NCBI GenBank assembly: GCA_964565685.1
Contig: CAZMFR010000001.1
Coordinates: 36,376 to 100,375 of the forward strand
Direction: 5' to 3'
Length of the DNA: 64,000 bases
Origin: an uncultured Candidatus Saccharibacteria bacterium
GTDB taxonomy: Bacteria; Patescibacteriota; Minisyncoccia; Phycocordibacterales; PALSA-1337
The position numbers and the translations under genes are program-made. Of this stretch, positions 1 through 64,000 are shown in pieces. How positions within the stretch are numbered: position 1 is the stretch's first letter; every line of letters begins with the position of its first letter. The notes beneath the pieces are model-generated. The model did not search any database. It saw only the letters and a program-made list of their open reading frames with translations, and was not told the origin of the DNA.

Positions 1-13
1 TTAACCTGATTAT

Positions 14-823
14 ATGAAAGAATACATCTTCCAACCAACGGGCATTTATTACCGGATAAACGAATTCCAAATACATCGCAGAACAATAATCTTCATCCAT
101 GGCTTGTCCGGTTGTTCTTCAGCATGGGAGCCATATGAAAGAGAATTCATGGACAAATACAACTTGCTCTGCATTGATCTAAGGGGGCATGGCTGCTCAC
201 GGAAATATCCGGAGGAAAAAGACTATATTGTGGAGCTCTTTGTCAAAGACATAGAGAGGATGGTCGCTCACCTTCAAATCAAAGAATTCATAGTTGTAAG
301 CCATTCATTCGGGAGCATTGTTTCCACCGGTCTCATAAAAAATAACCCGTCAAAAATAAAAGGCGCGGTATTCCTAGCGCCCGTTTTCGAGCCAAAACAT
401 TCCGTCCGCACAGAGACCACGCTCTTCCTGTCGGGGGTCATATCCTCTCTTGCCAAGATATTTCCGATATCGACAAAACCAGGCAAGCGCATTGATTACT
501 CTCGTTTCCTCCCCACAAGCGACTGGGACATGCAAAGGATATGGTTCGACATCGGCAATACCGGCGTTGCAATATACCTATTTTGCCTCAATACGCTCTA
601 TCGCTCGATGGATGATAATTTTTATAATAGACTGGATCTGCCCGTCATGATCATCCACGGCAAACGCGATTCGTACGTTTCTGTCGAGCATTCGATGCAA
701 GCGGCGAAAAAGATACCCGGAGCAAAGTTCGTCTCGCTTCCGAACGCTGATCACATGCTGATATTCAATTATCCGCAGGAAATCTCGAAAACAATGGCAA
801 TATTTTTTGACTCATTCTATTGA
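14..823 (+). CDS. alpha/beta-fold hydrolase
   Basis: 269-aa ORF with HG oxyanion motif (FIHGLSG), nucleophile elbow GxSxG (SHSFGS) and a C-terminal His (ADHML). Confidence 0.7.
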   Translation: MKEYIFQPTGIYYRINEFQIHRRTIIFIHGLSGCSSAWEPYEREFMDKYNLLCIDLRGHGCSRKYPEEKDYIVELFVKDIERMVAHLQIKEFIVVSHSFGSIVSTGLIKNNPSKIKGAVFLAPVFEPKHSVRTETTLFLSGVISSLAKIFPISTKPGKRIDYSRFLPTSDWDMQRIWFDIGNTGVAIYLFCLNTLYRSMDDNFYNRLDLPVMIIHGKRDSYVSVEHSMQAAKKIPGAKFVSLPNADHMLIFNYPQEISKTMAIFFDSFY

Positions 824-1522
824 CAGCTTTTTGCTGCTTGAAAAAATAACCTTGATGAAATTGAAGAGATATTTTATTTGGATCTTCATAAAACCCTCTC
901 TCTTGAACCGCCTCGCGGAAGTCGGTATGATCAGATTTGGGTCAAACACGACTCTGCCTAATTTAGAAAGATTTTTTGCTGTATCAGTATCATCGCCATA
1001 AAAAATGAATCTCGTATCAAACCCGCCGACAGCATTTATTGAAACAGCGCGCATGAAGCTGTTCCCCCCTATCATGACTGCGCCGATCCGGAATAATTGC
1101 AGGATAGAATTTGTCAGGCGATATATATATTTTTGAAAATAGAGAGAAAGATATCTGGAAAAACTGCCTCCGTCGAAATAATCGTATGGACCAGTCACAG
1201 CCACTGTTTTCTCGTCCAAAAAATGTACAGCCCCCATAGACAGCCAGTCTCTGTGAGGCACGCAATCAGCATCCATCCTCACTATTATCTCTCCATTGGC
1301 CTCTTTTAGTCCCCTTTCGCAAGCCCACATTGTTCCCCTTCGGCTTTCATGCAGGACTTTGACTTTTGCAAACGATCCTGCAATCTCCGAAGTCCGATCC
1401 GTGCTCCCATTGTCGACGACGATGACTTCAAAATCAGGATGATCTTGCGCCAAAATGGCTTCGAGGGTCTTGTCCAAATATTTTTCTTCATTAAAAGCCG
1501 GGATTATTACGGAAATTTTCAT
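812..1522 (-). CDS. family 2 glycosyltransferase
   Basis: N-terminus ISVIIPAFNEEKYLDKTLEAILAQ...VIVVDNGSTDRT is a typical GT2 signature. The DAD-like motif (RMDADC) is present. The 3' end overlaps the convergent hydrolase by 12 bp. Confidence 0.75.
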   Translation of the reverse strand: MKISVIIPAFNEEKYLDKTLEAILAQDHPDFEVIVVDNGSTDRTSEIAGSFAKVKVLHESRRGTMWACERGLKEANGEIIVRMDADCVPHRDWLSMGAVHFLDEKTVAVTGPYDYFDGGSFSRYLSLYFQKYIYRLTNSILQLFRIGAVMIGGNSFMRAVSINAVGGFDTRFIFYGDDTDTAKNLSKLGRVVFDPNLIIPTSARRFKREGFMKIQIKYLFNFIKVIFSSSKKLSIE

Positions 1523-2130
1523 TTGTTTAGATAATTAGTGATAAAACGCTTGCCTAAATATTTGCCGAGGCCGAACATCAGCAAAAAAACTATCCCCGAC
1601 ATCGCTATAATCGACAATAGATCCAATTTTGCGCCTACGGCAGTATACAGGTTACCCAATCCAAAGCCAATCAAGAGCAAGCCGCCCGTCCAAAATATCT
1701 GACCAAAGCCATTTAGCGCCATATATCGGCGAAAAGGCACTTTTGAAAGGCCTGCAGTGAATAGAACGACTGGAGCAAAGCCGAGACCTGTGGTGAGTTT
1801 TGATACGAATAATATGGAATCATGATATTTGCTGAACACTTTTTGCACCGTCTCTACTTTTTTTATATTTATACTGAAATATCTTCCAAAACGGTTGATG
1901 AAAGAATAGCCCCAACGGCGACCGAGGAAATACCAAATGACATCGCCAGAAAGATCGCCTGTCATTACGCATAGATATGCCGGAATAAAATAAAGCGCTC
2001 CGGCCTTCAACAGAAAGCCGCAAATCAGAGATATTATAGGACCTTCCACCAAAGTCAAGATGAATATGAGACCATACACGAGCACGTCGTGATTCGTGGC
2101 TATAGAGATTATCCACAAAATAGGATCCAT
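1519..2130 (-). CDS. DedA/SNARE-associated (TVP38/TMEM64) family membrane protein
   Basis: Polytopic membrane ORF with a DedA-like core (LVEGPIISLICGFLLKAG...GDLSGDVIWYFLGRRWG). The start is uncertain: the ORF extends to 2235, and an internal Met at 2130 is chosen. Confidence 0.55.
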   Translation of the reverse strand: MDPILWIISIATNHDVLVYGLIFILTLVEGPIISLICGFLLKAGALYFIPAYLCVMTGDLSGDVIWYFLGRRWGYSFINRFGRYFSINIKKVETVQKVFSKYHDSILFVSKLTTGLGFAPVVLFTAGLSKVPFRRYMALNGFGQIFWTGGLLLIGFGLGNLYTAVGAKLDLLSIIAMSGIVFLLMFGLGKYLGKRFITNYLNK

Positions 2131-2335
2131 GGTCATCATTCTACACCAAATCATCCACAAAACCAGGCAAATGCAGATTCGCACTAGGTACAATCCACGA
2201 CAAAATCGGCAAGCTGATGCCGATCTTGCAGTCAATCATATAAAGTTTTTAAAGTCATAAAGCCCGTAAATCCTACACAAATATTCTTGCGCCTGCTTTA
2301 CGAACCTTACAGACTTTTGACCTTATGGATTATCT

Positions 2336-2845
2336 CTATCTCGTCACCGAAATAATCGCGTCATTGGGCAGTATTTCTCCATCGCCGAAAATAGTTATAT
2401 GACCGCCAGTGTCTTTTGATACAAAATACCCTGTGTGATAACTTGACGTGCTCGTATATGAACCGTTCGTCGGATCATATGGCATTGACGATATATAATC
2501 TGGCACAAGACATGGTCCAAGATCGCCACCGTTGTTATTACCGCTCGAGATATCCGTAGTATTAGGATTAGGGCCATCGATAACATATGCACTGCCATTA
2601 CAGGTGAATACACCCTTGTGCTCGGCAATATTTTGATCGATCGCATCCAATATGGTAGCTACATTGGCTGAACGCTGGGTATCGCGCGCCAAAGCGAATT
2701 GATGGGCAGGATTTACGGCGACTATGACTACAGCCGCCAATATGGCGATGATGCCGATGACCACTAGCAATTCGATCAAGGTAAAGCCGTTGGTAAATGA
2801 CCTATATTGACGCCTACAAACAATGACAAAATGTTTCTCTTTCAT
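2336..2845 (-). CDS. type IV pilin / pseudopilin-like protein (prepilin-type N-terminal cleavage/methylation domain)
   Basis: N-terminus ...GFTLIELLVVIGIIAILAAVV matches the class III signal peptide G/FTLIE followed by a hydrophobic helix. 169 aa. Confidence 0.7.
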   Translation of the reverse strand: MKEKHFVIVCRRQYRSFTNGFTLIELLVVIGIIAILAAVVIVAVNPAHQFALARDTQRSANVATILDAIDQNIAEHKGVFTCNGSAYVIDGPNPNTTDISSGNNNGGDLGPCLVPDYISSMPYDPTNGSYTSTSSYHTGYFVSKDTGGHITIFGDGEILPNDAIISVTR

Positions 2846-3039
2846 ATTGTTTAAATATTAAAGCCGAAAGAATTCCGTAGAATCATAAAATCTCGAGATC
2901 AAAAGGGTGGATCCATGATGTAGAATTTATGATCCAAGAAAAAACGTATCCCGCATTTTTCTTGGATCTTTGATCTTAGATCCTGCCTTTGTATCCTCTG
3001 ACTTTAAAAAACGACGAATCTCCGGCCTTTGCTATTAAT

Positions 3040-3122
3040 GCGATAATTATAGAGAAAGGTTATTAAGAAAAGTTAAAAAAGTTCTAAAGAAAAGTTAAAA
3101 TCATACTAGACCTCGCGAGGTC
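3040..3122 (-). promoter_or_regulatory. Conserved AT-rich promoter-associated repeat, copy 1 (oriented toward the pilin gene at 2845), plus the adjacent palindrome GACCTCGCGAGGTC
   Basis: Read on the minus strand: GATTTTAACTTTTCTTTAGAACTTTTTTAACTTTTCTTAATAA, then 8 nt, then TATAAT (plus coordinates 3046-3051). This is a near-exact reverse complement of the copy at 31380-31422. The 14-bp perfect palindrome lies at 3109-3122. Confidence 0.55.
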
Positions 3123-3123
3123 A

Positions 3124-3762
3124 TTATGAGCTTATCCGCGTCTTTTCACCTTCATCCAAGTTGTGTCCAGTTATAAACCAAGTCTTCGGAGTCTCTATTA
3201 TTTTGCCTTCTTCGTCAACAATAGGCGTTTCCAGCATTTTACGGTTTGATTCGGACAATTCCGCAAATTCTTTTGTGCTTACAAAGCCCTTGAATGTTAT
3301 ATAACGTCCCGCCTTATCCTGAGAGACAGTCTCAAAGTCAACTTTTGGATCGCCCTCAATCTCTGCCAGCTTGTCGCACAATTTCCTGTAAAGAGTTATA
3401 TGATCTATCCTGCCTTCCCCGTAAAGAGCTTCCTTTGTCAGAGCATCTATCAGAACAAAAAATGCCCTCAATGCGCGCTGTTCGACGATATTGATATTGC
3501 TCGATTTTCCGTACAGATATACATGCTCTTCATCAAATGGAACGCCGAAAGACTCACAGACGTCCCTGCGCACGTCCTCGAACTCTTTTATCTCGGCACG
3601 AGCGTCAACCATACGCTTTTCATGGAGCTCTTTGTGAAGAACGGCATTTGGTTCGATAGATCTGACTTGTTTTTCCAAATGGTTTATTATCTTTAAAATC
3701 CCCTCATGATAATGGGTATTTTCATTTACTGGCGCCTGTTCGATTGAGAATTCTTTTGACAT
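3124..3762 (-). CDS. hypothetical protein
   Basis: 212-aa ORF with coding-like composition and no recognisable motif. It lies inside the pilus/ATPase gene cluster. Confidence 0.5.
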   Translation of the reverse strand: MSKEFSIEQAPVNENTHYHEGILKIINHLEKQVRSIEPNAVLHKELHEKRMVDARAEIKEFEDVRRDVCESFGVPFDEEHVYLYGKSSNINIVEQRALRAFFVLIDALTKEALYGEGRIDHITLYRKLCDKLAEIEGDPKVDFETVSQDKAGRYITFKGFVSTKEFAELSESNRKMLETPIVDEEGKIIETPKTWFITGHNLDEGEKTRISS

Positions 3763-3830
3763 GCAACAATCGTATCATATTTCTGCTTTATAGAGAAACA
3801 GGCGGTTTTTGTCCGAGATCCGATCTTGGA

Positions 3831-4055
3831 TTAATGATAATCCATCTTTCCGTTCAAAACCCTGTTCGCTTCCTCTAACGCCTCGTCAGGAGTCATCTCA
3901 TTCTTGTCCATACTCATTAGTATCTCATTGAGCAGGCCGAATTCGCTGTCGTTCGCGCCCATTACGGCCACTCTCTGGCGCACTTCTTCAATGCGCATGC
4001 GCGCTTCGTTTTTGGACATTGATGGTGTTTCAGTTTGATTCAAAAAGCGTTCCAT
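3831..4055 (-). CDS. hypothetical small protein
   Basis: 74-aa acidic ORF immediately downstream of the 924-aa ATPase on the same strand, 3 bp apart. Confidence 0.4.
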   Translation of the reverse strand: MERFLNQTETPSMSKNEARMRIEEVRQRVAVMGANDSEFGLLNEILMSMDKNEMTPDEALEEANRVLNGKMDYH

Positions 4056-4057
4056 AG

Positions 4058-6832
4058 TTATTTCCTATACTTCTCCGCAATCTGCGCCTCGATCTCTGCG
4101 CGATCCTTGCCATAAGTCAGATATGACAGCTCTTTCAGCTTGCCCGCGACATCCGCATCGCCTTTGGGGATATTCGGAACGGCGATGTTGAACGGTTTGA
4201 CGGGAACGCCTTTGGCCAAAAGTTTGACGTAACAGTTGTAATTGTCGATATTCAAAATGTCTTTTTGGGTAAAAGCCGGTTCGAATTGTTTTGCCAGAAA
4301 TTCGGCATCCTCGACTCCGACACGATAGACTGCCATAGAGCCGACATTGCCGAAGACGGCGTTCTTGATCTTTTCATCGAGCTGTTTGATGAATTGATGG
4401 GCGATGTTTAGCGACAGCTTGTATTTGCGCGCTTCGGACAGGATAGTGGCAATAGAATCAGTGGTTATATTCTGGAATTCGTCGATATACAGATAAAATG
4501 GCGGCAGGTTTTTGCCGAGCGAGTCGACGCGCGACAGAGCCGACATCAGGATCTTGCCGACAATGATCAGACCTATAAGATTGGCGTTTATGTCGCCGAG
4601 CCGGCCTTTTGATAGATTGACAAGCAAAATCTTCTTGTTATCCATTATGTCGCGAATATTGAATGTAGATTTTTCCTGTGCGATTACAGGACGCATGATG
4701 TCGTTGGCCAAGAAATTATCGAACTTTGACACGATATATGGAACGATATTAGCCAGAGATGCTTCGCCTCCGGCTTTGTCGGCTACTTCGCGCCAGAATT
4801 GGATTACGAGAGGGTTTTTACAAGTTGCCAGCTTGGACTCGCGGAATTGCTTGTTCGAGAGCACGCGCGAGACGTCGACCAGGGTGTTGTTCGATGACGG
4901 GTCGTCTATGGTAAGGAGGACCGCGTTGCGGAAATATTGTTCGAACATCGGGCCGCCGGCAGTTTTCATGTCGAAGAGCTTGTTAAAGATAGAGAGCATC
5001 TCATTGACCACAAATGTTTTCTGCTCCGGATAGCGCGTATCATATTCGAGCATGTTCAGAGCCATCGGTCGCGCCGTGTACGCCGGGTCGAAATAAATGA
5101 CGTCTTCAAAACGATCTTGTGGGACCAGGGCAAGTATATCTTCGACGTCAGAGCCATGCGGATCGATGAAGCAAAGGCCGTTCCCTTTTTGCATATCCTG
5201 AACGATCATATCCTTTAGCAAAGTCGTCTTGCCTGTGCCTGTCTGTCCGATGACATAAAAATGGCGCAGACGGTCATCGTCAGTCGTATAAACTTTTGTC
5301 TCTCGTCCGCGATCCGTATTGGTGCCGAGAAATGTCCCCATCTGCGGCAAATCCATAGGCGCAGGAGCCGTACCGGATTTCGTCAGCTTGACCTGAGAGG
5401 TCGAAACCTTGCCCGCTACCGGCAAATGCATGACTGTCGTGAGCTCACGCAAAGAAAGCGGGCAATCGCAGCTGTCATCGAATCTGCGATAGGTGAAGTC
5501 GTCTAGTTCTTTTTCCAACTTGCCTCTCGTCACACGAACGAATTCAAAGCAGTTCCCTTGGATATTTTCGAATTGGTTAAAGGAGGCCTCCAGATCAGAC
5601 AGAATGGCATTAGCTTTTGCTTCGCTTTCTGCAGAAGCGATGATACGGATATTTGTCGAGAGCACCGGCGACAAGAGCTTGTTTTGAATCTCCTTCATGC
5701 CGAGCTCGTCTTCAGGCCGATGGCCTTTCTGCGCCTTCTTCTCTTCTTTTTTCTTTTCCTTTTCCTCTTTGCTCGTCGTGACGCTTTCAAGCGCGCTTAC
5801 AAACCCAGAAGCAAAACCCTTTAGCGCTTTGTGTCCAAGAGAATACGCGATATCGATCGCCTCTGACAATTTTTCGCCCTTTTGGATCTTCTCTAATGCC
5901 TTCTTGTATTTTCCGGTATAGAAATCACCGACAGGACTAAAGACGATCTGGATCGACGCGCCTTCGCCATCGCGGTCTATCTTTGAAAAGCTGTTCAGAA
6001 GAGAATTGATCGGATCATGGTCGAACTGCTCGTATGTCTTTATCGGGAAGATATGATTCTTTTTTTGTTTGGCGCGAGACGCTACGGAGGCGCCGTTCTC
6101 ATTGAAGATATTGTAGTCGTTCTTGCATTCGTTCACTTTTGCATCTGGCAATATTGAAAGGATCTGCTTTTCAAATAGATTGCGTTTTTCATCCGGCACT
6201 GCGGCATAGAAAACAAAGTCGTCGCTGTGATTCGCTACTGCTATCTCGAAGACAAATCTGTTTTTACCGTCATCGCCTCCAGCACACATGCCTGCATAGA
6301 ATTGCTCCATCGACGAGAGGATCTCCTTCAACGGCTTTTGGGGATTGTCTTTCTTTTCATTTTCCGGCACCAGTATCTCGAATAGAGACATGTTCAGTTC
6401 CCTCCAAAGCGGGCTCTTCTCCTTTAATCCGCCGATGACAAAACCGGATTTCAGATATTGCACGAGCAGACGATGAAAGTCGGCAGAGATGTGCGGATTG
6501 TCCATTTTATCCACGATTGAAAGGGTGGCGTGTATGCCTTTTGTCTCGAGCATGCCGAGAAGCTCGTTCATCTTTGCATCATGCTGTTCCGGCGCGAGAT
6601 CTAGGACGATGGCCTCCATTTCCTGAGTAGGCACTATATATTTTTCCGCTAGCACTTCGCCCGGCTTTTTCTCGGCATATTTCAACACCTCCTCGCGCGC
6701 AACATGCTCGACAGACGCATCTGGAGTCCTTTCGAGGATCTCTTTCTCCTTTTTCGCGATCATCTCGCGCAGATACGATATCTCCTCTTGCGGATTCTGG
6801 AATTTTTCTGGCTGACCAATTAGATTCTCCAT
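4058..6832 (-). CDS. VirD4/TraG/TrwB-like (type IV secretion coupling-protein-like) P-loop ATPase with a large N-terminal domain
   Basis: C-terminal half carries Walker A (VIGQTGTGKTTLL), a DPHG motif (CFIDPHGSD), Walker B (LYIDEFQNI) and an HQ motif (NIAHQF). This set is characteristic of TraG/TraD/VirD4-type ATPases. HerA/FtsK-like is an alternative. The roughly 450-aa N-terminal domain has no TM segment. A K/E-rich low-complexity linker (EEKEKKKEEKKAQK) separates the two halves. Confidence 0.6.
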   Translation of the reverse strand: MENLIGQPEKFQNPQEEISYLREMIAKKEKEILERTPDASVEHVAREEVLKYAEKKPGEVLAEKYIVPTQEMEAIVLDLAPEQHDAKMNELLGMLETKGIHATLSIVDKMDNPHISADFHRLLVQYLKSGFVIGGLKEKSPLWRELNMSLFEILVPENEKKDNPQKPLKEILSSMEQFYAGMCAGGDDGKNRFVFEIAVANHSDDFVFYAAVPDEKRNLFEKQILSILPDAKVNECKNDYNIFNENGASVASRAKQKKNHIFPIKTYEQFDHDPINSLLNSFSKIDRDGEGASIQIVFSPVGDFYTGKYKKALEKIQKGEKLSEAIDIAYSLGHKALKGFASGFVSALESVTTSKEEKEKKKEEKKAQKGHRPEDELGMKEIQNKLLSPVLSTNIRIIASAESEAKANAILSDLEASFNQFENIQGNCFEFVRVTRGKLEKELDDFTYRRFDDSCDCPLSLRELTTVMHLPVAGKVSTSQVKLTKSGTAPAPMDLPQMGTFLGTNTDRGRETKVYTTDDDRLRHFYVIGQTGTGKTTLLKDMIVQDMQKGNGLCFIDPHGSDVEDILALVPQDRFEDVIYFDPAYTARPMALNMLEYDTRYPEQKTFVVNEMLSIFNKLFDMKTAGGPMFEQYFRNAVLLTIDDPSSNNTLVDVSRVLSNKQFRESKLATCKNPLVIQFWREVADKAGGEASLANIVPYIVSKFDNFLANDIMRPVIAQEKSTFNIRDIMDNKKILLVNLSKGRLGDINANLIGLIIVGKILMSALSRVDSLGKNLPPFYLYIDEFQNITTDSIATILSEARKYKLSLNIAHQFIKQLDEKIKNAVFGNVGSMAVYRVGVEDAEFLAKQFEPAFTQKDILNIDNYNCYVKLLAKGVPVKPFNIAVPNIPKGDADVAGKLKELSYLTYGKDRAEIEAQIAEKYRK

Positions 6833-7062
6833 GAGGATATTATAACAGAAATATTAATAATTATTTCAAGTCGTAAAGGACGGGAGGTGCATCCTTGTCA
6901 TACACGGGTATACATATATACGTTCCTGACGTGACCATGCGAAACACTATCTATTTCATGTGCGATAACAGAAGATTTCAAAGAGGTCCGGCAGTGGATA
7001 TATTTTATCGACATTTTCCTCCTTTAAGTGCGATTCTTTGAAATCTTTTTTGTATTCTTTAT

Positions 7063-7500
7063 TCATAAATTTTCCTCCGTCACCAGATCAATCGACCTGC
7101 CATTATCAATCGCTGTTGCGGAGACATGCTCCGTGACGTCGTCTTCATAACCAGACGCGGAAATAAAGATACTTTGGCCGCTTCGGCCGGCGGAAATGAT
7201 GGTGCAAGAAAAATCCGGCACGCTCTGATTTTTGGCAGCGTAAAAATAATCGTGGGCAAAAGCTAGAATGGCGACCGACACGCAAGATTTTGCGTTCAGA
7301 GTCGCCTGCATCCGATGCTCGCGGCGAGATACTGTGTCTTCGTAGCTTGAAGCCGCGCTAAAAGCGCCGAGGGAACCGAGCAGAATCATGATCATGACAG
7401 ACATGACGAGAAAGACGGCGACAAAGCCGCCAGAAGAAAAGATCGAAATATTATTCGTATCTTTCTTTTTTTCATTTTTAAAAATTATTCTCATACGCAT
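7063..7500 (-). CDS. putative pseudopilin-like membrane protein
   Basis: Hydrophobic N-terminal helix (GGFVAVFLVMSVMIMILLGSLGAF) follows a basic leader. The gene sits in the pilin operon. It overlaps the upstream gene by 23 bp, so the start is uncertain. Confidence 0.4.
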   Translation of the reverse strand: MRMRIIFKNEKKKDTNNISIFSSGGFVAVFLVMSVMIMILLGSLGAFSAASSYEDTVSRREHRMQATLNAKSCVSVAILAFAHDYFYAAKNQSVPDFSCTIISAGRSGQSIFISASGYEDDVTEHVSATAIDNGRSIDLVTEENL

Positions 7501-7687
7501 TTATTACGTCATCGGCAGTCGTTCGATTTTCAATGGCCGATGAATATGACAAAGGGATCAAGACTGTAACGATCATGGAAAAGATAGCCAAATATATTAT
7601 CACTTCGATCAGAGTGAAGCTGGAATGGATATCATCACCTTTTCGGCCAGACACGAAATTTTTCATTTTGATTTTTAATGTTTTCAT
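7478..7687 (-). CDS. prepilin-type N-terminal domain small protein (minor pilin-like)
   Basis: Contains SSFTLIEVIIYLAIFSMIVTVL, a prepilin cleavage/methylation motif with the hydrophobic helix. 69 aa. Confidence 0.55.
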   Translation of the reverse strand: MKTLKIKMKNFVSGRKGDDIHSSFTLIEVIIYLAIFSMIVTVLIPLSYSSAIENRTTADDVINAYENNF

Positions 7688-7693
7688 TTTCTA

Positions 7694-9094
7694 TTATTCG
7701 TGAAAATCTTTGATCGAAGCAATAGATGGACTATCGTTCGACGAGTTGTTGCTAACCACATAGATATCCCCCCAGTCGCATGACATGGCTGCAGGGACTC
7801 CTAGAATGCTATAAGCCGCGCTCGTCGTGCCGAGTCCGTCGTCAGAGCGGAATTGACCGCTTGTCCGATGGGTCAAGACGAGAAAAACTGGAGAACGAGA
7901 AATGACGCCATAGATGCCGCCCGGCTCATCGAACGAACTTCGCTCTGTAATGGCGACGTTTGAAACCATATCCGAAGCGTCATAAAGTATAAATTCTGGA
8001 TTTGCCGTATTGTTATAGCCGCCAGTATCGCGGCCGAGGATTAGCTCCCCTTCGAATAGATCGAGCGTTCGACCGCTTTGCGTTTGCCAACCAGATGGAG
8101 CCAAGGTTTCAAGAAGAACTGAATCTGTTGGATCTGAAACATCAAAGATCATGAGTTGATTGGCGCCAGTGCCGGCAACATATGCCCGCGTGCCATCGAC
8201 GAAGATCTTCTCCACCTTGTTCCCTATTTCATATCTGCCTGCCAATATCGGATGCGCAGGATCCGCCACATTCCAGACGGTAAATTCCGGGCTATCGCCT
8301 TTTTCCGTGCCGAGGTAGACAAAACCTTTGTCATAAAATATCGCCGAACCGTTTGGCGCCGTCGACGAGGCGATATCCATGGGCACTTTTGCCTGTGAAA
8401 TAATCATGGGATGCGAACGATCATGGATATCTATTATTTGGAGCTGGTCGATCGAACCTTTGTTTGACGCAAAAATATAAGGTCCGGCGACAGTCAAAGC
8501 GGCTAGGCCAGGGCCTGTATTCAAAGAAGAAACAAATTTTGGATCTGCCGCATCGTTCATGTCAAAAATGAATAGATCTGGATCGGTGGAACTGCTCGAA
8601 TCTGTCGAGATATAGGCAAAGCCGTCCTTGACCGAAAGGTCAGTGACCGAATTTGAAGGAGAGATCGGAAGAGCGGCGCTCGTCGACGAATAAGTATTAT
8701 TTGAAAAGCTTAAGGTCGGCGGGCACGTATCCTTGCCATAAGCCGAGAACGTATCTGGTTCAAGAATATTAAAAGAAATCGAAGAACTTCCAAACACGCT
8801 CGATGAAGCAGAGGTCGAAAGCACGGAAGATGTTGAAGCAGAAAAAGTAGCGATATCAGCATCGTTTCCGTAATCGGCATGAGCGAATTGCGGATCGAAA
8901 TTTGACAGATCAGCGACCGAGAGCGCGGCTTGATCCAAAAGTGTTTCTTTGTCTCGCGCTTCTTCGAACATCCTCCTCGAACCGAACGAAAGAGCTATGG
9001 TAGAAAAGATGCATATAGAAAACAAGGCGAGCGCGATTATCGCTTCGAGGATGAGAAAGCCCGGACATGAGCTGTTTTTTGTATAATTTTTCAT
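7694..9094 (-). CDS. pilin-like protein with C-terminal LVIVD-type beta-propeller repeats (candidate pilus-tip adhesin)
   Basis: N-terminus ...CPGFLILEAIIALALFSICIF is a prepilin-like motif. Downstream are repeated segments such as GFAYISTD...DPDLFIFDMNDAADP, GFVYLGTEKGD...WNVADPAHP and GTRAYVAGTGANQLMIFDVSDP, which resemble LVIVD repeats. The start is set at the internal Met at 9094; the ORF extends to 9184. Confidence 0.55.
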   Translation of the reverse strand: MKNYTKNSSCPGFLILEAIIALALFSICIFSTIALSFGSRRMFEEARDKETLLDQAALSVADLSNFDPQFAHADYGNDADIATFSASTSSVLSTSASSSVFGSSSISFNILEPDTFSAYGKDTCPPTLSFSNNTYSSTSAALPISPSNSVTDLSVKDGFAYISTDSSSSTDPDLFIFDMNDAADPKFVSSLNTGPGLAALTVAGPYIFASNKGSIDQLQIIDIHDRSHPMIISQAKVPMDIASSTAPNGSAIFYDKGFVYLGTEKGDSPEFTVWNVADPAHPILAGRYEIGNKVEKIFVDGTRAYVAGTGANQLMIFDVSDPTDSVLLETLAPSGWQTQSGRTLDLFEGELILGRDTGGYNNTANPEFILYDASDMVSNVAITERSSFDEPGGIYGVISRSPVFLVLTHRTSGQFRSDDGLGTTSAAYSILGVPAAMSCDWGDIYVVSNNSSNDSPSIASIKDFHE

Positions 9095-9266
9095 ATTTTT
9101 AAAGATATTGTCATTACTACGCATTTTGGCAGATACTATCTTCCTCGGGTACGCGTATCTTGTGCTGAAAATCCGTTCCATCATCGAGCCAAACTCTGCA
9201 GATCCCCATCTGAAGATGTACTTGCCTCCATGTTTAGATTTTCAAGTTCTACTTTTTTCGGCCTCT

Positions 9267-10343
9267 TTATCCTGATAAATGCTGTGAGATCCCGTAAATA
9301 GGCAGAACAATAGATAGAGCCGCGGCGCCGACGATGATCCCGACCGCTATCAATAGAGCTGGCTCGATCAGTTTTAAAAGACCAGCCAAACCAGTCGCGA
9401 GTTCGCTGGCATAATAACGGCTCATTTGCGCTAGGATCGATTCCATATTCCCTGTGCGCTCGCCTATCGCTATGCTATCGACTGCAAGCCCAGGAAAAAG
9501 CCGAGGAGAATTCCTTATGGCAGAAGAAAAATCAGACCCGATCCTCATCTCCTTTACTGCATTGGATAAAGCCCGCTCGTATGGGACAAATCCTATTGAA
9601 GCCGAAGATTCGGCTATGCTATCTATAAAAGGACAGCCAGCAGAGACAAGCGTGGAGACAGTATCGAATATCTCCGATAATATGTGTGTCTGAATGACGC
9701 GCCTCGCGATAGGAATGTACAAGATCAATTGATGGATGAGGTTTTTGAACCACATCGACCCCTTGTAGACAAAAGACAAGACGATGGCGATAGCGAACAA
9801 TCCTAGAAATATCTTCCACCAATCATTCGCCAGAAAATGCGATAGGGAGATAAAAAATATGGTGATCCATGGCAATGGCATGTGCAGACTCTCTATCGTC
9901 GGCATTATCTTTGGTATGATAAAAAAGACAAGAAAGGAGATTATGCCGGCCGAAGCCATAAAGATGATCGCTGGATATGTCATAGCCGATAGAAGGCCGC
10001 TCTTTACGGCACGGCTGCGCTCTATTCTGCCAGCCGCCGCTAGAAGCGATTCGGACAAAGTTCCGCTCCTTTCTCCAATGCGTGCGGCCAGGATCATCAT
10101 GCGAGAAAAGCCGAGCGGACAACCCGAAAGGGCCGACTCGAAGCTCATTCCATTGTTTAGTGAATTTTCGAGCATGGCTAACGAATCACAACGCCGCTTG
10201 CCGAAAGAGCGACGCATGATAGCGATCGATTCTGGTAGAGATAGAGACGCGCCTAGAAGCAGAGACAACCGCTCTGCAAAAATGCCTTGCTCTCTGTGGG
10301 ACAAGGGAGGGTTATTTAGTTTTTTTATAAGTTTTTTAAGCAT
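9267..10343 (-). CDS. pilC: type IV pilus assembly / type II secretion platform protein PilC (GspF family)
   Basis: 358 aa, three TM segments, two T2SS-F-like domains. Positioned directly after the pilB-like ATPase. Confidence 0.8.
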   Translation of the reverse strand: MLKKLIKKLNNPPLSHREQGIFAERLSLLLGASLSLPESIAIMRRSFGKRRCDSLAMLENSLNNGMSFESALSGCPLGFSRMMILAARIGERSGTLSESLLAAAGRIERSRAVKSGLLSAMTYPAIIFMASAGIISFLVFFIIPKIMPTIESLHMPLPWITIFFISLSHFLANDWWKIFLGLFAIAIVLSFVYKGSMWFKNLIHQLILYIPIARRVIQTHILSEIFDTVSTLVSAGCPFIDSIAESSASIGFVPYERALSNAVKEMRIGSDFSSAIRNSPRLFPGLAVDSIAIGERTGNMESILAQMSRYYASELATGLAGLLKLIEPALLIAVGIIVGAAALSIVLPIYGISQHLSG

Positions 10344-10511
10344 AGTTGTTAGAGCATCGAAGTCTGCAAAGTCCTTATCTGAAGAAAAACAAAGATGTTT
10401 TTGGAGATTTAGTTTCCATTTTGAGTGGATTTAAGATCCATGATCTAAGAATTCTTTTTTGCATTTTTCTTGAATTTTGAATCATAGATCTTGAATCTAT
10501 TCTCACGTTCT

Positions 10512-11627
10512 TCACAAATCCAACACTCGCTTTACTTCCTCTATTGTTGTCGCTCCCCACTCGACCTTTTCCGCGGCATGATCGCGCATAGAAACCATGC
10601 CTTTTAGGCGGGCATGCCTGGCTATTTCGACCAATGGCATTCTGGCGGAAATATACGCGCGCAATTCGTCGTCTATCTCGAGAACTTCGGCTATTATAGT
10701 CCGGCCACGATAGCCCTTTTGGAAGCAATATGGACAGCCAAGACCATCGCAGACGTGGCATAGTATTCGTACGAGCCGCTGTGCGATGACAATAGATAGA
10801 GTATGAGCGACAAGATACGGATCGATACCCAGATCGGAAAGCCGCGTCACTGATCCGAGCGCATCATTGGTATGGAGAGTCGAAATGACCAAATGACCAG
10901 TCAAGGCAATATTCGTGGCGATCTCTGCGGTTTCCCTGTCGCGGATCTCTCCGACCATGATCACATCAGGGTCTTGACGCACAAGAGAGCGCAAGCCGTT
11001 TGAAAAATTTATGCCGTGACGATGATCGATCGCGATCTGACGGACACCGTTGATGGCATATTCGATCGGATCCTCGAGAGTGACGATAGATAATGGTTCT
11101 GAAACCAATTGGCGCAACATGGCATACATAGTAGAGGTCTTGCCGCTTCCGGTCGGTCCGGTGACGAGAATGAGCCCCTGATTGCGTGTCAACGCTTCGC
11201 GTATTATGGCTTCATTATCCGGAGAAAAACCGAGCAAAGACAGATCGGCGGTGTTATAGCCGCCGGCCAAAATACGGATAACGGCATTTTCACCGAAATG
11301 AGTCGGGATTATGGATACGCGCATATCAATGGCAGGAGTAGCAGTAGTGATAGGACCTCTGCTGTATGAGAATCGCCCATCCTGAGCCAGCAGATGTATA
11401 TCCGGTCGCAATTTGGCGAGAACTTTTATTCTGGCGATCAATTCCTGATGAAGGGACAGAGGAATAGTCACGCAATGCGTCAAAATACCGTCAATCCTCA
11501 TGCGCACTATCAAACTGCCGTTTTCTGGATCGATATGCACGTCAGAAGCGCCATAAGAAATAGCGTAATCGATGATAGCGTCCAGGGCCTCGGTCGCCTT
11601 TATCCCATGCTGTATGTTTAATTGCAT
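10512..11627 (-). CDS. pilB: type IV pilus assembly ATPase PilB-like (GspE family), short form lacking the N1 domain
   Basis: Walker A VTGPTGSGKTST, Asp box DPDVIMVGEIRD, His box GHLVISTLHTNDA. The tetracysteine motif CHVCDGLGCPYC plus GRTIIAEVL is typical of GspE/PilB rather than PilT. Confidence 0.85.
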   Translation of the reverse strand: MQLNIQHGIKATEALDAIIDYAISYGASDVHIDPENGSLIVRMRIDGILTHCVTIPLSLHQELIARIKVLAKLRPDIHLLAQDGRFSYSRGPITTATPAIDMRVSIIPTHFGENAVIRILAGGYNTADLSLLGFSPDNEAIIREALTRNQGLILVTGPTGSGKTSTMYAMLRQLVSEPLSIVTLEDPIEYAINGVRQIAIDHRHGINFSNGLRSLVRQDPDVIMVGEIRDRETAEIATNIALTGHLVISTLHTNDALGSVTRLSDLGIDPYLVAHTLSIVIAQRLVRILCHVCDGLGCPYCFQKGYRGRTIIAEVLEIDDELRAYISARMPLVEIARHARLKGMVSMRDHAAEKVEWGATTIEEVKRVLDL

Positions 11628-11710
11628 GCAATAATCATAGAAAAAAGTTATTAAGAAAAGTTAAAATAGTTATAAAGAAAAGTTAAAGTCATAGGAGACC
11701 TCGCGAGGTG
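11628..11710 (-). promoter_or_regulatory. Conserved AT-rich promoter-associated repeat, copy 2 (oriented toward pilB), plus the GACCTCGCGAGGTG near-palindrome
   Basis: Minus-strand read: CTATGACTTTAACTTTTCTTTATAACTATTTTAACTTTTCTTAATAA, then 8 nt, then TATGAT, then 6 nt, then the pilB ATG. This implies a very short or leaderless 5' UTR. The near-palindrome is at 11697-11710. Confidence 0.55.
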
Positions 11711-11889
11711 AGGAATCGAATACTTGGAGCTTCCACAATACCAGAGCGCGACGGCGCGAAGCGGGACACATGTATGTATTGCTTTTTGTGATAAATGTGT
11801 TAGTCTGTCGTCTGGCAAAGTTCTTTCCAGCAAGTTCCAAGTGGACTGGGGGAAAATACAAAAACATAAACCAGATAGATCGATCATAT

Positions 11890-12597
11890 ATGGAAAAAAA
11901 CAAGGCAGTCGGAATTGAAAATCAAATCGGCGTCACCGCAATCATTGGATCTCATGGTTGCAAAAGCAATATCATCCTCGAAGGATTGAGCAAAACGGTG
12001 CCCTTTGTCCGAGGATTCTTATTTGCAGACATGGACCAAATAATCAATTGGCGAATGGATCTGCAAGACAAGATGACTGGGTTTTTTGAATTCATCAAAT
12101 ATAATCAGACGATGTTTCAAGAAAATAACCCAAAAGATCCCCAACCGATTAGGCATTTAGTCATGTGCAGTTTTCCTCAGACGAACGACCAGCTCGATCG
12201 TTTGCTCGAGTTCTGCCCTAAATTACGCATCGCTTTCATCGAGCTTCCGAACAACAAGGATGATGAGTCATTCGAGCTCGCAATGGGATTCAAGGAAAAG
12301 CATCGCGACCAGTTCATTTCGGTCAACCATTCGCGGCCGATCCATTACCAGGCCGAGCATATCCTGCGAGGCATGGACATCCTTCCCGCAGAGCGAAATT
12401 CCATGAGGAATTCGATCTTCGCCAAGAATTCGATGGCAAGGGCATTCTTTGACGAAACAAGCCGGCAAAAGCAAAAACCCACGCGGTCATTGTCGGAAGA
12501 TCCGAAATCAAATCATCCGGAAAACAAAACACCCGACGGAGTATCAATGGGCAGGATGTCTCCTGTCGCAAGCATCACAAGGATGACGACTTGCTGA
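11890..12597 (+). CDS. hypothetical protein
   Basis: Roughly 235-aa ORF divergent from pilB with no recognisable motifs. The start is chosen at the internal ATG; the ORF opens at 11770. Confidence 0.4.
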   Translation: MEKNKAVGIENQIGVTAIIGSHGCKSNIILEGLSKTVPFVRGFLFADMDQIINWRMDLQDKMTGFFEFIKYNQTMFQENNPKDPQPIRHLVMCSFPQTNDQLDRLLEFCPKLRIAFIELPNNKDDESFELAMGFKEKHRDQFISVNHSRPIHYQAEHILRGMDILPAERNSMRNSIFAKNSMARAFFDETSRQKQKPTRSLSEDPKSNHPENKTPDGVSMGRMSPVASITRMTTC

Positions 12598-12751
12598 ATA
12601 ATCTTTACTTTACATCGCGCGCATTCTCCTTTTTTATAAGGCGATTGCGCGCTTTTTTCTTGCGCTTTTGGACATATGCGTATGCTAGAAAAATATTGTA
12701 TAATAGACAAAAGGTCGATTAACCATCATTTTACCTTAATCTAAAATACAC

Positions 12752-12955
12752 ATGAACGACGAAAACAAAAAGTCATGCGGTCACCACAAGGTCATGCCGT
12801 GTGCGCTCATCATCATCGGCATCGTGGCCCTTCTCGCAGATTTCAATGTCTTCAGCTGGTCCGTATTTAACATCGTCTGGCCGATCCTAGCGATTATCTT
12901 GGGTATCGCCAAAATGTGCAAGTCGTGCAAGAAATGCGAAGTAAAGCAGGCCTAG
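12752..12955 (+). CDS. small Cys-containing membrane protein (hypothetical)
   Basis: 67 aa with two hydrophobic helices and terminal CGHH / CKSCKKCE clusters. A terminator hairpin follows downstream. Confidence 0.4.
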   Translation: MNDENKKSCGHHKVMPCALIIIGIVALLADFNVFSWSVFNIVWPILAIILGIAKMCKSCKKCEVKQA

Positions 12956-13051
12956 CTATATTTGCTTTAATTTCAAGAAAGACAAGAACAGCCGCGCGCT
13001 GTTTTTGTTGTACTTCCCTTTTCTTATTTTTTATGCTTTAATAGAACCACC

Positions 13052-13072
13052 GAGCCCGCGGGCTCTTTTTTA
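13052..13072 (+). terminator. rho-independent terminator-like hairpin
   Basis: GAGCCCGCGGGCTC perfect hairpin followed by TTTTTTA. Confidence 0.5.
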
Positions 13073-13156
13073 TTCCGGCAAGCGAGGAAAAACATGGCTG
13101 TTTGGACATGGCGTTCGAGCATAGTTGGAATATCGCAATCGATAATTTATAAATAC

Positions 13157-14971
13157 ATGGAAATACGCAACATAGCAATAATAGCCCACGTCGACCACGG
13201 CAAGACGACTCTCACCGATGCCATCATGACCCAATGCGGTCATGGAGACGAAGGATCGATGGATTCTAACGCACTCGAACAGGAGCGCGGCATTACGATA
13301 TATGCCAAAAACACTTCAATCGTCTATCCCTCGCCGAGCTCGGGACGTGCCGCCACCAAGATCAACATAGTCGACACGCCAGGCCACGCAGATTTCGGAT
13401 CAGAGGTCGAACGTGTGCTCCGATCCATCGACACCGTCCTCCTAGTCGTCGATGCGCAGGAAGGCCCGATGCCGCAGACGCGTTTCGTACTGAAAAAATC
13501 GCTCGAGCTCGGACTGAAACCGATCGTCGTCATCAACAAAATAGACAAGCAAGCCGCCGATCCTGCCAGAACGTATGAAGAGGTTCTGGAGCTTTTCCTC
13601 GAGCTCGGCGCGCATGATTCTCAGATAGATTTTCCTGTCATATATGCAATCGGTCGCGAAGGCGTGGCAAAGAAAACTTTGAAAGAGAAATTCAAAGACA
13701 TTACCCCCCTTTTGGATACGATACTCGAACACGTGCCGCCGGCAAACAAAGATTCGTCTGCGCCTTTGACTGCGCAGGTCTTCAACCTCGGCTATGATAA
13801 TTTCCTTGGCCGTCTCGCTGTCGCGCGCATTTACGATGGGACGATAAAAGACGGACAAGACGTTTGGATAAAAGACGTGAGCGGTAAATCATTCACTGGA
13901 AAAGTGACAAAATTGTTCACTTTTGACGGCAAGAAGCGCCTAGAAGTGCCGCAGGCCGAATCAGGCGACATCATCACTGTCGCAGGCATTCCAGATATCT
14001 ATATCGGCGAAACAATAGCTGACAACGAATCCACGGCGCCTCTATCCGCCATAAAAGTAGACGAACCGACTATTTCCCTTCAATTCCTCGTCAACAGCTC
14101 CCCTTTTGCCGGTCGCGAAGGAACATATGTCACAGGACGCCAGATCCGCGAGCGCCTGGAGCGAGAGCTCGAGACTAACGTCGGGCTCCGCGTCGATTTT
14201 TCTTCTAACGAATATTTTACCGTCTATGGCCGTGGCGAGCTCCATATCGCTATCCTAATCGAAAATATGCGCCGCGAAGGGTATGAATTGCAAGTCTCCC
14301 AGCCGAAAGTCATTTTGAAGGAAGAGGGTGGCAAGACTCTCGAACCATTCGAAGAGGTCATCATCGATACGCCACAGGAATATTCTGGTGCGATCATTGA
14401 GACATTGGGCAAGAGAAAAGGCATCATGACGAATATGACGACTCACGGAAATCAGTCGCGCCTCGTCTTCGAGATCCCGACGCGAGGATTGCTTGGCTAT
14501 CGCAACGCTTTCACTATCGATACAAAAGGTGAAGGCATCATGTCCAGCCGCTTCATAGAATTCAGACCCCACGCAGGCGAGATCGAAAAACGCGAGACTG
14601 GCTCTATGACGTCCATGGCTAGCGGAAAATCGCTTGGATTTTCTCTTTGGAATCTGCAGGATCGCGGACGCCTGTTCATCGGACCAGCCGTCGAAGTATA
14701 CGAGGGTATGGTCATCGGCGACACGTCCAAGGGCGACGACCTAGACGTCAATCCGACCAAAGGCAAACAGCTATCCAATATGCGCTCTTCCGGCAAGGAT
14801 GAGGCCCTGATGCTCGTACCGCCATTCGAACTCTCCATCGAGCGTGGACTCGAACTAATGCGCGATGATGAGTATCTCGAGATAACGCCGAAATCTATCC
14901 GTCTGCGCAAGAAATTTCTGACCGAGCTCGATCGCGCGAGAGCAAGCAGAAAAGATGGGACTCTGAAGTAA
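13157..14971 (+). CDS. typA: translational GTPase TypA/BipA
   Basis: G1 [11 protein letters not shown]3 DTPGH, G4 NKID. Roughly 605 aa, with EF-G-like domain order and a BipA-specific C-terminal domain. The start is set at the ATG giving [18 protein letters not shown]. Confidence 0.9.
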
Positions 14972-15402
14972 TAAAAATATTGACACAAAAATCGCTCTAA
15001 AAGGTCGCCTCACCGGCAGCTTTCTTTTTTACTCATTTTGGGAATATAACCAATAGGTTATAAATGAAAAGTGCATAAAAACGTTGCCCCGCACCTCTTG
15101 GAGATCTTTTAAAAAAGACTATGGCAAGGTTCCGTCTTCGCTCGTTCGTCTGTCCGCAAGCGGTCACGCCGCTCCTCAATAAGCATATTAGCCCGAGACA
15201 TGAACCTGCTGGTTCACCTACTGGGTCGCTAGCCGGAATAAACCATAAGTAACGCTCCACAGTGGAGAGATTCTTGCACTTGTGATATTGGATTAAAAAT
15301 TAATCCAATAATTAGGCCCGCTCTTTAATATCCCTCGACCGTCTATTCATCACTTCAAAAAGTCGACAAGAAAGTTGTCAACTTTTACCGATACCAAAAA
15401 AG

Positions 15403-15436
15403 AAGAAACCCCGGGCCGCAAAGCGAGGGGTTTTTG
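15403..15436. terminator. bidirectional terminator-like GC hairpin between convergent genes
   Basis: AAACCCCGGGCCGCAAAGCGAGGGGTTTTT with an A-run on one side and a T-run on the other. Confidence 0.5.
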
Positions 15437-15445
15437 GTGAACTGG

Positions 15446-15943
15446 TTATTTTTCAACCAATTCAATTTGAGGTGATTCCACAAAGGCACGATACTGATCC
15501 AAAATCAATGTGTGCCTTTCAAGAAGTTTCTGTTGGAGCGGGCCAAAAACCAGCTTGATGAGTTCTGGTTTCAATGCTATTCCCTTATTAAGGGCCGCGA
15601 TCGTCAGTTTTTTCTCGAAAGAATACGTATCGTTCGGCGAAACCAGAACGTGGTTTTTAATAATTGTTTCGCCACCAAACATTTCGAAGCCCCCAGAAAG
15701 ATCCCAGACGAATTCTTCCTTTTTCGGTTTCGGCAAAAAGGAGATCGCCCGAACCACTCTGAACTTTTCAAGAGAGACCTTCCCATTCACATCAAAAGGA
15801 TTCTCAAAAGAGATATCTTTGATAGTTCCACGATAAATTACCGGGCCGTTCGCCTCGGAGACTTGAAATTCATTCTTCAAGTCTTCAAAACGATCAATCC
15901 GGCTAGTTAAGCTTTTCATAATTTCAATTTTCATTTCTTCCAC
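15446..15943 (-). CDS. hypothetical protein
   Basis: 165-aa ORF with coding-like composition and no recognisable motif. Confidence 0.45.
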   Translation of the reverse strand: MEEMKIEIMKSLTSRIDRFEDLKNEFQVSEANGPVIYRGTIKDISFENPFDVNGKVSLEKFRVVRAISFLPKPKKEEFVWDLSGGFEMFGGETIIKNHVLVSPNDTYSFEKKLTIAALNKGIALKPELIKLVFGPLQQKLLERHTLILDQYRAFVESPQIELVEK

Positions 15944-16193
15944 TCCTCACCTTACTCCTCCCTTCCCGCACTCGCGAAAAAGAAGCCGTGAAGCAAAGCA
16001 TGGAATCGCCTTTTCAAAGGGCTTTGCTGACGTTTACTGCTTTCGGCAAATTAGCATGAGGGTTGTAGTTTGTCAAGGATTCTTTAATTTTCCACAAGAT
16101 TCTTCTTGACGAGGAAGAAGTAATGAAATATCATTATGTGGACGCTTGGAAGGGTTCGCCCTCTCACGGCTTTCCGCTGTAGCCAGGCGCCGA

Positions 16194-16225
16194 TAAAAAA
16201 CACCACCCCTGCGGTGGCGTTTTTT
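16194..16225. terminator. bidirectional terminator-like hairpin
   Basis: AAAAAA-CACCACCCCTGCGGTGGCG-TTTTTT. Confidence 0.5.
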
Positions 16226-16700
16226 AGTCCAATTCAGGATCACCATAAGAGAGTGTACGCGTATCCATCAGCTTGCCGCGCGTCCAAAATGGGATAATGC
16301 TCCAAAATAATTTCTGACTAGCTTCAATTTGTTTTACGACGATACGCATACGTTTTTCTTCAAGAACAGCGATGAATTCATAATACAAAACGGGCTTTAA
16401 AACGCATTCATTTCGAGAATTGATACGCATCCATTCAAAATTCATTCGTCGGCTAACCCCTTGAAGGGTATGGGAAAGGGTCAAAATCTGTGGAGCAAAA
16501 TGAAAAAGTTTGAATCTCATGAATTGATCGCGAATCGGCCTCATGACGTTCCTCTTTTTGAAGCTTAAATGTTCAAGTCCTTGCGCGTTAAACGAAACCT
16601 TCTCCTTGAGATATGGGCAATACACTTCGCCGAGGATTTTGTAGAGTTCCTCGGCGCTTTGTTTTACGGTATCGAATTGTTCATCCGTGAAATCCATCAC
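16224..16700 (-). CDS. hypothetical protein
   Basis: 158-aa ORF. It overlaps the upstream 71-aa zinc-ribbon ORF by 4 bp (ATGA), which suggests translational coupling. Confidence 0.45.
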   Translation of the reverse strand: MMDFTDEQFDTVKQSAEELYKILGEVYCPYLKEKVSFNAQGLEHLSFKKRNVMRPIRDQFMRFKLFHFAPQILTLSHTLQGVSRRMNFEWMRINSRNECVLKPVLYYEFIAVLEEKRMRIVVKQIEASQKLFWSIIPFWTRGKLMDTRTLSYGDPELD

Positions 16701-16912
16701 TTTTTAGGGTCAGTGTCGGCGAAGAATTCATCAAATACTTTCTTTAAATAATCCGCCGCGGGCTTTGAACACTTTGAGCAAAAGTCTTTTTTGTCGAAAC
16801 TAAAATCATTGGAGATACTGACAGAGCTCCTTCCAAGCTGTTTCTTGCATGAATCGCATATTTTCTTGATCATTGATGAAAAAATTAGACTTATAATGAT
16901 TAATAATCGCAA
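16697..16912 (-). CDS. small zinc-ribbon-like protein (hypothetical)
   Basis: 71 aa with CDSC...CSKCSK, two CxxC pairs. Operonic with the 158-aa ORF. Confidence 0.4.
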   Translation of the reverse strand: MRLLIIISLIFSSMIKKICDSCKKQLGRSSVSISNDFSFDKKDFCSKCSKPAADYLKKVFDEFFADTDPKK

Positions 16913-17435
16913 TTCACCGACTGATCTGGGAAGATGAGATTATGGTTTACTCGCCATCGAGGGGTTATTTCAGCTTTTATTTTTGATGCTATCCAGGCCT
17001 ACCCGGAATCACATGGACTGGCGATTAACCGACGCCGCTTGTCCGACATATTCAGCGTACTCGAACAGACTGCACCTGCCAAAGCGCGCTTGGGTGAATA
17101 TGGGGTGATTCAGTTTATCTGCACCCGCCTTGTGGACAATACATAGTATTTACCTCGAGACTGCCCTACTCGGCCCTGATGCCTTTCGTGACATGCCTTA
17201 TCTCCTTGTTCTAAGAGATTTTTCGGCCACTTCCCAAACCAATCGACGAATTGTCTTGCATTTTCTCGAGCAGTATCAGTAGAGATGGGGTGGATACCGC
17301 AAACATTTCTACGCCGCGAGTGTTAAAGCGTTCAAAAATACTTTAGCGTGCGTTAATTATATCAAGTACAAAATTCTTTGCAATTATTTTTTGTGAACAA
17401 CCCGCGTAGCGGAGCAGTGGTCGCATGACCAAAAA

Positions 17436-18281
17436 TCAAAACTCCCCTATCTTCGTCCTCTCTATCGAAAGCGCGAACGTCGCCGTGCCTGCTTCCCTGC
17501 CGATCCGCTCTGCCAAGCTGCGCATATAGGTGCCGCTTCCACACGACACGCGAAGCTTGATGACGAGAAAATTCTCTGCACCGTGCTCGCTTTCAAACTT
17601 CTTCCAACCTTCGATTATTTCCTTTTGACGAAAATCACCATTCACTTTTGAGACATTCTCGATCGCCCGTTCGGCAAGATCATTGCCACCGATAAAGTCA
17701 AGCTGTTTTTTAGCGCGATTTCTTCCTTTATCCATTCCTTTTCTTGCCAATTCTTCTATTGAATAAATCTCTACCTCTTTCGTCGGCATCTCGTCAGGCA
17801 ATTCACCGCTTCTAGCAAGGTCATGCAAATGACGCTTTTTACCGAGATGGAATCTTTCCGATATTTTATCTTGTACTTGTCCAAGATCAGATCTTGGACA
17901 GACAGTTTTCGACGAATACGCAGGATAGACCTGCGTGAACTTGCCGCAGAATTTTGTCCAAGGGTAGCCCTTGGATACAAGCCCTTCGGAATAGGTCATG
18001 GCATGGGTCTGCCGATCCACCTGTGTTATAAGCCCCAGCGCGTCGCCCGTATCCGTCCCGACGCCAAATAGCACCTCGATCTCGTATTCCTTGTCCAAAC
18101 CGAGATATTTTTCCTTTTCCTTACATTCTTCACCGATGAGCAATAAAAGCTTGCCGCTCGCCAACGGATCGAGCCGCCCGGCGTATGTCATCGGCACATT
18201 TACATCGATCCATTTTTCGCGCCGCGTCCTTTCAAGGCATTCAAGCGGCGTCTCGCCTACTGATTTATTAACCACAAGCAT
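17436..18281 (-). CDS. truB: tRNA pseudouridine(55) synthase TruB-like, carrying two in-frame palindromic-element insertions
   Basis: Catalytic-Asp region (YAGRLDPLASGKLLL) and the TDTGD segment are present. A FTQVYPAYSSK segment resembles the conserved PP.YSA.K element. Two 24-bp palindromes at 17878-17901 and 17955-17978 encode the inserted peptides CPRSDLGQ and KGYPWTK. Confidence 0.6.
   Translation of the reverse strand: MLVVNKSVGETPLECLERTRREKWIDVNVPMTYAGRLDPLASGKLLLLIGEECKEKEKYLGLDKEYEIEVLFGVGTDTGDALGLITQVDRQTHAMTYSEGLVSKGYPWTKFCGKFTQVYPAYSSKTVCPRSDLGQVQDKISERFHLGKKRHLHDLARSGELPDEMPTKEVEIYSIEELARKGMDKGRNRAKKQLDFIGGNDLAERAIENVSKVNGDFRQKEIIEGWKKFESEHGAENFLVIKLRVSCGSGTYMRSLAERIGREAGTATFALSIERTKIGEF
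17878..17901. repeat. palindromic hairpin element, copy inside truB: TGTCCAAGATCAGATCTTGGACAG
   Basis: Perfect inverted repeat GTCCAAGAT-CAG-ATCTTGGAC, in frame within the truB CDS. Confidence 0.8.
17955..17978. repeat. palindromic hairpin element, copy inside truB: TGTCCAAGGGTAGCCCTTGGATAC
   Basis: Inverted repeat CCAAGGG-TAG-CCCTTGG, in frame within the truB CDS. Confidence 0.8.
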
Positions 18282-18326
18282 ATTGAAAATTCAAGCGCCG
18301 TCGATTTTTTATTTAAATCTTTGCCG

Positions 18327-19292
18327 TTATTTCACTTCCGTCCTCCACTCCTTGTATTCTCTGCTCGTGCCTTTTTGCGCAGCGAGATATTTTTCAGCTA
18401 TATCCGAGACAAAAGAATTCTTTTTCCCGGCGCCATTTTTTCCGGCTCTATCATTGCCATTTCCGACAGGTCTCTTGTCTATCGAGAGTATCGGCACGAT
18501 GCGCGCTGACGAGCCGCAAATAAACGCCTCATCGGCTATGTAAAGCTCGGTGCGATCCACCTGGCGCTCTTCAATCTCGATCCCGAGATCTTTGGCTATC
18601 GCGATGATGCTGTTGCGAGTGATGCCTTCCAGAATATCTGACGAAACAGAAGGTGTAATCAGTTTGCCATTGCGCGCGAGAAAAAGATTCGCCACCGTGC
18701 CTTCGGTGACATGACCGGAGTGGTCGAGGGCGATGGCATCGTCATAGCCGTTCTGCAAGGCCTCATTTTTCATCAAACAGTTGCTGACGTATGCTCCGTT
18801 GACCTTTGCGCGATTAGGAACTGAATCATCTGGATTGTGCCGCCATGACGACACGCAGACGTTGATGCCTTTTGGATCGAGTATCTTTCCGAGCGGATAG
18901 ACGAAAGCGCTCAGAGAAACCGGCAAGCCGGTGATCTTTGTGCCGGCGATGACGGCATCGATAAAAACAGAGACACGGACCAGAGCGTCTTCCTGGATCT
19001 TGTTTTTACGCACGAGCTCCAGCATGGTCTTCTCGAACTTTTCGTACGGCCATTTTTTTTCGAACGAATCGAAACCCATTATTTTGGCCGAATTGACGAG
19101 CCGATTGTAATGATCGAGGAGGCGAAAAGCATACAGCTTGCCATCTGTTTCGTTCCAATTTAGGCTAAAAACCGTGTAAACAGCGAGACCGTACAAGACC
19201 GGCGATGAAGCGATGCTAAGGTTTGCTTCCTTGAACGGCACAAATGAATCGCGCATGAATGAGATACCGTTCTCATAGTTGAATTTGCTCAT
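18327..19292 (-). CDS. ilvE: class IV (branched-chain / D-amino-acid) aminotransferase
   Basis: 321 aa. Contains the EGTVANLFLARNGKLITP motif (E..x..N-hydrophobic-F) typical of the BCAT fold and a conserved Lys region. Confidence 0.7.
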   Translation of the reverse strand: MSKFNYENGISFMRDSFVPFKEANLSIASSPVLYGLAVYTVFSLNWNETDGKLYAFRLLDHYNRLVNSAKIMGFDSFEKKWPYEKFEKTMLELVRKNKIQEDALVRVSVFIDAVIAGTKITGLPVSLSAFVYPLGKILDPKGINVCVSSWRHNPDDSVPNRAKVNGAYVSNCLMKNEALQNGYDDAIALDHSGHVTEGTVANLFLARNGKLITPSVSSDILEGITRNSIIAIAKDLGIEIEERQVDRTELYIADEAFICGSSARIVPILSIDKRPVGNGNDRAGKNGAGKKNSFVSDIAEKYLAAQKGTSREYKEWRTEVK

Positions 19293-19321
19293 AAAAAATA
19301 GTGTAGCACCTTTTCAACTAT

Positions 19322-19350
19322 AAAAAAAGCTGCCCCGCGAACAGGCAGCT
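19322..19350 (-). terminator. terminator-like hairpin
   Basis: AGCTGCC-CCGCGAACA-GGCAGCT preceded by AAAAAAA on the plus strand, which reads as a T-run on the minus strand. Confidence 0.4.
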
Positions 19351-19417
19351 TGTGCAAACTATTTTAAAGTAAAGAAAATTATGTGCTATACTTTTTCAAG
19401 AAAAAGAAAGGAAAATT

Positions 19418-19666
19418 ATGACAGAAAATGAGTTTGTCAGGACGTGTTGTGTTCCTGGTTGTGGCAGAAAGATCACCAACTGCAGCGGATTCGTCGTCGG
19501 AAGAGACATCCTTGCGGCGATGCAAGGAAAAACCAAGGAAGTGCCGCGCGAACTTTGTGGGCGTTGCGGTGTTCTTGCGCTCTTTATGCCTCAACTATTC
19601 TACGCAATCTTCGATCTTCATGACCAAATAAAATGCCTGAAACAACTCCAACCGGCCTCCTCGTGA
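19418..19666 (+). CDS. small Cys-rich (zinc-ribbon-like) protein, hypothetical
   Basis: 82 aa with CCVPGC...C and CGRCG. A clean terminator hairpin follows at 19654-19679. Low confidence. Confidence 0.3.
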   Translation: MTENEFVRTCCVPGCGRKITNCSGFVVGRDILAAMQGKTKEVPRELCGRCGVLALFMPQLFYAIFDLHDQIKCLKQLQPASS

Positions 19667-19679
19667 GGCCGTCTTTTTT
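19654..19679 (+). terminator. rho-independent terminator
   Basis: GGCCTC-CTCGT-GAGGCC followed by GTCTTTTTTA. Confidence 0.55.
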
Positions 19680-19734
19680 ATCCAACAAAAGGTGACAGCT
19701 TGGTAAAATCGTGGTTTCTTGCTACAATATCCAC

Positions 19735-20961
19735 ATGGCAGAAAAAGCCGAAAAAACAAAGAAATTGTCGACCGAACCGTACAAAGGCGTGCGGGATTTT
19801 TATCCTGCAGACATGGCGATTCAGAATTTTATTTTCGACACATGGAAGAAGACCGCAGAGAGCTTTGGTTACGAGGAATACGGCGCGTCCGTGCTCGAGC
19901 CGGCGGAATTGTTTCGAAACAAGACAAGCGAAGAAATAGTCAATCAACAGACTTATACCTTTACCGACCGAGGCGATCGAGAGGTGACGCTACGCCCTGA
20001 AATAACGCCTTCGTTGGCGCGCATGGTCGCCGCCAGAAGGCGGGAATTGATATTTCCCCTGCGCTGGTACTCCATTCCGAATCTCTACAGATATGAGCAA
20101 CCCCAGCGCGGCCGTGTCCGAGAATTCTGGCAATTTAACATCGACCTGTTCGGCGTCGACTCGATCGAGGCAGATATCGAGGTCATTTCCCTTGCTTATC
20201 AAGCGATGAAGGATTTCGGAGCAAAAGACATGGATTTCGAGATACTATTGAACAGCCGAGCGCTTTTGGAAAAAATATTTGAAGGAAAACTAAAGGATAC
20301 AGCCGATCTCTCAAAAGCCATCAGGATCCTCGACCGCCGCGAAAAGATGAAGCCGAGCGAATTCGATGCGGCGATGGAAGAAATCACAGATAGCCCAGTG
20401 GATCTGTCTATTTCACCAAACGAAGAAATCGACAAGATTCTCGCCAGTTTGAAGAATCTTGGAATAACCAATGTGCGCTTCGACCCGACTCTCGCTCGCG
20501 GTTTCGACTATTACACCGGCATCGTCTTCGAGATCTACGACACCAATCCAGAAAACCGTCGCGCGCTGTTTGGCGGCGGGCGATATGACGACCTCATTTC
20601 CCTCTTTGGTGGCGACAAGATTCCGGCTGTCGGCTTCGGCATGGGAGACGTCGGGATAAGGAATTTCCTCGAGACTCGCGGCCTTCTTCCAAAGGCAAAA
20701 GCACCGGCTGATTATTATGTCTGCGTCATGAGTCGAGAAGAATCTGCTTTCGCAGAAAAGATCGCCAACGACCTGCGCAAAAATCCGTCATCTGGCGGAT
20801 CACGCGTCGCTGTCGATTTTACCTACAAAAAGATCGGCGACCAGATAAAATCCGCCGACAAGCGCGGCATTCAAAATGTCATTGTCATAGGTCAAGAAGA
20901 GGCAAAGAGCGGCAAAATAAAAGTAAAGGATCTAAAGACAGGAGAAGAAAGGGCTCTATAA
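19735..20961 (+). CDS. hisS: histidine--tRNA ligase
   Basis: Class II aaRS motif 2 YRYEQPQRGRVREFWQFNIDLFG, the HisRS signature. Roughly 408 aa with a C-terminal anticodon-binding domain. The start is at the ATG giving MAEKAEK. Confidence 0.85.
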   Translation: MAEKAEKTKKLSTEPYKGVRDFYPADMAIQNFIFDTWKKTAESFGYEEYGASVLEPAELFRNKTSEEIVNQQTYTFTDRGDREVTLRPEITPSLARMVAARRRELIFPLRWYSIPNLYRYEQPQRGRVREFWQFNIDLFGVDSIEADIEVISLAYQAMKDFGAKDMDFEILLNSRALLEKIFEGKLKDTADLSKAIRILDRREKMKPSEFDAAMEEITDSPVDLSISPNEEIDKILASLKNLGITNVRFDPTLARGFDYYTGIVFEIYDTNPENRRALFGGGRYDDLISLFGGDKIPAVGFGMGDVGIRNFLETRGLLPKAKAPADYYVCVMSREESAFAEKIANDLRKNPSSGGSRVAVDFTYKKIGDQIKSADKRGIQNVIVIGQEEAKSGKIKVKDLKTGEERAL

Positions 20962-20997
20962 AAAGCACGCCAACAACTGAACCACATCACAAATCCA

Positions 20998-21026
20998 TTG
21001 CGCACTGCAAAGCGCAGGGGTTTTTG
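20998..21026 (+). terminator. terminator-like hairpin at a convergent junction
   Basis: TTGCGCA-CTGCAAA-GCGCAGGGGTTTTTG. Confidence 0.45.
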
Positions 21027-21046
21027 TTGCCTGAAATTCAGGACGC

Positions 21047-22621
21047 CTAGACGATCGGCAAAATTATGGTAAACGTCGAGCCCTTGTCCTCGCCTTCTGA
21101 ATATACCTCTATCTTGCCATTATGATGGTTGATGATGGAGCGCGCGAGCGACAATCCAATGCCAAATCCTTCCGTATCGGCTGATTGAGCGTTCTTTGTA
21201 CGATAGAAACGCGAGAATATCCTGGACAATTCTTCGCGTTTGATGCCAATGCCGGTATCTGTCACAGAGACTAGGGCTTTGCGACCAGAACGCGTCAGAG
21301 ATACGGTCACCTTGCCGCCATTTGGAGTATAGTTTCTGCTGTTTTCGAGAAGAGTCTGGATGACAAACACCATCCGATTTCTGTCCACTGTCGTGATGAT
21401 ATCAGAGGCAGGATATTCGGCGGAAAACGATACGCCCTTCCCCTTGAATCTCGAGACGAACGGATCGGCCGCTTCTTTGACCAGATCCGTCAGTGAGCTT
21501 TTTTCCATCTTGTACATGGAGTCGATATTATTGTCCGCATCGGCGAGATCGATGAGCATGCCGGTCAGATTGACGAGCTTCTCATTCGATTCTTCTATCT
21601 GCTTTAGATTGATGCGCTTTTCCGGATCTTTCTCGGCTAGGAGAAGCTCGCTGGCCGCCCACTTGCTCTCTGTCAGAGGAGTGCGGAATTTGTGGGCAAT
21701 GACAGTAATAAATTCGTATTTTAGGATATCGTCATCGCGCAATCTGCGCCAAACCAGCACACCTAATAGCACGGCGATAAAAGCCAACAGCAACGGCATT
21801 ATCCAGAATGGGAATCCGGGGTATGCACCCTCTATCGATTGATTAAAGGAATTGAATAATATGATCAAGGTGCCAACAGTGGCCACTGCAACGCCATATA
21901 CAAACGCCCTCTTGGCGACTATTTTGATATCCAAAAGATCATATTTGACCACCGCATAGCTAAATGGCAAGAGGAATAGAACAGCCGAGAAAATACCCCA
22001 AGTAGGATCGATTGGGATATTGAAGATGAGAAGGACAGGGATTATGCCGAATATCCAACCAAAAGAAAGCGATATGGCGAAATATAGAATACGGTTCTTT
22101 TCGATATTATCGGACGAATGCCTGAACGCCTTGACGAGCTCATAGACGAAATATATCGGCACTATCAGTTGAAACACTACCCTGCTGACCCAATATAGAT
22201 CGCCCGGCACGTAATAGTTCGGGAAATACATCTTTGGGATCGACGGTAGCAGAAATGTCTGCGGAAAGAGCACGTAGAATAGAGCCAAGCCGAAACCGAT
22301 GACATAGATAAATATTATCATGTAGCGTTTTTCCTTTTCCTTGTGGAGAGCGGCCATGACGCAATGAAAATTGAAGACCGATATGAATATGACGCTGATA
22401 TTGCCCATCAATATATCGCGAGATAATAACGGATCGTTGACGCTCACTCCAACGACATGCGTGACCAGAAATCCGATGAATGCTACAGCCGTCAGGGCAA
22501 GCGTCCAATTGGCTGTCTTCTTTATATTATTGAAAAGAAGGAATATGACGAGGCACAAGAGCGAAATAGCCGAAAAGACGCCAAAGATATTGTGGATTAT
22601 GAGATGGATATTATCTGCCAT
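21047..22621 (-). CDS. sensor histidine kinase with polytopic N-terminal membrane domain (no adjacent response regulator)
   Basis: Roughly 9-10 TM helices. H-box AHKFRTPL, N-box NSRNYTP, G-boxes DTGIGI and GFGIGLSLA. Confidence 0.8.
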   Translation of the reverse strand: MADNIHLIIHNIFGVFSAISLLCLVIFLLFNNIKKTANWTLALTAVAFIGFLVTHVVGVSVNDPLLSRDILMGNISVIFISVFNFHCVMAALHKEKEKRYMIIFIYVIGFGLALFYVLFPQTFLLPSIPKMYFPNYYVPGDLYWVSRVVFQLIVPIYFVYELVKAFRHSSDNIEKNRILYFAISLSFGWIFGIIPVLLIFNIPIDPTWGIFSAVLFLLPFSYAVVKYDLLDIKIVAKRAFVYGVAVATVGTLIILFNSFNQSIEGAYPGFPFWIMPLLLAFIAVLLGVLVWRRLRDDDILKYEFITVIAHKFRTPLTESKWAASELLLAEKDPEKRINLKQIEESNEKLVNLTGMLIDLADADNNIDSMYKMEKSSLTDLVKEAADPFVSRFKGKGVSFSAEYPASDIITTVDRNRMVFVIQTLLENSRNYTPNGGKVTVSLTRSGRKALVSVTDTGIGIKREELSRIFSRFYRTKNAQSADTEGFGIGLSLARSIINHHNGKIEVYSEGEDKGSTFTIILPIV

Positions 22622-22685
22622 AGCACGTCATTATTATATCACGTCTTTCTTGCCCCATTGCGACATCTCGCTTACAATATATTCC

Positions 22686-23261
22686 ATGCGCATAGTCACT
22701 TTCGATATCGAAACAAAGAACATCTTTCAGGATGTCGGTTCCTCTGACCCGGCGGCTTTGGATGTATCGGTGGTCGGCGTGCATGATTCGGAGACTGGCG
22801 AATACACCGGCTTCCTTGAAAAAGACTTTTCGAAAATGTGGCCGCTATTCGAGAAAGCAGATGCGATAGTGAGCTTCAATGGCGAACATTTCGACATCCC
22901 TATCTTGAACAAGTACTATAGCGGCAACCTGTCGAATATAAAAAGCATAGATCTGATGTTGGCAGTACAAAAGGTCCTAGGAAGAAGGATCAAGCTGGAC
23001 ACCTTGGCAGAGGCGACGCTAGGCAAGAAAAAGAGCGGCAATGGCCTCGAAGCAGTGACATGGTGGCGTAACGGCGAAGTGGAAAAAGTGATGAATTATT
23101 GTCTCGATGACGTGCGCGTCACCCGCGGATTGTTTGAATATATGCGCGACAACAAGTCGGTCAAATATCGTGAGCAGGGCGTCATAAAGGAGCTAAAAAT
23201 AGACACATCCGGTTGGGACGACGCGCCAAAATCGGCTATGAATTTTTCTTTGCCGTTCTAG
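22686..23261 (+). CDS. RNase H-like fold 3'-5' exonuclease family protein
   Basis: FDIET (Exo I-like DxE), SFNGEHFD and CLDDV motifs in a 192-aa protein. The start is set at the ATG giving MRIVTFDIET. The upstream extension in the ORF track overlaps the kinase gene. Confidence 0.55.
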   Translation: MRIVTFDIETKNIFQDVGSSDPAALDVSVVGVHDSETGEYTGFLEKDFSKMWPLFEKADAIVSFNGEHFDIPILNKYYSGNLSNIKSIDLMLAVQKVLGRRIKLDTLAEATLGKKKSGNGLEAVTWWRNGEVEKVMNYCLDDVRVTRGLFEYMRDNKSVKYREQGVIKELKIDTSGWDDAPKSAMNFSLPF

Positions 23262-23384
23262 AAGAAGCCGAAGGTTAAAAGCAGAAAGCATAAAGTCCGG
23301 AATGCTTGTACCTCTTTCTACTTTATACTTTCTGCTTTATACTTATCTATGTGATATACTTTATCCGAGTAATAAAATAAAATC

Positions 23385-24200
23385 ATGGAACCAAACCAAG
23401 ATCCTCGCCCACAGCAAATCCTCACCGTCCCCATGGCCATCGTTTTGGCCGCAGTCATTATCGGCGGAGTCCTCCTGTATATGTACCGTCCAGCGGCCAC
23501 CACACAACAGGCAGTGAATAGCCAAGCCGCTCCTTCGGTCACCGTCCCAGATACCAGTGCTCTCCCACCAGTCACCGCCGCCGACCATATCCTCGGAAAC
23601 CCGAACGCGCCGATAAAGATCGTCGAATACTCGGATCCTTCTTGTCCGTATTGCAAAATGTTTCAGGCAACCATGCTCCAGATCATGCAGAATTATGGCG
23701 CCTCCGGAAAGGTGGCTTGGGTCTATCGACAATTCCCTCTCAACAAACCGGACCAGAACGGCAATATTTTGCATCCGAATGCCGGCATACAGGCAAATGC
23801 TTTTGAATGCGCAGCATCTGTCGGCGGCAATGCAGGTTTCTGGGCTTATGAAAAAGACTGGTACAGCACTTTTCCACAGGACGGCGCTGACGAAACCTCT
23901 ATCGTAGATAACCAGCAGATAATACAGACAGCAAAAGACATCAAGCTCGACACGAATGCGTTCAATAATTGCGTTCTCGGCGACAAGTTCGCCTCTACGA
24001 TCAACCAAATGTACGCATCCGGTCTCTCTCTCGGCATCGACGGCACGCCAACTTCATATATTGTGACCTCAACCGGCCAGCCGATCGCCATTCAGGGCGC
24101 ACAATCCTACGCGACACTCTCGGCCGCTATCGATGCGATTTTGGCGGATCAAGGGCAAGGGGGAACAGCTTCGACAGCTTCGACAACTTCGACACAGTAA
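23385..24200 (+). CDS. DsbA-like thiol:disulfide oxidoreductase (membrane-anchored thioredoxin fold)
   Basis: N-terminal TM helix. CPYC active site in SDPSCPYCKMFQ. The C-terminal T/S/A-rich tail is encoded by a 9-bp tandem repeat. Confidence 0.7.
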   Translation: MEPNQDPRPQQILTVPMAIVLAAVIIGGVLLYMYRPAATTQQAVNSQAAPSVTVPDTSALPPVTAADHILGNPNAPIKIVEYSDPSCPYCKMFQATMLQIMQNYGASGKVAWVYRQFPLNKPDQNGNILHPNAGIQANAFECAASVGGNAGFWAYEKDWYSTFPQDGADETSIVDNQQIIQTAKDIKLDTNAFNNCVLGDKFASTINQMYASGLSLGIDGTPTSYIVTSTGQPIAIQGAQSYATLSAAIDAILADQGQGGTASTASTTSTQ

Positions 24201-24203
24201 TTC

Positions 24204-24225
24204 GTACAAGGGCTTCCCTTGAACT
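24204..24225. repeat. palindromic hairpin element (degenerate copy): GTACAAGGGCTTCCCTTGAAC
   Basis: Inverted repeat CAAGGG-CTT-CCCTTG. Intergenic, between the convergent dsbA-like and helicase genes. Confidence 0.7.
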
Positions 24226-24230
24226 ATGTT

Positions 24231-24252
24231 TGTACAAGGTAGCACCTTGTAC
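24231..24252. repeat. palindromic hairpin element: TGTACAAGGTAGCACCTTGTAC
   Basis: Perfect 10-bp arms with a 3-nt centre, followed by TTTTTTA at 24266-24271. Intergenic. Confidence 0.85.
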
Positions 24253-24271
24253 TGGAAACGACGGGTATTTT

Positions 24272-27200
24272 TTAGTCGAAGCTTACTTTGGCCAATCCGC
24301 ACCATTCGCAATCTGGATCATCGCATCTGCTTGACACAAGCCCACCGGACCAGACGCTGTCGATGACGCTTTGGATCTGCTCTTTTACTTTTTCTATATC
24401 CTCATGAGCTATCGGCAAGGAAACGATCGGACAGCGGCCTTTTTTATCCGGCGAGATGAAGACGAGCGCAGGCGTGATCTTTTTACCCCTCCAGCGCGGC
24501 TCGTCGTCTAGCAATATGCGATAGAACACGAGCTGACGAAAATAATCGCCGGTTGAATTTTTCGTCTCCCCTTTTATCTCGTTCACCGACATACCCTCGC
24601 GCGTTTTATAGTCAAAAACCTGGATCTCGTTTCCTGCATCGATGATCGCATCTAGCTTGCCGTGGAGCGGAATCTCGACTAGATCGAGGGATACCATCGT
24701 TGTCCGAGGGCTTCCATTTTGTCCAAGGGTAGCCCTTGGAGTTGTATCAAAAACCGTCTTGACCCATCTTTCGGTAAATATGGCCGCCTGCCGGCCGACA
24801 GCAAAATGCGACTCGAGGGCTTTTGCAACAGCCGGCGCGTCCTCGAACAGGTCTTTCTTGACCGATTCTTTTTCCTCCGCGGCAAGAAAAGACGTATCCA
24901 GATATTCCGCCGCTTTTTCCAAGATGACATCTTGGATATGCGATGCGGTCCGATCGCCTTCTTTCCAAATCGAAGAAATCGCATAATGCATGGCCGTGCC
25001 CTTTTCAGCCGCCGGCGAAGGCGCTTGCGGCAGTTTTAGAATGCTCAAATAAAGGAATTTATTCGGACATTCGAGAAAATGGTTCAAGGCCGTGACAGAA
25101 AGGCCGTTTTCAAGGAGAACCTGTTTGGCGATGGCAGTCATCTTGTTCGAGATCGGATCTCGAACTTTGATTTGTCCAAGGTCCGATCTTGGCAATTCCG
25201 CTTCAAACCTCGGCAAAGACGCCGCCGCGACGCTTTTTGGATCGAGCTCGGCGATAAATCGAAGCGGCGTCAGAGATTTGCCGTCGCTTTCCTCTAGAGC
25301 GGTCAGAATGACCGCATGCTTCTTGGCACGAGTCAGGGCGACGTAGAATAATCGCCGCGTATCGCGAATATCGTTGCCGCTCGCGCTCTTTTCTGGCAAA
25401 ACAAAAGATGCGCCTCGTGTCCGGCCGATCCACGCTTCTTCGGTGGCGTACGGCATGAAAACATAGTCGAATTCTAGCCCTTTAGAACCATGAGCCGTCA
25501 TAGCCGAGATCGACAAGTCTGGCGCACCGACGGATACCTTCACTGTCTTTGACTCGGCCGATTGGCGATACACGAGCATTGCCTTTATCAGGTCGAGCGG
25601 GCTCTGTATATTCCCTTCTCGCGCGAGCGATTCGGCAAGAGCAATGATGCCGCGCCACACATGAATAGCCGCCGGATCGCGACTGGCGATAGTAGAGAAT
25701 CCGGATGACTCGGCGGCGTGTATTAGAAAGGCGACAGCGCTGTCTTCTTGCATCTTTCTTTGCAAGCGGACGAGTGACGGAATTTTGTTTATCCAAGGGC
25801 TACCCTTGGACTGATTTTCCAAGGGTAGCCCTTGGAACTGACCGCTTCTCAAAGACTTTATCAGGGGAATCGCTTCGTCGATCGAGATTCCCCACATTCC
25901 AGCCGCAATCGTCTTTGCAAGGCAATCCGTCCGCGTGTAGTCAGCCAGAAACTCCATCAGATCAAAAAATAGCGCCCCGACGGAATGATGGAATATATCG
26001 ACACTTCTCTCCGATGAAACCGGTATATGATTCGATTCGAGGAGCCGGATGATGCGCTCTAGATCGCGATTGCGGCGAGTGATGACGGCGACAGTGGCTG
26101 TTGGCTCCTCTTTTAAGATCGTTTCGAGCCCAACAACTAGATATCTTTCGATAGCCGAGACGTTCTCACCAGTGACTACATCGAGCTTGCGCAGTCCTTC
26201 TCCATCTTTCCTTTTTTCTTCCTGTCTGTCGGCAGGCATGGCTTTGCTTCTCTGCTTGCCTTTATCGCCCGCTGTAAGTCTAACCCTCAAATCCTTGTGC
26301 TCGTCGCCTTCATAATTGTTCTCTATCATGGCAAAGCTGGCATCTAGAATGCCTTGATGCGATCGATAATTCGTATCGAGCGATATGACCTGCATGGTCG
26401 GCCAACGCTTTTGCAAGGTCAAGAAATTTTCGACAGAAGCGCCCTGGAACCGATAGATCGCCTGTTTTTCATCTCCAACAATGAATATGTTCGGTGTTTC
26501 AAAGAATTCAGCGATAGTGGCGACGATGAAATTCTGGGCATCGTTCGTGTCCTGATGCTCGTCCACGAGAAGATATAGAAATCTCTCCTGGATAAGCCGT
26601 AAAAACAGCTCATCGTTGCGCAAGGCGACGAGAAGCTCGATGAGAAGATCATTGAAATCCATCTTCTTCTGCTCGCGCTTGTCCTTTTCATATTTTTCAT
26701 AAATTTGGGAAAAGAGGACGGTGCGGCCGCACTTCTCTATGCGTTCTTGCGCTTCTGCTTTCAGCTTGCCCTTCGTAATGCCGCGCGTCGAGATAGAATC
26801 ATCGTCTTTTTTGATCCTTTCGGTCTCTTTTTCAGCGAATTTGCGCACCATTTCCGGAGTTTGCGCTTCCCTCTTTGCATTATCTATAGCGCGCATAATA
26901 GCAGATATGTATGCATCCGGCTTGCCAGTCGGACGAAGCTCTCTAAATTCCGGCTTGGAGATTATCGAGCGGATCAGAGACTCCTGTTCGACATCGCTCA
27001 TATGCGCCATGCCATCGAGATGCAGGAAGTGATCTGGATACTCGGCGATCATCGCCGCGGCAAAGCTATGAAAAGTATGGATCGCGATCTCGTGCGCGCG
27101 ATTGCCGATTATTTCGCGAAGCTTTGCGCGCATGGCCTTGACACCAGCATCGGTGTACGTAATAGCCAAGATCCCAGACGGTGGCGTATCCGTCCTCTTC

Positions 27201-27349
27201 AAGATATTAGCGATACGCAAAGTCAATATTGTGGTCTTGCCAGTGCCAGGACCGGCTATGACCATTACGGGACCGTCGATGGCGTCGACGGCTTTTTTTT
27301 GCGCCGGATTTAGCGATTTGTATTTCTGGTCAAAAGTTTGCGTATTCAT
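24272..27349 (-). CDS. UvrD/PcrA-type superfamily-1 DNA helicase fused to a C-terminal PD-(D/E)xK (Cas4/AddB-like, Cys-cluster) nuclease domain
   Basis: N-terminus LNPAQKKAVDAIDGPVMVIAGPGTGKTT (Walker A). Helicase motifs run through roughly residue 700. The C-terminus has a QVFDYKT (D-x-K) nuclease motif and a CDDPDCEWCGLAK cysteine cluster. The gene contains at least 5 in-frame copies of the palindromic element. Confidence 0.75.
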   Translation of the reverse strand: MNTQTFDQKYKSLNPAQKKAVDAIDGPVMVIAGPGTGKTTILTLRIANILKRTDTPPSGILAITYTDAGVKAMRAKLREIIGNRAHEIAIHTFHSFAAAMIAEYPDHFLHLDGMAHMSDVEQESLIRSIISKPEFRELRPTGKPDAYISAIMRAIDNAKREAQTPEMVRKFAEKETERIKKDDDSISTRGITKGKLKAEAQERIEKCGRTVLFSQIYEKYEKDKREQKKMDFNDLLIELLVALRNDELFLRLIQERFLYLLVDEHQDTNDAQNFIVATIAEFFETPNIFIVGDEKQAIYRFQGASVENFLTLQKRWPTMQVISLDTNYRSHQGILDASFAMIENNYEGDEHKDLRVRLTAGDKGKQRSKAMPADRQEEKRKDGEGLRKLDVVTGENVSAIERYLVVGLETILKEEPTATVAVITRRNRDLERIIRLLESNHIPVSSERSVDIFHHSVGALFFDLMEFLADYTRTDCLAKTIAAGMWGISIDEAIPLIKSLRSGQFQGLPLENQSKGSPWINKIPSLVRLQRKMQEDSAVAFLIHAAESSGFSTIASRDPAAIHVWRGIIALAESLAREGNIQSPLDLIKAMLVYRQSAESKTVKVSVGAPDLSISAMTAHGSKGLEFDYVFMPYATEEAWIGRTRGASFVLPEKSASGNDIRDTRRLFYVALTRAKKHAVILTALEESDGKSLTPLRFIAELDPKSVAAASLPRFEAELPRSDLGQIKVRDPISNKMTAIAKQVLLENGLSVTALNHFLECPNKFLYLSILKLPQAPSPAAEKGTAMHYAISSIWKEGDRTASHIQDVILEKAAEYLDTSFLAAEEKESVKKDLFEDAPAVAKALESHFAVGRQAAIFTERWVKTVFDTTPRATLGQNGSPRTTMVSLDLVEIPLHGKLDAIIDAGNEIQVFDYKTREGMSVNEIKGETKNSTGDYFRQLVFYRILLDDEPRWRGKKITPALVFISPDKKGRCPIVSLPIAHEDIEKVKEQIQSVIDSVWSGGLVSSRCDDPDCEWCGLAKVSFD
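24720..24741. repeat. palindromic hairpin element inside the helicase CDS: TGTCCAAGGGTAGCCCTTGGAG
   Basis: Encodes TPRATLGQ in frame. An adjacent degenerate copy, GTCCGAGGGCTTCCATT, lies at 24702-24718. Confidence 0.8.
25173..25195. repeat. palindromic element variant inside the helicase CDS: TGTCCAAGGTCCGATCTTGGCAA
   Basis: CCAAG...CTTGG arms. The neighbouring perfect palindrome CGAGATCGGATCTCG lies at 25148-25162. Confidence 0.7.
25791..25839. repeat. two tandem palindromic elements in opposite centre orientation inside the helicase CDS
   Basis: ATCCAAGGGCTACCCTTGGACT, then 4 nt, then TTCCAAGGGTAGCCCTTGGAACT. Translated in frame as FQGLPLENQSKGSPW. Confidence 0.85.
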
Positions 27350-27737
27350 AAAAAGATAGTAGTATCATACCAGAAATTATGAGCATGATACTTACACTTA
27401 CAAAAAGCGACTGGAAAGAAGAAGTCCGATCGTCTGGCTTGCCAGAGAGAACGCGCGAGCTTCTCGCCTCGGCGCTCCATGCAAAAATGACAGGCAAACA
27501 ACGATTCTCCCCGCGCATATCCGATGAGGAGTTTGAAAACATGATATCACGCCAAGTGATATTCATACGGCTTGGATCTAGGGGATTTATAGTGACAAAA
27601 AGGCGTTGCAAAAATGGGCAATTGCTCGTTTTGCAAGAAGAGACTTGACCAACCACGGCGCGGAATCCTATTCTGCGCCTTTTTATATATTTGCCAATGC
27701 GACCTTTTGGTGGCACTATATGTCAATGACAGCGTAT

Positions 27738-28319
27738 ATGAAAAAGACTTCTATGAATAACTCACACGGCTTGCTCAAAAGAGCCGGCTTCACTCTCATC
27801 GAGCTTCTGGTCGTAATCTCCATCATCGGCCTTTTGTCGACCATAATCTTGGCGGCAGTGCAGGGTGCGAGAACAAAGGGAAAAGAAGCTGTAATAATTA
27901 GCGAGCTTGTACAATTCCGAAATCTATATGAAACAGCTTACTCAACATATGGAAATTATGGATCATTACAACCAAGCGCATTCAATACTTGCACAGCATA
28001 TAGTGGTAGCACAGGATATCTTTGTGCTGCAAATTCTATCAATGGTTGTTCCTATATATACGGAACGGGAGGAGATATAACCAATTCTTCATTTTCTCAA
28101 TCTGCTTTGACCTTATGTGATCAAATTGTCAATGATACAGGAGGATTATATATAGGTCTACCAGGACCAACCATTAATAATCAACAATATTCTTTGTGGG
28201 CATTATTGCCGTATCAAAACAAATATATGTGTTTTGGAAGTAGTAAAAATAATTCCTCAACCAGCTCGTCTCCAATTTCTGCTGGTAGCACATCACCAGG
28301 GTGTCCAGGAAATCCGTAA
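27738..28319 (+). CDS. type IV pilin-like protein
   Basis: MKKTSMNNSHGLLKRAGFTLIELLVVISIIGLLSTIILAAV is a class III signal peptide with the G-FTLIE motif. The mature protein is roughly 170 aa and Ser/Thr/Gly-rich. Confidence 0.7.
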   Translation: MKKTSMNNSHGLLKRAGFTLIELLVVISIIGLLSTIILAAVQGARTKGKEAVIISELVQFRNLYETAYSTYGNYGSLQPSAFNTCTAYSGSTGYLCAANSINGCSYIYGTGGDITNSSFSQSALTLCDQIVNDTGGLYIGLPGPTINNQQYSLWALLPYQNKYMCFGSSKNNSSTSSSPISAGSTSPGCPGNP

Positions 28320-28326
28320 ATAAAAT

Positions 28327-28380
28327 AAAGGGTTCTTGGTCAGAACCCTTATACTGTTATTCTATTCTTATTTTATTTTT
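28327..28380. terminator. terminator-like hairpin with T-rich tail between convergent genes
   Basis: AAGGGTTC-TTGGTCA-GAACCCTT followed by an AT-rich run ending TTTTATTTTTT. Confidence 0.5.
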
Positions 28381-29035
28381 TGTGTTTTACAACAATCAGA
28401 GCCAATCCGGCAAGTCCAATAAATGCCGCGACACATGGTTCAGGAGTTGACTCCAAAGAATAACCAACGATGTAAATTTGCGATGAGCTATCCAATGGAG
28501 TTTCCAAGGAAAAAGTCGATTCAAAAGAACTGTTTTGATACTCGAAAATACCTGCCATGCCTCCGAAACTCGCCGATGATGTTCCGGTAACTGGTGATTG
28601 ATAACTTGAACCGATATACCAATTATCAACCGTGGCTATTCCCCCAGACGACTGATGAGGTGAAATTATACCGATTACCAGACCACTGATTGGTGTTAAT
28701 GAGTCAATCATACTGCTTGTAGTTTCCCCGGCCACAGGACCTAATCCATTATTTATAGTGGTAGTAATGGTCACGTCTCCATTTAATTCAGTTAGGGAGA
28801 CTGACGTATCCTGGGCCGCTCCACCATCATAACCCACAAGAGAACTCGGATTCGAAGAGAAACCAACATTCCCCCTCGTATCCACCAATGCAACCCACGC
28901 CGCTTGGTCCAAGTAATTGCTGAACGTCGAGCCGTTGATCGGCGTAAACGTCACCGTTCCTTGCGCCCGCGCCGTCGAGCAAAGCGCAACGATTCCAACA
29001 GCGATCAAACCGATCGCCCATTTTTTCTTTTTCAT
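28373..29035 (-). CDS. secreted protein with N-terminal signal peptide and PEP-CTERM-like C-terminal anchor
   Basis: N-terminus MKKKKWAIGLIAVGIVALCSTARA. C-terminus ...STPEPCVAAFIGLAGLALIVVKHKK has a PEP motif, a TM helix and a basic tail. Confidence 0.45.
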   Translation of the reverse strand: MKKKKWAIGLIAVGIVALCSTARAQGTVTFTPINGSTFSNYLDQAAWVALVDTRGNVGFSSNPSSLVGYDGGAAQDTSVSLTELNGDVTITTTINNGLGPVAGETTSSMIDSLTPISGLVIGIISPHQSSGGIATVDNWYIGSSYQSPVTGTSSASFGGMAGIFEYQNSSFESTFSLETPLDSSSQIYIVGYSLESTPEPCVAAFIGLAGLALIVVKHKK

Positions 29036-29218
29036 GATTTTCCTTTCAAAAAACTGCCCAACAAAGCGTTCTCCAGTCCCACACGGGCTGGCGCTCTGTA
29101 TTGTTTACTGCAGGCACATTACCACACTTGAGATAAAAAAGCAAGAGCTACCTTGGTGAAAAACAATGCGCACGGTCAATGCCCAAGTTGGCAAGAAAAT
29201 CAATTTGGATTTGACGCA

Positions 29219-30481
29219 TCAATAGTTCTTCAACCTGTCTGCCTTTTCGTGCTGGCGTATCTTTTCATGGGCTTTGGCCTCGATCTGGCGGATACGCTCG
29301 CGGGTCACTTCGAATTCCTTGCCTACTTCTTCTAGGGTATGTTGCACGCCGTCCATCAGACCGCAACGCATTTCCAATATCTTGCGCTCCTTTTCGGACA
29401 GTTCGTTCAGAATCTCGCGCACCTGATCGGCTAATATGCGGCGGGAGCTTTCTTGATCCGGCGACAAGATCTTGTCGTCAGCGATGAAATCCCCCAAAGT
29501 AGACTTGCCATCGTCAGAATCGTCTCCAACGGGCATCTCGAGGGAACCGACCGGCTGATCTATTTTTTCGATCTGATAGATCTTGTCTACATCAATGCCC
29601 ATTTCGGTGGAGATCTCTTCTGGCAATGGGTCGCGGCCTAGTTCCTGAGTCAGACGGCGCACGACCTGTTTATATTTGGCGATAGTCTCTACCATATGGA
29701 CTGGCACACGGATAGTGCGGCTCTGATCGGCCAAGGCGCGAGTGATGGCCTGGCGGATCCACCATGTAGCATAGGTAGAGAATTTGTAGCCCTTTGTCCA
29801 GTCGAATTTATCGACTGCTTTGAACAAACCGAGGTTACCCTCTTGGATTAGGTCGAGCAAGGTCAAGTCAGCAGACCTGCCGACATATTTTTTTGCGATA
29901 GATACGACGAGTCGGAGGTTCGCTTTGGCCAGAAGTCCTTTGGCTTCGTTATCTCCGGCCGCTATCATACGAGCGAGCTCTTTTTCTCTGGCGGCGTTGA
30001 TCAATGGATATTGACCGATCTCGCGCAGATACATCTGTATCGAATCATAAGCGGAATCGTTGGAACGCGAACCATATGTATATCGCTTTGCAGTCGGAGC
30101 AGTCTCTTTTTCTATATTTAACAGCCCGCCGCCTTCTAGTATATCGACACCAGACGCCGCGAATTTGCTATAAAGATCCTCCAAAAACACTATATCGGTT
30201 TCGACAGTCGGAAATTCTTTGAGAATCTCGTCATAAGTGACGAATCCGCGCTCCCTGCCCTTGACCATCAGTTTGGCCGCTTTTACATCAAACGCTTTTT
30301 GTGTGTCTTTTTGCTTTTGGGACTGCTTCGTTTTTTTCGCTCCCTGCTTGCCGGCAGGCATAGTTTTGTTTGTATCCTTCGGTTTTGCCGCCGAGGCCGG
30401 TTTCTTCTTTATTGAAATGGGCTTTTTTGAAGCCTTTGTTTTGCTCTTCTTATTTGATTTTTTTGACGTGCTTTTAGACAT
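29219..30481 (-). CDS. rpoD: RNA polymerase sigma-70 factor RpoD with lysine-rich N-terminal extension
   Basis: Region 2 ([40 protein letters not shown]), region 3 and region 4 ([23 protein letters not shown]) are all present. The N-terminal 70 aa is K-rich ([15 protein letters not shown]...). Confidence 0.9.
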
Positions 30482-30585
30482 TGACCATTGAAATGGACTA
30501 GATTGACTATACTAATGCAAAATCCGCAAAGGCGCAAGTTGACATGTGGAAAAGTGAGTGATAGGGTTCGGTCAGGAAAGGAATT

Positions 30586-31320
30586 TTGCACATGAAAAAA
30601 CTAATCGTATTCTTGCATAAAAAAGCGCCATTGTTGATGTATACTATGTGGCATATGAAGGAAGAAGCACTGACCACAGCTCAAGTTGATGTCATTGCCG
30701 AAATGTTGGCGAGAGCATCTTTCAAAGGAAATACTTCCACGGCACAGCTATTTTGCATCATCGGCTTGGTTGGTGCCGGCAAGAGCGCTGTTGCAGGGCA
30801 CATCGCCGAAAAGATTGGAGCAAGGGTCGTCAATGCGAATGATATCCGCTTGAAGCTCCGCAAAGCCCAAGGATCATACACCAATGATCGGATCGTCGGG
30901 GAGAAGTTGATTCTGAAGCTCCTTGAAAAGGGTTATTCCGTCGTCGCCGATTCCGATCACGGCGATGAGCGCAAGAGAAAAAGTTTGCTTGCGCGCGTGA
31001 AAGATGTCCCCGATCTTCAAATCCATTATATTCGGGTGCATGCGGATTTCGAAGTCATCACTCAACGTATCTTCGAGAAGACAAAATATGAAGGCGAGAC
31101 AATATATTCTGTCGCCGTCGAAGGCCTCAAGGATAGGGTCAGTTCAGCTGTCATCCGTCTTCGTGAATTCTGGCGCCGAACGCCGCATCACTACGACTGG
31201 ATCGAGGAAGGCGGCGGACAGTGGAAGTTGAAAGCACCGTCTGTCACTCTTTTGGCTGACCTTGATACCGGCGGCGATTGGCAAAAAGAACTTGACAAAG
31301 CACTTGCAACGCTCAAATAA
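30586..31320 (+). CDS. P-loop NTPase / kinase-like protein (AAA_33 / zeta-toxin-like fold), hypothetical
   Basis: Walker A GLVGAGKS in IIGLVGAGKSAVAGHIAEKIG. 244 aa. The start is uncertain. Confidence 0.5.
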   Translation: MHMKKLIVFLHKKAPLLMYTMWHMKEEALTTAQVDVIAEMLARASFKGNTSTAQLFCIIGLVGAGKSAVAGHIAEKIGARVVNANDIRLKLRKAQGSYTNDRIVGEKLILKLLEKGYSVVADSDHGDERKRKSLLARVKDVPDLQIHYIRVHADFEVITQRIFEKTKYEGETIYSVAVEGLKDRVSSAVIRLREFWRRTPHHYDWIEEGGGQWKLKAPSVTLLADLDTGGDWQKELDKALATLK

Positions 31321-31336
31321 AGCACTTTATCTCATG

Positions 31337-31365
31337 CCCCGCGCACCTTGCGCGGGGCTTTTTTG
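31337..31365 (+). terminator. rho-independent terminator
   Basis: CCCCGCGCA-CCT-TGCGCGGGG followed by CTTTTTTG. Confidence 0.6.
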
Positions 31366-31379
31366 TTACATATCCCAAA

Positions 31380-31436
31380 GATTTTAACTTTTCTTTAGAA
31401 CTTTTTTAACTTTTCTTAATAATTGGTCTGTATAAT
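31380..31436 (+). promoter_or_regulatory. Conserved AT-rich promoter-associated repeat, copy 3, with TATAAT -10 box 7 nt upstream of the MazF-like ATG
   Basis: GATTTTAACTTTTCTTTAGAACTTTTTTAACTTTTCTTAATAA, then 8 nt, then TATAAT (31431-31436). Exact reverse complement of copy 1. Confidence 0.6.
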
Positions 31437-31443
31437 TTGGTAC

Positions 31444-31842
31444 ATGAATGAAAGATATATAAAGGAATTTGACCTTTGGAACGCTAAAAAGAAGGAGATC
31501 GAACGGTCAGATGTGGAGCGGCTTTGTCGTGAACGAGAGATTTGGTGGTGCACTCTTGGGGTGAATGTAGGTTCCGAACAAGACGGCAAGAACGAGCTAT
31601 TTGAGAGACCTGTCTTGATCTTGAAGAGATATAATATAGATTTGATTCTTATCCTGCCAATCACCAGTACAGAAAAGAACAATCCATATTACGTAAAAAT
31701 CAGCGGCGTCGTGTCTTCAAGTGTTATCTTGTCTCAGATTAGAGCCGTAGACAGCAAGAGACTTTTACGGAAAGTAGGAATGATCTCCATAAAAAATTAC
31801 CTACTTGTTTTGTTCAGTTTACTCAAGACACTGCTTCCCTAG
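31444..31842 (+). CDS. PemK/MazF/EndoA-family endoribonuclease-like protein (no adjacent antitoxin ORF seen)
   Basis: REIWWCTLGVNVGSEQDGKNELFERPVLIL matches the MazF/PemK core (G.EQ.G.RPVLV). ILPITS and VILSQIRAVDSKRL resemble EndoA VILLEQIRTIDKQRL. There is a roughly 30-aa N-terminal extension. Confidence 0.6.
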   Translation: MNERYIKEFDLWNAKKKEIERSDVERLCREREIWWCTLGVNVGSEQDGKNELFERPVLILKRYNIDLILILPITSTEKNNPYYVKISGVVSSSVILSQIRAVDSKRLLRKVGMISIKNYLLVLFSLLKTLLP

Positions 31843-31946
31843 AAAACGAAACCCCGCTCTGAAGCGGGGAATCTCGGAGGCCGAAGCCATTGTAGAGACC
31901 ATTATAGCAAGTCCAATTTTGCTGTCAACCACCCTTTGGGAAAAAA

Positions 31947-33746
31947 TTAATCTGCCATCCTCTTCTTCCCGACTTCCGCCAGCTTCTTTGAAAGCTCATG
32001 GCAGAGTTTTGCCGCGATATTGGATTTTTCGGCGTTCTTTTCTCGCTCGGCGGCGGCCAGATCATTCATCGCCTCGGACAGCTTCTCCTTTAAAATATCT
32101 TCCTCGAAATTGACCATCAATTCGGCCAATTCTTTTGAAAAGTCATGCCCGTCGCCATAGGTGATCTCGGCTTCGAGAACTAGGTCGTCTTTCAATGATT
32201 CGACTTCGCTTGCGATCTTTTGGTACTCGTCGCCGGCGATTTCCTTGATCTTTTCATAAAAAACTTTTGGATCAATGGGGATTTTTTCCGCCTTGCCGAC
32301 AGAAACACCAGCGTTCTTTTCGAGAAAAGCCAGGAGGCCAAAGAGCTTTCGCATGATGATATCGAGCCGGGCTTGAGGGATAGTCTTTGCCGTCAACGAG
32401 GACGCGCCCGGTCTCGAAGCAGACAAAACCTCCTCTGGTTTTTTGTTTTTCAAGTATGCACCAAGGTCGTCGCGCACGGATTCCTCGGAAAGGCCAGTTT
32501 TATCATGCACCATTTTTATCCAATGGGAGCGTTCCATAGATCCGGCGACTTCGGCGATGAATGGCAGGACTTTTTCACGGATGAGAGCGGGCAATTTCCT
32601 AGAGTCGAGCTTCGCGCCTTCTTTTTCCTTCATGATGCCATCGAGGATGAATTCAACGATCGGCTTTGAGCGGCGCAGGGTGTCTCTCCATTTTTCAGGA
32701 TTTGCCAGGACAAGGTCGGCTGGATCCTTGCCGCCTTCGATATCGGCGATCTTGACATCCATGCCGAGGTTGAGAGCGATCCGTGCCGCGCGCAAGGAAG
32801 CGTTTTTTCCGGCTTTATCTGAATCGAAAGCGATCAGCAAATTCGGCGACAAGCGGCGTATGATGCCGACATTGTTCGTCACATGCTCGCGCGAGATAGC
32901 GTCTTCGGCGAGTGCCGTACCGGAAGCGGCAACCGTATTTTTTATCCCTGCCTGATGCGACATTATGAGATCCATCTGGCCTTCGACGAGGATAGTGTAA
33001 TCTCTCTTGCGGATCTCGCCTTTGGCCTTGTCTATGCCGTATAGGACGGCCGATTTATCGTAGAGCGGCGAGTCTGGCGTGTTTATATACTTGCCCTCGC
33101 CCTCCTTTTCATGGAGCAAACGGCCGGAAAAAGCGATGATACGGCCGGACGAGTCCATGATCGGAAACATGACGCGATCGCGAAAACGGTCGTAATAATC
33201 GCCGGCATCCTTTCTCTTGACCAATCCCGCCTTCTCCATATCCGCATCGTTAAAACCCTTCTTTGACATCGCATCACGCAGATTGCGCCAACCTTCCGGC
33301 GCGAAACCGATCCTGAATTCTGTTATCGTCTCCTCTTTTACTCCCCTTTTTTTCAAGTATTCTTTTGCTTCGCCAGATAAACGCCCTTGATAAAAGATAG
33401 CGGCAGATTCCATGACAGAATATAGCCGCTCGCGCTCGGTTTTCTTTTCCCTATTTTCGAGGGTTATTGGGATGCCGGCACGTTCAGCGAGCAGTTTTAA
33501 AGAGCCCATGAAATCGAGGCCTTCGAATTGCTCGACAAAAGTGAATATATCCCCCTTTGCGCCGCAACCAAAGCAATAGAACGAGCCGCGATCCGGCGAG
33601 ACAAAAAATGACGGCGTCTTTTCGTTGTGGAATGGGCAGCGGCCCTTCCAATTCTTGCCGGCTTTCTCCAGCTTCATATACGATGAAATGACTTCCTCGA
33701 CGCCGAGGCGCTCTTTTATCATATCGACTGTGGAGCGGTCTTTCAT
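31947..33746 (-). CDS. dnaG: DNA primase
   Basis: Zinc-ribbon CPFHNEKTPSF...CFGCG, TOPRIM region (EGQMDLI, DSDKAGKNA), 599 aa. Confidence 0.85.
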   Translation of the reverse strand: MKDRSTVDMIKERLGVEEVISSYMKLEKAGKNWKGRCPFHNEKTPSFFVSPDRGSFYCFGCGAKGDIFTFVEQFEGLDFMGSLKLLAERAGIPITLENREKKTERERLYSVMESAAIFYQGRLSGEAKEYLKKRGVKEETITEFRIGFAPEGWRNLRDAMSKKGFNDADMEKAGLVKRKDAGDYYDRFRDRVMFPIMDSSGRIIAFSGRLLHEKEGEGKYINTPDSPLYDKSAVLYGIDKAKGEIRKRDYTILVEGQMDLIMSHQAGIKNTVAASGTALAEDAISREHVTNNVGIIRRLSPNLLIAFDSDKAGKNASLRAARIALNLGMDVKIADIEGGKDPADLVLANPEKWRDTLRRSKPIVEFILDGIMKEKEGAKLDSRKLPALIREKVLPFIAEVAGSMERSHWIKMVHDKTGLSEESVRDDLGAYLKNKKPEEVLSASRPGASSLTAKTIPQARLDIIMRKLFGLLAFLEKNAGVSVGKAEKIPIDPKVFYEKIKEIAGDEYQKIASEVESLKDDLVLEAEITYGDGHDFSKELAELMVNFEEDILKEKLSEAMNDLAAAEREKNAEKSNIAAKLCHELSKKLAEVGKKRMAD

Positions 33747-33955
33747 GATGGTATTGTACGCTTTTTAATATTATTTCTCAATTCTGTAAATACCTAACAC
33801 AAAATCAAACTAAATAAAATGACTACTACCAGGATTATTTTTTTGAACGCTTCATATCCACGCAGAGTAAAATTATTATTCACAGATAAATCACATTCAA
33901 ATCATGCTTTGTGAATTTTATGATTCTATGAGATTACCAATCTACTCACTTGGTT

Positions 33956-35272
33956 TTATAATATGACCCCTCCTCCCAAACAAACTTCCCCGTCATACAC
34001 AACGAGTGACTGACCCGGCGTCAAAGCGTTCTGTGGTTTGTCGAATTTTATCTCGGCTGTTCCGGAGTCTTCTTTAATTGAAGTAAAAACAAGCGGCACG
34101 AGCGGCTGGCGATAACGAGTACGACCGGATTCCAGAGGTCCGACCTCTGGAATTTTAATCCAATTCGTCCTTTCGAGCATAACCATAGTTTTCGCCTCCG
34201 CCAAAAGTCCTTGTGGATCTTTGTTTGAAACAGTGATCGTGTTCTTCTCGACATCCTTTGCAACAATGAAATACGGCTCGTCATGCGGCGTCTTCTTATC
34301 TATGACAAAACCGTGACGCTCGCCGATAGTCAGGAAAAAAGCGCCGTCGTGATGACCGATAGCTTTTCCTGCTTCATCGAGGACATCCCCATTTTTCGGC
34401 TCCATATAATGAGAGAGGAATTCTTTTATGTCGACTTTGCCGATGAAACAGAGGCCTTGGCTGTCTTTTTTGTCTGCATTCGGCAAATTGAATCTCTGTG
34501 CGAGCTTGCGCACGTCTGGCTTCTCTATGTCACCGATCGGAAAGAGGATGTGCGGCAGTTGTTCTCGGCGGATGTTCCAGAGGAAGTATGATTGGTCTTT
34601 GTTCGGATCAGTGCCAGCAAGCAAGCAATAATCGGTCTCAGCACCAGATACATTCTTTCTCCGGACTATTCCCGGGTTTCCCAAGCCAAGTTCTCGCCCT
34701 GAACGCTCGCCCGGGAGCCATCCAAAAGAGGTATTTGGCGCTTCGCCTTGATTTTCGACTCGGCATTCTTGACTTTCGACTCGGCGCTTTCGACTTTCGA
34801 CTATCCTTGCATAATGCCCCGTCGCCACGAAATCAGCGCCCTGCCCCATCGCGAAATCATAGAATGCGCCAAATTTGACGCTCTTGTTGCACATAACATC
34901 CGGATTCGGCGTCCGACCAGCTCGATATTCGGCGATCATATAGTCGACGACATCGCGCTTGTATTCTTTTTCCAGATCCAAAGTCATAAAAGGAATGTCC
35001 AAAACTGCCGCTACACGCATGGCATCGAGACGATCCTGTCGCCAGTTGCAATCCATCCAATCCGGCTGCCAGACTTTTATAAAGACGCCAATGACATCGT
35101 AACCGTCACGCTTTAAAAGCGCAGCAGAAACAGAGCTATCTACGCCGCCCGACATGCCGACAAATACCCGTTTGTTTCGACTTCTATTGTTTTTTTTGTC
35201 TTGTATGGCATTTATAGACCTGTGTGGCTTTGACACTATAGGAGATAATGCCGAATTATATTGACCTTTCAT
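33956..35272 (-). CDS. mnmA: tRNA-specific 2-thiouridylase MnmA with an in-frame low-complexity insertion of roughly 55 aa
   Basis: PP-loop GMSGGVDSSV. TGHYAR and NKDQSYFLW motifs are present. Between them the gene carries a tandem TTTCGAC(TCGGC) repeat (34741-34800), not found in typical MnmA. Confidence 0.75.
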   Translation of the reverse strand: MKGQYNSALSPIVSKPHRSINAIQDKKNNRSRNKRVFVGMSGGVDSSVSAALLKRDGYDVIGVFIKVWQPDWMDCNWRQDRLDAMRVAAVLDIPFMTLDLEKEYKRDVVDYMIAEYRAGRTPNPDVMCNKSVKFGAFYDFAMGQGADFVATGHYARIVESRKRRVESQECRVENQGEAPNTSFGWLPGERSGRELGLGNPGIVRRKNVSGAETDYCLLAGTDPNKDQSYFLWNIRREQLPHILFPIGDIEKPDVRKLAQRFNLPNADKKDSQGLCFIGKVDIKEFLSHYMEPKNGDVLDEAGKAIGHHDGAFFLTIGERHGFVIDKKTPHDEPYFIVAKDVEKNTITVSNKDPQGLLAEAKTMVMLERTNWIKIPEVGPLESGRTRYRQPLVPLVFTSIKEDSGTAEIKFDKPQNALTPGQSLVVYDGEVCLGGGVIL

Positions 35273-35557
35273 GATGCGGATGATACCATCTCATCAAGCA
35301 CAGTTCAACAAAATAAATCCTCATGAATTATGAATATCCTCTTCATCAACAAAAGCCGCATGAATCGCATCAAAGCCATTCTCCTTTTGGAAAAAGAGGG
35401 AGATTTGGTGATCACAACATCTAACAGTGGAAAGGGTGTCTCATTTTTAAAATTCTGGAAGCCAGACAAAATCATTTATAATTTGTCAACTGCACAGAAG
35501 CTCGCTTCCAAAAGAAAGCAACCAACAAAGCCGCGAACATAAGTTCCGGCTTCTTTT

Positions 35558-35580
35558 TTGTACAAGGATAGCCCTTGTAC
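35558..35580. repeat. palindromic hairpin element: TTGTACAAGGATAGCCCTTGTAC
   Basis: Directly abuts and overlaps the mltG stop codon. At a convergent junction. Confidence 0.75.
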
Positions 35581-36521
35581 TACAGATACTTTGTCTCATT
35601 GGTCATCTGCTCGTCATATGTCTCGGCAAAATGTATGTTCCCTTTTGAATCAGACAAATAATACCAATATGTCGTGCTAGCCGGCGAGATTGAGTCCTCT
35701 ATCGCTGAAAGCCCGGGGTTACCGATAGGCGTCGGAGGCAAGCCGAGATTTTTATATGTATTGAATGGCGAAGTGGTCGCCAAGTCGTCAGAAGTCAATT
35801 TTGTACCGTCTTTATCCAGAGCAAAAGCTAGGGCGGCATCCACTTGGAGAGGCATCTTGTCGTCTAGACGCTTCCATAGAATGCCAGCGATGATACGGCG
35901 GTCATTAGAAGAGGTCGCTTCGCGCTCGAGAATCGAGGCCATGATGACGATGGACGATGTGGCACGGCCAGATTCCGAGATCTGATCTTGGACAGAAGAA
36001 ATCTTTTGATCAAAGAGCGTGCGCATAGCTTTCACCGCATCGTCTGGCGAAGTATCCATATTAAAGAAATACGTGTCCGGAAACAGATATCCTTCTGACG
36101 GATCTGCCAAAGTCATAAAAGTCGAAGTGGAAAAACCAGGAATATCTTTGCCGAGCAACGCTGAAATCTGCTGTACATCAAAACCCTCTGGGATGGTCAC
36201 TTTGATCGGGGTAAATCCATATTCTCCATTGACGAGCCGCCGTGCGACCTGTACGACTGATTCCTTCGAATCAAAAAGATAATCCCCTGCCTTGACCCCT
36301 CTCTCGCCTGAAAAAATTATCACAAAAGACTTGAATAGAGCTTCTGATCTTATCATATGATCATTATAGAGATTATCCGTGACTGCGGCGAGCGAAGAGT
36401 TCTGCTCGATGTGAAAAATCGTTCCGACAGGAAAAGTTAAAGAAGGAAACGCGGCAAAACCAAACATGGCAAGTAAAACGACTATGAAAAAAACACCGAT
36501 AGCCGACAGAAACTTTTTCAT
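35580..36521 (-). CDS. mltG: endolytic murein transglycosylase MltG (YceG family)
   Basis: N-terminal TM helix. Motifs IPEG, ASILEREA and GLPPTPIGNPG, plus a YWYYL C-terminal region. Confidence 0.75.
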   Translation of the reverse strand: MKKFLSAIGVFFIVVLLAMFGFAAFPSLTFPVGTIFHIEQNSSLAAVTDNLYNDHMIRSEALFKSFVIIFSGERGVKAGDYLFDSKESVVQVARRLVNGEYGFTPIKVTIPEGFDVQQISALLGKDIPGFSTSTFMTLADPSEGYLFPDTYFFNMDTSPDDAVKAMRTLFDQKISSVQDQISESGRATSSIVIMASILEREATSSNDRRIIAGILWKRLDDKMPLQVDAALAFALDKDGTKLTSDDLATTSPFNTYKNLGLPPTPIGNPGLSAIEDSISPASTTYWYYLSDSKGNIHFAETYDEQMTNETKYL

Positions 36522-38005
36522 ACTGGTATATTCGCTGGCGCTTCGCCTTTCTTTGACGGCACGCGAGTCAATGTCGGCGTAGCCGCGACCTGACCCGGGA
36601 AGTGATAGATGGTAGCGAGCGACTCAGAGCTCATTATCATGGGCTTCAGATGACCGATAATATGCGTATATGGCGGAAAGAAGTACGAACGGCGCTTGTA
36701 CATGTCGAGGGCTTGTTTTGAAAAATGCTCGGCCATTTTGCCGCTCCTGTCTTCCCATGGCAAGTCTATCCTCTCGAACCACAGGTCATCGCTCGTGCCG
36801 AGCCCGTTCATGTGCGGAGCGCTGTATTGTTTCCACATGCTCTGCATGGCGCCTGGATTCGCCTTGTTGAAATTCTCTTTTTTGGCGATGTACATAAGGC
36901 GGATGCCCACATCAAAGCCGAGCTTCGTAATATTGCGCTCGATGGCTGTGATGATATCTTCCTCGCCTTTCGTTATCCTAGGCATCTTTGAAAAACCAGT
37001 GTCAGCATCGGCCGCACCGGCAACATGTGTCTTTGGATCGCGCCTGTGCAATTTGTTCACCAACGCTTCGGCCTCTTTTTGTCTCTTGTCGTGCTTTTTA
37101 AAGAAGTGACCTGGCTCGACATGATCGCTCTTTTTATATGCACGGACTAATATCTGCACCCATGCTTGCTGATTGACCCCGATCGATCCCAAAAATTCAA
37201 TGACCGGCGCGATCGGATCGACCTTGAATTCTTCCTTTGGATCCTTGTCTAGACCGTAATCCACATAAGTCATGAGCGGGTATGCGTCTTCTTTGCTGAA
37301 TTGAAGGTCAGCGGCCCAGATCTCCATTGTCTTTGGATCGTAATGGACAGATTGGGCGTAATCTGTCGCATCATGGACTTCTATGCCCGGGAATTGGGCA
37401 TACAGCGATGTCGAGATAAAATTCTTCAGAGATTTTCTCATCCAAATGAAGAAATGTATCTGCCCTTCTATCGAGACGAGCTCGAGAGAAAACCAAGCTC
37501 TGGTCTTTCCGTACCAATATTTGCCGAACCAGCCGCCTTCGCCCGCAGTCTGATGGAGCGCGGTCAGGAACATCTCCATGGCCACTGGGGACTTCACCGT
37601 CTCTTTTGGCAATCTGACTTCGACTATAGAATATTCTTGCTTTGAAAGCGTTTTGGCTCTCGTGTAATTAATCCAAAGATCGATGAAAATAAAGAAAAGA
37701 GCGATCATCACCGCCAAAGGAGACAGAGCGATCAAGATGTCAAAGAATACATTAAAATTTGATGAGCTTACAAATATATTGACGAATAACCAGAAACAAA
37801 AGACGACGATAAAACCGGAAATGCTCCAAAAAAGATATTCCTTGTGCTCTTTTAGCTTGTGGTTGACAAAAAAATAACGGTAGATATTAAAGAAAAAAAC
37901 AACGACAGAGACAGCGATCAAGATGTACATGATCACATGATATTGCGTTATAGATAGACCTATCTGGCTCATAGAATAAGTATAACAATTAAAGGCAAAA
38001 GGCAA
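36518..38005 (-). CDS. hypothetical membrane protein (4 N-terminal TM helices plus roughly 350-aa soluble domain)
   Basis: 495-aa ORF that overlaps mltG by 4 bp. No recognisable motif. Confidence 0.5.
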   Translation of the reverse strand: MPFAFNCYTYSMSQIGLSITQYHVIMYILIAVSVVVFFFNIYRYFFVNHKLKEHKEYLFWSISGFIVVFCFWLFVNIFVSSSNFNVFFDILIALSPLAVMIALFFIFIDLWINYTRAKTLSKQEYSIVEVRLPKETVKSPVAMEMFLTALHQTAGEGGWFGKYWYGKTRAWFSLELVSIEGQIHFFIWMRKSLKNFISTSLYAQFPGIEVHDATDYAQSVHYDPKTMEIWAADLQFSKEDAYPLMTYVDYGLDKDPKEEFKVDPIAPVIEFLGSIGVNQQAWVQILVRAYKKSDHVEPGHFFKKHDKRQKEAEALVNKLHRRDPKTHVAGAADADTGFSKMPRITKGEEDIITAIERNITKLGFDVGIRLMYIAKKENFNKANPGAMQSMWKQYSAPHMNGLGTSDDLWFERIDLPWEDRSGKMAEHFSKQALDMYKRRSYFFPPYTHIIGHLKPMIMSSESLATIYHFPGQVAATPTLTRVPSKKGEAPANIPV

Positions 38006-38017
38006 AAGGCAAAAAGT

Positions 38018-38042
38018 TTGTACAAGGGTAGCCCTATGTATA
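38018..38042. repeat. palindromic hairpin element (imperfect): TTGTACAAGGGTAGCCCTATGTATA
   Basis: Intergenic. Immediately preceded by an (AAAGGCA)x3 tandem repeat at 37991-38016. Confidence 0.7.
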
Positions 38043-38091
38043 AATTAGTGCTTGGTCATCTATTAGATCGATCGGACGATCAGACAAATTT

Positions 38092-39066
38092 TTACTCCCC
38101 TTCTTCATCCCCAACTTTTCCTGTCTTTTCGAATTCGTGCAAGGCGTCTATGATCGGATCGAGCTTGCCGGCAAAGATAGTCTCTATATTGTGCCAGCTT
38201 TGTTTTATGTGATGGTCGGTTATACGGTCTTGCAGGATATTATATGTCCGGATTTTTTCGCTTCTGTCGCCAGTGCCGAGCTGGGCTTTTTTGTTGGCGC
38301 TGAATTTTTTGGCTGCCTCTTCTTCCTGTTGCGCCTCTATCTTTGCGGTCAAGATTTGCATGGCCCGCTCGCGGTTGGCGCTCTGAGAACGTTCGGCAGT
38401 GACGCGCACGTCGAGGCCTGTCGGCTTGTGGATGAGGCGCACAGCCGTCTCGACTTTGTTGACGTTCTGACCGCCCTTGCCCCCTGCGCGCGAGAATTCC
38501 ATTTCGAGATCGCTGGGCGGGATAACAAGCTTTGTTTTTTTACGTATGGGCAATATAGCAACGGCGGCAGTCGATGTGTGGATACGACCGCTCTTTTCCG
38601 TCTCCGGCACGCGCTGGATGCGATGGACGCCGGTTTCCCAGCGCAAGTCGTCGTAGGCGCCTTTGCCTTTTATCTCGAGCGAAGCCTCTTTGTATCCTTT
38701 GAGAGAACTCCGCGATTCTTCGACTATTTTTGCCTGCCATCCTTTTGAGGCCGCATAGTTCTTATACATTTGGACCAACTCCTCGGCAAACAGCGCCGCT
38801 TCTTCCCCGCCGGCTCCGGCGCGCACTTCTAGAATGAGTTCGTTCGGCGTTTCTACTTCTTCTTTTTCAGAATCGAGTATCGCTTGAACTTGACCTTCGA
38901 TGTTCTTTTTTTGTTCTGCGATATTTTTCAAATCCGCTTCAGCCATCTCGCGCATAGTCTCATCTTTTGCCATTTCCAAAACCTCCGCTTCTTCTTTCGA
39001 GAGCTTTTCATGCATTTCAACTAAAAACGCCGTTTTGTGATTTTTTTTGAGTTCGTCCCAATCCAT
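38092..39066 (-). CDS. prfA: peptide chain release factor 1
   Basis: GGQ motif ([20 protein letters not shown]). The tripeptide region RVPETE is PxT-like, as in RF1. 324 aa. Confidence 0.8.
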
Positions 39067-39132
39067 GGTGTAAGTATATAGCAGAAAAGGAGAAAGCGCT
39101 GAAGCTCTCTCCCCTTTTTCTATCAGACAAAG

Positions 39133-39396
39133 TTAAGACTTCTTCTTGGTCGCTTTTGCTTGCCTTGCTTTGAATTTTTCGACGCGACCAGCAGAATCCA
39201 TCATCTTTTCCTGGTTAGTATAAAAAGGGTGCGATGACGAAGAGATCTCGACGGAGACAAGAGGATATTCCACGCCATCATGCCATTTGCCCTTTTCGGC
39301 AGTCTTTATGGTCGAGGCAACGAGAAAATCCATGTTATTCGAGTTGTCATGGAAAATGACCTTCCGGTAGTCCTTTGGGTGTATGTCTTTTTTCAT
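39133..39396 (-). CDS. rpmE2: 50S ribosomal protein L31 (type B, non-zinc)
   Basis: [11 protein letters not shown]-terminus and HPFYTNQ...GRVEKF C-terminus. 87 aa. Confidence 0.7.
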
Positions 39397-39435
39397 AGGA
39401 ACAATGTAGCAAATATGACCGAAAAAGGCAAGAAA

Positions 39436-40857
39436 TCACAACCCTTCCAATGGATCGATCTCTGTCGTCTGTATCTGATTGGCTAGCGCCATGACGCTCG
39501 ATCCATAGGCGCTCGCGCCTTTTACAACACCACAAGCGTGACCGGAATAATATTTACAAGCAGCGTTCTTTTGCGCCGTATAGCTCGACGAATTCGCGCC
39601 GAGATCAGATAGATAGAGTCCAGAGGCAGTGAAAGCATCCAATGGATGCCATGGATTCGGCGCCGTGGAAATACCGAGAGCTGATTTTATCCTATTAACG
39701 AGAAGAGCCCATGTCGAAGCGATGAATTGCGCCGGTCCCATGCCGCCGCCATAGCCGATAGATTGAGGACATGACACTTGCATGGATTTATAATCTAGGC
39801 CTAGAGACGAGGTGATAGCCAAAAACGGCTGGATATCGCGCGACGGCTTCATAACATTGGCGATCCTATTTCCATTGGAATCGACACCGGAACCATCGCC
39901 TGTGTCGGTCAAATAACAGGTGCCGTCATTTTTGCCTATGCCGGTTTCTTGGGTCAGGATGGCAAGAAGAAACGCCTGCGGTACGCCGGTTGCTGTATAA
40001 ACAGTATTGGCATAATTCAAGGCATTACCAAAAGAAATGGCGCTCGTACCGGCGAGGTTGAACAGAGCGGCGCGGATTTGGGCGGCTTTCTGTTCATTTT
40101 GCACCACCAAACTGCTGTAGGCGCTCTCGTTCTCCTTGCTCACTGCGAGCAATTGCTTTTTTTGGTTTTCGGCTTGTTGCACTGTCGCCTGTTGTTGTTG
40201 AATGACTTGCTTTGCATCGATCTCCTGATTCTGCTTGTCAGTCAATTGGGCTTTCTCGCTTTGGTTTTCTGCTTCATTGGCGCGCAATTGATTGAAGGTG
40301 ACCGCCAATGCCTGCTGAACAGATTGAAAATCGTCAAAACTAGCCATCGCCTGCGACAAGCTATCGCTACCGAGGATTATATTAGCCAAAGTTATGTCGC
40401 CGTTCTCATTTATTTTGACCAATATCTCGGCTAGGGTTTGATGACCCTGATCTATCTGATTCCCGAGCATGTTTATATTTGACTGCTTTTGAGTTATGTT
40501 CTGACCGAGAGTCTGTATGATCAGATTCTCCTGCTTTATCTTTAGATTTGCCGCGTTGATCTGCGCTGTCAGGACATTTATGTCTTTCTGGATGGATGCG
40601 CTCTGATTCTGGGCACTTTGGAGCTGTACCTGGGCTTGGGCTTCTTCGGCCTCTACTTGAGCTAATTCTGCTTGGAGAGCGGCTTGGGTCGTAACAGTGG
40701 AAGGAATAACGGTAGAAACGGTTGTCTGAGCATCGGCAAAATTCAGAGGAAAGATGAAAAGAAAAACATATAGAAACGAACAAAAAGCCATGCCTGTTGG
40801 CAGGCAGGCGAGAAACGAGAAGCGAGGCGAGGCAAATGAGGAACGGAAAAAGGTCAT
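39436..40857 (-). CDS. secreted coiled-coil protein with C-terminal lytic transglycosylase-like (MltB/SLT_2-type) domain
   Basis: Signal peptide. Roughly 250 aa of Q/A-rich coiled coil. C-terminal LLAILTQETGIG (E-T/S-x-x-G) and GYGGGMGPAQFIASTW resemble MltB GSxAGAMGxxQFMPSSW. Confidence 0.55.
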   Translation of the reverse strand: MTFFRSSFASPRFSFLACLPTGMAFCSFLYVFLFIFPLNFADAQTTVSTVIPSTVTTQAALQAELAQVEAEEAQAQVQLQSAQNQSASIQKDINVLTAQINAANLKIKQENLIIQTLGQNITQKQSNINMLGNQIDQGHQTLAEILVKINENGDITLANIILGSDSLSQAMASFDDFQSVQQALAVTFNQLRANEAENQSEKAQLTDKQNQEIDAKQVIQQQQATVQQAENQKKQLLAVSKENESAYSSLVVQNEQKAAQIRAALFNLAGTSAISFGNALNYANTVYTATGVPQAFLLAILTQETGIGKNDGTCYLTDTGDGSGVDSNGNRIANVMKPSRDIQPFLAITSSLGLDYKSMQVSCPQSIGYGGGMGPAQFIASTWALLVNRIKSALGISTAPNPWHPLDAFTASGLYLSDLGANSSSYTAQKNAACKYYSGHACGVVKGASAYGSSVMALANQIQTTEIDPLEGL

Positions 40858-40908
40858 TGAGACATTATACCAAAAAAATCCCTAAAATACTTATGATAAA
40901 AAATGGAT

Positions 40909-41820
40909 TTATTCCATCCCTCTCAATATAGCGATGCGTTCCGAAGTCGGCGGATGAGTCATAAAAAGCTTTGCTATCCCTTGACCTGCTTTTGCTCCAA
41001 AAGGATTTGAAATGTAGAGATGCGCAGTGGCGTTGTTCGCAGTCCCCATCGGCTGACTGTAGGATTGGATCTTTTCAAGGGCGCTAGCCAATCCTTCCGG
41101 ATAACGCGTGAGCAAAGCGCCATCGGCATCTGCTAGAAACTCGCGTTTTCTTGAGATGGCAAGTTGGATGAGTTGGGCAACAATAGGTGAAAGGATGACA
41201 AAGATAATGCCTATTATTGCAAGAATAGCTCCGAGCTGACCGCCAGAGTTTCGACTATTGCCTCGCCGATCGCCGCCGACGCCAAACCACATGCTTCGGG
41301 TAAAGACGTAAGCGATGATAGATATAAAGCCGACGAGGACGACGACTGTCGTCGAGAGCAAGATGTCGCGATTGCCGATATGGGAAAGCTCGTGAGCCAG
41401 AACCCCCGACAATTCATTCTTGTCCATCATATCCAAAAGACCCTGTGTCACCGCGACTGCGGCATGGTTTTTGTCGCGACCAGTGGCAAAGGCATTCGGC
41501 GCCATATCGGGGATTATGTACAATTTCGGCATCGGCAAACCGGCAGTGATGCACAGATTTTCGACGACTTGAAAAAGCTGGGGATCATCTTCCCTTTTTG
41601 CTGGCATCGCCTTTGCGAGCGAGAGCGAAATCTTGTCCGAATACCAGTAGCTGGCTATGTTCATGGCAAGGGCTATGAATATGGCGGCAAAGATAAAGAT
41701 CGGGCTCCCATAGTACCAGCTGATGAACCAGCCGATGGCGACGACAAGGACCAAGAATATGGCCATCAGGAACCATGTCCGTCTGACGTTCTTATCTTGT
41801 TGGGTATAGAGGGTAGCCAT
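40909..41820 (-). CDS. htpX: M48-family zinc metalloprotease HtpX
   Basis: HELSH (VLAHELSHIGNRD) zinc motif, four TM helices, 303 aa. Confidence 0.8.
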   Translation of the reverse strand: MATLYTQQDKNVRRTWFLMAIFLVLVVAIGWFISWYYGSPIFIFAAIFIALAMNIASYWYSDKISLSLAKAMPAKREDDPQLFQVVENLCITAGLPMPKLYIIPDMAPNAFATGRDKNHAAVAVTQGLLDMMDKNELSGVLAHELSHIGNRDILLSTTVVVLVGFISIIAYVFTRSMWFGVGGDRRGNSRNSGGQLGAILAIIGIIFVILSPIVAQLIQLAISRKREFLADADGALLTRYPEGLASALEKIQSYSQPMGTANNATAHLYISNPFGAKAGQGIAKLFMTHPPTSERIAILRGME

Positions 41821-41891
41821 AATAGAAAATGAAAAGGAAAGAAAAACGGGAAGAATCTAAAAATGTTCGGGCTCGGAAGACGGAGCGAAAA

Positions 41892-42362
41892 TCACCTGGC
41901 TTTTATGATATCATCAACCATCTTTATCTCATCCAATATCCCGTCAATGAAATCTATGCTTTTTGCCTCTTCCAAAGTGACCCACTTGTAGGCAATACTG
42001 TCTTTGTCCAAGGCGACGTCTCCGGACTTATATTTTGCAAAGTAGCTCAAGATGACGACAGGAATCCCATCTGGCCTTATGAAAGCTATATCGAGCAGAT
42101 ATTCAGGATTTTCCGTTTCCAAATTAACCTCTTCTTTGACTTCCCTTCGCAATGCGTTTGACACTGCGTTGTACCATTGTCCGTCTTTGTTCGGCTTTGA
42201 ATTCATATAATCATCCACTTCAAGCCCGCCGCCGGGAACAGTCCATTTTCCCGGAAAAGCCTTTTTCTGAAGCGAGCGCCGGGTCACCAAATATTTACCT
42301 TCGTCGTTGTAAATTATGGCTGTGATAGATATCCTATGCAATTCTTTGTCCTTTATCTCCAT
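41892..42362 (-). CDS. NUDIX hydrolase
   Basis: Nudix box GGGLEVDD...ALRREVKEEVNLE (GX5EX7REVXEEXG-like). Confidence 0.65.
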   Translation of the reverse strand: MEIKDKELHRISITAIIYNDEGKYLVTRRSLQKKAFPGKWTVPGGGLEVDDYMNSKPNKDGQWYNAVSNALRREVKEEVNLETENPEYLLDIAFIRPDGIPVVILSYFAKYKSGDVALDKDSIAYKWVTLEEAKSIDFIDGILDEIKMVDDIIKAR

Positions 42363-42413
42363 GGATTTTATAGATTAGCCCTTTAACTTTTGCTTTTAAT
42401 TTTTGTATTTTCC

Positions 42414-42974
42414 TTAAAATTTGACTTCCACCGGCTCCTTTGCGGCCGCATCGCTAGCATCGAGCTGGAAGAATTCCATCGTCGCAAAATGGAAAGTTCC
42501 GGCGATCAAATTGCCTGGAAAAACCTGAATCGAAGTGTTGAAGTCGCGGACATTGCCGTTGTAGAAACGGCGAGCGGCTTGGATCTTGTCTTCGGTGTCG
42601 GTCAATTCTGATTGAAGGGCAAGAAAATTCTGATTGGCCTTCAGATCAGGATATGCTTCTGAAACGGCAAAGAGAGACTTTAAAGCTCCAGCCAGTTGAT
42701 TCTCTGCTTGACCTTTATTGGCGAGGCCTGTCGCACTCATAGCGGCAGTGCGAGCGTTCGTCACATCTTCAAAAACTGTCTTTTCGTGCGCGGCGTATCC
42801 CTTGACCGTCTCTACTAGGTTTGGAATCAGATCATAACGGCGCTTTAGCTGGACATCGATATCAGCCCAAGATTCCTGCGCGCGATTTCTAGAACGGACC
42901 AACCCATTAAAGGCGATGATAGCCCAAAGAACCAGAATAATGATTATTACGACGATGACATATATGGTGATCAT
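42414..42974 (-). CDS. LemA family protein
   Basis: N-terminal TM helix, then FNGLVRSRNRAQESWADIDVQLKRRYDLIPNLVETVKGYAAHE, the LemA signature. Confidence 0.75.
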   Translation of the reverse strand: MITIYVIVVIIIILVLWAIIAFNGLVRSRNRAQESWADIDVQLKRRYDLIPNLVETVKGYAAHEKTVFEDVTNARTAAMSATGLANKGQAENQLAGALKSLFAVSEAYPDLKANQNFLALQSELTDTEDKIQAARRFYNGNVRDFNTSIQVFPGNLIAGTFHFATMEFFQLDASDAAAKEPVEVKF

Positions 42975-42983
42975 AGATTTATG

Positions 42984-43727
42984 TTAGTTATTCTGTGTGC
43001 TGGTTGCTGTCGGATGATAATCTGTCTCCGGTTCGCCGACTGGAGGGGTCACAAAGACGAACGATTGCACGACGTCCTTGAACTGCGCGTTAGCGATATC
43101 GATCTGGGCTTGGCTATTGGCATTTATTTTCGGCACGTCAGAAGTAGAGAAGCCCTTTGTCGTTGGATTGATCGTAACCGATTCAAAAGTGAACATGTAG
43201 CAGACGTTTCCTTTTTGCAGAGAATACAGCTGATCGAAATAATTGCGTCCATCTACGGAATTTTGCATAGAAACAGTGTCTAATGTCAGTCCGCCGACAT
43301 TGATCGTGCCCTTGTCCTTTATTGTTACGACTGGCGGAAAAGCACAATTGCCGGAAAGGACCTGGATAGATGCATCGAGGGTGCCGATGGTCGTCTGTGG
43401 AAATTGATCGGGAATGACAAAGGTCACGCCAGCAGGCGCGCTCTCTGTTTGCCACGCCGTCGGATAGTTCACAGAGAAGCCCAGCTCTTCATTCTGAAAT
43501 TGCGACAGAGAAGAAGAGAGCTTGTTATTTTCAACCGGACTGACAGAAGCCGAAGAATCATCCGACGTCAACGCATTCGAAGCGTTAGGACCCTGCTCAT
43601 AATTTTGATAGACATGAACGGCTAAAATAATAATGGCGATAATGACTAGGACGACTATCGTCCAAATGATTGATTGTTTTTTCATGGTAGAAATAGTATA
43701 GCAAGCGGCGGCTTTATTGGGAAGCAT
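42984..43727 (-). CDS. hypothetical membrane-anchored/secreted protein
   Basis: 247-aa ORF with an N-terminal TM helix and no motif. Confidence 0.45.
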   Translation of the reverse strand: MLPNKAAACYTISTMKKQSIIWTIVVLVIIAIIILAVHVYQNYEQGPNASNALTSDDSSASVSPVENNKLSSSLSQFQNEELGFSVNYPTAWQTESAPAGVTFVIPDQFPQTTIGTLDASIQVLSGNCAFPPVVTIKDKGTINVGGLTLDTVSMQNSVDGRNYFDQLYSLQKGNVCYMFTFESVTINPTTKGFSTSDVPKINANSQAQIDIANAQFKDVVQSFVFVTPPVGEPETDYHPTATSTQNN

Positions 43728-43736
43728 GCCGAGGCG

Positions 43737-44444
43737 TCACCTGGGTACGGAGACGACACCTGTGTTAAAAGTGCCGAGCATCGCCGCGGCTATGGCTTCA
43801 GTCTTGGATAATTCGGCATCATGGATCTTATCGGCGGCATTTATCGCGTCTGTATCAGACAAGTAAAACCCCGCACCGTCCGTGCCATGGTCAAAGAACG
43901 TGATGCGATAGCACAGATTATTCGCAATTGTGTCATAAGTCATGGTCAAATATCTGTTGCCAGCTGCGGCGTCATTTATTGTGTTCTCTGTAAAAGTCAC
44001 GCCATTGATATCGAGCATCGTCGGACCTTTGTCGATCGGCCCTTGTTCTACGACAGGACAAGTCGAACTTGCCGTCACGATGACATAAGCTTCATCCTTC
44101 AAGACGGTCGAAAAATAGATTTCTTTTGGAAATTGAAGGGCAAGGAGATACGGTCCGGCTATCGTCGGAATAGTTGAAGTGGAGAAAGCAAGATCGGCCG
44201 GATATTTTATATTGAACGCTGGTTGTGCGTTCGAATATATTTTCCAGGATGACATGTCGATGGCAGGAGAAGTCGTTGAAGTCGAGGTGGAGCCCGCTGT
44301 TTGTCCTTGATTCACAATTGGAACGATCGTGCTCGAAGTGGCAGAGATAGAAGTAGTCGGAGCGTGCACCTGGTCGAGCACTAGAAAGATAGCGGCTATG
44401 ATTATGACGATGACGAATATGACTATCGATGTTTTTGATTTCAT
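43737..44444 (-). CDS. hypothetical membrane-anchored/secreted protein
   Basis: 235-aa ORF with an N-terminal TM helix and a Ser/Thr-rich linker. Confidence 0.45.
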   Translation of the reverse strand: MKSKTSIVIFVIVIIIAAIFLVLDQVHAPTTSISATSSTIVPIVNQGQTAGSTSTSTTSPAIDMSSWKIYSNAQPAFNIKYPADLAFSTSTIPTIAGPYLLALQFPKEIYFSTVLKDEAYVIVTASSTCPVVEQGPIDKGPTMLDINGVTFTENTINDAAAGNRYLTMTYDTIANNLCYRITFFDHGTDGAGFYLSDTDAINAADKIHDAELSKTEAIAAAMLGTFNTGVVSVPR

Positions 44445-44460
44445 GTGACTTTTATAGCCA

Positions 44461-44483
44461 TGTACGAGGTGGCACCTTGTACA
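44461..44483. repeat. palindromic hairpin element: TGTACGAGGTGGCACCTTGTACA
   Basis: Intergenic, just downstream of the groEL stop. Confidence 0.75.
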
Positions 44484-44486
44484 TTT

Positions 44487-46160
44487 TTAATATCCCATAT
44501 CTCCCATCCCTTGGTTGCTTTGCGGTCTCTTTTCCTCCAGTTCATCTGCTATTGCGGCCTCTGTCGTGAGGAGCAAGGCGGCGGCGGAGCAGGCATTTTC
44601 GACGCCGAGGCGGGCGACTTTGACAGGATCGACGATGCCGACGGCTATCATATCATCGACCATTTTATCGGCGAGAGCGTCATAGCCGCTGTTTCCCTTG
44701 CCATTTTTTATCTTGTCCACGATGACAGAGCCATCGTCTTTGCCGGCATTGATCGCGATTTGTTTCAAGGGGGCTTCGAGCGCCTTCAAGACGATCTCGT
44801 AGCCGATGTTCTCTTCTGCGCTGGATATCTTTCCGGCTTTTGTCTGTCTCAAGGATGAGGACTTTGCCACTTCATTCGCCGCGCGGACTAGAGCGACGCC
44901 TCCACCAGGCACGATGCCTTCTTCGATTGCGGCTTTCGTGGCGTTTACGGCGTCTTCCAATTTCAATTTCAAGTATTTCATCTCGGTCTCGGTGGCCGCG
45001 CCGACACGAATGACTGCCACGCCTCCAGAGAGCTTTGCTATCCGTTCAGCCAGTTTGTGCGCGTCGCCGTATTCGCTTGCCCTCTCTTTTGCAGAAAAAT
45101 TTTCATACTGCTTCTTTAATTGAGCGACTCTCTTTTCAATATCGGATTTCTTGCCCTTGCCTCCGACAATGACCGTATCATCTTTCGTGGAAATGACTTT
45201 GCGGGCTTTGCCGAGCATGCCGATATCTGCTTTTTCAAACTTTATACCGACATCCTCGCTTATCACTGTGGCGCCGACCGTCACGGCGATGTCATCGAGC
45301 ATGGCTTTTTTGTTGTCTCCATAACCCGGCGCTTTGACTGCCAAAACATTGAATGTGCCCCTTAATTTATTCACAACAAAAGTAGACAGCGCCTCTCCAT
45401 CGACGTCTTCGGCGATGATGACCAGATCTTTCTTTCCGCTTTGAGCGAGCTGTTCAAGCAAAGGCAGAACCTCCTTTATCGCAGAAATTTTCTTGTCTGT
45501 GATGAGGATAGCCGGCTCTTTTAATTCCGCCTCCATGCGTTCGACGTTCGTGATCATATAAGCCGAAACGTACCCTTTATCAAACTGGATCCCTTCGACG
45601 ACTTCCGACTCGAGGGTGGTCGTTTGAGATTCTTCGACAGTGACGACGCCGTCCTTGCCCACCTTCTTTATGGTTTCTGCGATGATAGAACCTAGTTCGA
45701 CAGATTCGGAGGAAACAGTGGCGACTTGTCTTATCTCTTCGTCGCTCTTTATCGGTTTTGCCGCTTTCTTCAAGGCAGTAACGACGTCTTTTGCGGCAGC
45801 TTCGATTCCGGCTCGCACGCCCATGGCGTTTATGCCCATGCTCGTCTGTTTCATCCCTTCGTCTATTATGGCTTGGGTCAAAATGGTGGCGGTCGTCGTT
45901 CCGTCCCCTGCGATATCATTCGTCTTTGTCGCAACCTCCTTTATGATCTCGGCGCCCATATTCTCGAATCTGTCTTTCAAAGAAATGTCCTTTGCGATGG
46001 AAACGCCGTCATTGGTTATGGTCGGGCTTCCGTATCCTTTATCGAGAACGACATTTCTGCCGCGCGGACCTATCGTGATCTTTACCGCATCGGCTACGAT
46101 GTCGACTCCTCTTTTCAAAGCTTTGCGCGCCTCCTCGTTGTATAGAATTTTTTTGGACAT
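44487..46160 (-). CDS. groEL: chaperonin GroEL
   Basis: MSKKILYNEEARKALKRGVDIVADAVKITIGPRGRNVVL, GDGTTTATIL, and a GGM-like C-terminus. Roughly 557 aa. Confidence 0.95.
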   Translation of the reverse strand: MSKKILYNEEARKALKRGVDIVADAVKITIGPRGRNVVLDKGYGSPTITNDGVSIAKDISLKDRFENMGAEIIKEVATKTNDIAGDGTTTATILTQAIIDEGMKQTSMGINAMGVRAGIEAAAKDVVTALKKAAKPIKSDEEIRQVATVSSESVELGSIIAETIKKVGKDGVVTVEESQTTTLESEVVEGIQFDKGYVSAYMITNVERMEAELKEPAILITDKKISAIKEVLPLLEQLAQSGKKDLVIIAEDVDGEALSTFVVNKLRGTFNVLAVKAPGYGDNKKAMLDDIAVTVGATVISEDVGIKFEKADIGMLGKARKVISTKDDTVIVGGKGKKSDIEKRVAQLKKQYENFSAKERASEYGDAHKLAERIAKLSGGVAVIRVGAATETEMKYLKLKLEDAVNATKAAIEEGIVPGGGVALVRAANEVAKSSSLRQTKAGKISSAEENIGYEIVLKALEAPLKQIAINAGKDDGSVIVDKIKNGKGNSGYDALADKMVDDMIAVGIVDPVKVARLGVENACSAAALLLTTEAAIADELEEKRPQSNQGMGDMGY

Positions 46161-46301
46161 GATAGTGTAAAGTAAATAGTCAAAATGCAAGAGTCAAAGC
46201 ATGAAGCGGAAAGCAAATGATTTCAATATTTTTTGACTTTCATTTTTGCTCGTCTACTATCAGGCATGGCCTTTGATCTTGACTTATTTTTTATTTTTAA
46301 A

Positions 46302-46631
46302 TTATTTAATAATAGCCAATATCTCGCTTTCTCTAACCAAATAATAATCCTCATCTTCTATTCTGACCTTGTCCCCCCATTGGAAAAGGACGACGTCGCC
46401 TGCTTTGACAGATATAGGCACGAGCTGACCTTCTTCGACACGGCCAGGACCGATAGCCATGACTTGGCCGCGTTTGCCCGCCTTGTCCTCGTTGACAGTC
46501 ACGGGGATTATGATGCCGCTCGAAGTCTTTTTTTCGCTCGATTCTGTGTCCTCTTTTATGAGGACGCGATCGGCTAGCGGTTTGATTTTATTTGCAACCT
46601 TACTGCCTTTTTGATTTTTTTGTTCTTTCAT
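46302..46631 (-). CDS. groES: co-chaperonin GroES
   Basis: IKPLADRVLIK...SGIIIP...GDVVLFQWGDKV. The start is set at the internal ATG, 109 aa. Lies upstream of groEL. Confidence 0.9.
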   Translation of the reverse strand: MKEQKNQKGSKVANKIKPLADRVLIKEDTESSEKKTSSGIIIPVTVNEDKAGKRGQVMAIGPGRVEEGQLVPISVKAGDVVLFQWGDKVRIEDEDYYLVRESEILAIIK

Positions 46632-47065
46632 GAAATTGATAGAAAGTGCTTTTAGTTTTATCTGATAATGGCGACTTTTCAAACAACGCCTCGTTTGAAG
46701 CGGTGTTGGGCGATTAATTGGCTCTAATTATAGGTAAAAATAGAAAGATAGCAACTTGACAACGATGCAAAAATATGACAGGTTCTCGAGTAGAATTTTG
46801 AAAATTCAAGTCAACAGAAATTAACAACAAAAGGAAAAGAAACCCGTTCAATTCAAGGTTACAGTCAAAGCACGCATGTATCATGGCGTTATACATGAAG
46901 CCATGACGCGATTTGGAATGAACCAGACAAAATTGGCCAAATATCTCGGGATAAGTCTGGGAACGCTTGGAGCCATATCCGCCATATATGGTCAAATCTA
47001 TGCGCCAAGATCTGATTTTGTCCATAAACTTGCGCGAAATCTTACGTCATGTTATGCTCCTACCA

Positions 47066-47296
47066 ATGAAGTCCCTAGCATCGTTTCTGCCATACGCGCA
47101 AATCGCGGTCGCCGCGGTTCTTGTCGCATTCATACTACTACAGAGAACCGGCGCACAGGTTGGTGGAGCTTTTGGCGGATCAGACAACTGGAGCTCGGCA
47201 TATCACACGCGCCGCGGCCTCGAGAAAGGACTTTTTGTCGGCACTATCATAACTGGAATAATATTTGCCGCATTATCATTGATATCGCTATTATAA
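47066..47296 (+). CDS. secG: preprotein translocase subunit SecG
   Basis: Two TM helices with the central LLQRTGAQVGGAFGG...RRGLEK motif. Confidence 0.6.
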   Translation: MKSLASFLPYAQIAVAAVLVAFILLQRTGAQVGGAFGGSDNWSSAYHTRRGLEKGLFVGTIITGIIFAALSLISLL

Positions 47297-47424
47297 AAGC
47301 CAAAAGTCTTAAAGTCCTTAGTCAAAAGTCAATACAAAAACGGATGCAAGGATTGTCGGCTTTTGATTCGGTGCTTTCGACTTTTATGTTAACAATCTTT
47401 TAACCAAATTGAATATAAACTATT

Positions 47425-49179
47425 GTGATTGAACCAACATCATCTCCGGAAGCTCGCGAATTCCGCATTAAAAAAGGCGAAAAAGCTCTTGCTTTGTTCC
47501 GCGCTTTTTCTGCTACGGAAAAAATAATATTCCTATGCTTTGTTGCTATCGCGTTAGTGACAGCCCTGGTGATGGCAGATGAGGCGAGCCAATATTTCAT
47601 GGTAACTGTGCCTGCTGATGGAGGAACTCTGGTCGAAGGAGAAGTAGGTACGCCGCGCACAGCAAATCCGATTTTGGCTTTCACGGATGTCGACCAGGAT
47701 GTTACTTCCCTGGTTTACGCAGGTCTCTTGCGCAGGGATTCTTCCGGCAACTTGGTGCCGTGCTTGGCCGAGAGCTATTCCATATCGTCTGACGGATTGA
47801 CTTACGATTTTATTTTAAAGAAAAACATATTTTTTGACGACGGCAAGCCGATCACAGCGGATGACGTCGTCTTTACCGTGAACAAAACCCAAGACGCCGC
47901 GATCAAAAGCCCAGAGCGGGCCGATTGGGCAGATGTAACGGTGAAAAAAATCAGCGACAGCGAAGTGCAATTCATATTGAACCAGCCGTACGCGCCATTT
48001 TTGGCCAATACGACCCTCGGCATATTGCCGCAACATATCTGGGGAAATATCAGCGATGATCAGTTTATCTTCAACAGTCACAATATTCAGCCGACCGGCG
48101 ACGGACCTTACGAAGTTGAGACTGTCTCAAAGGATTCAAATGGGGTGCCGCAATCTTATACGCTCGTGCCGTCAAAATATTATACTGGGACAAAACCTTA
48201 TATATCAAAGATCATCCTCGATTTTTATCCGGACGAAAGCCACGCTTTTTCCGCTCTCGAAACCGGAGAGATAGATAGCTTGGCGGGACTTGACCCAGAC
48301 GACGCATCCGCCCTGGCTTCGACCAGCGCTTCTGTAAAGATTCTGACCAATCCGGTGCCGCGCCTCTTTGGAATATTTTTCAATCAAAATCAGAATCCTA
48401 TCCTCGCCGACAAAGCGGTGCGCCAAGCATTATCGTTGGCGGTAGATCGGGAGAGGATCGTCAGCGATGTCCTCGACGGCTACGGGATTCCAGTCAATAG
48501 CCCTGTCCCGCTCGGCATTTTAAAAGCTTCTTCGTCTTCCCTATCGGCTTCCTCTAGCATAGCCCTCGCCACTAGCACTTTGGAAAAAGACGGTTGGAAA
48601 CTAAACGCCAGCGGCATTTACGCAAAAATTGTGAACAAGAAAACCAAGACTCTAAGTTTTTCTATAACCACCGCTGATTCGCCGGATCTGACGGCCGCCG
48701 CTAATATGGTTGCGGAACAATGGCGCGCCATCGGAGCAAACGTCACAGTAAATGTTTTTGAATACAGCGACCTGGAAAACACCATCGGTGCCAGGTCCTA
48801 TGATTCGCTCCTCTTTGGCCAATACATCAGTAACGGTCTCGATCTGTACGCATTTTGGAATTCTTCGCAGAGAAACGCCCCCGGCCTGAATATCGCCGAG
48901 TATGCCAATATTTCCGCAGATAAAGCTCTTTCTTCTGCCCGATCAGCTACCAGCTCCACGGCACAATCGGCTGACCTGTCCGCATTTCAAGCCATCTTTT
49001 CCCAAGATATTCCCGCCGTGTTCATTTATTCACCAGATCTGATCTATGTCATACCGGACAAACTGCATGGCGTGGATATTGATTCGGTTTCCATGCCCGC
49101 CGATCGATGGAACGGAGTAAGTAATTGGTATATAGATACGGATAGAGTTTGGAGCATATTTACGGAATTCAAATTATAA
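47425..49179 (+). CDS. ABC transporter substrate-binding protein, family 5 (peptide/nickel type), solitary
   Basis: 584 aa. N-terminal TM anchor. SBP_bac_5-like core (LVPCLAESYSISSDGLTYDFILKKNIFFDDGKPITADDVVFT). No adjacent permease or ATPase genes. Confidence 0.7.
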   Translation: MIEPTSSPEAREFRIKKGEKALALFRAFSATEKIIFLCFVAIALVTALVMADEASQYFMVTVPADGGTLVEGEVGTPRTANPILAFTDVDQDVTSLVYAGLLRRDSSGNLVPCLAESYSISSDGLTYDFILKKNIFFDDGKPITADDVVFTVNKTQDAAIKSPERADWADVTVKKISDSEVQFILNQPYAPFLANTTLGILPQHIWGNISDDQFIFNSHNIQPTGDGPYEVETVSKDSNGVPQSYTLVPSKYYTGTKPYISKIILDFYPDESHAFSALETGEIDSLAGLDPDDASALASTSASVKILTNPVPRLFGIFFNQNQNPILADKAVRQALSLAVDRERIVSDVLDGYGIPVNSPVPLGILKASSSSLSASSSIALATSTLEKDGWKLNASGIYAKIVNKKTKTLSFSITTADSPDLTAAANMVAEQWRAIGANVTVNVFEYSDLENTIGARSYDSLLFGQYISNGLDLYAFWNSSQRNAPGLNIAEYANISADKALSSARSATSSTAQSADLSAFQAIFSQDIPAVFIYSPDLIYVIPDKLHGVDIDSVSMPADRWNGVSNWYIDTDRVWSIFTEFKL

Positions 49180-49289
49180 GATTAAAATTATTAAAAGATA
49201 AAAGTTAAAATTCCAGAGCCGAAAGCCATAAGTCAAAAAGATAAGCATCGACTTTTGACCAGATACATCCGGCTTTCGATCAAAAAACC

Positions 49290-51206
49290 ATGAACCCAAT
49301 CAACCCACCAACAACATCAACAAGAAGCCCTTCATCGTCTCGCCCAGTCTCATATACACGCGCGCCTTCGCGGCATGGCCAGCGTCCTTTTCGCCGTGGG
49401 AACAGCGCTTTTTCCTCGACAAAAAAAGACGGTCCGGCAGGAGGATTGCGTCCAAGCCATTTTTCGACCGCTGGCAAGAACAATTTTGATCCAAAAATGA
49501 AGGAAGCCGAGGTCATTCCGCCGCTTCTCCCTGATTCGATCCGCATAATTCCGCTCGGCGGTGTAGAAGAGATCGGCAAGAATTGCACCATGATAGAGGT
49601 AGGCGACGACATCGTCATCATCGACATCGGCTTTCAATTCAAAGACGAGAACACTCCGGGCATCGATTATATATTGCCGAATACAAAATACGTCGAGGAA
49701 AGAAAGGAAAAAGTGCGCGCCGTCATCGTCACCCACGGCCACCTAGACCATATCGGCGCCATACCGTTCGTCATGCCGCGGATCGGCAATCCACCGCTCT
49801 ACACCCGCCTTCTAACATCGGTCATGATAAAGAAGCGCCAGGAAGAATTCCTCCATATGCCGCCCCTCGATCTTCGCGTCATTGAAAAAGACGAGACGAT
49901 AACTGTCGGCAAATTGAAAGTGCGTTTTTTCAGCGTCACTCACACTATTCCAGACGCCATGGGCGTCATAATTGAGACTCCGTGGGGTTCTATTGTCCAC
50001 ACAGGCGACCTCAAACTGGATCATATAGACGGCGTACCGACAGAAGCCGAAGAGCAAGAATACGCCCGCGCTTTCAAAAACGAGAATGTCCTGATGCTGA
50101 TGGCCGATTCCACGAACGTTGAAAACCCCGGTTTTTCCATACCTGAGAAGCAGGTGCACAAGAACATAGAAGAGATAATAAAAAATGTCCAAGGGCGCCT
50201 GATAGTAGCCACTTTCTCTTCCCTTCTCGAACGCATTCTGAAAATAATCGAATTCGCAGAAAAATATGGCAAGAAAGTCTGTGTCGAAGGCCGATCGATG
50301 AAACAAAACATCGAGATCTGCAAACAGCTCGGTCTCCTTAAACCAAAAAAAGACACCATGATAACGAGCGAGGAAATAGATCAATTCCCGCCGGAACGGA
50401 TGATCATCTTGGCCACCGGTGCCCAAGGCGACGAATATGCCGCTATGATGCGCATGGCGAACAAGACGCATAAATATGTAAAGATCACGAAGCGCGATAC
50501 CATCCTCTTGTCTTCATCTGTCGTACCAGGCAACGAACGCGCCGTGCAGAAATTAAAAGACAACCTCTCACGTCAAGGCGCTCACATCATCCATTACAAG
50601 ATCGCTGACGTGCATTCATCCGGTCACGCAAACCGCGATGAGACGGCATGGATACACAAGAAGATCCATCCAAAATTCTTCATGCCGCTCCACGGCTACC
50701 ACTATATGTTGCGCGTGCACGGCGAGATCGCCCGTGAGGCGAACAATTTGCCAGAAGAAAGCGTCATCATCCCTGACAACGGCGCAATCCTGGAGATCCA
50801 GAGCAAGGGCGAGAAAATAGTCAGATTAAAGGAGAAGGCGGCGTCGAACATAGTCATGGTCGATGGCTTCTCTGTTGGAGACATCCAGGATGTCGTCATT
50901 CGAGACCGCCAAGCATTAGCCCAGGACGGAATATTCATCGTCTTCGCCATAATCAACAGCCAGACAGGCCGTCTACGAAAATCTCCAGACATAATCAGCC
51001 GCGGCTTTGTCTACCTGCGCGAGTCTCAAACTCTGCTCCACGAAACGCGCATCCTGATCAAAAATACAGTCGAAAAATCTACCCACGGCATGAATCCGAT
51101 CAATGTAGATTATATAAAGGAGAACATCACCGACGAAGTCAGCCGCTTCCTCTTGCAAAAGACCGCAAAACGTCCGATGGTCATCCCTGTGATACTTACA
51201 GTGTAA
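49290..51206 (+). CDS. rnj: ribonuclease J (metallo-beta-lactamase/beta-CASP) with a Pro/Ser/Arg-rich N-terminal extension
   Basis: HxHxDH motif VTHGHLDHIGAIP. The core begins at IRIIPLGGVEEIGKN. The first roughly 70-90 aa are low-complexity. An alternative start exists at the internal ATG at 49497. Confidence 0.85.
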   Translation: MNPINPPTTSTRSPSSSRPVSYTRAPSRHGQRPFRRGNSAFSSTKKDGPAGGLRPSHFSTAGKNNFDPKMKEAEVIPPLLPDSIRIIPLGGVEEIGKNCTMIEVGDDIVIIDIGFQFKDENTPGIDYILPNTKYVEERKEKVRAVIVTHGHLDHIGAIPFVMPRIGNPPLYTRLLTSVMIKKRQEEFLHMPPLDLRVIEKDETITVGKLKVRFFSVTHTIPDAMGVIIETPWGSIVHTGDLKLDHIDGVPTEAEEQEYARAFKNENVLMLMADSTNVENPGFSIPEKQVHKNIEEIIKNVQGRLIVATFSSLLERILKIIEFAEKYGKKVCVEGRSMKQNIEICKQLGLLKPKKDTMITSEEIDQFPPERMIILATGAQGDEYAAMMRMANKTHKYVKITKRDTILLSSSVVPGNERAVQKLKDNLSRQGAHIIHYKIADVHSSGHANRDETAWIHKKIHPKFFMPLHGYHYMLRVHGEIAREANNLPEESVIIPDNGAILEIQSKGEKIVRLKEKAASNIVMVDGFSVGDIQDVVIRDRQALAQDGIFIVFAIINSQTGRLRKSPDIISRGFVYLRESQTLLHETRILIKNTVEKSTHGMNPINVDYIKENITDEVSRFLLQKTAKRPMVIPVILTV

Positions 51207-51274
51207 AGATAAAGAAGAAAATAGAAAACCGCTCGGAACATTCCGGGCGGTTTTGTGAATTTTCGAGAGTCAAG

Positions 51275-51757
51275 TCAATGGAGCAGATGTGGCTCTAGTG
51301 GTTCTTTTACGGCACTCCATGAATTGCTACGGTTGAGCAAGTAGAATTGACCGTTCCTATCGAGCGTCAAATGATCGATATATGACGGATTGTCTTTTAA
51401 ATGCCCATGCACGCTCCAATCAGAAATCTTCCCCTTGCCCTTTCGTGCTTCGAGCTCCCGATCAAGCCGAGCAAGAGGACCCATATTGCCGATCTCTGTG
51501 AGATCGATCTCGAGGACATAATTGGGCAAAAGAGCGTTCGCTCGGCATGAGAGCAAGCTGCCGTCTTCGGTGAGGACAAAATCCTTGCTCTCGATATGAT
51601 TGCTTGCATTCGAGACCGCGTTGCCGAGAGTGGTCAGAATATTTTTGACGCCAAGCTTGCCGGAAGCATTCAATAGACCGAAGAGTTCTTGCTCATCCAC
51701 AACTACCTCGAATCTCCAATTCTCGATCGGATGTTTCGGATCGATCTCGTTGCTCAT
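51275..51757 (-). CDS. hypothetical protein
   Basis: 160-aa ORF with no motif. Confidence 0.45.
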   Translation of the reverse strand: MSNEIDPKHPIENWRFEVVVDEQELFGLLNASGKLGVKNILTTLGNAVSNASNHIESKDFVLTEDGSLLSCRANALLPNYVLEIDLTEIGNMGPLARLDRELEARKGKGKISDWSVHGHLKDNPSYIDHLTLDRNGQFYLLNRSNSWSAVKEPLEPHLLH

Positions 51758-51830
51758 AGTATTCCTTTTTGTTGAACGTTGAACTGGGAGAGACTATACA
51801 TTAAAAAATGATATTTTACGAGAAAACATC

Positions 51831-51855
51831 GGTACAAGGTAGCACCTTGTACAAA
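51831..51855. repeat. palindromic hairpin element: GGTACAAGGTAGCACCTTGTACAAA
   Basis: Intergenic, in a divergent promoter region. Confidence 0.8.
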
Positions 51856-51967
51856 ATCCTTGCTATAATAGACAGCACAAGAAACATGACAAGACCCACG
51901 CTTTCGCGTGAATAACGAACGATTATTAGGTTTTTCATTTCGATTTTTGCATTTTCAATCTACTATC

Positions 51968-53194
51968 ATGCGCCACATAGAGCCAATCGCCAGATTCAAG
52001 AAGATCATTTACACCATAGGATTGATCAATTTCCTGTTTACTTTTCATTTGGCCGTCACGGCCTATATCGATTCTTCATATCTTAGCTTGTTCGCCAGCC
52101 AGAGATTCGTCGGCGGGATATATATGGCGGCGGCCGGAGTGACCGTGCTGGCATTCTTCCTGATATATCGCGTCTTGAAAAGATTCGGCGACTACGCCAC
52201 CTCCATCGGATTGCTGACCTTGGACGCGCTATCGATGATAGGCATCATTTGGGGACAATATCCGGTCGTCATCGAGATCTCGTTCATCATCAATATGGCG
52301 ATCCTGGCCTTGGTCAGTTTCACCTATGATGTCTTCCTGGAGACATACACCGACGTGGCTCATACGGGCGGCGTGCGAGGATTCTTTCTAGCTCTGACAA
52401 ACAGCGCCTGGATACTTTCGCCGCTTGTAGCCGGAATGCTAGTAATAGGCCATGTATATACGAATGTGTACATCGTAGCTCTTGCCATGCTCGTGCCGGT
52501 CTTTTATCTTGCCCACAAAAACCTCCGTCATTTCCATGACTCTCATTATGAATCGCCTTCTGCATGGGCGACTATACGCGAAGTGGCGGATTTGCCCGAT
52601 ATATGGAAACTCTGCATCATCAACACCGTTCTCCAGACTTTTTATTGCTGGATGGTCATCTATCTGCCGCTGTATCTGGCGAATACTATAGGATTCGATT
52701 GGTCGTCCATAGGCATCATCCTGACCATCATGCTCTTGCCGTTCATTCTGATCCAAGCGCCATTCGGCAGGATCGCCGATCAGGGCTGGGGTGAAAAACG
52801 CCTGATGATCATCGGATTTTTCATCATGGGCGCGGCCACGATCGCCCTCTGTTTTATCCATGTTCCTTCGATGATAATATGGGCAGGAGCGCTGTTTGCC
52901 ACGCGTTGCGGTGCAGCGCTTGCTGAAGTGATGATCGAGACTTATTTCTTTAAAAAAGTAAAGCCGCAAGATTCGAACGTTCTATCGCTCTTTCGCACCA
53001 CTCGCCAAATTCCATATTTTATCGCTCCGATCATAACCGTCGTCGGTCTCATATTCACCAGTTCGGCTGGTCTATTTATCGTTCTCGGTTCCATCTGTCT
53101 CGTGACGATTTTTTTGATCGCTTTTATAAAAGACACGGATAGACACGCAAAAGCCAATGATGGAGTCGTAATGACGATCGGAAAATTCACTTGA
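51968..53194 (+). CDS. MFS-type transporter
   Basis: Roughly 12 predicted TM helices with MFS-like organisation. The start is chosen at an internal ATG. Confidence 0.6.
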   Translation: MRHIEPIARFKKIIYTIGLINFLFTFHLAVTAYIDSSYLSLFASQRFVGGIYMAAAGVTVLAFFLIYRVLKRFGDYATSIGLLTLDALSMIGIIWGQYPVVIEISFIINMAILALVSFTYDVFLETYTDVAHTGGVRGFFLALTNSAWILSPLVAGMLVIGHVYTNVYIVALAMLVPVFYLAHKNLRHFHDSHYESPSAWATIREVADLPDIWKLCIINTVLQTFYCWMVIYLPLYLANTIGFDWSSIGIILTIMLLPFILIQAPFGRIADQGWGEKRLMIIGFFIMGAATIALCFIHVPSMIIWAGALFATRCGAALAEVMIETYFFKKVKPQDSNVLSLFRTTRQIPYFIAPIITVVGLIFTSSAGLFIVLGSICLVTIFLIAFIKDTDRHAKANDGVVMTIGKFT

Positions 53195-53257
53195 TCGGCT
53201 CATCCGAACGCTACGCGAGCAGATCATTTCAATGTCAATCGTTTATTACTTTTATGA

Positions 53258-54583
53258 TCATCTTCCTACGGCACCCTCCCCTTTCTTCCAATCTTTGACT
53301 GCAGTCCAAATCAATCCGCCATACCGCACGCACAGTATCATAGCGGTCGTCCAGAATATGCCGAGCGAGTAGCCGGCGAGAATATCGGAAAGCCAATGGA
53401 CGCCCAAAACAAGGCGGCTTCCTCCGACGGCAAGAGCAAGGATAAGCAGGGCCACGATGAGGAACCAGCGCCATGATTTTGAAGGCATTTTTGGAGAGAA
53501 AAAATATACCGTCAGAACGAGCGCGCCCGCGATAGCCGTAGCGTGACCTGACGGAAAGCTGAAATCGGAAAGGCGGACGAGAGCGTCAAACGGACGGGGA
53601 CTGGCTATGACGTTCTTGAAAAACTCAGTCAAAAAATATCCGCCGATGGTAGAAGACAGGACTATGTAGAAATGCCTCCAACGTTCCTTTATGAAAAAAT
53701 AAACCGACAAGCAGATAGCCGCTACAAACAAAACGACAGGACCGAGCACGACGCCGATACAGTTCGCCATCGGCACGAGCCATACCGATGCATGGGCGAT
53801 GTTTCCAAACCATATATTCACGGCTACATCAGGATTCAACATAAAATGATGCCATCCGGATATTCCTTGGAGCATGGAAGCAAAACCGGACAGGGCTAAA
53901 ATGTTCAAGCCCAGGGCAAAAATCTCATACTTGGCAAAGATATGGAATTGTCGGCTGATAAAACGATATGCTATGGCTATGAGCACGGCTATGACCAGAG
54001 CGATGACGATTATGCGGCCGAAATATACCGAAGCCAGAGAATAGCTCGCTCCAAAAATATATCCGACGACAGCCGCCAGCGCCGTCCAGCATACGTTGGC
54101 AAAGACATCGATGAGGAAGAATCTGACAAAGGAAACCTTGCTAGATCCGACAACGAACGGAACCAGAGATCGCGTAAAAGGATTGAATTTGCCTATAAAA
54201 ACCGCTTTTGAAAGATGCCCGGAGACCAAGTTCCTCGTCTTTTCGATGGATTCATCCTTGATGGAAAAGATCTTGCCGAGACGCAAGAGAAAGGCATAGC
54301 CGTATCTCTTGCCAAAAAGATATCCTACGATATCGCCTAGTATCATGCCGCCTATAGCAGTCAATATGACCGAGCTGAAATCCAAAGCGCCGATCTTTGC
54401 CAGAAAAAACGCAAAGATGACGATCGTATGGCTAGGAGAAAGGAGACCGATCGGTGGTATGCCTTCGATAAAAGTGACGAGAAAAACTATCAATGGACCG
54501 CCAGCCCCAAGCCACGATTCTATCCAGGGCTGGAGCTGGTAGATATGAGAGATGTGAGGCAGGAATAAGTGGAGATGATGCAT
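53258..54583 (-). CDS. fused DedA-family / PAP2-family (phosphatidic acid phosphatase type 2) membrane protein
   Basis: N-terminal DedA-like region (FIEGIPPIGLLSPSHTIV...GDIVGYLFGKRYG). C-terminal PAP2 motifs KNVIASPRP...PSGHAT...SRLVLGVHWLSD. Confidence 0.65.
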   Translation of the reverse strand: MHHLHLFLPHISHIYQLQPWIESWLGAGGPLIVFLVTFIEGIPPIGLLSPSHTIVIFAFFLAKIGALDFSSVILTAIGGMILGDIVGYLFGKRYGYAFLLRLGKIFSIKDESIEKTRNLVSGHLSKAVFIGKFNPFTRSLVPFVVGSSKVSFVRFFLIDVFANVCWTALAAVVGYIFGASYSLASVYFGRIIVIALVIAVLIAIAYRFISRQFHIFAKYEIFALGLNILALSGFASMLQGISGWHHFMLNPDVAVNIWFGNIAHASVWLVPMANCIGVVLGPVVLFVAAICLSVYFFIKERWRHFYIVLSSTIGGYFLTEFFKNVIASPRPFDALVRLSDFSFPSGHATAIAGALVLTVYFFSPKMPSKSWRWFLIVALLILALAVGGSRLVLGVHWLSDILAGYSLGIFWTTAMILCVRYGGLIWTAVKDWKKGEGAVGR

Positions 54584-54793
54584 GGGGAAAATGCTAATGC
54601 TAAGTCAGTGTGGATAATTCTAGCATAAAAAACCACGGGATGTTGTATAATATATGTGCTTTTTTATTAGCGATTTTTTGAATCAAAGTTCCCGCCTTTG
54701 GCCTTGCCTCGCGCTTCCATAATGTGTTTCGTCTTGAGCTTCGTCCTAGGTCTCGTCTTGGATGGGTTTTAATAATTTAAAAAATCTATTTTT

Positions 54794-55468
54794 ATGAAGA
54801 TATTATTCGTTGACGACGATGCGGATCTGCGCGAGGTTATGAGAGACAATCTCGAAGCGGAATCTTATACCGTAGATGTCGCTCCAGACGGCAAAAATGG
54901 CTCATACATGGCTAGGACCAATCATTATGATCTGGTCATTTTGGATTATTCCATGCCAGAAAAGAACGGCGCCGTCGTCGCTAAAGAAATCCGCGGGGCT
55001 GGTCTGGCCACGCCGATAATATTCCTCTCTATCATTGATGATGCGGAAAAGAAAGTGGCCGTTTTAGAGAGCGGCGCTGACGATTATATGGAAAAGCCGT
55101 TCGCTTATGCCGAGCTCTCGGCCAGAGTAAAGGCGATTCTGCGCCGGCCGCCGGAGGTAAAACAGAATATAATCGCAGTAGGCGGCATCGTCATCGATCT
55201 ATCCAGACAAACTGTCACGCTCGATAGCACTGCTCTGTATCTGACATGTAAAGAATTCAATCTCCTGCGATACCTCGTGAGCAACAAAAACCTGGTTCTA
55301 TCGCGAAGCATGATCATGGATCATGTTTGGAACGCGAATAGCGACCCTTTTTCAAACACGATCGAGGCCCATATCACCAATTTGCGTAAAAAGCTCCACA
55401 ACGGCAATCGCGAATATATAATCAATGTGCCAGGACGCGGCTATATGATCACTGATGGCAACCGGTGA
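54794..55468 (+). CDS. OmpR-family response regulator
   Basis: Receiver domain (KILFVDDDADL...D...K) and winged-helix C-terminal domain (LTCKEFNLLRYL...RGYMI). Confidence 0.85.
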   Translation: MKILFVDDDADLREVMRDNLEAESYTVDVAPDGKNGSYMARTNHYDLVILDYSMPEKNGAVVAKEIRGAGLATPIIFLSIIDDAEKKVAVLESGADDYMEKPFAYAELSARVKAILRRPPEVKQNIIAVGGIVIDLSRQTVTLDSTALYLTCKEFNLLRYLVSNKNLVLSRSMIMDHVWNANSDPFSNTIEAHITNLRKKLHNGNREYIINVPGRGYMITDGNR

Positions 55469-55579
55469 TAGACGCTCTTTCCATGCTGAATTTTGCCAAC
55501 TCTAATAAAGATTGCATCGGTAAAATAGTCCTAAATATAGCGGTTATACAGCTCTATTCTTGTATGGCCTGCCTGTGCA

Positions 55580-55606
55580 TAACTATTTTAACTTTTCTTA
55601 ATACCA
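55580..55606 (+). promoter_or_regulatory. partial copy 4 of the AT-rich promoter-associated repeat upstream of the sensor kinase
   Basis: TAACTATTTTAACTTTTCTTAATACC, then 8 nt, then CTATGCT. Matches the 3' half of the repeat, including the spacing to a -10-like hexamer. Confidence 0.4.
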
Positions 55607-55642
55607 AAAGAGCTATGCTTGTGTGCGATCTATATCGACACG

Positions 55643-57100
55643 ATGAAATCTAAAATAGATATTTTTAAAGCAAGAACGATAACGGCTTTGGCAAAAGTCC
55701 GCGCAGTTTTTATATCAATTCAAAGAAAGCGCGACAACGAGCGAGAAATGGAAACGATCCTCAATGCCATAATCTTACCGACTATAGGTTTTTTGACCAT
55801 GTTATTTTTAGTCGTTCTATATAACACCCTTGGTCTCAAGGACAATTACGATTGCGCGCATACCGCATGCTTTGCATCGATCATCGCTGTATTTATCCTG
55901 CTATTTATCATGTCGCGGCGCGGATATATACGCTTGTCAGCTTGCGGCGTGATAGTTTTATTCTTTTGTGGGTCTTTTTATTGCGGATACCGTTGGGGAG
56001 CCAGCTTGCCGGAAACGGTTTTGTGTTTCGCTCTGACTATGGGCGTTACCAATCTTCTATTCGGCATAAGAACAAGCATTGCAATCATGGTCGCTTCTTT
56101 TGCAGCTATATTCTATCTGAGTAGCCACGAAATGAATCATCCAGAGATACTCTCTTGGCAAAATGGGAACTTGGATCTAACAGATTTCATCGCATTCTTT
56201 GGCATCATAGTCTTCATGTTCGGCCTATCATGGATATCGCGCTGGAAGATGGCAAAATCTTTGGCGAGAGCAGAGACCTCAGAAAAAGAACTCGAGCGAG
56301 AAAGGAATGCCCTTGAAATTCGTGTAGCCGAGAGAACCGCAGAGCTGAAACAATCCCAAGAAAAGCACATCAGCGAGCTGGCTTCCATCGCCGAATTCGG
56401 CCAATTGTCGCAGGGATTATTCCATGACCTCATCTCGCCGATCCAATCGATGCTATCGTATATAGAAAAACTTAGTACACTGCCAGGAGAAAAGGAGATC
56501 CGAGAAAGCAATGAATCTCTGCAAAAGATGTGTCTGGCGATAAAGAGATTCAATTGTTATCTCTCTTCCCTGCGGACGTCCATAGGATGCCCTATGACCG
56601 AGAAGAATTGCTCGTTCGAAGGAGAATTGGATAATGCATTCAATCTATTGGCTTTTAATGCCCGAACTTGCTCTGTTTCTTGCAACAGACCGGGGAAAGA
56701 GATCGGGTGCATTCCTTTTGAGCCGGCAGACATCCACTATGTCCTCTTCAATCTAGTCTCGAATGCTATAGATTCATATGAGAATATTCACGATGATAGG
56801 ACGAGGATCGTATACATAAATGCTGAAATAAAAAAAGGAACAGATAAAATGACAGAAGAAAGCTTGTCTATAACGATATGCGACAATGGCATCGGCATTC
56901 CGCCGGAAAATCTGCCGCATATATTCGACCAGTTCTTCACCACAAAGAAACCCTGTCGAGGCATCGGCATCGGCTTGTCGACAGTCAAATATATCGTCAC
57001 CAAGCTCGATGGGACTATTTCCGTTGAAAGCGAGGTCAATATAGGAACAAAATTCAGGGTGATATTACCCTTGATACATAGACAAGTGAGACAAGGGTAG
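55643..57100 (+). CDS. sensor histidine kinase (cognate to the upstream response regulator)
   Basis: N-terminal TM helices, coiled-coil, HisKA-like region and HATPase_c (ICDNGIGIPPENLPHIFDQFFTTK...GIGIGLSTVK). The start is uncertain: the ORF track begins at 55619 on a non-ATG codon. Confidence 0.8.
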   Translation: MKSKIDIFKARTITALAKVRAVFISIQRKRDNEREMETILNAIILPTIGFLTMLFLVVLYNTLGLKDNYDCAHTACFASIIAVFILLFIMSRRGYIRLSACGVIVLFFCGSFYCGYRWGASLPETVLCFALTMGVTNLLFGIRTSIAIMVASFAAIFYLSSHEMNHPEILSWQNGNLDLTDFIAFFGIIVFMFGLSWISRWKMAKSLARAETSEKELERERNALEIRVAERTAELKQSQEKHISELASIAEFGQLSQGLFHDLISPIQSMLSYIEKLSTLPGEKEIRESNESLQKMCLAIKRFNCYLSSLRTSIGCPMTEKNCSFEGELDNAFNLLAFNARTCSVSCNRPGKEIGCIPFEPADIHYVLFNLVSNAIDSYENIHDDRTRIVYINAEIKKGTDKMTEESLSITICDNGIGIPPENLPHIFDQFFTTKKPCRGIGIGLSTVKYIVTKLDGTISVESEVNIGTKFRVILPLIHRQVRQG

Positions 57101-57102
57101 GA

Positions 57103-57822
57103 TCATCCGTTTATATTTTCTACCGTCACTTTTTCCATAGTTACAGGCGTAAGCGGCTTGTCGTTTGAGTCGACCGGTACGGCTGCGATTGCGTCGACTA
57201 CATCTTGCCCGGAAATGACTTTGCCAAATATAGTGTAGAGATGTGGCAGAGGATTGTTCGCTTGCATTATGAAGAATTGCGAGCCATTGGTATTTGGACC
57301 AGAATTAGCCATGGCGACAGTGCCAGGCACATAGCCGGCCTCATACGAAGGCGTAGCCGGGTTCAATTCGTCGGCAAAAGCATATCCCGGACCTCCCCTG
57401 CCGGTGCCGGTAGGATCGCCGCCTTGGATCATGAATCCCTCGATGACGCGATGGAAGATGAGACCATTGTAAAAGCCCTTGTTCGCCAATGTGATGAAGT
57501 TGTTGACGGTATTCGGCGCATCAGCATCATATGTTTCAAAGATGATGGTGCCCATATTCGTTTGGATGGTTATTTTATGCATGAAGTTTTGTACAGCTGT
57601 CGTGCTCGCTACAGAAGATGTCGTAGAAGCGGACGAAACTGTCGTCGTTGATACTGAAGCTGATAATAATCCTACGGCATCGCTCGAAGTCGCGGTTGCG
57701 CTCGACGATGATGTTGACCCTGAACTGGCGCCCGCCCACCAAATGATGCCGCCGATGATGGCGAGGATTATGATACCCGAAATGACATATACAGTTGTTC
57801 CGACCGATGTGTCCCCTTTCAT
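57103..57822 (-). CDS. ppiB: cyclophilin-type peptidyl-prolyl cis-trans isomerase, membrane-anchored
   Basis: FHRVIEGFMIQGGDP...GGPGY cyclophilin core, N-terminal TM helix, S/T-rich linker. Confidence 0.8.
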   Translation of the reverse strand: MKGDTSVGTTVYVISGIIILAIIGGIIWWAGASSGSTSSSSATATSSDAVGLLSASVSTTTVSSASTTSSVASTTAVQNFMHKITIQTNMGTIIFETYDADAPNTVNNFITLANKGFYNGLIFHRVIEGFMIQGGDPTGTGRGGPGYAFADELNPATPSYEAGYVPGTVAMANSGPNTNGSQFFIMQANNPLPHLYTIFGKVISGQDVVDAIAAVPVDSNDKPLTPVTMEKVTVENING

Positions 57823-57857
57823 TGTTTTTCTTGAAAAAATTAAGCTTGCTAAGTCGT

Positions 57858-58868
57858 CTAGAGATTATATATTTCCTTTGCCGTTTTCACAATCTTTTCA
57901 ATTGCCTCTGGAAGTGGCATAGTGAGCGTCGCCCCAGCTGCCGCCCTGTGCCCGCCGCCGCCGAGAGCCACTGCAAGTTTTGATAAATCGTATTTTTCTG
58001 CATCGCGAGTCGAAAAGCTGATTTTTACATTATCATCTTTGTTCTCTATGCAACAGGCGCAGACTTCCCAACCCACAACAGACTTCAATAGATTGACCGC
58101 CCAGCGTGTTCCGCTATCAAGATCGATGATTCCATTTTTCTTCAAATCTTCGCTCGAAACCGATGCAATGGCCATAGATCCGTTTAAAAATGTCTTGATG
58201 TTCGAAAGAACAAGCCCCAAGGAAATCAGTTCTTCCGGTTTTCTGCAGTTTTCCATCGTCGCGATGAGCTTTGGAAAAGTAGGATATGATTTTGCAAGCT
58301 CACTGGCGACGAACAAGACATTGGGGGTCACGCTTTCGTATCTAAAGCCACCAGTATCAGTATAAGCACCGATGAATAAATCTCCAGCCATATCAGACGT
58401 AATTTTGATTTTCCAAACTTTGAAAAGCTCAAAAAGTATAAGGGCTGTCGCTGGATAGCTTGAATCTACGAGATTAACAGCCGTTCCAAAGCTGGCATTG
58501 CTTATGTGATGGTCGATAACTATTGTCGGCAATGAAGCGGGGATATTCATTTTTCCCAAATGTGACACCCTATCCAAACTGCCTGTATCTTGAATTATGA
58601 ATAGATCAAACTCCTCCAGATCGACTTCGAAAAAATTCTTCGGCACGATCGAGTCTGCGCCGGGAAAATGCATGAAGGCCTGCGGGATCTCGCTGTCGCC
58701 GCGGATGACAGTGGCTTTCTTGCCCATTTGTTCGATGGCGAACTTCATAGCCAGGGCCGAGCCGACAGAATCAGGGTCAGGAGAAGGATGACAATGCAAA
58801 AGAACGCTTTTTGAGCCCTTGATCGCCTTGAGGATTTTTGGTGCGGCTTCTTTGACAATTCTGGTCAT
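57858..58868 (-). CDS. nrnA: DHH/DHHA1-family phosphoesterase (NrnA-like nanoRNase / pAp phosphatase)
   Basis: HCHPSPDPDSVGSA, IVIDHH and GGGGHRAAAG motifs. The start is at the internal ATG; the upstream part of the ORF covers a palindromic element. Confidence 0.7.
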   Translation of the reverse strand: MTRIVKEAAPKILKAIKGSKSVLLHCHPSPDPDSVGSALAMKFAIEQMGKKATVIRGDSEIPQAFMHFPGADSIVPKNFFEVDLEEFDLFIIQDTGSLDRVSHLGKMNIPASLPTIVIDHHISNASFGTAVNLVDSSYPATALILFELFKVWKIKITSDMAGDLFIGAYTDTGGFRYESVTPNVLFVASELAKSYPTFPKLIATMENCRKPEELISLGLVLSNIKTFLNGSMAIASVSSEDLKKNGIIDLDSGTRWAVNLLKSVVGWEVCACCIENKDDNVKISFSTRDAEKYDLSKLAVALGGGGHRAAAGATLTMPLPEAIEKIVKTAKEIYNL

Positions 58869-58899
58869 GGAGATATTAAAGCACAATATCGCAAGTTTT

Positions 58900-58923
58900 A
58901 GTACAAGGGCTACCCTTGGACAA
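58900..58923. repeat. palindromic hairpin element: AGTACAAGGGCTACCCTTGGACAA
   Basis: Intergenic, upstream of nrnA. Confidence 0.8.
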
Positions 58924-58959
58924 TAAAAACGCGGCTTCAATGGAAACCGCGTCGTGAAC

Positions 58960-59847
58960 TTAAAAGCGCTTGCTGAAAGAGAACCTCCACAAAGCACTGC
59001 CGTCGAACACATAGCCGAACGACAACGACTCGTCGAGTGCGAATATCCTGTCTATGCTCGCCGATGCCCTCGAATCAGATCTCGATCCGTTCAGATGTAT
59101 AGGATCTATAGAGAAGCCGCCGACGATCTGCCATGAAGAGGTCAAGGGGATTATCGTTTCCTCCTCGACGAGCATCGAATCCGATGGAACATAGCGCAAA
59201 CGAATGTCCTCGAACAATATCGGCTTGCCGGAATGGTTTTTCCAGACCGAACTCTGATAGAGATACGGCCGTTCGTCTAGAAAATGCGGAGCGAATAGCA
59301 TGCTCTCATCCTCTCGTCTCGTTTGCCACCATGATATCTGCGAAGCGGTGGCCATAGGCGATATGGGATCCAGCTGTTCTTCGGCCGTATTTCCGACAGT
59401 GCCCGCAAACAGCCATGCGAACCAACCTTCCAATCCATCCCAGTTACGCCATTTTTCCACTACCTCCGAATGCGCTGCCATCTCGCGACCAGCGTTCAAA
59501 AACGAGCGTCTTATGACAGATTCTCCTTCATTGTTCCATTCGGATATGACTGAATATCCGTTATATTCGCCCCTTAATATCCAGTCCGGGTCCGACGACC
59601 AGCCGACACTGTCAAAGGCGGATACCGAGCCGGATTTTTGGATATATTCGAGATAAGTATCAGACAGACTGCCAGCCGTCTTTTGCCGCCCCAGTTCAAG
59701 ATCGAAGACCGGAGATGCAGACACTGTGGTGTTGGTATCTTGTTTGCCTGGTTGTGCCAAACAGACATTATTAGTGGGCTCTTCTCCATAAAGAGGAGAG
59801 CATGCGACCAGAGCAACGACGACACAAGCTTCTTTTTGTAGATCCAT
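58960..59847 (-). CDS. hypothetical secreted protein / lipoprotein-like
   Basis: N-terminal signal (VVVALVACSPL). 295 aa, W-rich, no motif. Confidence 0.45.
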   Translation of the reverse strand: MDLQKEACVVVALVACSPLYGEEPTNNVCLAQPGKQDTNTTVSASPVFDLELGRQKTAGSLSDTYLEYIQKSGSVSAFDSVGWSSDPDWILRGEYNGYSVISEWNNEGESVIRRSFLNAGREMAAHSEVVEKWRNWDGLEGWFAWLFAGTVGNTAEEQLDPISPMATASQISWWQTRREDESMLFAPHFLDERPYLYQSSVWKNHSGKPILFEDIRLRYVPSDSMLVEEETIIPLTSSWQIVGGFSIDPIHLNGSRSDSRASASIDRIFALDESLSFGYVFDGSALWRFSFSKRF

Positions 59848-59947
59848 AAGGCATCATATCCTTTCTCGTCTTTATTTGGTTTTTTCTAATGTAATGTGCT
59901 TTAAAAACTCTGGCAATGATACTCCTACTGCGGTTTTACACAAGTAA

Positions 59948-59972
59948 CAGTCCAAGGGCTACCCTTGGACTA
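59948..59972. repeat. palindromic hairpin element: CAGTCCAAGGGCTACCCTTGGACTA
   Basis: Intergenic. Confidence 0.8.
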
Positions 59973-60033
59973 TTGTAAGAAAAAACCCGCGACCTATAGA
60001 AGCGCGGGCTTTCCTCATAATTTGAATTCGAAC

Positions 60034-60831
60034 TTACTGCGGAGTCGTGGAAGCGAATCTCTTGAATCCCTTACCATTCATTCCCCTTGCAAAATCATTC
60101 CCTTTTCCAAAAGCAACCTCCGGCATGATCGTGACCTTTGAAGCAAGGATTTCATTCGTCGAAGTCGTCGTACCTATTACCGCAACCAGGTTCCCGACAG
60201 CGATATCAGAGAATTCCGCTGTCGTGGTGCCCTCTCGAAACGCCGTTCCGGAATCTGTGTCGATCGTCAGCGTCGTAGTGCCAGTTTTTGTCCTTTCGTC
60301 CAGAGCGAACGATGCATCGCCAGTCACCGCAGACACTGATCCAAAAGCCGCCGGTCGAACAAAATTTTTGTCAAAAGCACGAGTCGAGGAAGCAAATGAA
60401 TGGCCGGTAGTGGAACCAATGCGGCCACCCTTTTCCCATGCCGGCGGGCCAGTAGTTTGAGGCAAAACCCCATCGAATATTATTTTTGCATTTATATTAG
60501 TGCCAGAAACGGTGCCTATAACAGCAATTTTGTCGTTGATTTGTATGCTAGAAGCCGTGGTCGTTGCGCCTGATCTCAGGATTTTGGAGTTGGAAGTGTT
60601 TACGGTATAAGTCGTGATAGCCGCGGTAGAACTGGCCTGCACTGTAATAGTCAAGTTGGTCGAATCGTCGACCGATGACACGATTCCGACGATTGGACGA
60701 GCAAATGAAGCATTGCCGCCATGACCAAAGGATCCTCTCGTCGTTGAAGCGGTCTGCGCGCAAGCCGCGCTCGCTACGACTAGAAACCCCACTATGGCGA
60801 CAGCGATTGGAATTTTATTGATGCTTTTCAT
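60034..60831 (-). CDS. hypothetical secreted Thr/Ser-rich protein with two internal repeats
   Basis: Signal peptide MKSINKIPIAVAIVGFLVVASAACA. Two roughly 45-aa repeats (…IAVIGTVSGTNINAKII… and …VAVIGTTTSTNEILASKVTI…). Confidence 0.45.
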   Translation of the reverse strand: MKSINKIPIAVAIVGFLVVASAACAQTASTTRGSFGHGGNASFARPIVGIVSSVDDSTNLTITVQASSTAAITTYTVNTSNSKILRSGATTTASSIQINDKIAVIGTVSGTNINAKIIFDGVLPQTTGPPAWEKGGRIGSTTGHSFASSTRAFDKNFVRPAAFGSVSAVTGDASFALDERTKTGTTTLTIDTDSGTAFREGTTTAEFSDIAVGNLVAVIGTTTSTNEILASKVTIMPEVAFGKGNDFARGMNGKGFKRFASTTPQ

Positions 60832-60938
60832 ATTTTTATTATTTATGGTTATCTGATAATAAAGACGGCTCTGTCTCATTTTTACGATTTTATTTTTATG
60901 AGAGGTATACGCGGTAGAGCTACGGTCGGGTGCAACCC

Positions 60939-60963
60939 GTGTACAAGGTAGCACCTTGTACTT
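60939..60963. repeat. palindromic hairpin element: GTGTACAAGGTAGCACCTTGTACTT
   Basis: Intergenic, in a divergent promoter region. Confidence 0.8.
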
Positions 60964-60981
60964 TGTTAAAAACCGATTTCA

Positions 60982-61563
60982 ATGTACAATTATGTTATGG
61001 AAAAACCCTTTGCCGAGCGAACCCAAGAGAAAATGCGAGAAGTCCTTATGGATCAATCAGCAGACGGACCGGATGTTCACTATTATATGATTCGTGGCGG
61101 CAAGGAAAAGCTGAACATCACTGTCATGGAGACAGGCACCGTCGGCGGAGAATATATAAAGACCTATGGGCACTACCATGTCTTCGATTTCAAAGAGACT
61201 TACAAAATAATCCACGGCAACGGATTGGTTCTCTTGCAGATCAGAAAAAAGGACGCCAACGGCGATTTTATAGATGACGAGATCTCTTCATTTCAGACAA
61301 TCGAAGTTGGCCCGGGAAGCGTGGTCGAAATCCCCTCTTTTGCCGGACATCTGTTGATCAATACAGGCAAAACGTGGCTCGTCACCAGCGACGACAGCGT
61401 TTTCGATCCGGCAGGCGATTCTTCCAGCATGCCAAAACACGCAGACTACGAAGCGGTCAAGAAAATGCGAGGATTCGCGTATTATGTCATAGAAAAAGAC
61501 GGCAAGCCGTCTTTTATAAAGAATAAAAGATACAAGAACGTGCCAGAAATTGAAATGAAATGA
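60982..61563 (+). CDS. cupin-type glucose-6-phosphate isomerase-like protein (archaeal-type cPGI)
   Basis: TVGGEYIKTYGHYHVFDFKETY fits the cupin-PGI signature GxEx3TxGHxH...ExY. A second cupin motif, FAGHLLINTG, is present. 193 aa. Confidence 0.45.
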   Translation: MYNYVMEKPFAERTQEKMREVLMDQSADGPDVHYYMIRGGKEKLNITVMETGTVGGEYIKTYGHYHVFDFKETYKIIHGNGLVLLQIRKKDANGDFIDDEISSFQTIEVGPGSVVEIPSFAGHLLINTGKTWLVTSDDSVFDPAGDSSSMPKHADYEAVKKMRGFAYYVIEKDGKPSFIKNKRYKNVPEIEMK

Positions 61564-61634
61564 GAGTTTATAAAGCGAATGCGAGCATTCCTGACTTTAC
61601 AACTTTAAGGATTTTATAGGATTTAAGACTGATC

Positions 61635-62990
61635 ATGTCCTACCAACTTCAACCAGACAAAAAAGCATACATAATCGCCGTAGACATGGGCTATGGCCAT
61701 CAGCGCGCCGCTTTCCCCTTGCTTTCGATATCGACCACGCCAAAAGCTTGGAACATCGAAAAGCCATTCATCATAACTGCCAATGATTACCCTTCTATTC
61801 CGCGTTCCGACAAATTCAAATGGTTTTGCACGCGCAAGATATATGAGAGCATATCTAGATTCCAGGGCTTCCCCATCTTTGGCAAGAGGATCTTTCATCT
61901 GATGAGCTATCTGCAAAGGATCGAGCCATTCTATCCGCGACGCGACCTTTCAAAAGCCACTTTTCCCGTAAAGCTCGTATATAGCTTGATCAGGCACGGT
62001 CTAGGTAAACACTTGATCGATGCGTTGAACGAGAATCCACTGGCTATAATCTGCTCTTTCCCTATTCCCGCCCTTTGCGCCGAAGAGCACGGCTACAAAG
62101 GAGAGATCTATTGCTTGTGCACAGACACTGACATAGCGCGCTCTTGGGCGCCTCTACATCCGGAAAAGAGCCGCATCATCTATCTGGCGCCGACGCCTCG
62201 CGCGAAAGAACGGCTGAAGCTCTATGGGATAAGAGAAGAAAAAATAGCAGTCACCGGCTTTCCTTTGCCAAAAGAGGATTCCGACAAAGTCTTGCTTGAA
62301 AACTTGAAAACCAGGATATCAAAGCTGGATCCTAGCGGAATATATCACAAAAAATTCCAAAAGCTTTTGTCGCTCTATCTAGGACGTGGCTTCGTCAAAG
62401 CGAAAAACGAAGGGCCGCTGTCAATCACTTTCGCCATAGGCGGCGCAGGGGCGCAATCGGATATCGCTTTGAAGATCCTAGATTCATTCTCGGAAAAGAT
62501 CCGCAAAGGAGAGGTCCGGCTGAATTTGGTGGCCGGCACCTCCGCCGCGATTATGAAAAGATTCGATAGAGCGGTGCGCAAACTGTTTCTGGAATCTCTC
62601 ACAAATGGATCCGTGACGATCCTGTACAGCTCCGACAAATATGAGTATTTCCGAAGATTCAATGCTCTATTGACCGAAACTGACATTCTCTGGACAAAAC
62701 CGAGCGAGCTGTCTTTTTACGCCGGTCTGGGCTTGCCGATCGTCATGTCGCCGCCGCTCGGTTCGCAGGAAGAATTCAATCGTGCATGGCTTTATATGAT
62801 GGGCGCTGGCTTTGAACAATATGACCCGCGCTATGCCGACGAATGGTTGTTCGATTGGATACGATCCGGCTGGCTGGCAGAGGCCGCCATGAATGGTTTT
62901 TTGAACGCTTCAAAAAATGGCACAGAACATATAATAGATCTTGTCCTCTATGGCAAGAAAACCGAGATCGAAGAGGTTCATTTCGTGTAA
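61635..62990 (+). CDS. hypothetical protein, possibly GT-B-fold glycosyltransferase-like
   Basis: 451 aa. N-terminal IIAVDMGYGHQRAA resembles the G-rich loop of MurG/MGDG-synthase-like GT28 enzymes. Weak. Confidence 0.35.
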   Translation: MSYQLQPDKKAYIIAVDMGYGHQRAAFPLLSISTTPKAWNIEKPFIITANDYPSIPRSDKFKWFCTRKIYESISRFQGFPIFGKRIFHLMSYLQRIEPFYPRRDLSKATFPVKLVYSLIRHGLGKHLIDALNENPLAIICSFPIPALCAEEHGYKGEIYCLCTDTDIARSWAPLHPEKSRIIYLAPTPRAKERLKLYGIREEKIAVTGFPLPKEDSDKVLLENLKTRISKLDPSGIYHKKFQKLLSLYLGRGFVKAKNEGPLSITFAIGGAGAQSDIALKILDSFSEKIRKGEVRLNLVAGTSAAIMKRFDRAVRKLFLESLTNGSVTILYSSDKYEYFRRFNALLTETDILWTKPSELSFYAGLGLPIVMSPPLGSQEEFNRAWLYMMGAGFEQYDPRYADEWLFDWIRSGWLAEAAMNGFLNASKNGTEHIIDLVLYGKKTEIEEVHFV

Positions 62991-63119
62991 AATGCTCGTC
63001 TAAAGTCTACTGATCTTCATACGATCTTTGCGCTTTTTTGTGCTTATGGATCCGGCTTGCAATTACTTTCTTATCCTATATAGTGAAAACAGGAACGGTG
63101 AACTTTTACAAAAAAATAT

Positions 63120-64000
63120 ATGAATTATTATCCAAAACATTATTGTGGAATATTTGGCGTCAAAGACATGCCAAATGCGGCAGAATTGGCCTACTATGGA
63201 CTATACGCTTTGCAACATCGCGGCCAAGAAAGCGCCGGCATCGTCAGCACGAACGGGAAAAGCTTTTACGAACACAAGGGCATGGGGCTGGTGCCAAACA
63301 TCTTTACAGGATCGGTCTTGCAAGCTCTCGGCGGAAATACAGTAAAGATGGCTATTGGGCACAATCGATATTCTACTGCCGGCGGATCGGAGATAAAGAA
63401 CGCCCAACCGCTGTCGGTAGAATGCAAATTCGGACCTATCGCGCTCGCACATAACGGCAACCTGACTAACACCCGCCCCCTGCGCGCAGAGCTGGAGAGC
63501 CATGGAGCATTATTCCGGACGACTACGGACAGCGAGATAATGCTGATCCTCTTGGCGCAATCAGATGCATCTTCACTTGACCAAGCCATCCTCGATATGA
63601 TGGAAAGAGTCGAAGGTGCATATTCCCTCGTCATCATGACGAGGGACGCTCTCATCGCCGTGCGTGATCCGCATGGGTTTCGACCGTTATCGCTCGGCAC
63701 ATTGGATGGAAATCCAGTCGTAGCCAGCGAAACATGCGCATTCGACGTCATAAACGCGCGCTTTGAACGAGAGGTAAAACCGGGCGAGGTGGTCATATTC
63801 GAAGGAAACAAGACGCGTATGCTCACGGCGCAAAATCAGTCAGAGAAAAAACCGGAAAGATCCTTCTGTGCGTTCGAATACGTATACTTTGCCAGACCAG
63901 ATAGCATCATGGGAGGCAGAGACATCTACAGCGTGCGCTTCGCAATGGGAGAAAGACTTGCCAATGAATATCCAATCGATGCGGATATCATAGTGCCGAT
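63120..64000 (+). CDS. purF: amidophosphoribosyltransferase (glutamine PRPP amidotransferase), 3'-truncated by window end
   Basis: N-terminal nucleophile Cys, MNYYPKHYCGIFGV. RGQESAGI, GHNRYSTAG and AHNGNLTN motifs. The frame is open to the end of the window. Confidence 0.85.
   Translation, partial: MNYYPKHYCGIFGVKDMPNAAELAYYGLYALQHRGQESAGIVSTNGKSFYEHKGMGLVPNIFTGSVLQALGGNTVKMAIGHNRYSTAGGSEIKNAQPLSVECKFGPIALAHNGNLTNTRPLRAELESHGALFRTTTDSEIMLILLAQSDASSLDQAILDMMERVEGAYSLVIMTRDALIAVRDPHGFRPLSLGTLDGNPVVASETCAFDVINARFEREVKPGEVVIFEGNKTRMLTAQNQSEKKPERSFCAFEYVYFARPDSIMGGRDIYSVRFAMGERLANEYPIDADIIVP

Follow-up and report, generated by a model that had tools for sequence, protein, structure and literature searches.

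A type IV pilus gene set beside a VirD4/TraG-superfamily ATPase in a Paceibacteria-type chromosome: probably two separate modules

Introduction

Does an ATPase of the conjugative coupling-protein type, lying among type IV pilus genes, belong to the pilus? The question is raised by a minus-strand locus (2336-11712) in a 64,000-nt stretch of chromosome (the window, 64 kb), whose host is a member of the Patescibacteria (CPR) of the Paceibacteria type. An earlier note took the linkage to suggest a single machine for DNA uptake, DNA transfer or host attachment; its gene identities have held, whereas its combined pilus/coupling-protein machine finds no support, as the ATPase is conserved across Patescibacteria but its pilus linkage is near-unique, and the pilus and ATPase genes probably lie together by chance.

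The pilus genes and their shared upstream element

All ORFs of the earlier note were present at their places in an ORF check, with their order and family assignments intact, and the gene content of the locus is far above chance; matches to T2SSE, T2SSF, N_methyl and LVIVD families identify type IV pilus parts. All features below lie on the minus strand. A short GspE/PilB-type pilus extension ATPase of 371 aa (10512..11627) is matched over the whole protein by PF00437 (T2SSE, E 1.5e-105), and its NCBIfam profile scores (GspE 411, PilB 385, ComGA 227 and PilT 167 bits) settle the proposed check of GspE/PilB versus PilT in favour of the extension type; it has none of the N-terminal domains found in long PilB and carries a compact CxxC...CxxC motif (CHVCDGLGCPYC), the cysteines being read in the translation. 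The PilC/GspF platform protein (358 aa, 9267..10343) matches PF00482 (T2SSF) in two stretches (E 1.8e-37), scores 211 bits for GspF and 167 bits for PilC, and has three hydrophobic regions.

Three pilin-like proteins follow. The largest (7694..9184) combines a pilin-type N-terminus, CPG|FLILEAIIALALF (FLILE) followed by a hydrophobic helix, with a repeat region of the LVIVD (beta-propeller) type (PF08309, E 1.6e-10), and may act as a tip or minor pilin adhesin; read from the first ATG, its ORF encodes 496 aa; gene prediction yields 476 or 466 aa, with M21 or M31 as the probable start, and the 467 aa reported earlier was thus essentially right. A 69-aa minor pilin (7478..7687, S|FTLIE; PF07963 N_methyl, E 3.4e-5) has weak N-terminal matches to ComGE, ComGF and GspI. 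The third protein (145 aa, 7063..7500), for which family profile searches returned no match above threshold, appears pseudopilin-like by sequence features only, together with its operon position, having one N-terminal hydrophobic helix (residues 17-53) and no Glu5. Further along lies a 169-aa type IV pilin (2336..2845) with a canonical G|FTLIE motif (PF07963 N_methyl, E 2.5e-7; TIGR02532, E 4.2e-7), which has a 66% identical homologue at the same position in a relative (L089) and is probably the major pilin. Pfam annotation of the called genes found no PilD, PilM/N/O, PilT, ComEC or secretin encoded in the 64-kb window, in line with the earlier remark on prepilin peptidase, PilM/N/O and secretin.

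The two 'promoter elements' described previously correspond to an 84-nt direct repeat (D1) whose copies are 89% identical: copy 1 (11626..11709) ends at the pilB start codon, and copy 2 (3038..3121) lies ∼190 nt upstream of the start codon of the 169-aa pilin. This promoter-like element holds two 19-nt boxes, TTTAACTTTTCTT(A/T)A(T/G)AAC, at 22-nt spacing, with seven box matches in the 64-kb window against 0.01 expected. Since the pilus operon and the 169-aa pilin unit both begin with the element, they are probably co-regulated; none precedes the 924-aa ATPase gene. The 84-nt repeats also precede unrelated genes, indicating promoter-type elements and not attachment sites.

The ATPase block and a DUF8128 paralogue

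The soluble 924-aa protein (4058..6832) is an ATPase of the VirD4/TraG superfamily, as first proposed, with scores for TrwB_AAD_bind (24.7 bits) and TraG-D_C (24.2 bits) barely over the respective Pfam cut-offs; reassignment to an unrelated ATPase family, the outcome named beforehand as counting against the proposal, did not occur. An N-terminal DUF8128 domain (residues 1-∼480) has the fold of the VirB4 N-terminal domain and is followed by a Pro-rich linker and a VirD4/TrwB-like P-loop domain (residues ∼490-924) with an all-helical insertion at ∼603-731. Walker A and B are invariant in the family, and a hydrophobic-segment scan found no TM helix and no membrane anchor. Matches to PDB sequences were confined to the coupling proteins TrwB and DotL, and the structural match to TrwB-deltaN70 has a TM score of 0.66 at ∼16% identity. 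HerA is also matched structurally (E 3.5e-12), whereas DUF87 reaches 21.5 bits, under its cut-off of 23.2, so that in the suggested comparison of VirD4 with HerA/FtsK the sequence profiles favour coupling proteins. With its VirB4-like N-terminal domain and no membrane anchor, the protein departs from a canonical VirD4.

A promoter-like sequence private to the ATPase (TTGAAA-19 nt-TATAAT, 6839..6869), read from the sequence, is located in the 230-nt gap after the 145-aa ORF; having a 19-nt spacer, it is not in the list of the promoter consensus scan, which admitted spacers of 16-18 nt only. Its −10 box ends 6 nt before the ATPase ATG, suggesting a leaderless transcript. The same gap holds no convincing terminator, so that transcription of the pilus operon may continue into the ATPase gene.

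Two further ORFs, both without a match in family searches, complete a block with a gap of 230 nt on one side and 278 nt on the other. The 74-aa ORF (3831..4055) starts 2 nt past the ATPase stop and accompanies the ATPase within the genus, with copies directly after it in L089 (53% identical) and L100 (68%) and a remnant in L098/L099. The 212-aa ORF (3124..3762) encodes a conserved hypothetical protein of Paceibacteria with 40 homologue clusters (44-87% identity); it likewise follows the ATPase and 74-aa ORF in L100, and its homologue in the P0410 genome sits elsewhere.

Outside the locus, a 484-aa DUF8128-only paralogue (36518..37972; PF26449) aligns with the N-terminal domain of the ATPase (hhalign probability 98.4%, E 8.6e-15). 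It is membrane-anchored, its three N-terminal TM helices being weakly T4SS-pilin-like (PF18895, 25.1 bits, just under cut-off), and adjoins yceG-mnmA in a conserved position; a partnership with the ATPase is speculation.

Conservation and genomic context of the ATPase

The ATPase is a member of a large family of Patescibacteria that is apparently inherited vertically, probably derives from conjugation ATPases and keeps 50-60% identity throughout a whole class. Close homologues numbered more than 1,142, every named one from Patescibacteria, Paceibacteria or Parcubacteria, and a 50%-identity library contains 5,057 homologous clusters at E<=1e-30. Context was compared over 82 clustered loci, comprising 80 species-level loci, the window's own locus and L004. 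The gene usually stands at the end of the ribosomal spc operon, secY-adk-map-[ATPase]-ndk, where the upstream series is S8-L6-L18-S5-L15-secY-adk and the downstream genes are ndk, DUF2238 and a beta-CASP nuclease; on the same strand, map is directly upstream in 48/82 loci and ndk directly downstream in 52/82.

Against the proposed single machine, pilB/pilC occurs within 10 kb of the ATPase homologue in only one of the 80 other species-level loci (50-77% identity), approximately what chance gives for a 20-kb window in a genome of <1 Mb; adjacency to pilus genes is thus no commoner among relatives than chance. Three relatives with 85-91% identical ATPases show three other contexts, none with pilB or pilC nearby, and a 75% identical ATPase has secA, a NUDIX gene and obg as neighbours. 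The order ATPase-74-aa ORF-pilin recurs in one relative, L089. Distant homologues are encoded by plasmids of Bacillus, Streptomycetaceae, haloarchaea and Sulfolobus and by Bacillus phage G, and PHROG 5156 matches residues 188-920 (E 9e-83).

A probable two-module arrangement and the alternatives

With gene identities, fold assignments, the repeat element and the absence of conserved linkage established, the locus is likely to hold two separate modules side by side. The first would be a set of type IV pilus genes of the monoderm kind: an operon for the short PilB/GspE-type ATPase, PilC and three pilin-like proteins, the LVIVD protein probably serving as tip adhesin, and the 169-aa major pilin gene as a separately transcribed unit, while the peptidase, PilM/N/O and any retraction ATPase would have to be encoded elsewhere in the genome. 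The second would be the three-gene block with its own promoter-like sequence, whose ATPase, by analogy with TrwB and VirB4, is most likely a ring-shaped NTP-driven motor that would serve the chromosomal type IV secretion system of this group in trans, or a derived role, and not the pilus; we infer its function, oligomeric state, activity, substrate and partner proteins, and likewise the transcription units. Counted for two modules are the 84-nt element, present before pilB and before the pilin gene and lacking before the ATPase, and the 74- and 212-aa ORFs that travel with the ATPase. Counted against them are the L089 gene order, the uninterrupted run of same-strand genes that extends from pilB as far as the 169-aa pilin, and the existence of pilus-dependent DNA transfer with a coupling protein (PAPI-1, R64, Ced). 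Service to a type IV secretion system in trans is weakened by the 64 kb and the ∼6 kb of flank read, which show no virB4 cluster that the ATPase could serve, and by Southlakia, where PMC12102498 reports the ATPase homologue as non-essential and T4SS genes as essential, which argues against a simple T4SS partnership.

Exaptation for a non-secretion core task, either DNA segregation or repair (HerA/FtsK-like) or nucleic-acid import for nucleotide salvage, perhaps together with the membrane-anchored DUF8128 paralogue, is unlikely, though it survives best among the alternatives: the good structural match to HerA, the conserved paralogue with three TM helices, the published scarcity of such homologues near virB4 and the housekeeping synteny agree with it, but in small, gene-dense genomes such synteny says little about function, and sequence profiles prefer coupling proteins. 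That the block is left over from a mobile element (an integrative conjugative element, a plasmid or a prophage) inserted in the pilus locus is improbable; the plasmid and phage homologues, the PHROG match, the bounding gaps and the differing position of the block between close relatives would fit, but class-wide identity and the conserved housekeeping position indicate vertical inheritance, no integrase, relaxase or replication gene lies nearby, the 84-nt repeats are not attachment sites, and the G+C content of the block (0.42-0.48) is not aberrant against that of the window (0.43-0.52). Still less probable is recruitment of the ATPase into one machine, in which the pilus makes contact and the ATPase pumps DNA or protein: contiguous same-strand genes, the ATPase's place between assembly operon and major pilin gene, the L089 order and the precedents speak for it, but the near-chance linkage, the unlinked close relatives, the private promoter-like sequence, the missing anchor for docking at a pilus base and the lack of relaxase, ComEC or channel protein among the called genes of the window all tell against it.

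Comparison with known systems

Secretin-free type IV pili are common throughout CPR (Meheust 2019, PMC6744442), and the pili described, in part through a citing source, comprise PilB, PilC, PilM/N/O, PilT, PilD and pilins but no PilQ (Meheust 2019, PMC6744442; Xie 2022, cited in PMC12102498). The present locus resembles these in its GspE/PilB ATPase, PilC platform, several class III-signal pilins and monoderm-type lack of a secretin, and differs in carrying only ATPase, platform and pilins, in its short PilB (371 aa) without N-terminal domains, in the LVIVD repeats of one pilin, and in being split by an unrelated three-gene block.

Like TrwB of R388 and VirD4 proteins (1e9r, 1gki; DotL 6sz9; Cag-beta 8dol), the ATPase has an all-alpha domain inserted into its P-loop domain; unlike them, it has a 480-residue soluble domain in place of an N-terminal transmembrane segment, no relaxase or T4SS neighbour, and an identity of ∼16%. 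It differs from TrwK/VirB4 (7o42, 8rtd) as well, its C-domain scoring only 24 bits on a VirB4 model with a cut-off of 643 and its gene having no VirB3, VirB6 or VirB8 neighbour; published virB4 genes of Patescibacteria lie near dnaA and dnaN, not map and ndk. Plasmid ATPases of Bacillus subtilis (NZ_OX419568.1) and Embleya (NZ_CP108778.1) are of similar length (812-913 aa), with homology that starts at residue ∼200-260, within the N-terminal half, at 22-26% identity. Their genes directly precede that of a replication-relaxation protein in clusters with PrgI/VirB3-like, TcpE, VirB4-like and NlpC/P60 genes, contexts that support a coupling-protein role for these distant homologues; unlike the ATPase here, they are plasmid-borne, in T4SS clusters beside a relaxase-type protein. 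Pilus-assisted DNA transfer with a coupling protein is described for the R64 thin pilus, PAPI-1 and the Sulfolobales Ups/Ced system in the relevant parts of PMC12857230 and PMC12102498; in these, too, one organism has both a type IV pilus and an ATPase of the VirB4/VirD4 class, but there cooperation is experimental or linkage is conserved on the element, whereas here linkage to the pilus is not conserved among relatives.

The nearest counterparts are the orphan VirD4-type homologues of Patescibacteria, to which the ATPase is likened by description as chromosomal, far from virB4, without a relaxase and phylum-wide: the sections of Quinonero-Coronel 2025 (PMC12102498) that treat them count 5,713 homologues in 2,918 genomes, only 148 near virB4, and consider exaptation possible. 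The VirB4-like N-domain and the map-[ATPase]-ndk position are features here that do not figure in those sections. The locus sets a pilus cluster of familiar type next to an ATPase that probably belongs with the orphan coupling-protein homologues described earlier for Patescibacteria.

Pilus genes

The minus-strand cluster at 2336-11712 is most likely two known things side by side, a type IV pilus gene set and a coupling-type ATPase with two small ORFs. All ORFs listed for it in the earlier note are present, and most of the assignments are upheld by profile searches. The pilB-like gene (10512-11627, minus strand) encodes a GspE/PilB-type ATPase of 371 aa, matching T2SSE from end to end (E 1.5e-105) and scoring 411 bits with GspE and 385 with PilB versus 167 with PilT, which makes it an extension-type enzyme; it is short, without the N-terminal GSPII-type domain of long PilB proteins, and its four cysteines form a compact CxxC...CxxC packed into CHVCDGLGCPYC rather than spread over ~30 residues. 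The PilC/GspF polytopic platform protein (358 aa; 9267-10343, minus strand) matches T2SSF in two stretches (E 1.8e-37). Class III signals (G/A/S↓F-x-x-x-E) followed by a hydrophobic N-terminal helix are found in three proteins: the 169-aa pilin, probably the major one (2336-2845, minus strand; N_methyl motif, canonical G↓FTLIE), a 69-aa pilin-like protein (7478-7687, minus strand; N_methyl motif), and an LVIVD pilin-like protein (7694-9184, minus strand; LVIVD repeat E 1.6e-10, N-terminus CPG↓FLILE), whose ORF spans 496 aa and is shortened by gene callers to 476 aa (start M21) or 466 aa (start M31). The 145-aa ORF (7063-7500, minus strand) encodes a single N-terminal hydrophobic helix and lacks Glu5.

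Pfam annotation of the called genes on matching public contigs, together with our own scans, agreed with the earlier note that PilD, PilM/N/O and a secretin are absent from the window, as are PilT and ComEC; for prepilin peptidase (PilD, Peptidase_A24) the absence extends over ~6 kb of flank. Secretin-less type IV pili are described as known and widespread in Patescibacteria (PMC6744442). A metagenome scan with PilC for related pilus operons yielded no more than three loci, all of them distant (22-24% identity). A lone pilin-like gene of 237 aa (27606-28319, plus strand), with N_methyl at residues 58-82, adjoins a UvrD/PD-(D/E)XK helicase-nuclease gene; its translation probably begins beyond the first start codon.

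The pilus genes would specify a Patescibacteria type IV pilus in which PilB powers pilin assembly on the PilC platform. The LVIVD pilin, by analogy to tip proteins that bear propellers, probably serves as a tip adhesin, and the missing parts are expected elsewhere in the genome. Assembly genes and major pilin are probably co-regulated through a common 84-nt element.

Upstream elements and transcription signals

The two 'promoter elements' of the earlier note are real, and constitute an 84-nt direct repeat (3038-3121 and 11626-11709; 89% identical), one copy ending at the pilB start codon and the other lying ~190 nt upstream of the 169-aa pilin gene, where it carries ATT in place of the ATG of the pilB copy. 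Inside the element are two 19-nt boxes, 22 nt apart. The box, TTTAACTTTTCTT(A/T)A(T/G)AAC, occurs seven times in the window against 0.01 expected, mostly as tandem pairs 22 nt apart, within the two element copies and at 31383-31423 and 55587-55605 (both plus strand). Boxes always stand just 5' of a gene: pilB, the major pilin gene, a PemK-like toxin gene and a histidine kinase gene, the last of which comes after an OmpR-type response regulator gene (54794-55468). The tandem boxes resemble a response-regulator site, so that the pilus genes may be under two-component control. For the PemK-family toxin gene (31444-31842, plus strand), which shares its upstream tandem boxes with the pilus genes, no obvious neighbouring antitoxin was called.

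Loci of this organism alone contain the exact box pattern; none from another species has it, the relative whose ATPase is 85% identical included, so the element is not traceable any further. A reading of the 84-nt repeats as attachment sites around an 8.6-kb insert was rejected, because further copies directly precede unrelated genes at 31383-31423 and 55587-55605.

No copy of the element lies in the 230-nt gap upstream of the ATPase, whereas pilB and the major pilin gene are each preceded by one; the gap contains TTGAAA, 19 nt and TATAAT, ending 6 nt before the ATG. At both the ATPase (6830-6869, minus strand) and pilB (11625-11645, minus strand) a -10-like hexamer stops 6 nt short of the ATG, with no Shine-Dalgarno sequence, suggesting that the two transcripts are leaderless. 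These signals, read from sequence, would agree with separate transcription units for the pilus genes and the ATPase. Consensus scanning of 2200-12000 for sigma-70 promoters and terminators found sites no more often than in shuffled sequence, so units are not definable from the scan; tRNA and Rfam scans of the window gave no matches.

A soluble ATPase of the VirB4/VirD4 superfamily

Sequence matches, fold comparison, invariant Walker motifs and the lack of a transmembrane helix identify the 924-aa ATPase (4058-6832, minus strand) as a soluble member of the VirB4/VirD4 superfamily, combining a VirB4-type N-domain with a VirD4-type motor domain. Two Pfam models are matched just over their cut-offs, TrwB_AAD_bind (24.7 bits; cut-off 20.5) and TraG-D_C (24.2 bits; cut-off 22), and sequence similarity to coupling proteins is confined to the surroundings of Walker A and, at the C-terminus, the 'TraG-D_C' part. 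Scores fall below the cut-offs of the curated full-length models TraD (47.6 versus 366 bits) and CD1115-type VirD4 (40.7 versus 250), the VirB4 C-terminal ATPase model TIGR00929 (24.4 versus 643) and the DUF87/HerA model PF01935 (21.5 versus 23.2). Searches of PDB sequences, with the single sequence or a 40-sequence profile, matched only TrwB and DotL, and no VirB4. Among 40 homologues, Walker A (G529-K535) and D784-E785 are invariant.

An AlphaFold model generated from 40 homologues (mean pLDDT 75.9) retrieved full-length TrwK/VirB4 as the top Foldseek match (E 3e-15, ~900 columns), followed by HerA (E 3.5e-12, TM 0.50) and TrwB-deltaN70 (E 6e-11). The best superposition is with TrwB chains (TM 0.66), spanning nearly all of TrwB-deltaN70, helical insertion included; the corresponding all-alpha insertion in the model comprises helices 603-731 between core strands. 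The N-terminal 480 residues adopt a soluble domain fold, with no N-terminal transmembrane anchor by hydropathy scan. This VirB4-type N-terminal domain carries the Pfam name DUF8128 (PF26449), a precomputed match for the exact protein and all listed homologues; the DUF8128 fold is the VirB4 N-domain fold. The 'VirD4/TraG-like' label of the earlier note therefore stands, refined by the VirB4-type N-domain, and reassignment to an unrelated ATPase family did not occur. Named homologues are all from Patescibacteria (Pacebacteria, Paceibacterota, Parcubacteria, Nomurabacteria and Taylorbacteria).

The true companions of the ATPase are the 74-aa ORF (3831-4055, minus strand) and the 212-aa ORF (3124-3762, minus strand), both without a family match; the product of the latter is a conserved Paceibacteria hypothetical protein. 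Neither ORF is matched by PADLOC models, which match only the ATPase core (mad8, E 1e-14; HerA weakly), and an anti-phage defence role was rejected. No relaxase or VirB4-based T4SS was found in the window or among conserved neighbours of related loci, and a hidden relaxase beside the ATPase is not supported, because by BLASTP the ORFs that follow it in several Patescibacteria loci are unrelated to plasmid replication-relaxation proteins.

Genomic context of the ATPase

The linkage of pilus and ATPase genes had been taken to suggest one machine for DNA uptake, DNA transfer or host attachment; this is not borne out, the pilB/pilC linkage of the ATPase being species-specific. In 80 loci, one genome per species, carrying ATPase homologues of 50-77% identity with up to 10 kb on each side, tblastn using PilB and PilC of the window as queries located these genes within 10 kb of the homologue once (L023), with five other genes in between and a PilB of 572 aa. 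Clustering of neighbouring ORFs over 82 loci (the 80, the window's own locus and L004) revealed a conserved order on one strand, S8-L6-L18-S5-L15-secY-adk-(228-aa ORF)-map-[ATPase]-ndk-DUF2238-beta-CASP nuclease, in which map immediately precedes the ATPase at 48 of the 82 loci and ndk immediately follows it at 52; gene names were confirmed on a Pfam-annotated 566-kb contig. The family thus sits at the end of the ribosomal spc operon (L004-L085, e.g. L016 at 1-22745), an unexpected place for a conjugation-type ATPase. Alongside these housekeeping neighbours, a core function of the ATPase's own has been considered, and is judged unlikely.

Closer relatives present other contexts. Relatives whose ATPases are 75% identical have secA, a NUDIX gene and obg beside it. 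The genus-level relatives all differ from one another: at 91%, the ATPase follows S2, EF-Ts, PheS and a 305-aa ORF and precedes a flavoprotein, a 74-aa ORF remnant and L21; at 90%, the ATPase is followed by a 200-aa ORF, homologues of the 74-aa and 212-aa ORFs and a NUDIX gene, with no pilus gene. In the 85% relative, a MurJ-like tail, a 366-aa coiled-coil protein and a 100-aa ORF precede the ATPase and the 74-aa ORF, which are followed by a homologue of the 169-aa pilin (66% identity) and, as in the window, VTT and glycosyltransferase genes. The major pilin gene therefore adjoins the ATPase in two species, and these differing contexts confine the adjacency of the pilB-pilC-minor-pilin block to the window's own. 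ATPases 85-100% identical thus occupy four gene neighbourhoods in four relatives (the window, L089, L098/L099 and L100), showing that gene-order shuffling is very fast in this genus and making adjacency weak evidence of function there.

Distant homologues and a membrane-anchored paralogue

Homologues of 913 and 812 aa are encoded on a 64.7-kb Bacillus subtilis plasmid (NZ_OX419568.1) and a 325-kb Embleya plasmid (NZ_CP108778.1), with 22-26% identity in alignments that start at residue ~200-260 and run to the end. Both directly precede a 'replication-relaxation family protein' gene, in clusters with PrgI/VirB3-like, TcpE, VirB4-like and NlpC/P60 genes, contexts which indicate that this architecture takes the coupling-protein part in monoderm conjugative elements. 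The architecture occurs on 256 plasmids (Streptomyces, Bacillus, haloarchaea, Sulfolobus), mostly typed 'non-mobilizable'; given the replication-relaxation protein and T4SS-like cluster on the two plasmids, some of these may be mis-typed. A phage family shares the architecture (PHROG 5156, E 9e-83), including Bacillus phage G gp156 (JN638751.1); prophage origin was rejected as the main reading in view of vertical conservation and housekeeping synteny. That the ATPase block is a mobile-element remnant is likewise improbable, as it is vertically conserved, its G+C is ordinary, and integrase and relaxase genes are absent.

A second DUF8128 protein (484 aa; 36518-37972, minus strand) joins three N-terminal transmembrane helices, weakly matching the T4SS_pilin model (25.1 bits, under the 26.6 cut-off), to a domain homologous to the ATPase N-domain; profile-profile comparison by hhalign gives a probability of 98.4%, and direct BLASTP between the proteins is not significant. 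This DUF8128-only protein belongs to a large conserved Paceibacteria family (2,538 matches), and its gene stays ahead of yceG and mnmA in a distant genome and is not near virB4.

Interpretation

Patescibacteria rely on other cells, a lifestyle to which their pili and secretion systems are central. The pilus and ATPase modules are likely to be functionally separate. By analogy with TrwB and VirB4, the ATPase would form a ring-shaped, NTP-driven motor, and its favoured action would be in trans with a chromosomal T4SS or in a role derived from one. This preference follows from a survey that counted 5,713 VirD4-type homologues, spread over 2,918 Patescibacteria genomes, and placed just 148 near virB4, from the Southlakia homologue being non-essential, and from the authors' comment that exaptation is not excludable (PMC12102498). 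A more speculative proposal, which we hold with little confidence, is that the soluble DUF8128 ATPase and the membrane-anchored DUF8128-only paralogue form a minimal VirB4/VirD4-derived translocation motor, vertically inherited in Paceibacteria and operating independently of pilus and virB4 cluster alike. Nucleic-acid or protein traffic with the host is a possible role for such a motor, and placement between adk-map and ndk with a beta-CASP nuclease hints at nucleotide acquisition. A hybrid of type IV pilus and conjugation motor would be new if true, and is very unlikely, being contradicted by its species-specific linkage; on the comparative data the locus is not worth pursuing as such.

Comparison with known systems

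Pilus cluster and orphan coupling-type ATPases of Patescibacteria are both already in the literature, where the latter are put at ~2 per genome. Three points are added here: a VirB4-type N-domain replacing the membrane anchor, a membrane-bound domain-alone paralogue, and the housekeeping map-[ATPase]-ndk position. None of these (DUF8128 fold, paralogue, gene position) was found stated in the literature covered by a non-exhaustive search, and they offer concrete handles for testing the function of the proteins. With VirD4 coupling proteins the ATPase shares the P-loop domain, Walker A/B motifs and all-alpha insertion, although it is without their N-terminal transmembrane anchor; its structural match to HerA (TM 0.50) is weaker than that to TrwB. 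The DUF8128-only paralogue resembles the 'TrsD' (VirB4 N-terminus-like) proteins reported to be abundant in Patescibacteria, and is a candidate member of that group.

Follow-up and report, generated by a model that had tools for sequence, protein, structure and literature searches.

Pho boxes are tandem 22-bp units, each consisting of two direct-repeat half-sites, with extra upstream units placed in phase. PmrA/BasR acts at pmra-box promoters in the Enterobacteria, PmrA regulons are large in Legionella and Coxiella, and competence regulons are also known to contain toxin-like and nuclease genes. The Patescibacteria account for a large share of uncultivated bacterial diversity and have kept the DNA-uptake machinery almost universally; to our knowledge, nothing is known about the control of their DNA-uptake genes. 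Natural competence has been demonstrated in the Saccharibacteria (PMC10633639). The pmra box has the form XTTAAY-N5-XTTAAY, both pmra and pho boxes stand in place of the -35 element, and an asparagine of PmrA (N188) reads the AA of TTAA (PMC10570014). In Coxiella, at least 68 promoters carry a PmrA consensus site (PMC4117601).

The window (the whole stretch of DNA that was analysed, 64 kb in length) contains an AT-rich element in three full copies and one half copy, compared with none expected by chance. Judged from its sequence, the element is the core of a promoter module of approximately 65 nt. The copies of the module, the genes behind them and the neighboring response regulator gene are located as follows.

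2336-2845, minus strand: pilin gene with N-terminal methylation motif (Pfam N_methyl, E = 2.5e-07), downstream of copy 1
2846-3039, minus strand: structured 5' leader of the pilin transcript, approximately 194 nt, predicted by RNA folding
3046-3051, minus strand: -10 hexamer of copy 1, TATAAT, 9 nt after CTTAATA
3060-3102, minus strand: module copy 1, an exact 43-mer with distal TTTAAC-N4-CTTTAG and proximal TTTAAC-N4-CTTAAT
3087-3100 and 3065-3078, minus strand: half-sites of copy 1
3110-3121, minus strand: left-arm palindrome ACCTCGCGAGGT of copy 1, an exact 12-mer inside the 84-nt stretch shared with copy 2
10512-11627, minus strand: pilB, a T2SSE ATPase of 371 aa (Pfam T2SSE, E = 1.5e-105)
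11634-11639, minus strand: -10 hexamer of copy 2, TATGAT, 6 nt before the pilB ATG (predicted leaderless)
11648-11690, minus strand: module copy 2, three mismatches to copy 1
11698-11709, minus strand: left-arm palindrome of copy 2, an exact 12-mer
31380-31422, plus strand: module copy 3, the exact reverse complement of copy 1
31431-31436, plus strand: -10 hexamer of copy 3, TATAAT, 7 nt before the ATG
31444-31842, plus strand: solitary PemK/MazF-fold gene, predicted leaderless (Pfam PemK_toxin, E = 6.6e-14)
54794-55468, plus strand: OmpR/PhoB-family response regulator gene (Pfam Response_reg and Trans_reg_C)
55579-55603, plus strand: module copy 4, the proximal unit and the final 7 nt (ATAACTA) of the distal unit
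55614-55619, plus strand: -10 hexamer of copy 4, TATGCT, after a 10-nt gap and followed by a 23-nt leader to the kinase ATG
55643-57100, plus strand: sensor histidine kinase gene behind copy 4 (Pfam HATPase_c)

The 43-mer GATTTTAACTTTTCTTTAGAACTTTTTTAACTTTTCTTAATAA is present exactly in copies 1 and 3 and with three mismatches in copy 2, and no match to it is expected in shuffled sequence; the half copy reads ATAACTATTTTAACTTTTCTTAATA. The repetition reported by the first-pass annotation is real and its coordinates for copies 1 and 3 are exact, whereas copy 2 (placed at 11646-11688) and the partial copy 4 (placed at 55580-55606) lie at the positions listed above. The internal direct repeat that it described recurs as well: TTTTAACTTTTCTT is found at a start-to-start spacing of 22 nt and has nine matches in the window at up to two mismatches, compared with 1.1 expected. 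Copies 1 and 2 have 84 nt in common (89% identity), including the upstream palindrome ACCTCGCGAGGT, which occurs exactly in the window only at these two copies (0.09 expected). Copy 3 lacks the palindrome and is preceded by a terminator-like hairpin; the form seen in copy 4 (class B) was found at nine other loci, and GGTTCCCGCC occurs in the window at chance level. CTTAATA is followed by the -10 hexamer after 9 nt in copies 1-3 and after 10 nt in copy 4, rather than after the 8 nt proposed for every case, a value that is only obtained by counting from CTTAATAA. The four -10 sequences had been read correctly, with those of copies 2 and 3 exchanged.

Transcription from copy 1 is predicted to start near position 3039, at the beginning of the pilin leader, which has an RNA fold energy of -60.4 kcal/mol (z = -5.9 vs shuffles). 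The starts predicted for copies 2, 3 and 4 are at 11627 (minus strand), 31444 (plus strand) and approximately 55626 (plus strand). A hairpin related to that of the leader is present in the pilB-pilC spacer, and pilB is the first gene of a pilB-pilC-LVIVD-pilin cluster that is kept in relatives. A screening with Rfam of the window, of three further loci (L044, L070, and L101) and of the sequences downstream of ORF-less modules identified no RNA family, and a tRNA-Asp proposed by aragorn behind the module of L191 was rejected, Rfam giving no confirmation. The gene behind copy 3, which had been called MazF-like, indeed has a PemK fold, and no antitoxin gene lies between it and the module. Within the window, a second pilin gene (at 27720) and groES/EL are found without a module.

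The module consists, in order, of a left arm, two 22-nt units, 10 nt and a -10 hexamer of the TATAAT type. In each unit two hexamers are arranged head to tail (distal TTTAAC-N4-CTTTAG/T, proximal TTTAAC-N4-CTTAAT), and from one hexamer start to the next there are 10, 12, and 10 nt, the direct-repeat arrangement with a period of approximately 10-11 bp that is typical of OmpR/PhoB-type sites. The left arm is GC-rich and species-specific, and the number of units varies among modules (one, two or three). With the -10 hexamer set at -12 to -7, the proximal pair extends from approximately -38 to -23 and the distal pair from approximately -60 to -45, and the proximal pair appears to take the place of a -35 element.

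A metagenome scan identified 91 further distinct loci with a related module in related, uncultivated peatland Patescibacteria, and the orientation of the module and its distances to the -10 hexamer and to the start codon are constant at approximately 90 independent loci. CTTAAT is separated from the -10 hexamer by a fixed 10 nt in 85 out of 91 sites, although a gap of 9-10 nt was imposed by the scan pattern itself and the conservation of the 18-mer and of the gap among the metagenome hits is partly built in; the 9-10-nt gap holds also in L044, L070, and the nhmmer hits. At 75 of the 91 loci the -10 hexamer reads TATAAT or TATACT (9-nt and 10-nt spacings pooled), and none of the 91 sites has a TTG at 16-18-nt spacing. 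Counted from the -10 hexamer, the position of the ATG shows two sharp peaks, one at 6-8 nt with 32 sites and one at 28-33 nt with 25 sites. The first peak corresponds to a leaderless-type arrangement (TAnnnT 6-8 nt before the start codon), which is found in copies 2 and 3 and in 32 out of 91 module sites. The annotated distances of 6 nt at pilB (ATG at 11627) and 7 nt at the PemK/MazF-like gene (ATG at 31444) are accurate, and the leaderless transcripts predicted from them are upheld here, but not as a peculiarity of the element: -10 hexamers 6-8 nt before the ATG are found genome-wide and are also common at genes that lack the module. Many ordinary promoters in these genomes have neither a TTG -35 element nor a TGn extended -10 element, and the absent -35 element is therefore no proof of activator dependence.

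Genes with a role in the type IV pilus, DNA uptake and recombination recur behind the module, in the following numbers of contexts.

comM: 7 contexts
recA operon: 7 contexts
rpsF-ssb-rpsR: 5-6 contexts
dprA(-topA): 5 contexts
pilin: 4 contexts
pilB: 3-4 contexts
comEC: 2 contexts
yraN: 1 context
comF-like: 1 context

A single motif is shared by pilus, DNA-channel and DNA-processing genes, as in a competence regulon, and the earlier suggestion of a regulon that includes the pilus operon is supported by this coherent set. The PemK/MazF-fold family is found behind the module in seven contexts and Y1-transposase (RAYT)-like genes six times, and one HTH protein and several small, conserved proteins of unknown function are also encoded there; overall, approximately half of the module-driven genes (PemK-like, NYN, RhuM, RAYT-like, secreted, and small unknown proteins) have no obvious competence role. 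No module was found at the tuf, rpo and ribosomal-protein promoters (except rpsF-ssb) in approximately 0.5 Mb of related DNA.

The module is restricted to one clade of Patescibacteria, with a diverged equivalent in a sister clade, and the proposal of a lineage-specific promoter architecture agrees with this distribution and with the fixed geometry. Across species with only 71-90% protein identity, the module is retained at comM, rpsF, pilB, the recA operon and the kinase gene. In REEB237 (PilB 71% and ComM 74% identical) pilB and comM have a module variant of their own in common. In a more distant clade of Parcubacteria (regulator and PilB approximately 57% identical), boxes of the form TTTAT-N6-TTTAT, with a period of 11 bp, are found at pilB and comM, at the kinase operon, and at the gene that diverges from the regulator gene. 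A scan of reference genomes with the bare 18-mer returned mostly chance matches in AT-rich genomes, one clear relative (MFD01223.bin.1.27, containing L044 and L070) and one possible relative (REEB237, L101). A 30-nt resemblance to copy 3 in L009 (Bacilli) lies inside a coding gene and was dismissed as a coincidence, and the viral contigs searched contained no match to the module. A search of the literature found no report of the motif, nor of Patescibacteria promoters or leaderless transcription.

The regulator encoded upstream of the kinase gene has DrrD and then BasR/PmrA (phmmer E = 5e-39) as its best solved relatives, a relationship so distant that it is not considered a PmrA orthologue. 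Its recognition helix (SNTIEAHITNLR, compared with TNTLEVHIHNLR in PmrA) keeps PmrA-like base-contacting residues, among them the asparagine equivalent to N188. The helix is kept in 120 homologues; it carries T in one clade and L in the other, and the box sequence changes between the clades together with it. In three species, represented by the window, L231, and L177, the kinase gene or its orthologue has the module in front of it. The loss of the kinase gene in L232 and L233 is accompanied by the loss of the module, and in L237 and L238 the two-component locus is flanked by boxes. In the window, the regulator gene has no module of its own upstream. The two-component locus is the only regulatory locus that is repeatedly linked to the module, and it is so in two clades. 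The regulator is the most likely candidate for the module-binding protein, and further OmpR-family regulators may be encoded elsewhere in the genome. A similarity search with the kinase revealed its generic catalytic core alone and nothing more informative.

The best explanation of these data, to which we assign a slightly better than even chance, is that the module is a set of tandem activator sites for a response regulator that defines a candidate competence regulon. The candidate regulator would occupy the tandem boxes and recruit the sigma-70 holoenzyme in the manner of PmrA and PhoB at their own boxes, thereby turning on leaderless or short-leader transcripts. The core of the regulon would comprise the type IV pilus, DNA-uptake and recombination genes (pilin, pilB, comEC, comF-like, dprA, comM, recA, and ssb), with nuclease- and toxin-like genes as further members, and the module in front of the partner kinase gene would give positive feedback. 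The first-pass annotation had left the choice between an UP-like element and an activator site; the latter is favored because XTTAAY direct repeats occupy the position of pmra and pho boxes and the gene of a PmrA-like regulator lies close by. Several observations count against the activator reading, among them the module-driven genes of no obvious competence role, the ordinary promoters that do without a -35 element and the potential further OmpR-family regulators. In addition, the hexamers are spaced 10/12/10 bp rather than the 11 bp of pmra and pho boxes. The membership of the regulon varies, comEC in L231 and the pilin gene at 27720 being without a module. Finally, approximately 65 nt, including the GC-rich left arm, are near-identical at dozens of sites per genome and genome-specific between species, which far exceeds the needs of a transcription-factor site and is left unaccounted for.

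The module might also be an activator site for a different protein, such as another OmpR-family regulator, an AraC/XylS-type or LytTR-type protein, or an uncharacterized factor encoded behind a module. Direct repeats with a period of 21-22 bp that abut the -35 region are generally typical of AraC/XylS and LytTR proteins as well, the conserved small proteins and the HTH protein behind modules are potential candidates, and other regulators are conceivable because the genome is known over 64 kb only. We regard this as unlikely given that the hexamers fit the PmrA-type XTTAAY specificity, that the regulator in the window has a matching recognition helix, and that the module is repeatedly linked to no regulatory locus other than the two-component locus.

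Slightly less probable still is a constitutive strong-promoter cassette without a dedicated regulator, in which the T-rich units act as an UP-like or curved-DNA contact for the alpha or sigma subunits of RNA polymerase, with higher expression of abundant products such as pilin as the only effect. The AT-rich module has phased T-tracts from approximately -60 to -23 at a fixed position relative to a near-consensus -10 hexamer, high expression is expected of pilin and rpsF, and many promoters of the lineage consist of a -10 element alone. Against this, the module conserves specific C and G positions and hexamer direct repeats beyond mere AT-richness, and in an informal comparison its sequence, the distal unit included, does not match the UP-element consensus. 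Nor does the gene set point to expression level: the module is missing from groES/EL and from the translation and transcription promoters named above, bar rpsF-ssb, and is present at comEC, dprA, and comM, which are not normally among the most highly expressed genes. A cassette also sits poorly with a box sequence that shifts between clades along with a recognition helix.

Binding by the same or another protein could instead keep the DNA-uptake genes off until a signal arrives, the module serving as the operator of a repressor that occludes the -35 and spacer region in -10-only promoters that would otherwise be constitutive. The units do overlap approximately -39 to -18, right against the -10 hexamer, and the -10 hexamers are near-consensus in a lineage in which -10-only promoters appear to be sufficient. 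The geometry nevertheless corresponds to PmrA/PhoB activation (10 nt separate the box from the -10 hexamer, with the second box 22 nt upstream), the 9-nt spacing in 85/91 sites is typical of activators (though partly imposed by the search pattern), and the kinase gene behind a module is more easily read as positive feedback. Repression is considered improbable.

We give an equally low probability to a self-propagating repeat, in which a mobile promoter-bearing element or gene conversion has spread the module recently and its near-identity does not reflect selection for binding. Such a spread would account for the approximately 65 nt that are near-identical at dozens of sites, for left-arm variants that are common to all copies of a genome (ACCTCGCGAGGTCTCCTATG in the species of the window, GGTTCCCGCC in others), for the variation between one, two or three units, and for orthologous comEC genes with (L229) and without (L231) a module. 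RAYT-like genes behind the module and REP-like insertions inside or beside modules point in the same direction. An origin of class C distal units by REP insertion holds at only 4-5 loci. The module alignments, however, show no terminal inverted repeats and no target-site duplications, and the strict orientation and the ATG exactly 6-8 nt past the -10 hexamer (32 sites) would require base-precise insertions. The retention of the module at comM, rpsF, the recA operon, pilB, and the kinase gene across species, and the finding that the sister clade has, at these genes, a functional equivalent with another sequence, also speak against recent spread, and spread and function are compatible with each other. 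A canonical -35 element (TTAACT would require a 19-nt spacer), an ECF-type AAC -35 element (wrong spacing), a MerR-type spacer operator (no dyad symmetry), plasmid-type iterons or integron attC sites (copies dispersed and pointing at genes), and a left-arm palindrome acting as intrinsic terminator (weak stem, many copies without the palindrome, no upstream gene to terminate at copy 2) were all rejected.

If the activator reading is correct, it yields the first candidate for a circuit that controls natural competence in the Patescibacteria. It would provide a recognizable promoter signature with which the regulon can be listed in any genome of the clade, a specific regulator and sensor kinase as candidates for tests in vitro or in a heterologous host, and a defined promoter cassette, strong or inducible, for genetic tools in Patescibacteria. 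It would also explain why pilus, uptake and recombination genes are wired jointly with nuclease- and toxin-like genes. That stretches of 65 nt are near-identical at dozens of promoters, with genome-specific variants, also constitutes a case of concerted evolution of regulatory DNA. A wider and more tentative proposal, which we think somewhat more likely to fail than to hold, is that the module and the two-component system are the first cis-code and master regulator of competence in the Patescibacteria (CPR), that the system is Parcubacteria-wide with co-evolving box and helix, and that some members might be driven by a small peptide whose gene lies between those of the regulator and the kinase, reminiscent of ComCDE.

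Among known systems, the module resembles the pmra box in having two XTTAAY direct repeats at the -35 position at a fixed short distance to the -10 hexamer, a candidate binder of the OmpR/PhoB family with the corresponding asparagine, and a two-component locus that may belong to its own regulon (here the kinase gene carries the module). As with PmrA, there are dozens of near-consensus sites. It differs from the pmra box in its hexamer gap (4 nt rather than 5), in its one to two, sometimes three, tandem 22-nt units with a GC-rich left arm, and in transcripts that are predicted to be leaderless or to carry a leader of 25 nt that lacks a Shine-Dalgarno sequence. The PmrA regulon serves envelope modification and effectors, whereas the genes here belong to the pilus and to DNA uptake and recombination, and the host is a Patescibacterium. 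The 22-nt tandem units, with the proximal unit at -35 and ending approximately 10 bp before the -10 hexamer, are those of a pho box, but PhoB half-sites are of the TGTCA type with an 11-bp period and the PhoB regulon consists of phosphate genes. The module consensus contains none of the known competence boxes compared (TACGAATA, AAAA-N5-TTTT or TGCGA-N6-TCGCA). Like the streptococcal ComX cin-box, the ComK boxes of Bacillus and the CRP-S sites of the Pasteurellaceae and Vibrionaceae, it is one cis element that marks pilus or pseudopilus, comEC, comF, dprA, ssb, recA, and comM-type genes; unlike in those systems, the factor proposed here would be a two-component response regulator that acts on late genes directly and not an alternative sigma factor, ComK or CRP-Sxy. 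With mobile promoters and REP or MITE repeats the module shares near-identical segments before unrelated genes and genome-specific variants. It differs from these repeats in that transposon-like ends were not seen, in that the genes behind it form a functionally coherent set that is kept between species, and in that a sister clade has an equivalent box of different sequence.

The repeated element proposed in the first-pass annotation is real and highly non-random. The 43-mer GATTTTAACTTTTCTTTAGAACTTTTTTAACTTTTCTTAATAA occurs in the window as two exact copies and one copy with three mismatches, and no match is expected by chance in shuffled sequence. Two copies of the 14-mer TTTTAACTTTTCTT, spaced 22 nt apart, are contained in each 43-mer and an additional single one was identified:
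3060-3102 (-): exact 43-mer, upstream of a pilin gene (copy 1)
11648-11690 (-): 43-mer with three mismatches, upstream of pilB (copy 2)
31380-31422 (+): exact 43-mer, upstream of a PemK/MazF-like gene (copy 3)
55586-55599 (+): single 14-mer, upstream of a sensor kinase gene (copy 4)
Overall, the window contains nine matches to the 14-mer with up to two mismatches (1.1 expected), and the generic box TTAAY-N5-TTAAY is present only at the four module sites (0.65 expected). Copies 1 and 2 share 89% identity over 84 nt, including a perfect palindrome further upstream (ACCTCGCGAGGT). Some details required correction: the coordinates of copy 2 had been off by 2 nt, the -10 hexamers of copies 2 and 3 had been interchanged, and CTTAATA and the -10 hexamer are separated by 9 nt, or 10 nt in copy 4, rather than by 8 nt. 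The distance from the -10 hexamer to the ATG is 6 nt at pilB and 7 nt at the PemK/MazF-like gene, as originally described.

A scan of reference genomes with the bare 18-mer returned mostly chance matches, the exceptions being two genuine sites in the related uncultured bacterium MFD01223.bin.1.27. A metagenome scan with the pattern TTTTAACTTTTCTTAATA-N9-10-TANNNT matched at least 117 stretches, nearly all from peat, bog and fen samples, representing at least 91 distinct module sites once low-GC chance matches and duplicates were removed. The pattern itself imposes the 18-mer identity and the 9-10-nt gap on these matches but not the conservation of the distal unit, the left arm, or the ATG distance. 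When 526 kb of related DNA was searched with a profile, just five more copies without the exact core were identified, each with one to three core mismatches. The module extends further than first annotated and consists of five parts:
Part 1: left arm, GC-rich, with (ACCTCGC)GAGGTTCCCGCC in the majority of species and ACCTCGCGAGGTCTCCTATG in that of the window
Part 2: distal 22-nt unit, WTTTTAACTTTTCTTTAGAACTT
Part 3: proximal unit, TTTTAACTTTTCTTAATAAC
Part 4: 7 nt, mostly T-rich
Part 5: -10 hexamer, TATAAT at 57 sites, TATACT at 18 and others at the remainder (among the matches listed)
Variants carry a distal unit that is more diverged or reduced to its last 7-12 nt (as in copy 4), or three tandem units. 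Approximately 65 nt are nearly identical across dozens of module sites, which exceeds the needs of a binding site, and the left arms are genome-specific and common to all copies within a genome, which suggests concerted evolution, a recent spread, or binding by a second factor. The module is split at recurrent positions by an inserted REP- or MITE-like element (...CGACAAGCGAGGAGCGGCGTGGC...CATGACGTCCGAGCG...), within the distal unit in four of the compared stretches (L124, L204, L155, and L210) and within the proximal unit in another (L233, 15872-15999); the element also sits between promoter and gene in three (L146, L214, and L044, the last from MFD01223.bin.1.27). A match in a Bacilli metagenome-assembled genome (L009, 2285-2302; TTAGAAC-TTTTAACTTTTCTTAATAATTGGTCT, about 30 nt resembling copy 3) was judged coincidental because it lies inside a glycerophosphodiester phosphodiesterase-like ORF.

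The proposed promoter function agrees with the placement of the module: among the matches listed, every site faces a downstream gene, and the distance between the -10 hexamer and the first ORF-opening ATG shows two sharp peaks at 6-8 nt (32 sites) and 28-33 nt (25 sites), with about one site expected in either under a uniform spread. Transcripts of the 6-8-nt group are predicted to be leaderless. Across the sites, the position 7 nt past the -10 hexamer is mostly occupied by the A of a CAT, as is typical of transcription starts. Predicted transcripts of the 28-33-nt group start with ATTATTAG or ATTAATAG and carry an AU-rich leader of about 25 nt without a Shine-Dalgarno sequence. At many loci where the gene is not leaderless (e.g., L148, L156, L172, L174, L179, and window copy 1), the predicted transcript opens with a conserved ATTATTAGTAA or ATTAATAG, and this leader may be a conserved one for translation initiation. 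The short distances suggested earlier to imply leaderless mRNAs hold, but the arrangement is general in this genome and includes many genes without the module: a TAnnnT hexamer precedes the ATG by 6-8 nt at many genes of the window, and no Shine-Dalgarno sequence is present (e.g., 4058-6832(-), 19735(+), 31947-33746(-), 33956(-), 36518(-), 38092(-), 39436(-), and 43737(-)). In 112 non-module leaderless promoters from related DNA, a TGn extended -10 was found in 29% and a weak TTG at 17-nt spacing in 14%; at module promoters, TTG is never present at the -35 position and TGn is found in only 8%. The window encodes rpoD (the primary sigma factor) and dnaG, and its groES/EL genes have an ordinary promoter (TTGCTA-N16-TATAAT). 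The predicted 194-nt pilin leader (2846-3039 (-)) folds unusually strongly (z = -5.9) and shares a long hairpin (GATCCAAGAAAAATGC...TTCTTGGATC) with the pilB-pilC intergenic spacer (10344-10515 (-)), which could be a regulatory or processing structure. Short conserved sequences just downstream of the -10 hexamer in L118, L149, L168, and L191 (e.g., GATGAGCATTTTGTCCTGTGGGGATGC), with no convincing ORF and no Rfam match, could represent small peptides or small RNAs.

Downstream genes were sorted by clustering and Pfam annotation.
Contexts downstream of the module, counted among the matches listed
DNA uptake and recombination: ComM/YifB, 7; small coiled-coil protein followed by RecA, 7; rpsF-ssb-rpsR, 5-6; DprA, often followed by TopA, 5; pilins, 4; PilB, 3-4; ComEC, 2; YraN, 1; ComF-like phosphoribosyltransferase, 1
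Nuclease-, toxin- or mobile-element-like: solitary PemK-fold proteins, 7; NYN nucleases, 6; Y1-transposase/RAYT-like (weak), 6; RhuM, 5; DUF3800, 1
Regulatory or CRISPR: sensor kinase, 3; HTH-Cas1 operon, 1
Secreted: 404-aa secreted proteins without Pfam match, 4; LCAT-like proteins, 3
Unclassified: several small proteins
Judged by gene content, this is the pattern of a putative regulon centred on the type IV pilus and on DNA uptake, processing, and recombination, and is unlike that of a generic strong promoter; among the matches listed, no module was found at ribosomal-protein operons other than rpsF-ssb or at tuf, rpo, or groEL promoters. About half of the module-driven genes have no obvious link to transformation, and membership is variable: comEC has an ordinary promoter in L231 and a second pilin gene in the window (27720) lacks the module. 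ComEC, DprA, ComF, and type IV pili are conserved in Patescibacteria, and natural competence occurs in Saccharibacteria (PMC10633639). No description of any regulator or motif for Patescibacteria DNA-uptake genes was found in the literature.

The single CRISPR context (L173, ~1108-3000) is a module-driven operon encoding an HTH protein, Cas1, and then a small protein, which would tie CRISPR adaptation genes to this promoter class. The "MazF-like" gene of the window (31444-31842 (+)) has the promoter module and no antitoxin gene immediately upstream, and in a relative a PemK domain is fused to a UvrD/PD-(D/E)XK helicase-nuclease (1130 aa), hinting at a function in the processing of nucleic acids instead of in a classical toxin-antitoxin pair.

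Contigs identical to the window, up to 200 kb in length, are present in JGI peat-bog metagenomes. The window has a G+C content of ~46%, and no tRNA gene or Rfam family was found in it. The closest named relatives of the regulator, PilB, and ComM-type proteins belong to 'Candidatus Pacebacteria', 'Patescibacteria group', Paceibacterota, and Taylorbacteria, which indicates that the host is a Patescibacterium (CPR) of a Parcubacteria/Paceibacteria lineage. PilB (10512-11627 (-)) is short (371 aa) and lacks the usual N-terminal domains; a frameshift was rejected since the short form is normal across Patescibacteria (homologues of 360-380 aa). A VirD4/TraG-like coupling ATPase downstream of the pilus cluster (924 aa, 4058-6832 (-)) has its own ordinary leaderless promoter. 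A 484-aa protein elsewhere in the window (36518-37972 (-)) shows a weak T4SS_pilin match (25.1 bits, just under the Pfam cutoff of 26.6 bits). Both proteins suggest components resembling those of type IV secretion. Intergenic palindromes of two dispersed families, GTCCAAGGGTAGCCCTTGGAC and TGTACAAGGTAGCACCTTGTACA, look like REP-like sequences or shared terminator hairpins (17951-17975, 24199-24253, 24716-24740, 25786-25836, 35555-35581, 38015-38039, 44461-44483, 51831-51853, 58896-58920, 59941-59973, and 60940-60962) and also adjoin some modules in related loci (L163, L169, and L209).

The candidate binder of the module is a response regulator from the OmpR/PhoB family (54794-55468 (+)), which would bind the module hexamers and activate the promoter from a position that replaces the -35 element. 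Its partner kinase gene lies directly downstream, behind module copy 4; the orthologues of this kinase gene in L231 and L177 have a two-unit module upstream, and where the kinase gene is lost or truncated (L233 and L232) the module is gone too. A repressor operator is conceivable in principle, given that a -10 element is all that many ordinary promoters here possess.

The promoters were also compared across clades. At 78% PilB identity (L235) the proximal unit is kept at the pilB promoter, and at 71% (REEB237) this promoter retains only TTTTAA-N4-TCTTAAT-N10-TATACT-N6-ATG, with one species-specific module of ~75 nt at both the comM and pilB promoters. A distant clade, whose regulator and PilB are ~57% identical, lacks the peat-type module and has an equivalent instead, made of T-rich hexamers (TTTTAT or CTTTAT) that repeat every 11 bp and stop 10-11 nt short of the -10 hexamer. 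Three places in this clade have the 16-mer TTTATCAAAATTTTAT at a distance of exactly 33 nt upstream of the -10 hexamer: pilB (L236) and, in each of L237 and L238, the operon that separates the regulator and kinase genes. Related boxes are found before comM in L240 and before the gene that diverges from the regulator gene. At the recognition-helix position corresponding to PmrA H195, the peat clade has T and the distant clade L. Each clade thus has a shared box at common genes that changes with the regulator, as predicted for a transcription-factor regulon, which makes a purely mobile repeat hard to reconcile with the data. The intervening operon of the distant clade contains a small ORF behind the box-bearing promoter (L237, 6837-6935, 32 aa, MNIEQTKISDETVKKSIDAGDDDAGEFAPWND; L238, ~6829 onward), a layout that recalls a peptide-signal gene beside its sensor kinase; no such ORF is present in the window.

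The units can be read as head-to-tail hexamer pairs, TTTAAC-N4-CTTAAT (proximal) and TTTAAC-N4-CTTTAG/T (distal), which lie at -38 to -23 and -60 to -45, respectively, when the -10 hexamer is placed at -12 to -7. The pmra-box consists of two XTTAAY hexamers with 5 nt between them, overlapping the -35 element, the PhoB footprint extends from -41 to -25, and at both PmrA and PhoB sites the activator makes up for a weak contact between sigma region 4 and DNA (PMC10570014). The proximal pair fits these sites in both formula and position, although its hexamers are 4 nt apart rather than 5 nt. The best solved relatives of the regulator are Thermotoga DrrD, followed by BasR/PmrA. Its recognition helix (SNTIEAHITNLRKKL, compared with TNTLEVHIHNLREKI in PmrA) is conserved in 120 out of 120 homologues examined and retains the Asn that corresponds to N188 of PmrA, the residue reading the AA of TTAA (PMC10570014), with conservative changes at T187, V192, and H195. 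The first-pass view of a lineage-specific promoter architecture shared by a pilus-containing regulon was correct in essence and can be made more precise: most likely, the element is a tandem response-regulator site of the pmra-box-like type joined to a -10 hexamer, and it would mark a candidate competence regulon in peatland Patescibacteria. Mechanistically it is of a known kind; what is new is the regulon, the lineage, and the way the module is conserved like a cassette.

Follow-up and report, generated by a model that had tools for sequence, protein, structure and literature searches.

What is the function of a coupling-protein-like ATPase that lacks a membrane anchor and devotes about half of its length to a soluble N-terminal domain? 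The question is raised by an uninterrupted 924-codon ORF located at positions 4058–6832 of the window (the whole 64-kb stretch of DNA analyzed here). A sequence-only reading had reported this ORF, which the ORF list and translation bear out, without mention of its being on the minus strand. Taken as a whole, what that reading observed was confirmed in part, and its interpretation of a lineage-specific architecture was supported in part. The ORF is not a product of chance, because it has more than 1,100 full-length homologs. Among the 120 matches listed, nearly all are 58–91% identical over 99–100% of the length, and two shorter entries cover 80–82% of it. A sequence identical to the 924-amino acid ATPase is present in NCBI, JGI, and ENA, and a database protein with 100% identity (P0001) is annotated with PF26449 (DUF8128; precomputed match, E ≤ 1e-5) and PF10412. 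Promoter and terminator scans around the gene returned counts equal to the shuffle expectation.

Table 1. Features of the ORF for the 924-amino acid ATPase, in window coordinates.
Feature	Residues	Position (nt)	Strand	Basis
Whole ORF, DUF8128/T4CP-type ATPase	1-924	4058..6832	(-)	924 aa + stop; ORF list, translation
Helical N-terminal extension, fused copy of a small partner protein	1-125	6458..6832	(-)	AF2, HMM
DUF8128 sub-domain a (alpha/beta), VirB4-NTD-like	126-330	5843..6457	(-)	
Variable K/E-rich helical insert within DUF8128	331-372	5717..5842	(-)	composition, pLDDT, identity
DUF8128 sub-domain b (beta-alpha-beta)	373-470	5423..5716	(-)	pLDDT; plasmid-homolog matches (hhalign, HMM)
Flexible connector between N-domain and ATPase	471-499	5336..5422	(-)	pLDDT <50 at 473-485
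NBD, first part	500-603	5024..5335	(-)	RH-x4-GQTGTGKT Walker A, DPHG
All-alpha domain inserted in NBD	604-731	4640..5023	(-)	best-conserved segment
NBD, second part	732-885	4178..4639	(-)	Walker B, arginine finger, sensor Q
Helical C-terminal tail	886-924	4061..4177	(-)	helices 893-907, 911-922 (AF2); 54% mean identity

The N-terminal extension is helical in the AF2 model (pLDDT 41–76) and has a mean identity of 49% across the family, and sub-domain b of DUF8128 is modeled with pLDDT values of 94–98. The K/E-rich stretch that had been described as a linker between the two halves of the protein does exist, at about residues 353–370, with K and E making up 57% of the 30 residues at 353–382. It does not, however, separate the halves. 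The stretch is instead a poorly conserved insert between the two DUF8128 sub-domains (pLDDT <50 at 332–371, mean identity only 25%), and the border between the N-domain and the ATPase is located at residues ~471–499. Hydropathy analysis (Kyte-Doolittle, 19-residue windows) revealed no TM helix anywhere in the protein, in line with the sequence-only reading, which had noted this for the N-terminal ~450 amino acids in contrasting the protein with canonical, membrane-anchored coupling proteins. The mean peaks at 1.84 at residue 748, within the ATPase core, and never exceeds 1.3 in the N-terminal half.

The ATPase half is T4CP-like (VirD4/TrwB-type), as judged from sequence profiles. The motifs previously listed for the C-terminal half are all located there: Walker A (GQTGTGKT, 529–536, nt 5225–5248), DPHG (557–560), DEF (784–786) within the Walker B sequence YLYIDEF (D784/E785, nt 4475–4483), and AHQ (811–813), which contains the sensor Q813 (nt 4394–4396). 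An arginine finger, R802, is encoded at nt 4427–4429. K535, D784, E785, R802, and Q813 show no variation across 71 homologs. In the HMMER alignment, the Walker A/DPHG region is paired with 'RHLLVNGATGTGKS...DPNG' of TrwB, and the Walker B, R375, and Q386 of TrwB align opposite the Walker B, R802, and Q813 of the ATPase, respectively. The Pfam models TrwB_AAD_bind (24.7 bits, cut-off 20.5; residues 523–564) and TraG-D_C (24.2 bits, cut-off 22; residues 778–837) both match. Over residues 511–832, NCBIfam models rank SXT_TraD (47.6 bits) and CD1115 VirD4-like (40.7 bits) above VirB4 (24.4 bits), with the T4CP equivalog models all scoring far under their cut-offs. Searches of the PDB by sequence and by profile matched TrwB and DotL only, and the NBD carries an inserted all-alpha domain, as in VirD4-type T4CPs. 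Neither the organization nor the family models of HerA (HAS-barrel) or FtsK (alpha/beta/gamma) were matched. The proposal of a coupling-protein-like ATPase is thus upheld by these profiles, and also by the cataloging of a close ortholog as a T4CP: in Table S3 of a 2025 survey (PMC12102498), the 60%-identical KKR53198.1 is listed as T4CP/t4cp1 at 86% coverage, with 'VirB4 proximity: No.'

The N-terminal half had been described as a domain of unknown function free of recognizable motifs; the latter view is now outdated by the Pfam entry PF26449 (DUF8128) on the identical protein. Structure prediction had been suggested as one means of examining this half, and DUF8128 (residues 126–470) has a fold like that of the N-terminal domain of VirB4. 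The protein thus combines a VirB4-type fold at its N-terminus with a RecA-like domain C-terminal to it. A link between DUF8128 and VirB4 N-terminal domains at the sequence level was considered and dropped. The Pfam VirB4-NTD families gave nothing relevant against ten diverse N-domains at E ≤ 10, hhalign comparison of DUF8128 with the N-terminal regions of a pair of plasmid-encoded VirB4-like proteins yielded probabilities of ≤0.2%, and the PDB profile search returned no VirB4. A search of the accessible literature library for PF26449/DUF8128 found no paper.

Within its lineage, the ultra-small CPR bacteria of the class Paceibacteria, the architecture is the norm and not, as had been supposed, atypical. 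For the ~920-amino acid family, which is conserved over its full length, at least 591 loci were confirmed among species-representative genomes; all taxon-bearing titles among these name Patescibacteria groups, with the Paceibacteria being the class in which the family is standard. These PF26449 ATPases of Paceibacteria, which NCBI names 'TraM recognition domain-containing protein,' have a DUF8128 domain followed by a P-loop NBD, and the protein studied here resembles them over its full length. The family is inherited vertically, with identities of 58–91% across the class for the full-length matches listed. Its commonest context is Map-ATPase-Ndk at the end of the ribosomal-protein/SecY operon: Map is upstream in 38 of 67 loci, Ndk is downstream in 42 of 72, and the two flank the gene together in 33 of 62. 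The ATPases of this family are core chromosomal genes rather than remnants of mobile elements.

A sister subfamily carries one N-terminal TM helix. An HMM of residues 1–128 matches only members of the soluble form and ORFs of 116–188 amino acids that lie directly upstream of these TM-forms (E 1e-19 to 1e-2, full-length coverage). Residues 1–125 are thus the fused counterpart of a small protein for which the TM-anchored subfamily has a separate upstream gene. One TM-form, in another lineage, is located ~2 kb from a pilus cluster. The suggestion of a lineage-specific architecture holds for the TM-less variant that bears the N-terminal fusion, which looks specific to Paceibacteria; it does not hold for the DUF8128 and NBD core, which is found on plasmids and in a phage family as well (phrog_5156 matches residues 188–920, E 8.7e-83).

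Conjugative plasmids of Bacillus, actinomycetes, and haloarchaea encode DUF87/'T4SS DNA transfer' ATPases that match the NBD (110–247 bits) and also the DUF8128-like N-domain (hhalign 94–99%). In Embleya, Bacillus, and Halalkalicoccus plasmids, the homologs that share the N-domain adjoin VirB4-like ATPases and a relaxase-like gene. In the conjugation clusters of monoderms and archaea, the place of the coupling protein is thus taken by distant homologs of the same architecture. Unlike the 924-amino acid ATPase, to which they are only 20–26% identical, they are borne on mobile elements, inside transfer clusters, and have no fused N-extension. The Bacillus homolog, a 913-amino acid TM-less protein on a Tcp-like plasmid, is not the T4CP of pLS20, in which gene 48 encodes 786 amino acids with two TM helices. 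TM-less T4CPs are a recognized class (PMC7431656), and soluble ATPases in the T4CP position likewise make up the TM-less and archaeal classes of Llosa & Alkorta, one example being TraJ of pIP501, which TraI recruits. Compared with VirD4-type T4CPs (TrwB of R388, DotL/IcmO, TraD/TraG; CONJScan t4cp1), the ATPase has no TM domain and ~470 extra N-terminal residues, composed of the fused partner and the VirB4-NTD-like DUF8128; its all-alpha domain is its best-conserved part; and its gene is not accompanied by a relaxase or by T4SS (Dtr/Mpf) transfer genes but belongs to the chromosomal core and sits in housekeeping operons. The sequence-only reading had named a full-length match to a characterized family as grounds for abandoning it, and it survives on this point because no characterized family matches the protein over its full length.

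In the window, the gene is embedded on the same strand in the order PilB-PilC-pilin-like-pilin-TM protein-ATPase-74 aa-212 aa-pilin, which would be expected of a dedicated component of a type IV pilus or competence-pilus machine. Such a role would have precedents in PAPI-1 and the archaeal Ced system, in which VirB4/T4CP pairs work with T4P (PMC12857230, PMC12102498), and the TM-form near a pilus cluster elsewhere would fit it. We rejected membership in a pilus operon because tblastn with the window's neighbors located PilB or PilC within 8 kb of the gene at just 1 of 80 orthologous loci and the nesting is already gone in a relative at 91% identity. It is likewise absent in relatives at 76%, 75%, and 69% identity and in 56 TM-form loci, and no conserved co-occurrence with PilB, PilC, or pilins was found. 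The pilus cluster around the ATPase is thus private to this lineage, and a pilus function, largely refuted by synteny, is highly improbable. The 74- and 212-amino acid ORFs downstream were dropped as conserved partners, having no homologs in the relatives' loci and no family matches. Smaller still is the chance that we assign to a conventional conjugative coupling protein carried by an integrated mobile element, or to a part of an anti-phage defense system (MADS mad8-, DptH-, or HerA-like). PADLOC does report mad8, DndH, and HerA, but these matches are confined to the generic ATPase core, and partner genes are absent. The window holds housekeeping genes only, with no relaxase, VirB4, T4SS, integrase, or defense partner, and its GC content is even; we rejected a mobile element on these grounds. 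The ~160 related loci (80 + 80) have no such genes either, relaxase and T4SS genes included, and vertical inheritance across the class also speaks against this origin.

The two remaining alternatives concern the identity of the motor itself. That the protein is the organism's genuine VirB4 in a divergent form, VirB4 being the signature ATPase of T4SS assembly, is very unlikely. In contrast to VirB4 (TrwK of R388, PDB 7o42/8rtd; the Thermoanaerobacter CTD, PDB 4ag5), it has no VirB4 signal at the sequence level: the models TIGR00929, CagE_TrbE_VirB, TraC_F_IV, and CONJScan virb4 do not recognize it, TIGR00929 scoring 24.4 bits where its cut-off is 643. Its P-loop context (RH...GxTGTGKT...DPxG) and its larger all-alpha insert are T4CP traits, and its plasmid-cluster homologs co-occur with a distinct VirB4-like ATPase. 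Patescibacteria moreover possess a canonical VirB4 of their own. An HMM screen found a separate, monophyletic VirB4 in ~80% of them, usually beside TrsD and VirB3 (PMC12102498), and family loci are not clustered with VirB3, TrsD, VirB6, or VirB8; in genome GCA_000996205.1, ~200 genes separate VirB3 and TrsD from the ATPase ortholog. Among the rows of Table S3 covered here, those that pair a T4CP with a VirB4 all belong to other genomes (PMC12102498). The main alternative is a T4SS-independent translocation role, in which the protein is a T4CP by descent only and serves as an FtsK/HerA-like ring motor for chromosome handling, repair, or nucleic-acid import, the last meaning host or environmental DNA or RNA taken up for nucleotide salvage. 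We give this role a minor chance. The neighbors Adk, Ndk, and DnaX are generic housekeeping genes, and their adjacency may mean only co-expression; no conserved nuclease or channel partner occurs near the family loci; and the sequence profiles favor T4CPs over HerA or FtsK.

The fold, motifs, fusion, distribution, and synteny demonstrated here are best explained by a vertically inherited, chromosomal ('domesticated') ATPase of the VirD4/T4CP branch of the FtsK-HerA-VirB4 superfamily that is typical of Paceibacteria, an explanation that we think probable. The protein consists of four modules: the fused helical partner, DUF8128 with its K/E insert, a TrwB-like RecA-type NBD in which Walker A and B, the arginine finger, and the sensor glutamine are all intact, and the unusually conserved all-alpha domain inserted therein. 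The protein is expected to assemble into a ring, probably a hexamer, with ATP sites at the subunit interfaces. The conserved all-alpha face may bind one fixed, lineage-wide substrate or adaptor. The VirB4 N-domain reportedly binds the tails of VirB3 and VirB8 in R388 structures. In the domesticated T4CP, the VirB4-like N-domain might replace the TM anchor by docking the ring on a membrane complex, for which the likeliest partner would be the MPF-FATA-type T4SS of Patescibacteria, whose genes lie elsewhere in the genome.

The family and its Pfam entry DUF8128 were already known, as was an ortholog cataloged as a T4CP. New here are the T4CP-like ATPase half with invariant R802 and Q813, the fused partner, the placing of the K/E insert, the housekeeping contexts, the lineage-private nature of the pilus cluster, and the distant conjugation homologs of the same architecture. 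The 2025 survey counted 5,713 T4CP homologs in 2,918 Patescibacteria genomes, only 148 of them near virB4, so that each genome has roughly two orphan 'T4CP' genes; its authors left exaptation possible (PMC12102498). These orphans now gain an anatomy and core-gene status in a ribosomal-protein/SecY operon. A coupling-type engine with a VirB4-type N-domain bears on the divergence of VirB4 and VirD4 as well as on the route by which coupling proteins devoid of a TM helix get to the membrane. Two features offer handles on function, namely the fusion/fission pair and the invariant face of the all-alpha domain, the practical value being that of generating hypotheses.

Patescibacteria (CPR bacteria) make up a large share of bacterial diversity, and how they acquire building blocks from their hosts is a standing question. 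A more speculative idea, which we regard as rather improbable, is that DUF8128 ATPases are a deep-branching VirB4/VirD4 intermediate, joining a VirB4-type N-domain to a VirD4-type engine, and act as a constitutively expressed core translocation motor of Paceibacteria free of conjugation. The N-domain and fused adaptor would then dock onto a membrane channel, for example for the import of host-derived nucleic acids or the export of effectors. If true, CPR bacteria would possess a new housekeeping machine, one that is also a living link in how T4SS ATPases evolved.

The ATPase gene at 4058–6832 is a single uninterrupted ORF of 924 codons on the minus strand (ORF list and translation). Its limits are those given by the sequence-only reading, and the plus-strand translation of this interval contains stop codons throughout. 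Across 5.8 billion proteins searched, the window protein has more than 1,100 significant matches. The best 120 are nearly all full length (~910–970 aa; 58–91% identity), and one entry, already in NCBI, JGI, and ENA, is 100% identical. With such matches, there is no doubt that this is a real gene. Pfam PF26449 (DUF8128) is annotated on the identical database protein, so the N-terminal half, where the earlier reading had seen no recognisable motif, does belong to a recognisable family. The ATPase motifs it had named (GxTGTGKT, DPHG, DEF, and AHQ) are all found in the C-terminal half. It had also rightly called the protein free of TM helices; a 19-residue Kyte-Doolittle scan found no TM segment, the top mean (1.84, residue 748) lying within the ATPase core.

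The domain layout was derived from per-segment conservation and two AlphaFold2 models, one of the full-length protein (mean pLDDT 73.8, pTM 0.53) and one of residues 125–475 built with a more diverse alignment (pLDDT 86.8, pTM 0.85). A K/E-rich stretch previously taken as the linker between two halves exists (at about 353–370), but it is an insert within DUF8128 rather than a border. The most conserved segment is the all-alpha domain, which exceeds even the catalytic core (71 homologues). Descriptions of T4CPs usually treat this domain as variable and substrate-binding.

Segments of the window protein (residues), features of the window (nucleotides), and features of related loci (nucleotides of the named locus or accession)
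Feature	Location	Strand	Mean identity	Remark
Helical N-extension	residues 1–125		49%	modest confidence
Alpha/beta sub-domain a	residues 126–330		63%	
K/E-rich helical insert	residues 331–372		25%	pLDDT below 50
Sub-domain b	residues 373–470		50%	pLDDT 94–98
Flexible connector	residues 471–499			
NBD (nucleotide-binding, RecA-like), first part	residues 500–603		74%	
Walker A (GQTGTGKT)	residues 529–536			
DPHG	residues 557–560			
All-helical insert (all-alpha domain)	residues 604–731; 4640–5023		84%	
NBD, second part	residues 732–885		81%	
DEF of Walker B (YLYIDEF)	residues 784–786			
AHQ	residues 811–813			
Helical tail	residues 886–924			
Compact type IV pilus/competence-pilus-like cluster	2336–11627	minus		
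PilB-like ATPase	10512–11627	minus		only 371 aa
PilC	9267–10343	minus		
Pilin-like protein with LVIVD repeats	7694–9184	minus		496 aa
Short pilins	7478–7687; 2336–2845	minus		
TM protein	7063–7500	minus		145 aa
Orphan ORFs, mid-cluster with the ATPase	3831–4055; 3124–3762	minus		74 aa; 212 aa
UvrD-helicase/PD-(D/E)XK nuclease fusion, AddA-like	24272–27349	minus		1,025 aa
ORFs without Pfam match (E ≤ 1e-5)	36518–38005; 39436–40857; 28373–29035; 43737–44444			495, 473, 220, 235 aa
Small ORFs upstream of TM-form ATPases, examples within L095–L174	L107 1525–1962; L097 9619–9969; L103 247–642			
RmuC gene (DNA recombination)	L082 12456–13460; L081 4707–5711			overlaps ATPase 3' end
Protein with faint T4SS_pilin (PF18895) match	L085 12558–14579			673 aa
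TM-type DUF8128 paralogues	L156 8460–10931; 13372–16059			823, 895 aa
gp156 of jumbo phage G	JN638751.1 90946–93063			

Structure prediction of the N-terminal half, a check proposed earlier, yielded a fold resembling the VirB4 N-terminal domain. A Foldseek search of all PDB chains with the N-domain gave 13 matches at E ≤ 5e-4 and probability 1.00. All are TrwK chains from five R388 entries, some of them lacking the Hcp1 fusion and one a partial chain of 457 residues. The next match had an E of 4.6e-3. As the query has no P-loop and no isolated RecA-type ATPase domain (4ag5, TrwB, HerA) was among its structural matches, the match must, on the predicted model, be to the VirB4 N-terminal domain. 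The likeness to VirB4/TrwK is one of fold and was not found in sequence: for ten diverse N-domains, Pfam at E ≤ 10 gave nothing relevant and no tie to VirB4, and with hhalign the N-regions of two VirB4-like proteins from plasmids matched DUF8128 at a probability of no more than 0.2%.

K535, D784, E785, R802, and Q813 are invariant among 71 homologues. In the HMMER alignment, D784-E785, R802, and Q813 lie opposite the DEL Walker B, arginine finger (R375), and glutamine Q386 of TrwB. Because its catalytic residues are invariant and aligned with those of TrwB, the protein looks like an active, ring-forming ATPase. Its Pfam matches, TrwB_AAD_bind and TraG-D_C, each narrowly pass the gathering cut-off. 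In NCBIfam, SXT_TraD ranks first (47.6 bits), followed by the CD1115 VirD4-like family (40.7 bits over 511–832); these and the VirB4 score (24.4 bits) are all far under equivalog cut-offs. Single-sequence and profile searches of the PDB were both headed by TrwB and DotL, with no others at E 0.001 in the profile search and VirB4 absent from both. These matches bear out the earlier assignment to coupling-protein-like ATPases, and the ATPase half is T4CP-like by sequence. Taken with the TrwK matches, they show a protein that joins a VirD4-type engine to an N-domain whose predicted fold is of VirB4 type.

An exhaustive HMMER search of 1.84 billion representatives matched residues 1–480 in 1,044 clusters, whose taxon-named members are all Paceibacterota or Minisyncoccia. 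A sister subfamily (TM-form, ~780–870 aa) lacks the first ~125 residues and has one TM helix running straight into DUF8128. Among 80 metagenomic loci retrieved with this subfamily, 56 contain a total of 57 TM-type members, and a small ORF (116–188 aa, no Pfam match) abuts or overlaps the ATPase start in nearly all of those whose upstream sequence is long enough. Among the 1,162 ORFs of these loci, an HMM of the N-extension matched only soluble-form members, like the window protein, and these small ORFs (E 1e-19 to 1e-2, full profile length). The window protein is therefore a Rosetta-stone fusion that unites the partner with the ATPase and has lost the TM helix, implying that the small partner would bind the ATPase in the split version.

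In a published survey of 3,035 Patescibacteria genomes, a monophyletic VirB4 occurred in about 80%, usually adjoining TrsD and VirB3, and 2,918 genomes held 5,713 VirD4-type T4CP homologues, only 148 of them near virB4; the survey also notes a non-essential T4CP in Ca. Southlakia, and its authors state that T4CP exaptation 'cannot be ruled out' (PMC12102498). Table S3 of the survey lists the database protein KKR53198.1 (P0060) as a T4CP (profile t4cp1, 86% coverage, VirB4 proximity 'No'), and its genome carries another t4cp1 gene and, at a distance, VirB3 and TrsD as a pair (PMC12102498). KKR53198.1 is 60% identical to the window protein over its full length, and the family has thus already been counted as 'T4CP'. 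Paralogy is common in these ATPases, given the two t4cp1 genes of that genome and two TM-type copies, 2.4 kb apart, on one contig (L156). Two loci of the soluble type (L011 and L026) occur in one Nomurabacteria MAG, CALRBL01. A literature search found no published description of the DUF8128-ATPase N-domain, fusion, or synteny.

More distant homologues (identity ≤34%) were found by tblastn in 313 plasmid records, from Streptomyces, Bacillus, Staphylococcus, haloarchaea, and Sulfolobus. Three of these were looked at closely. The homologue of a linear Embleya plasmid (812 aa) comes after a PrgI-family gene and a VirB4-like ATPase, and after it come a replication-relaxation gene and an NlpC/P60 hydrolase; a B. 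subtilis plasmid of 65 kb has a 913-aa 'DUF87' protein upstream of TcpC-, TcpD-, and TcpE-like genes; and a Halalkalicoccus plasmid encodes a homologue of 1,247 aa just after a 'transfer complex protein'. All three homologues lack TM helices. The Paceibacteria DUF8128 profile matched their N-regions with 79, 37, and 30 bits, respectively (hhalign 98.9%, 97.1%, and 94.2% over 232–284 columns), and did not match the VirB4-like neighbours. The PHROGs family phrog_5156 (function unassigned) matches residues 188–920, nearly the whole architecture (E 8.7e-83), and tblastn matches to phage G gp156 and a few other Bacillus/Brevibacillus phage records reach into the N-domain. These plasmid homologues, with their N-domains, transfer-gene neighbours, and lack of TM helices, and the phage homologues mark the DUF8128-NBD core as an old ATPase without TM helices that occupies the coupling position in transfer systems of monoderms and archaea and shares ancestry with conjugative ATPases. 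Two recognised classes, 'T4CPs without TMD' and 'archaeal T4CPs', accommodate such a core (PMC7431656). The Paceibacteria version is domesticated and chromosomal.

The window is ordinary chromosome, with genes for sigma-70, DnaG, GroEL, RNase J, HisRS, BipA, RF, MnmA, and an AddA-like helicase-nuclease; no AddB-like partner of the latter was found among the ORFs scanned. Four ORFs without a Pfam match stand amid housekeeping genes. A mobile-element gene was rejected, since the 64 kb have an even GC content and lack relaxase, integrase, and VirB4 genes. The ATPase gene shares its strand with the type IV pilus cluster that surrounds it (order PilB, PilC, LVIVD pilin-like protein, pilin, TM protein, ATPase, 74-aa ORF, 212-aa ORF, pilin); the ORFs scanned around this cluster include no prepilin peptidase. 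Only the window's own lineage has this nesting: relatives at 91%, 76%, 75%, and 69% identity have different housekeeping contexts, and of 80 orthologous loci just one has PilB or PilC within 8 kb. A pilus component was therefore rejected. Specific tests, among them the low score against the VirB4 model, likewise contradict a canonical VirB4, and others contradict a defence gene.

Unbiased clustering of neighbours in 80 genome loci gave as commonest order ...S8-L6-L18-S5-L15-SecY-Adk-Map, ATPase, Ndk, small TM protein, MBL/beta-CASP hydrolase. Ndk is directly downstream in 42/72 loci and Map upstream in 38/67, with both flanking in 33/62; the gene behaves as a vertically inherited core gene. 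The TM-form has housekeeping neighbours only (GtrA-like, DnaX, PMT_2 glycosyltransferase, SerRS, LysRS, FtsQ, and, in one lineage, RmuC), and no recurring T4SS gene adjoins either form in the loci examined. In the RmuC-bearing lineage, the opposite strand carries a pilus cluster some 2 kb beyond. The sole hint of a T4SS component adjoining any family member is the 673-aa protein of L085, directly downstream of a TM-form ATPase. The operon position of the gene favours the main rival, a T4SS-independent nucleic-acid translocase, as does the non-essential T4CP in Saccharimonadia; we nevertheless consider this rival unlikely. The most economical partner is an MPF-FATA-type T4SS encoded elsewhere in these genomes. 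The window protein would form a ring motor whose highly conserved all-alpha face may bind a constant substrate or adaptor. The N-domain, placed where the sister form has its membrane anchor, would dock the ring onto a membrane complex; in the R388 structure papers, the VirB4 N-terminal domain reportedly contacts the VirB3 and VirB8 tails.

Far from the atypical ATPase first supposed, the window protein is a standard Paceibacteria core protein, catalogued in databases and functionally uncharacterised. The family was already known as PF26449 and counted as 'T4CP'; this analysis adds that DUF8128 is predicted to resemble the VirB4 N-terminal domain in structure, that the partner is fused to the ATPase, that the 'linker' lies elsewhere than first placed, and how often particular neighbours flank the gene.
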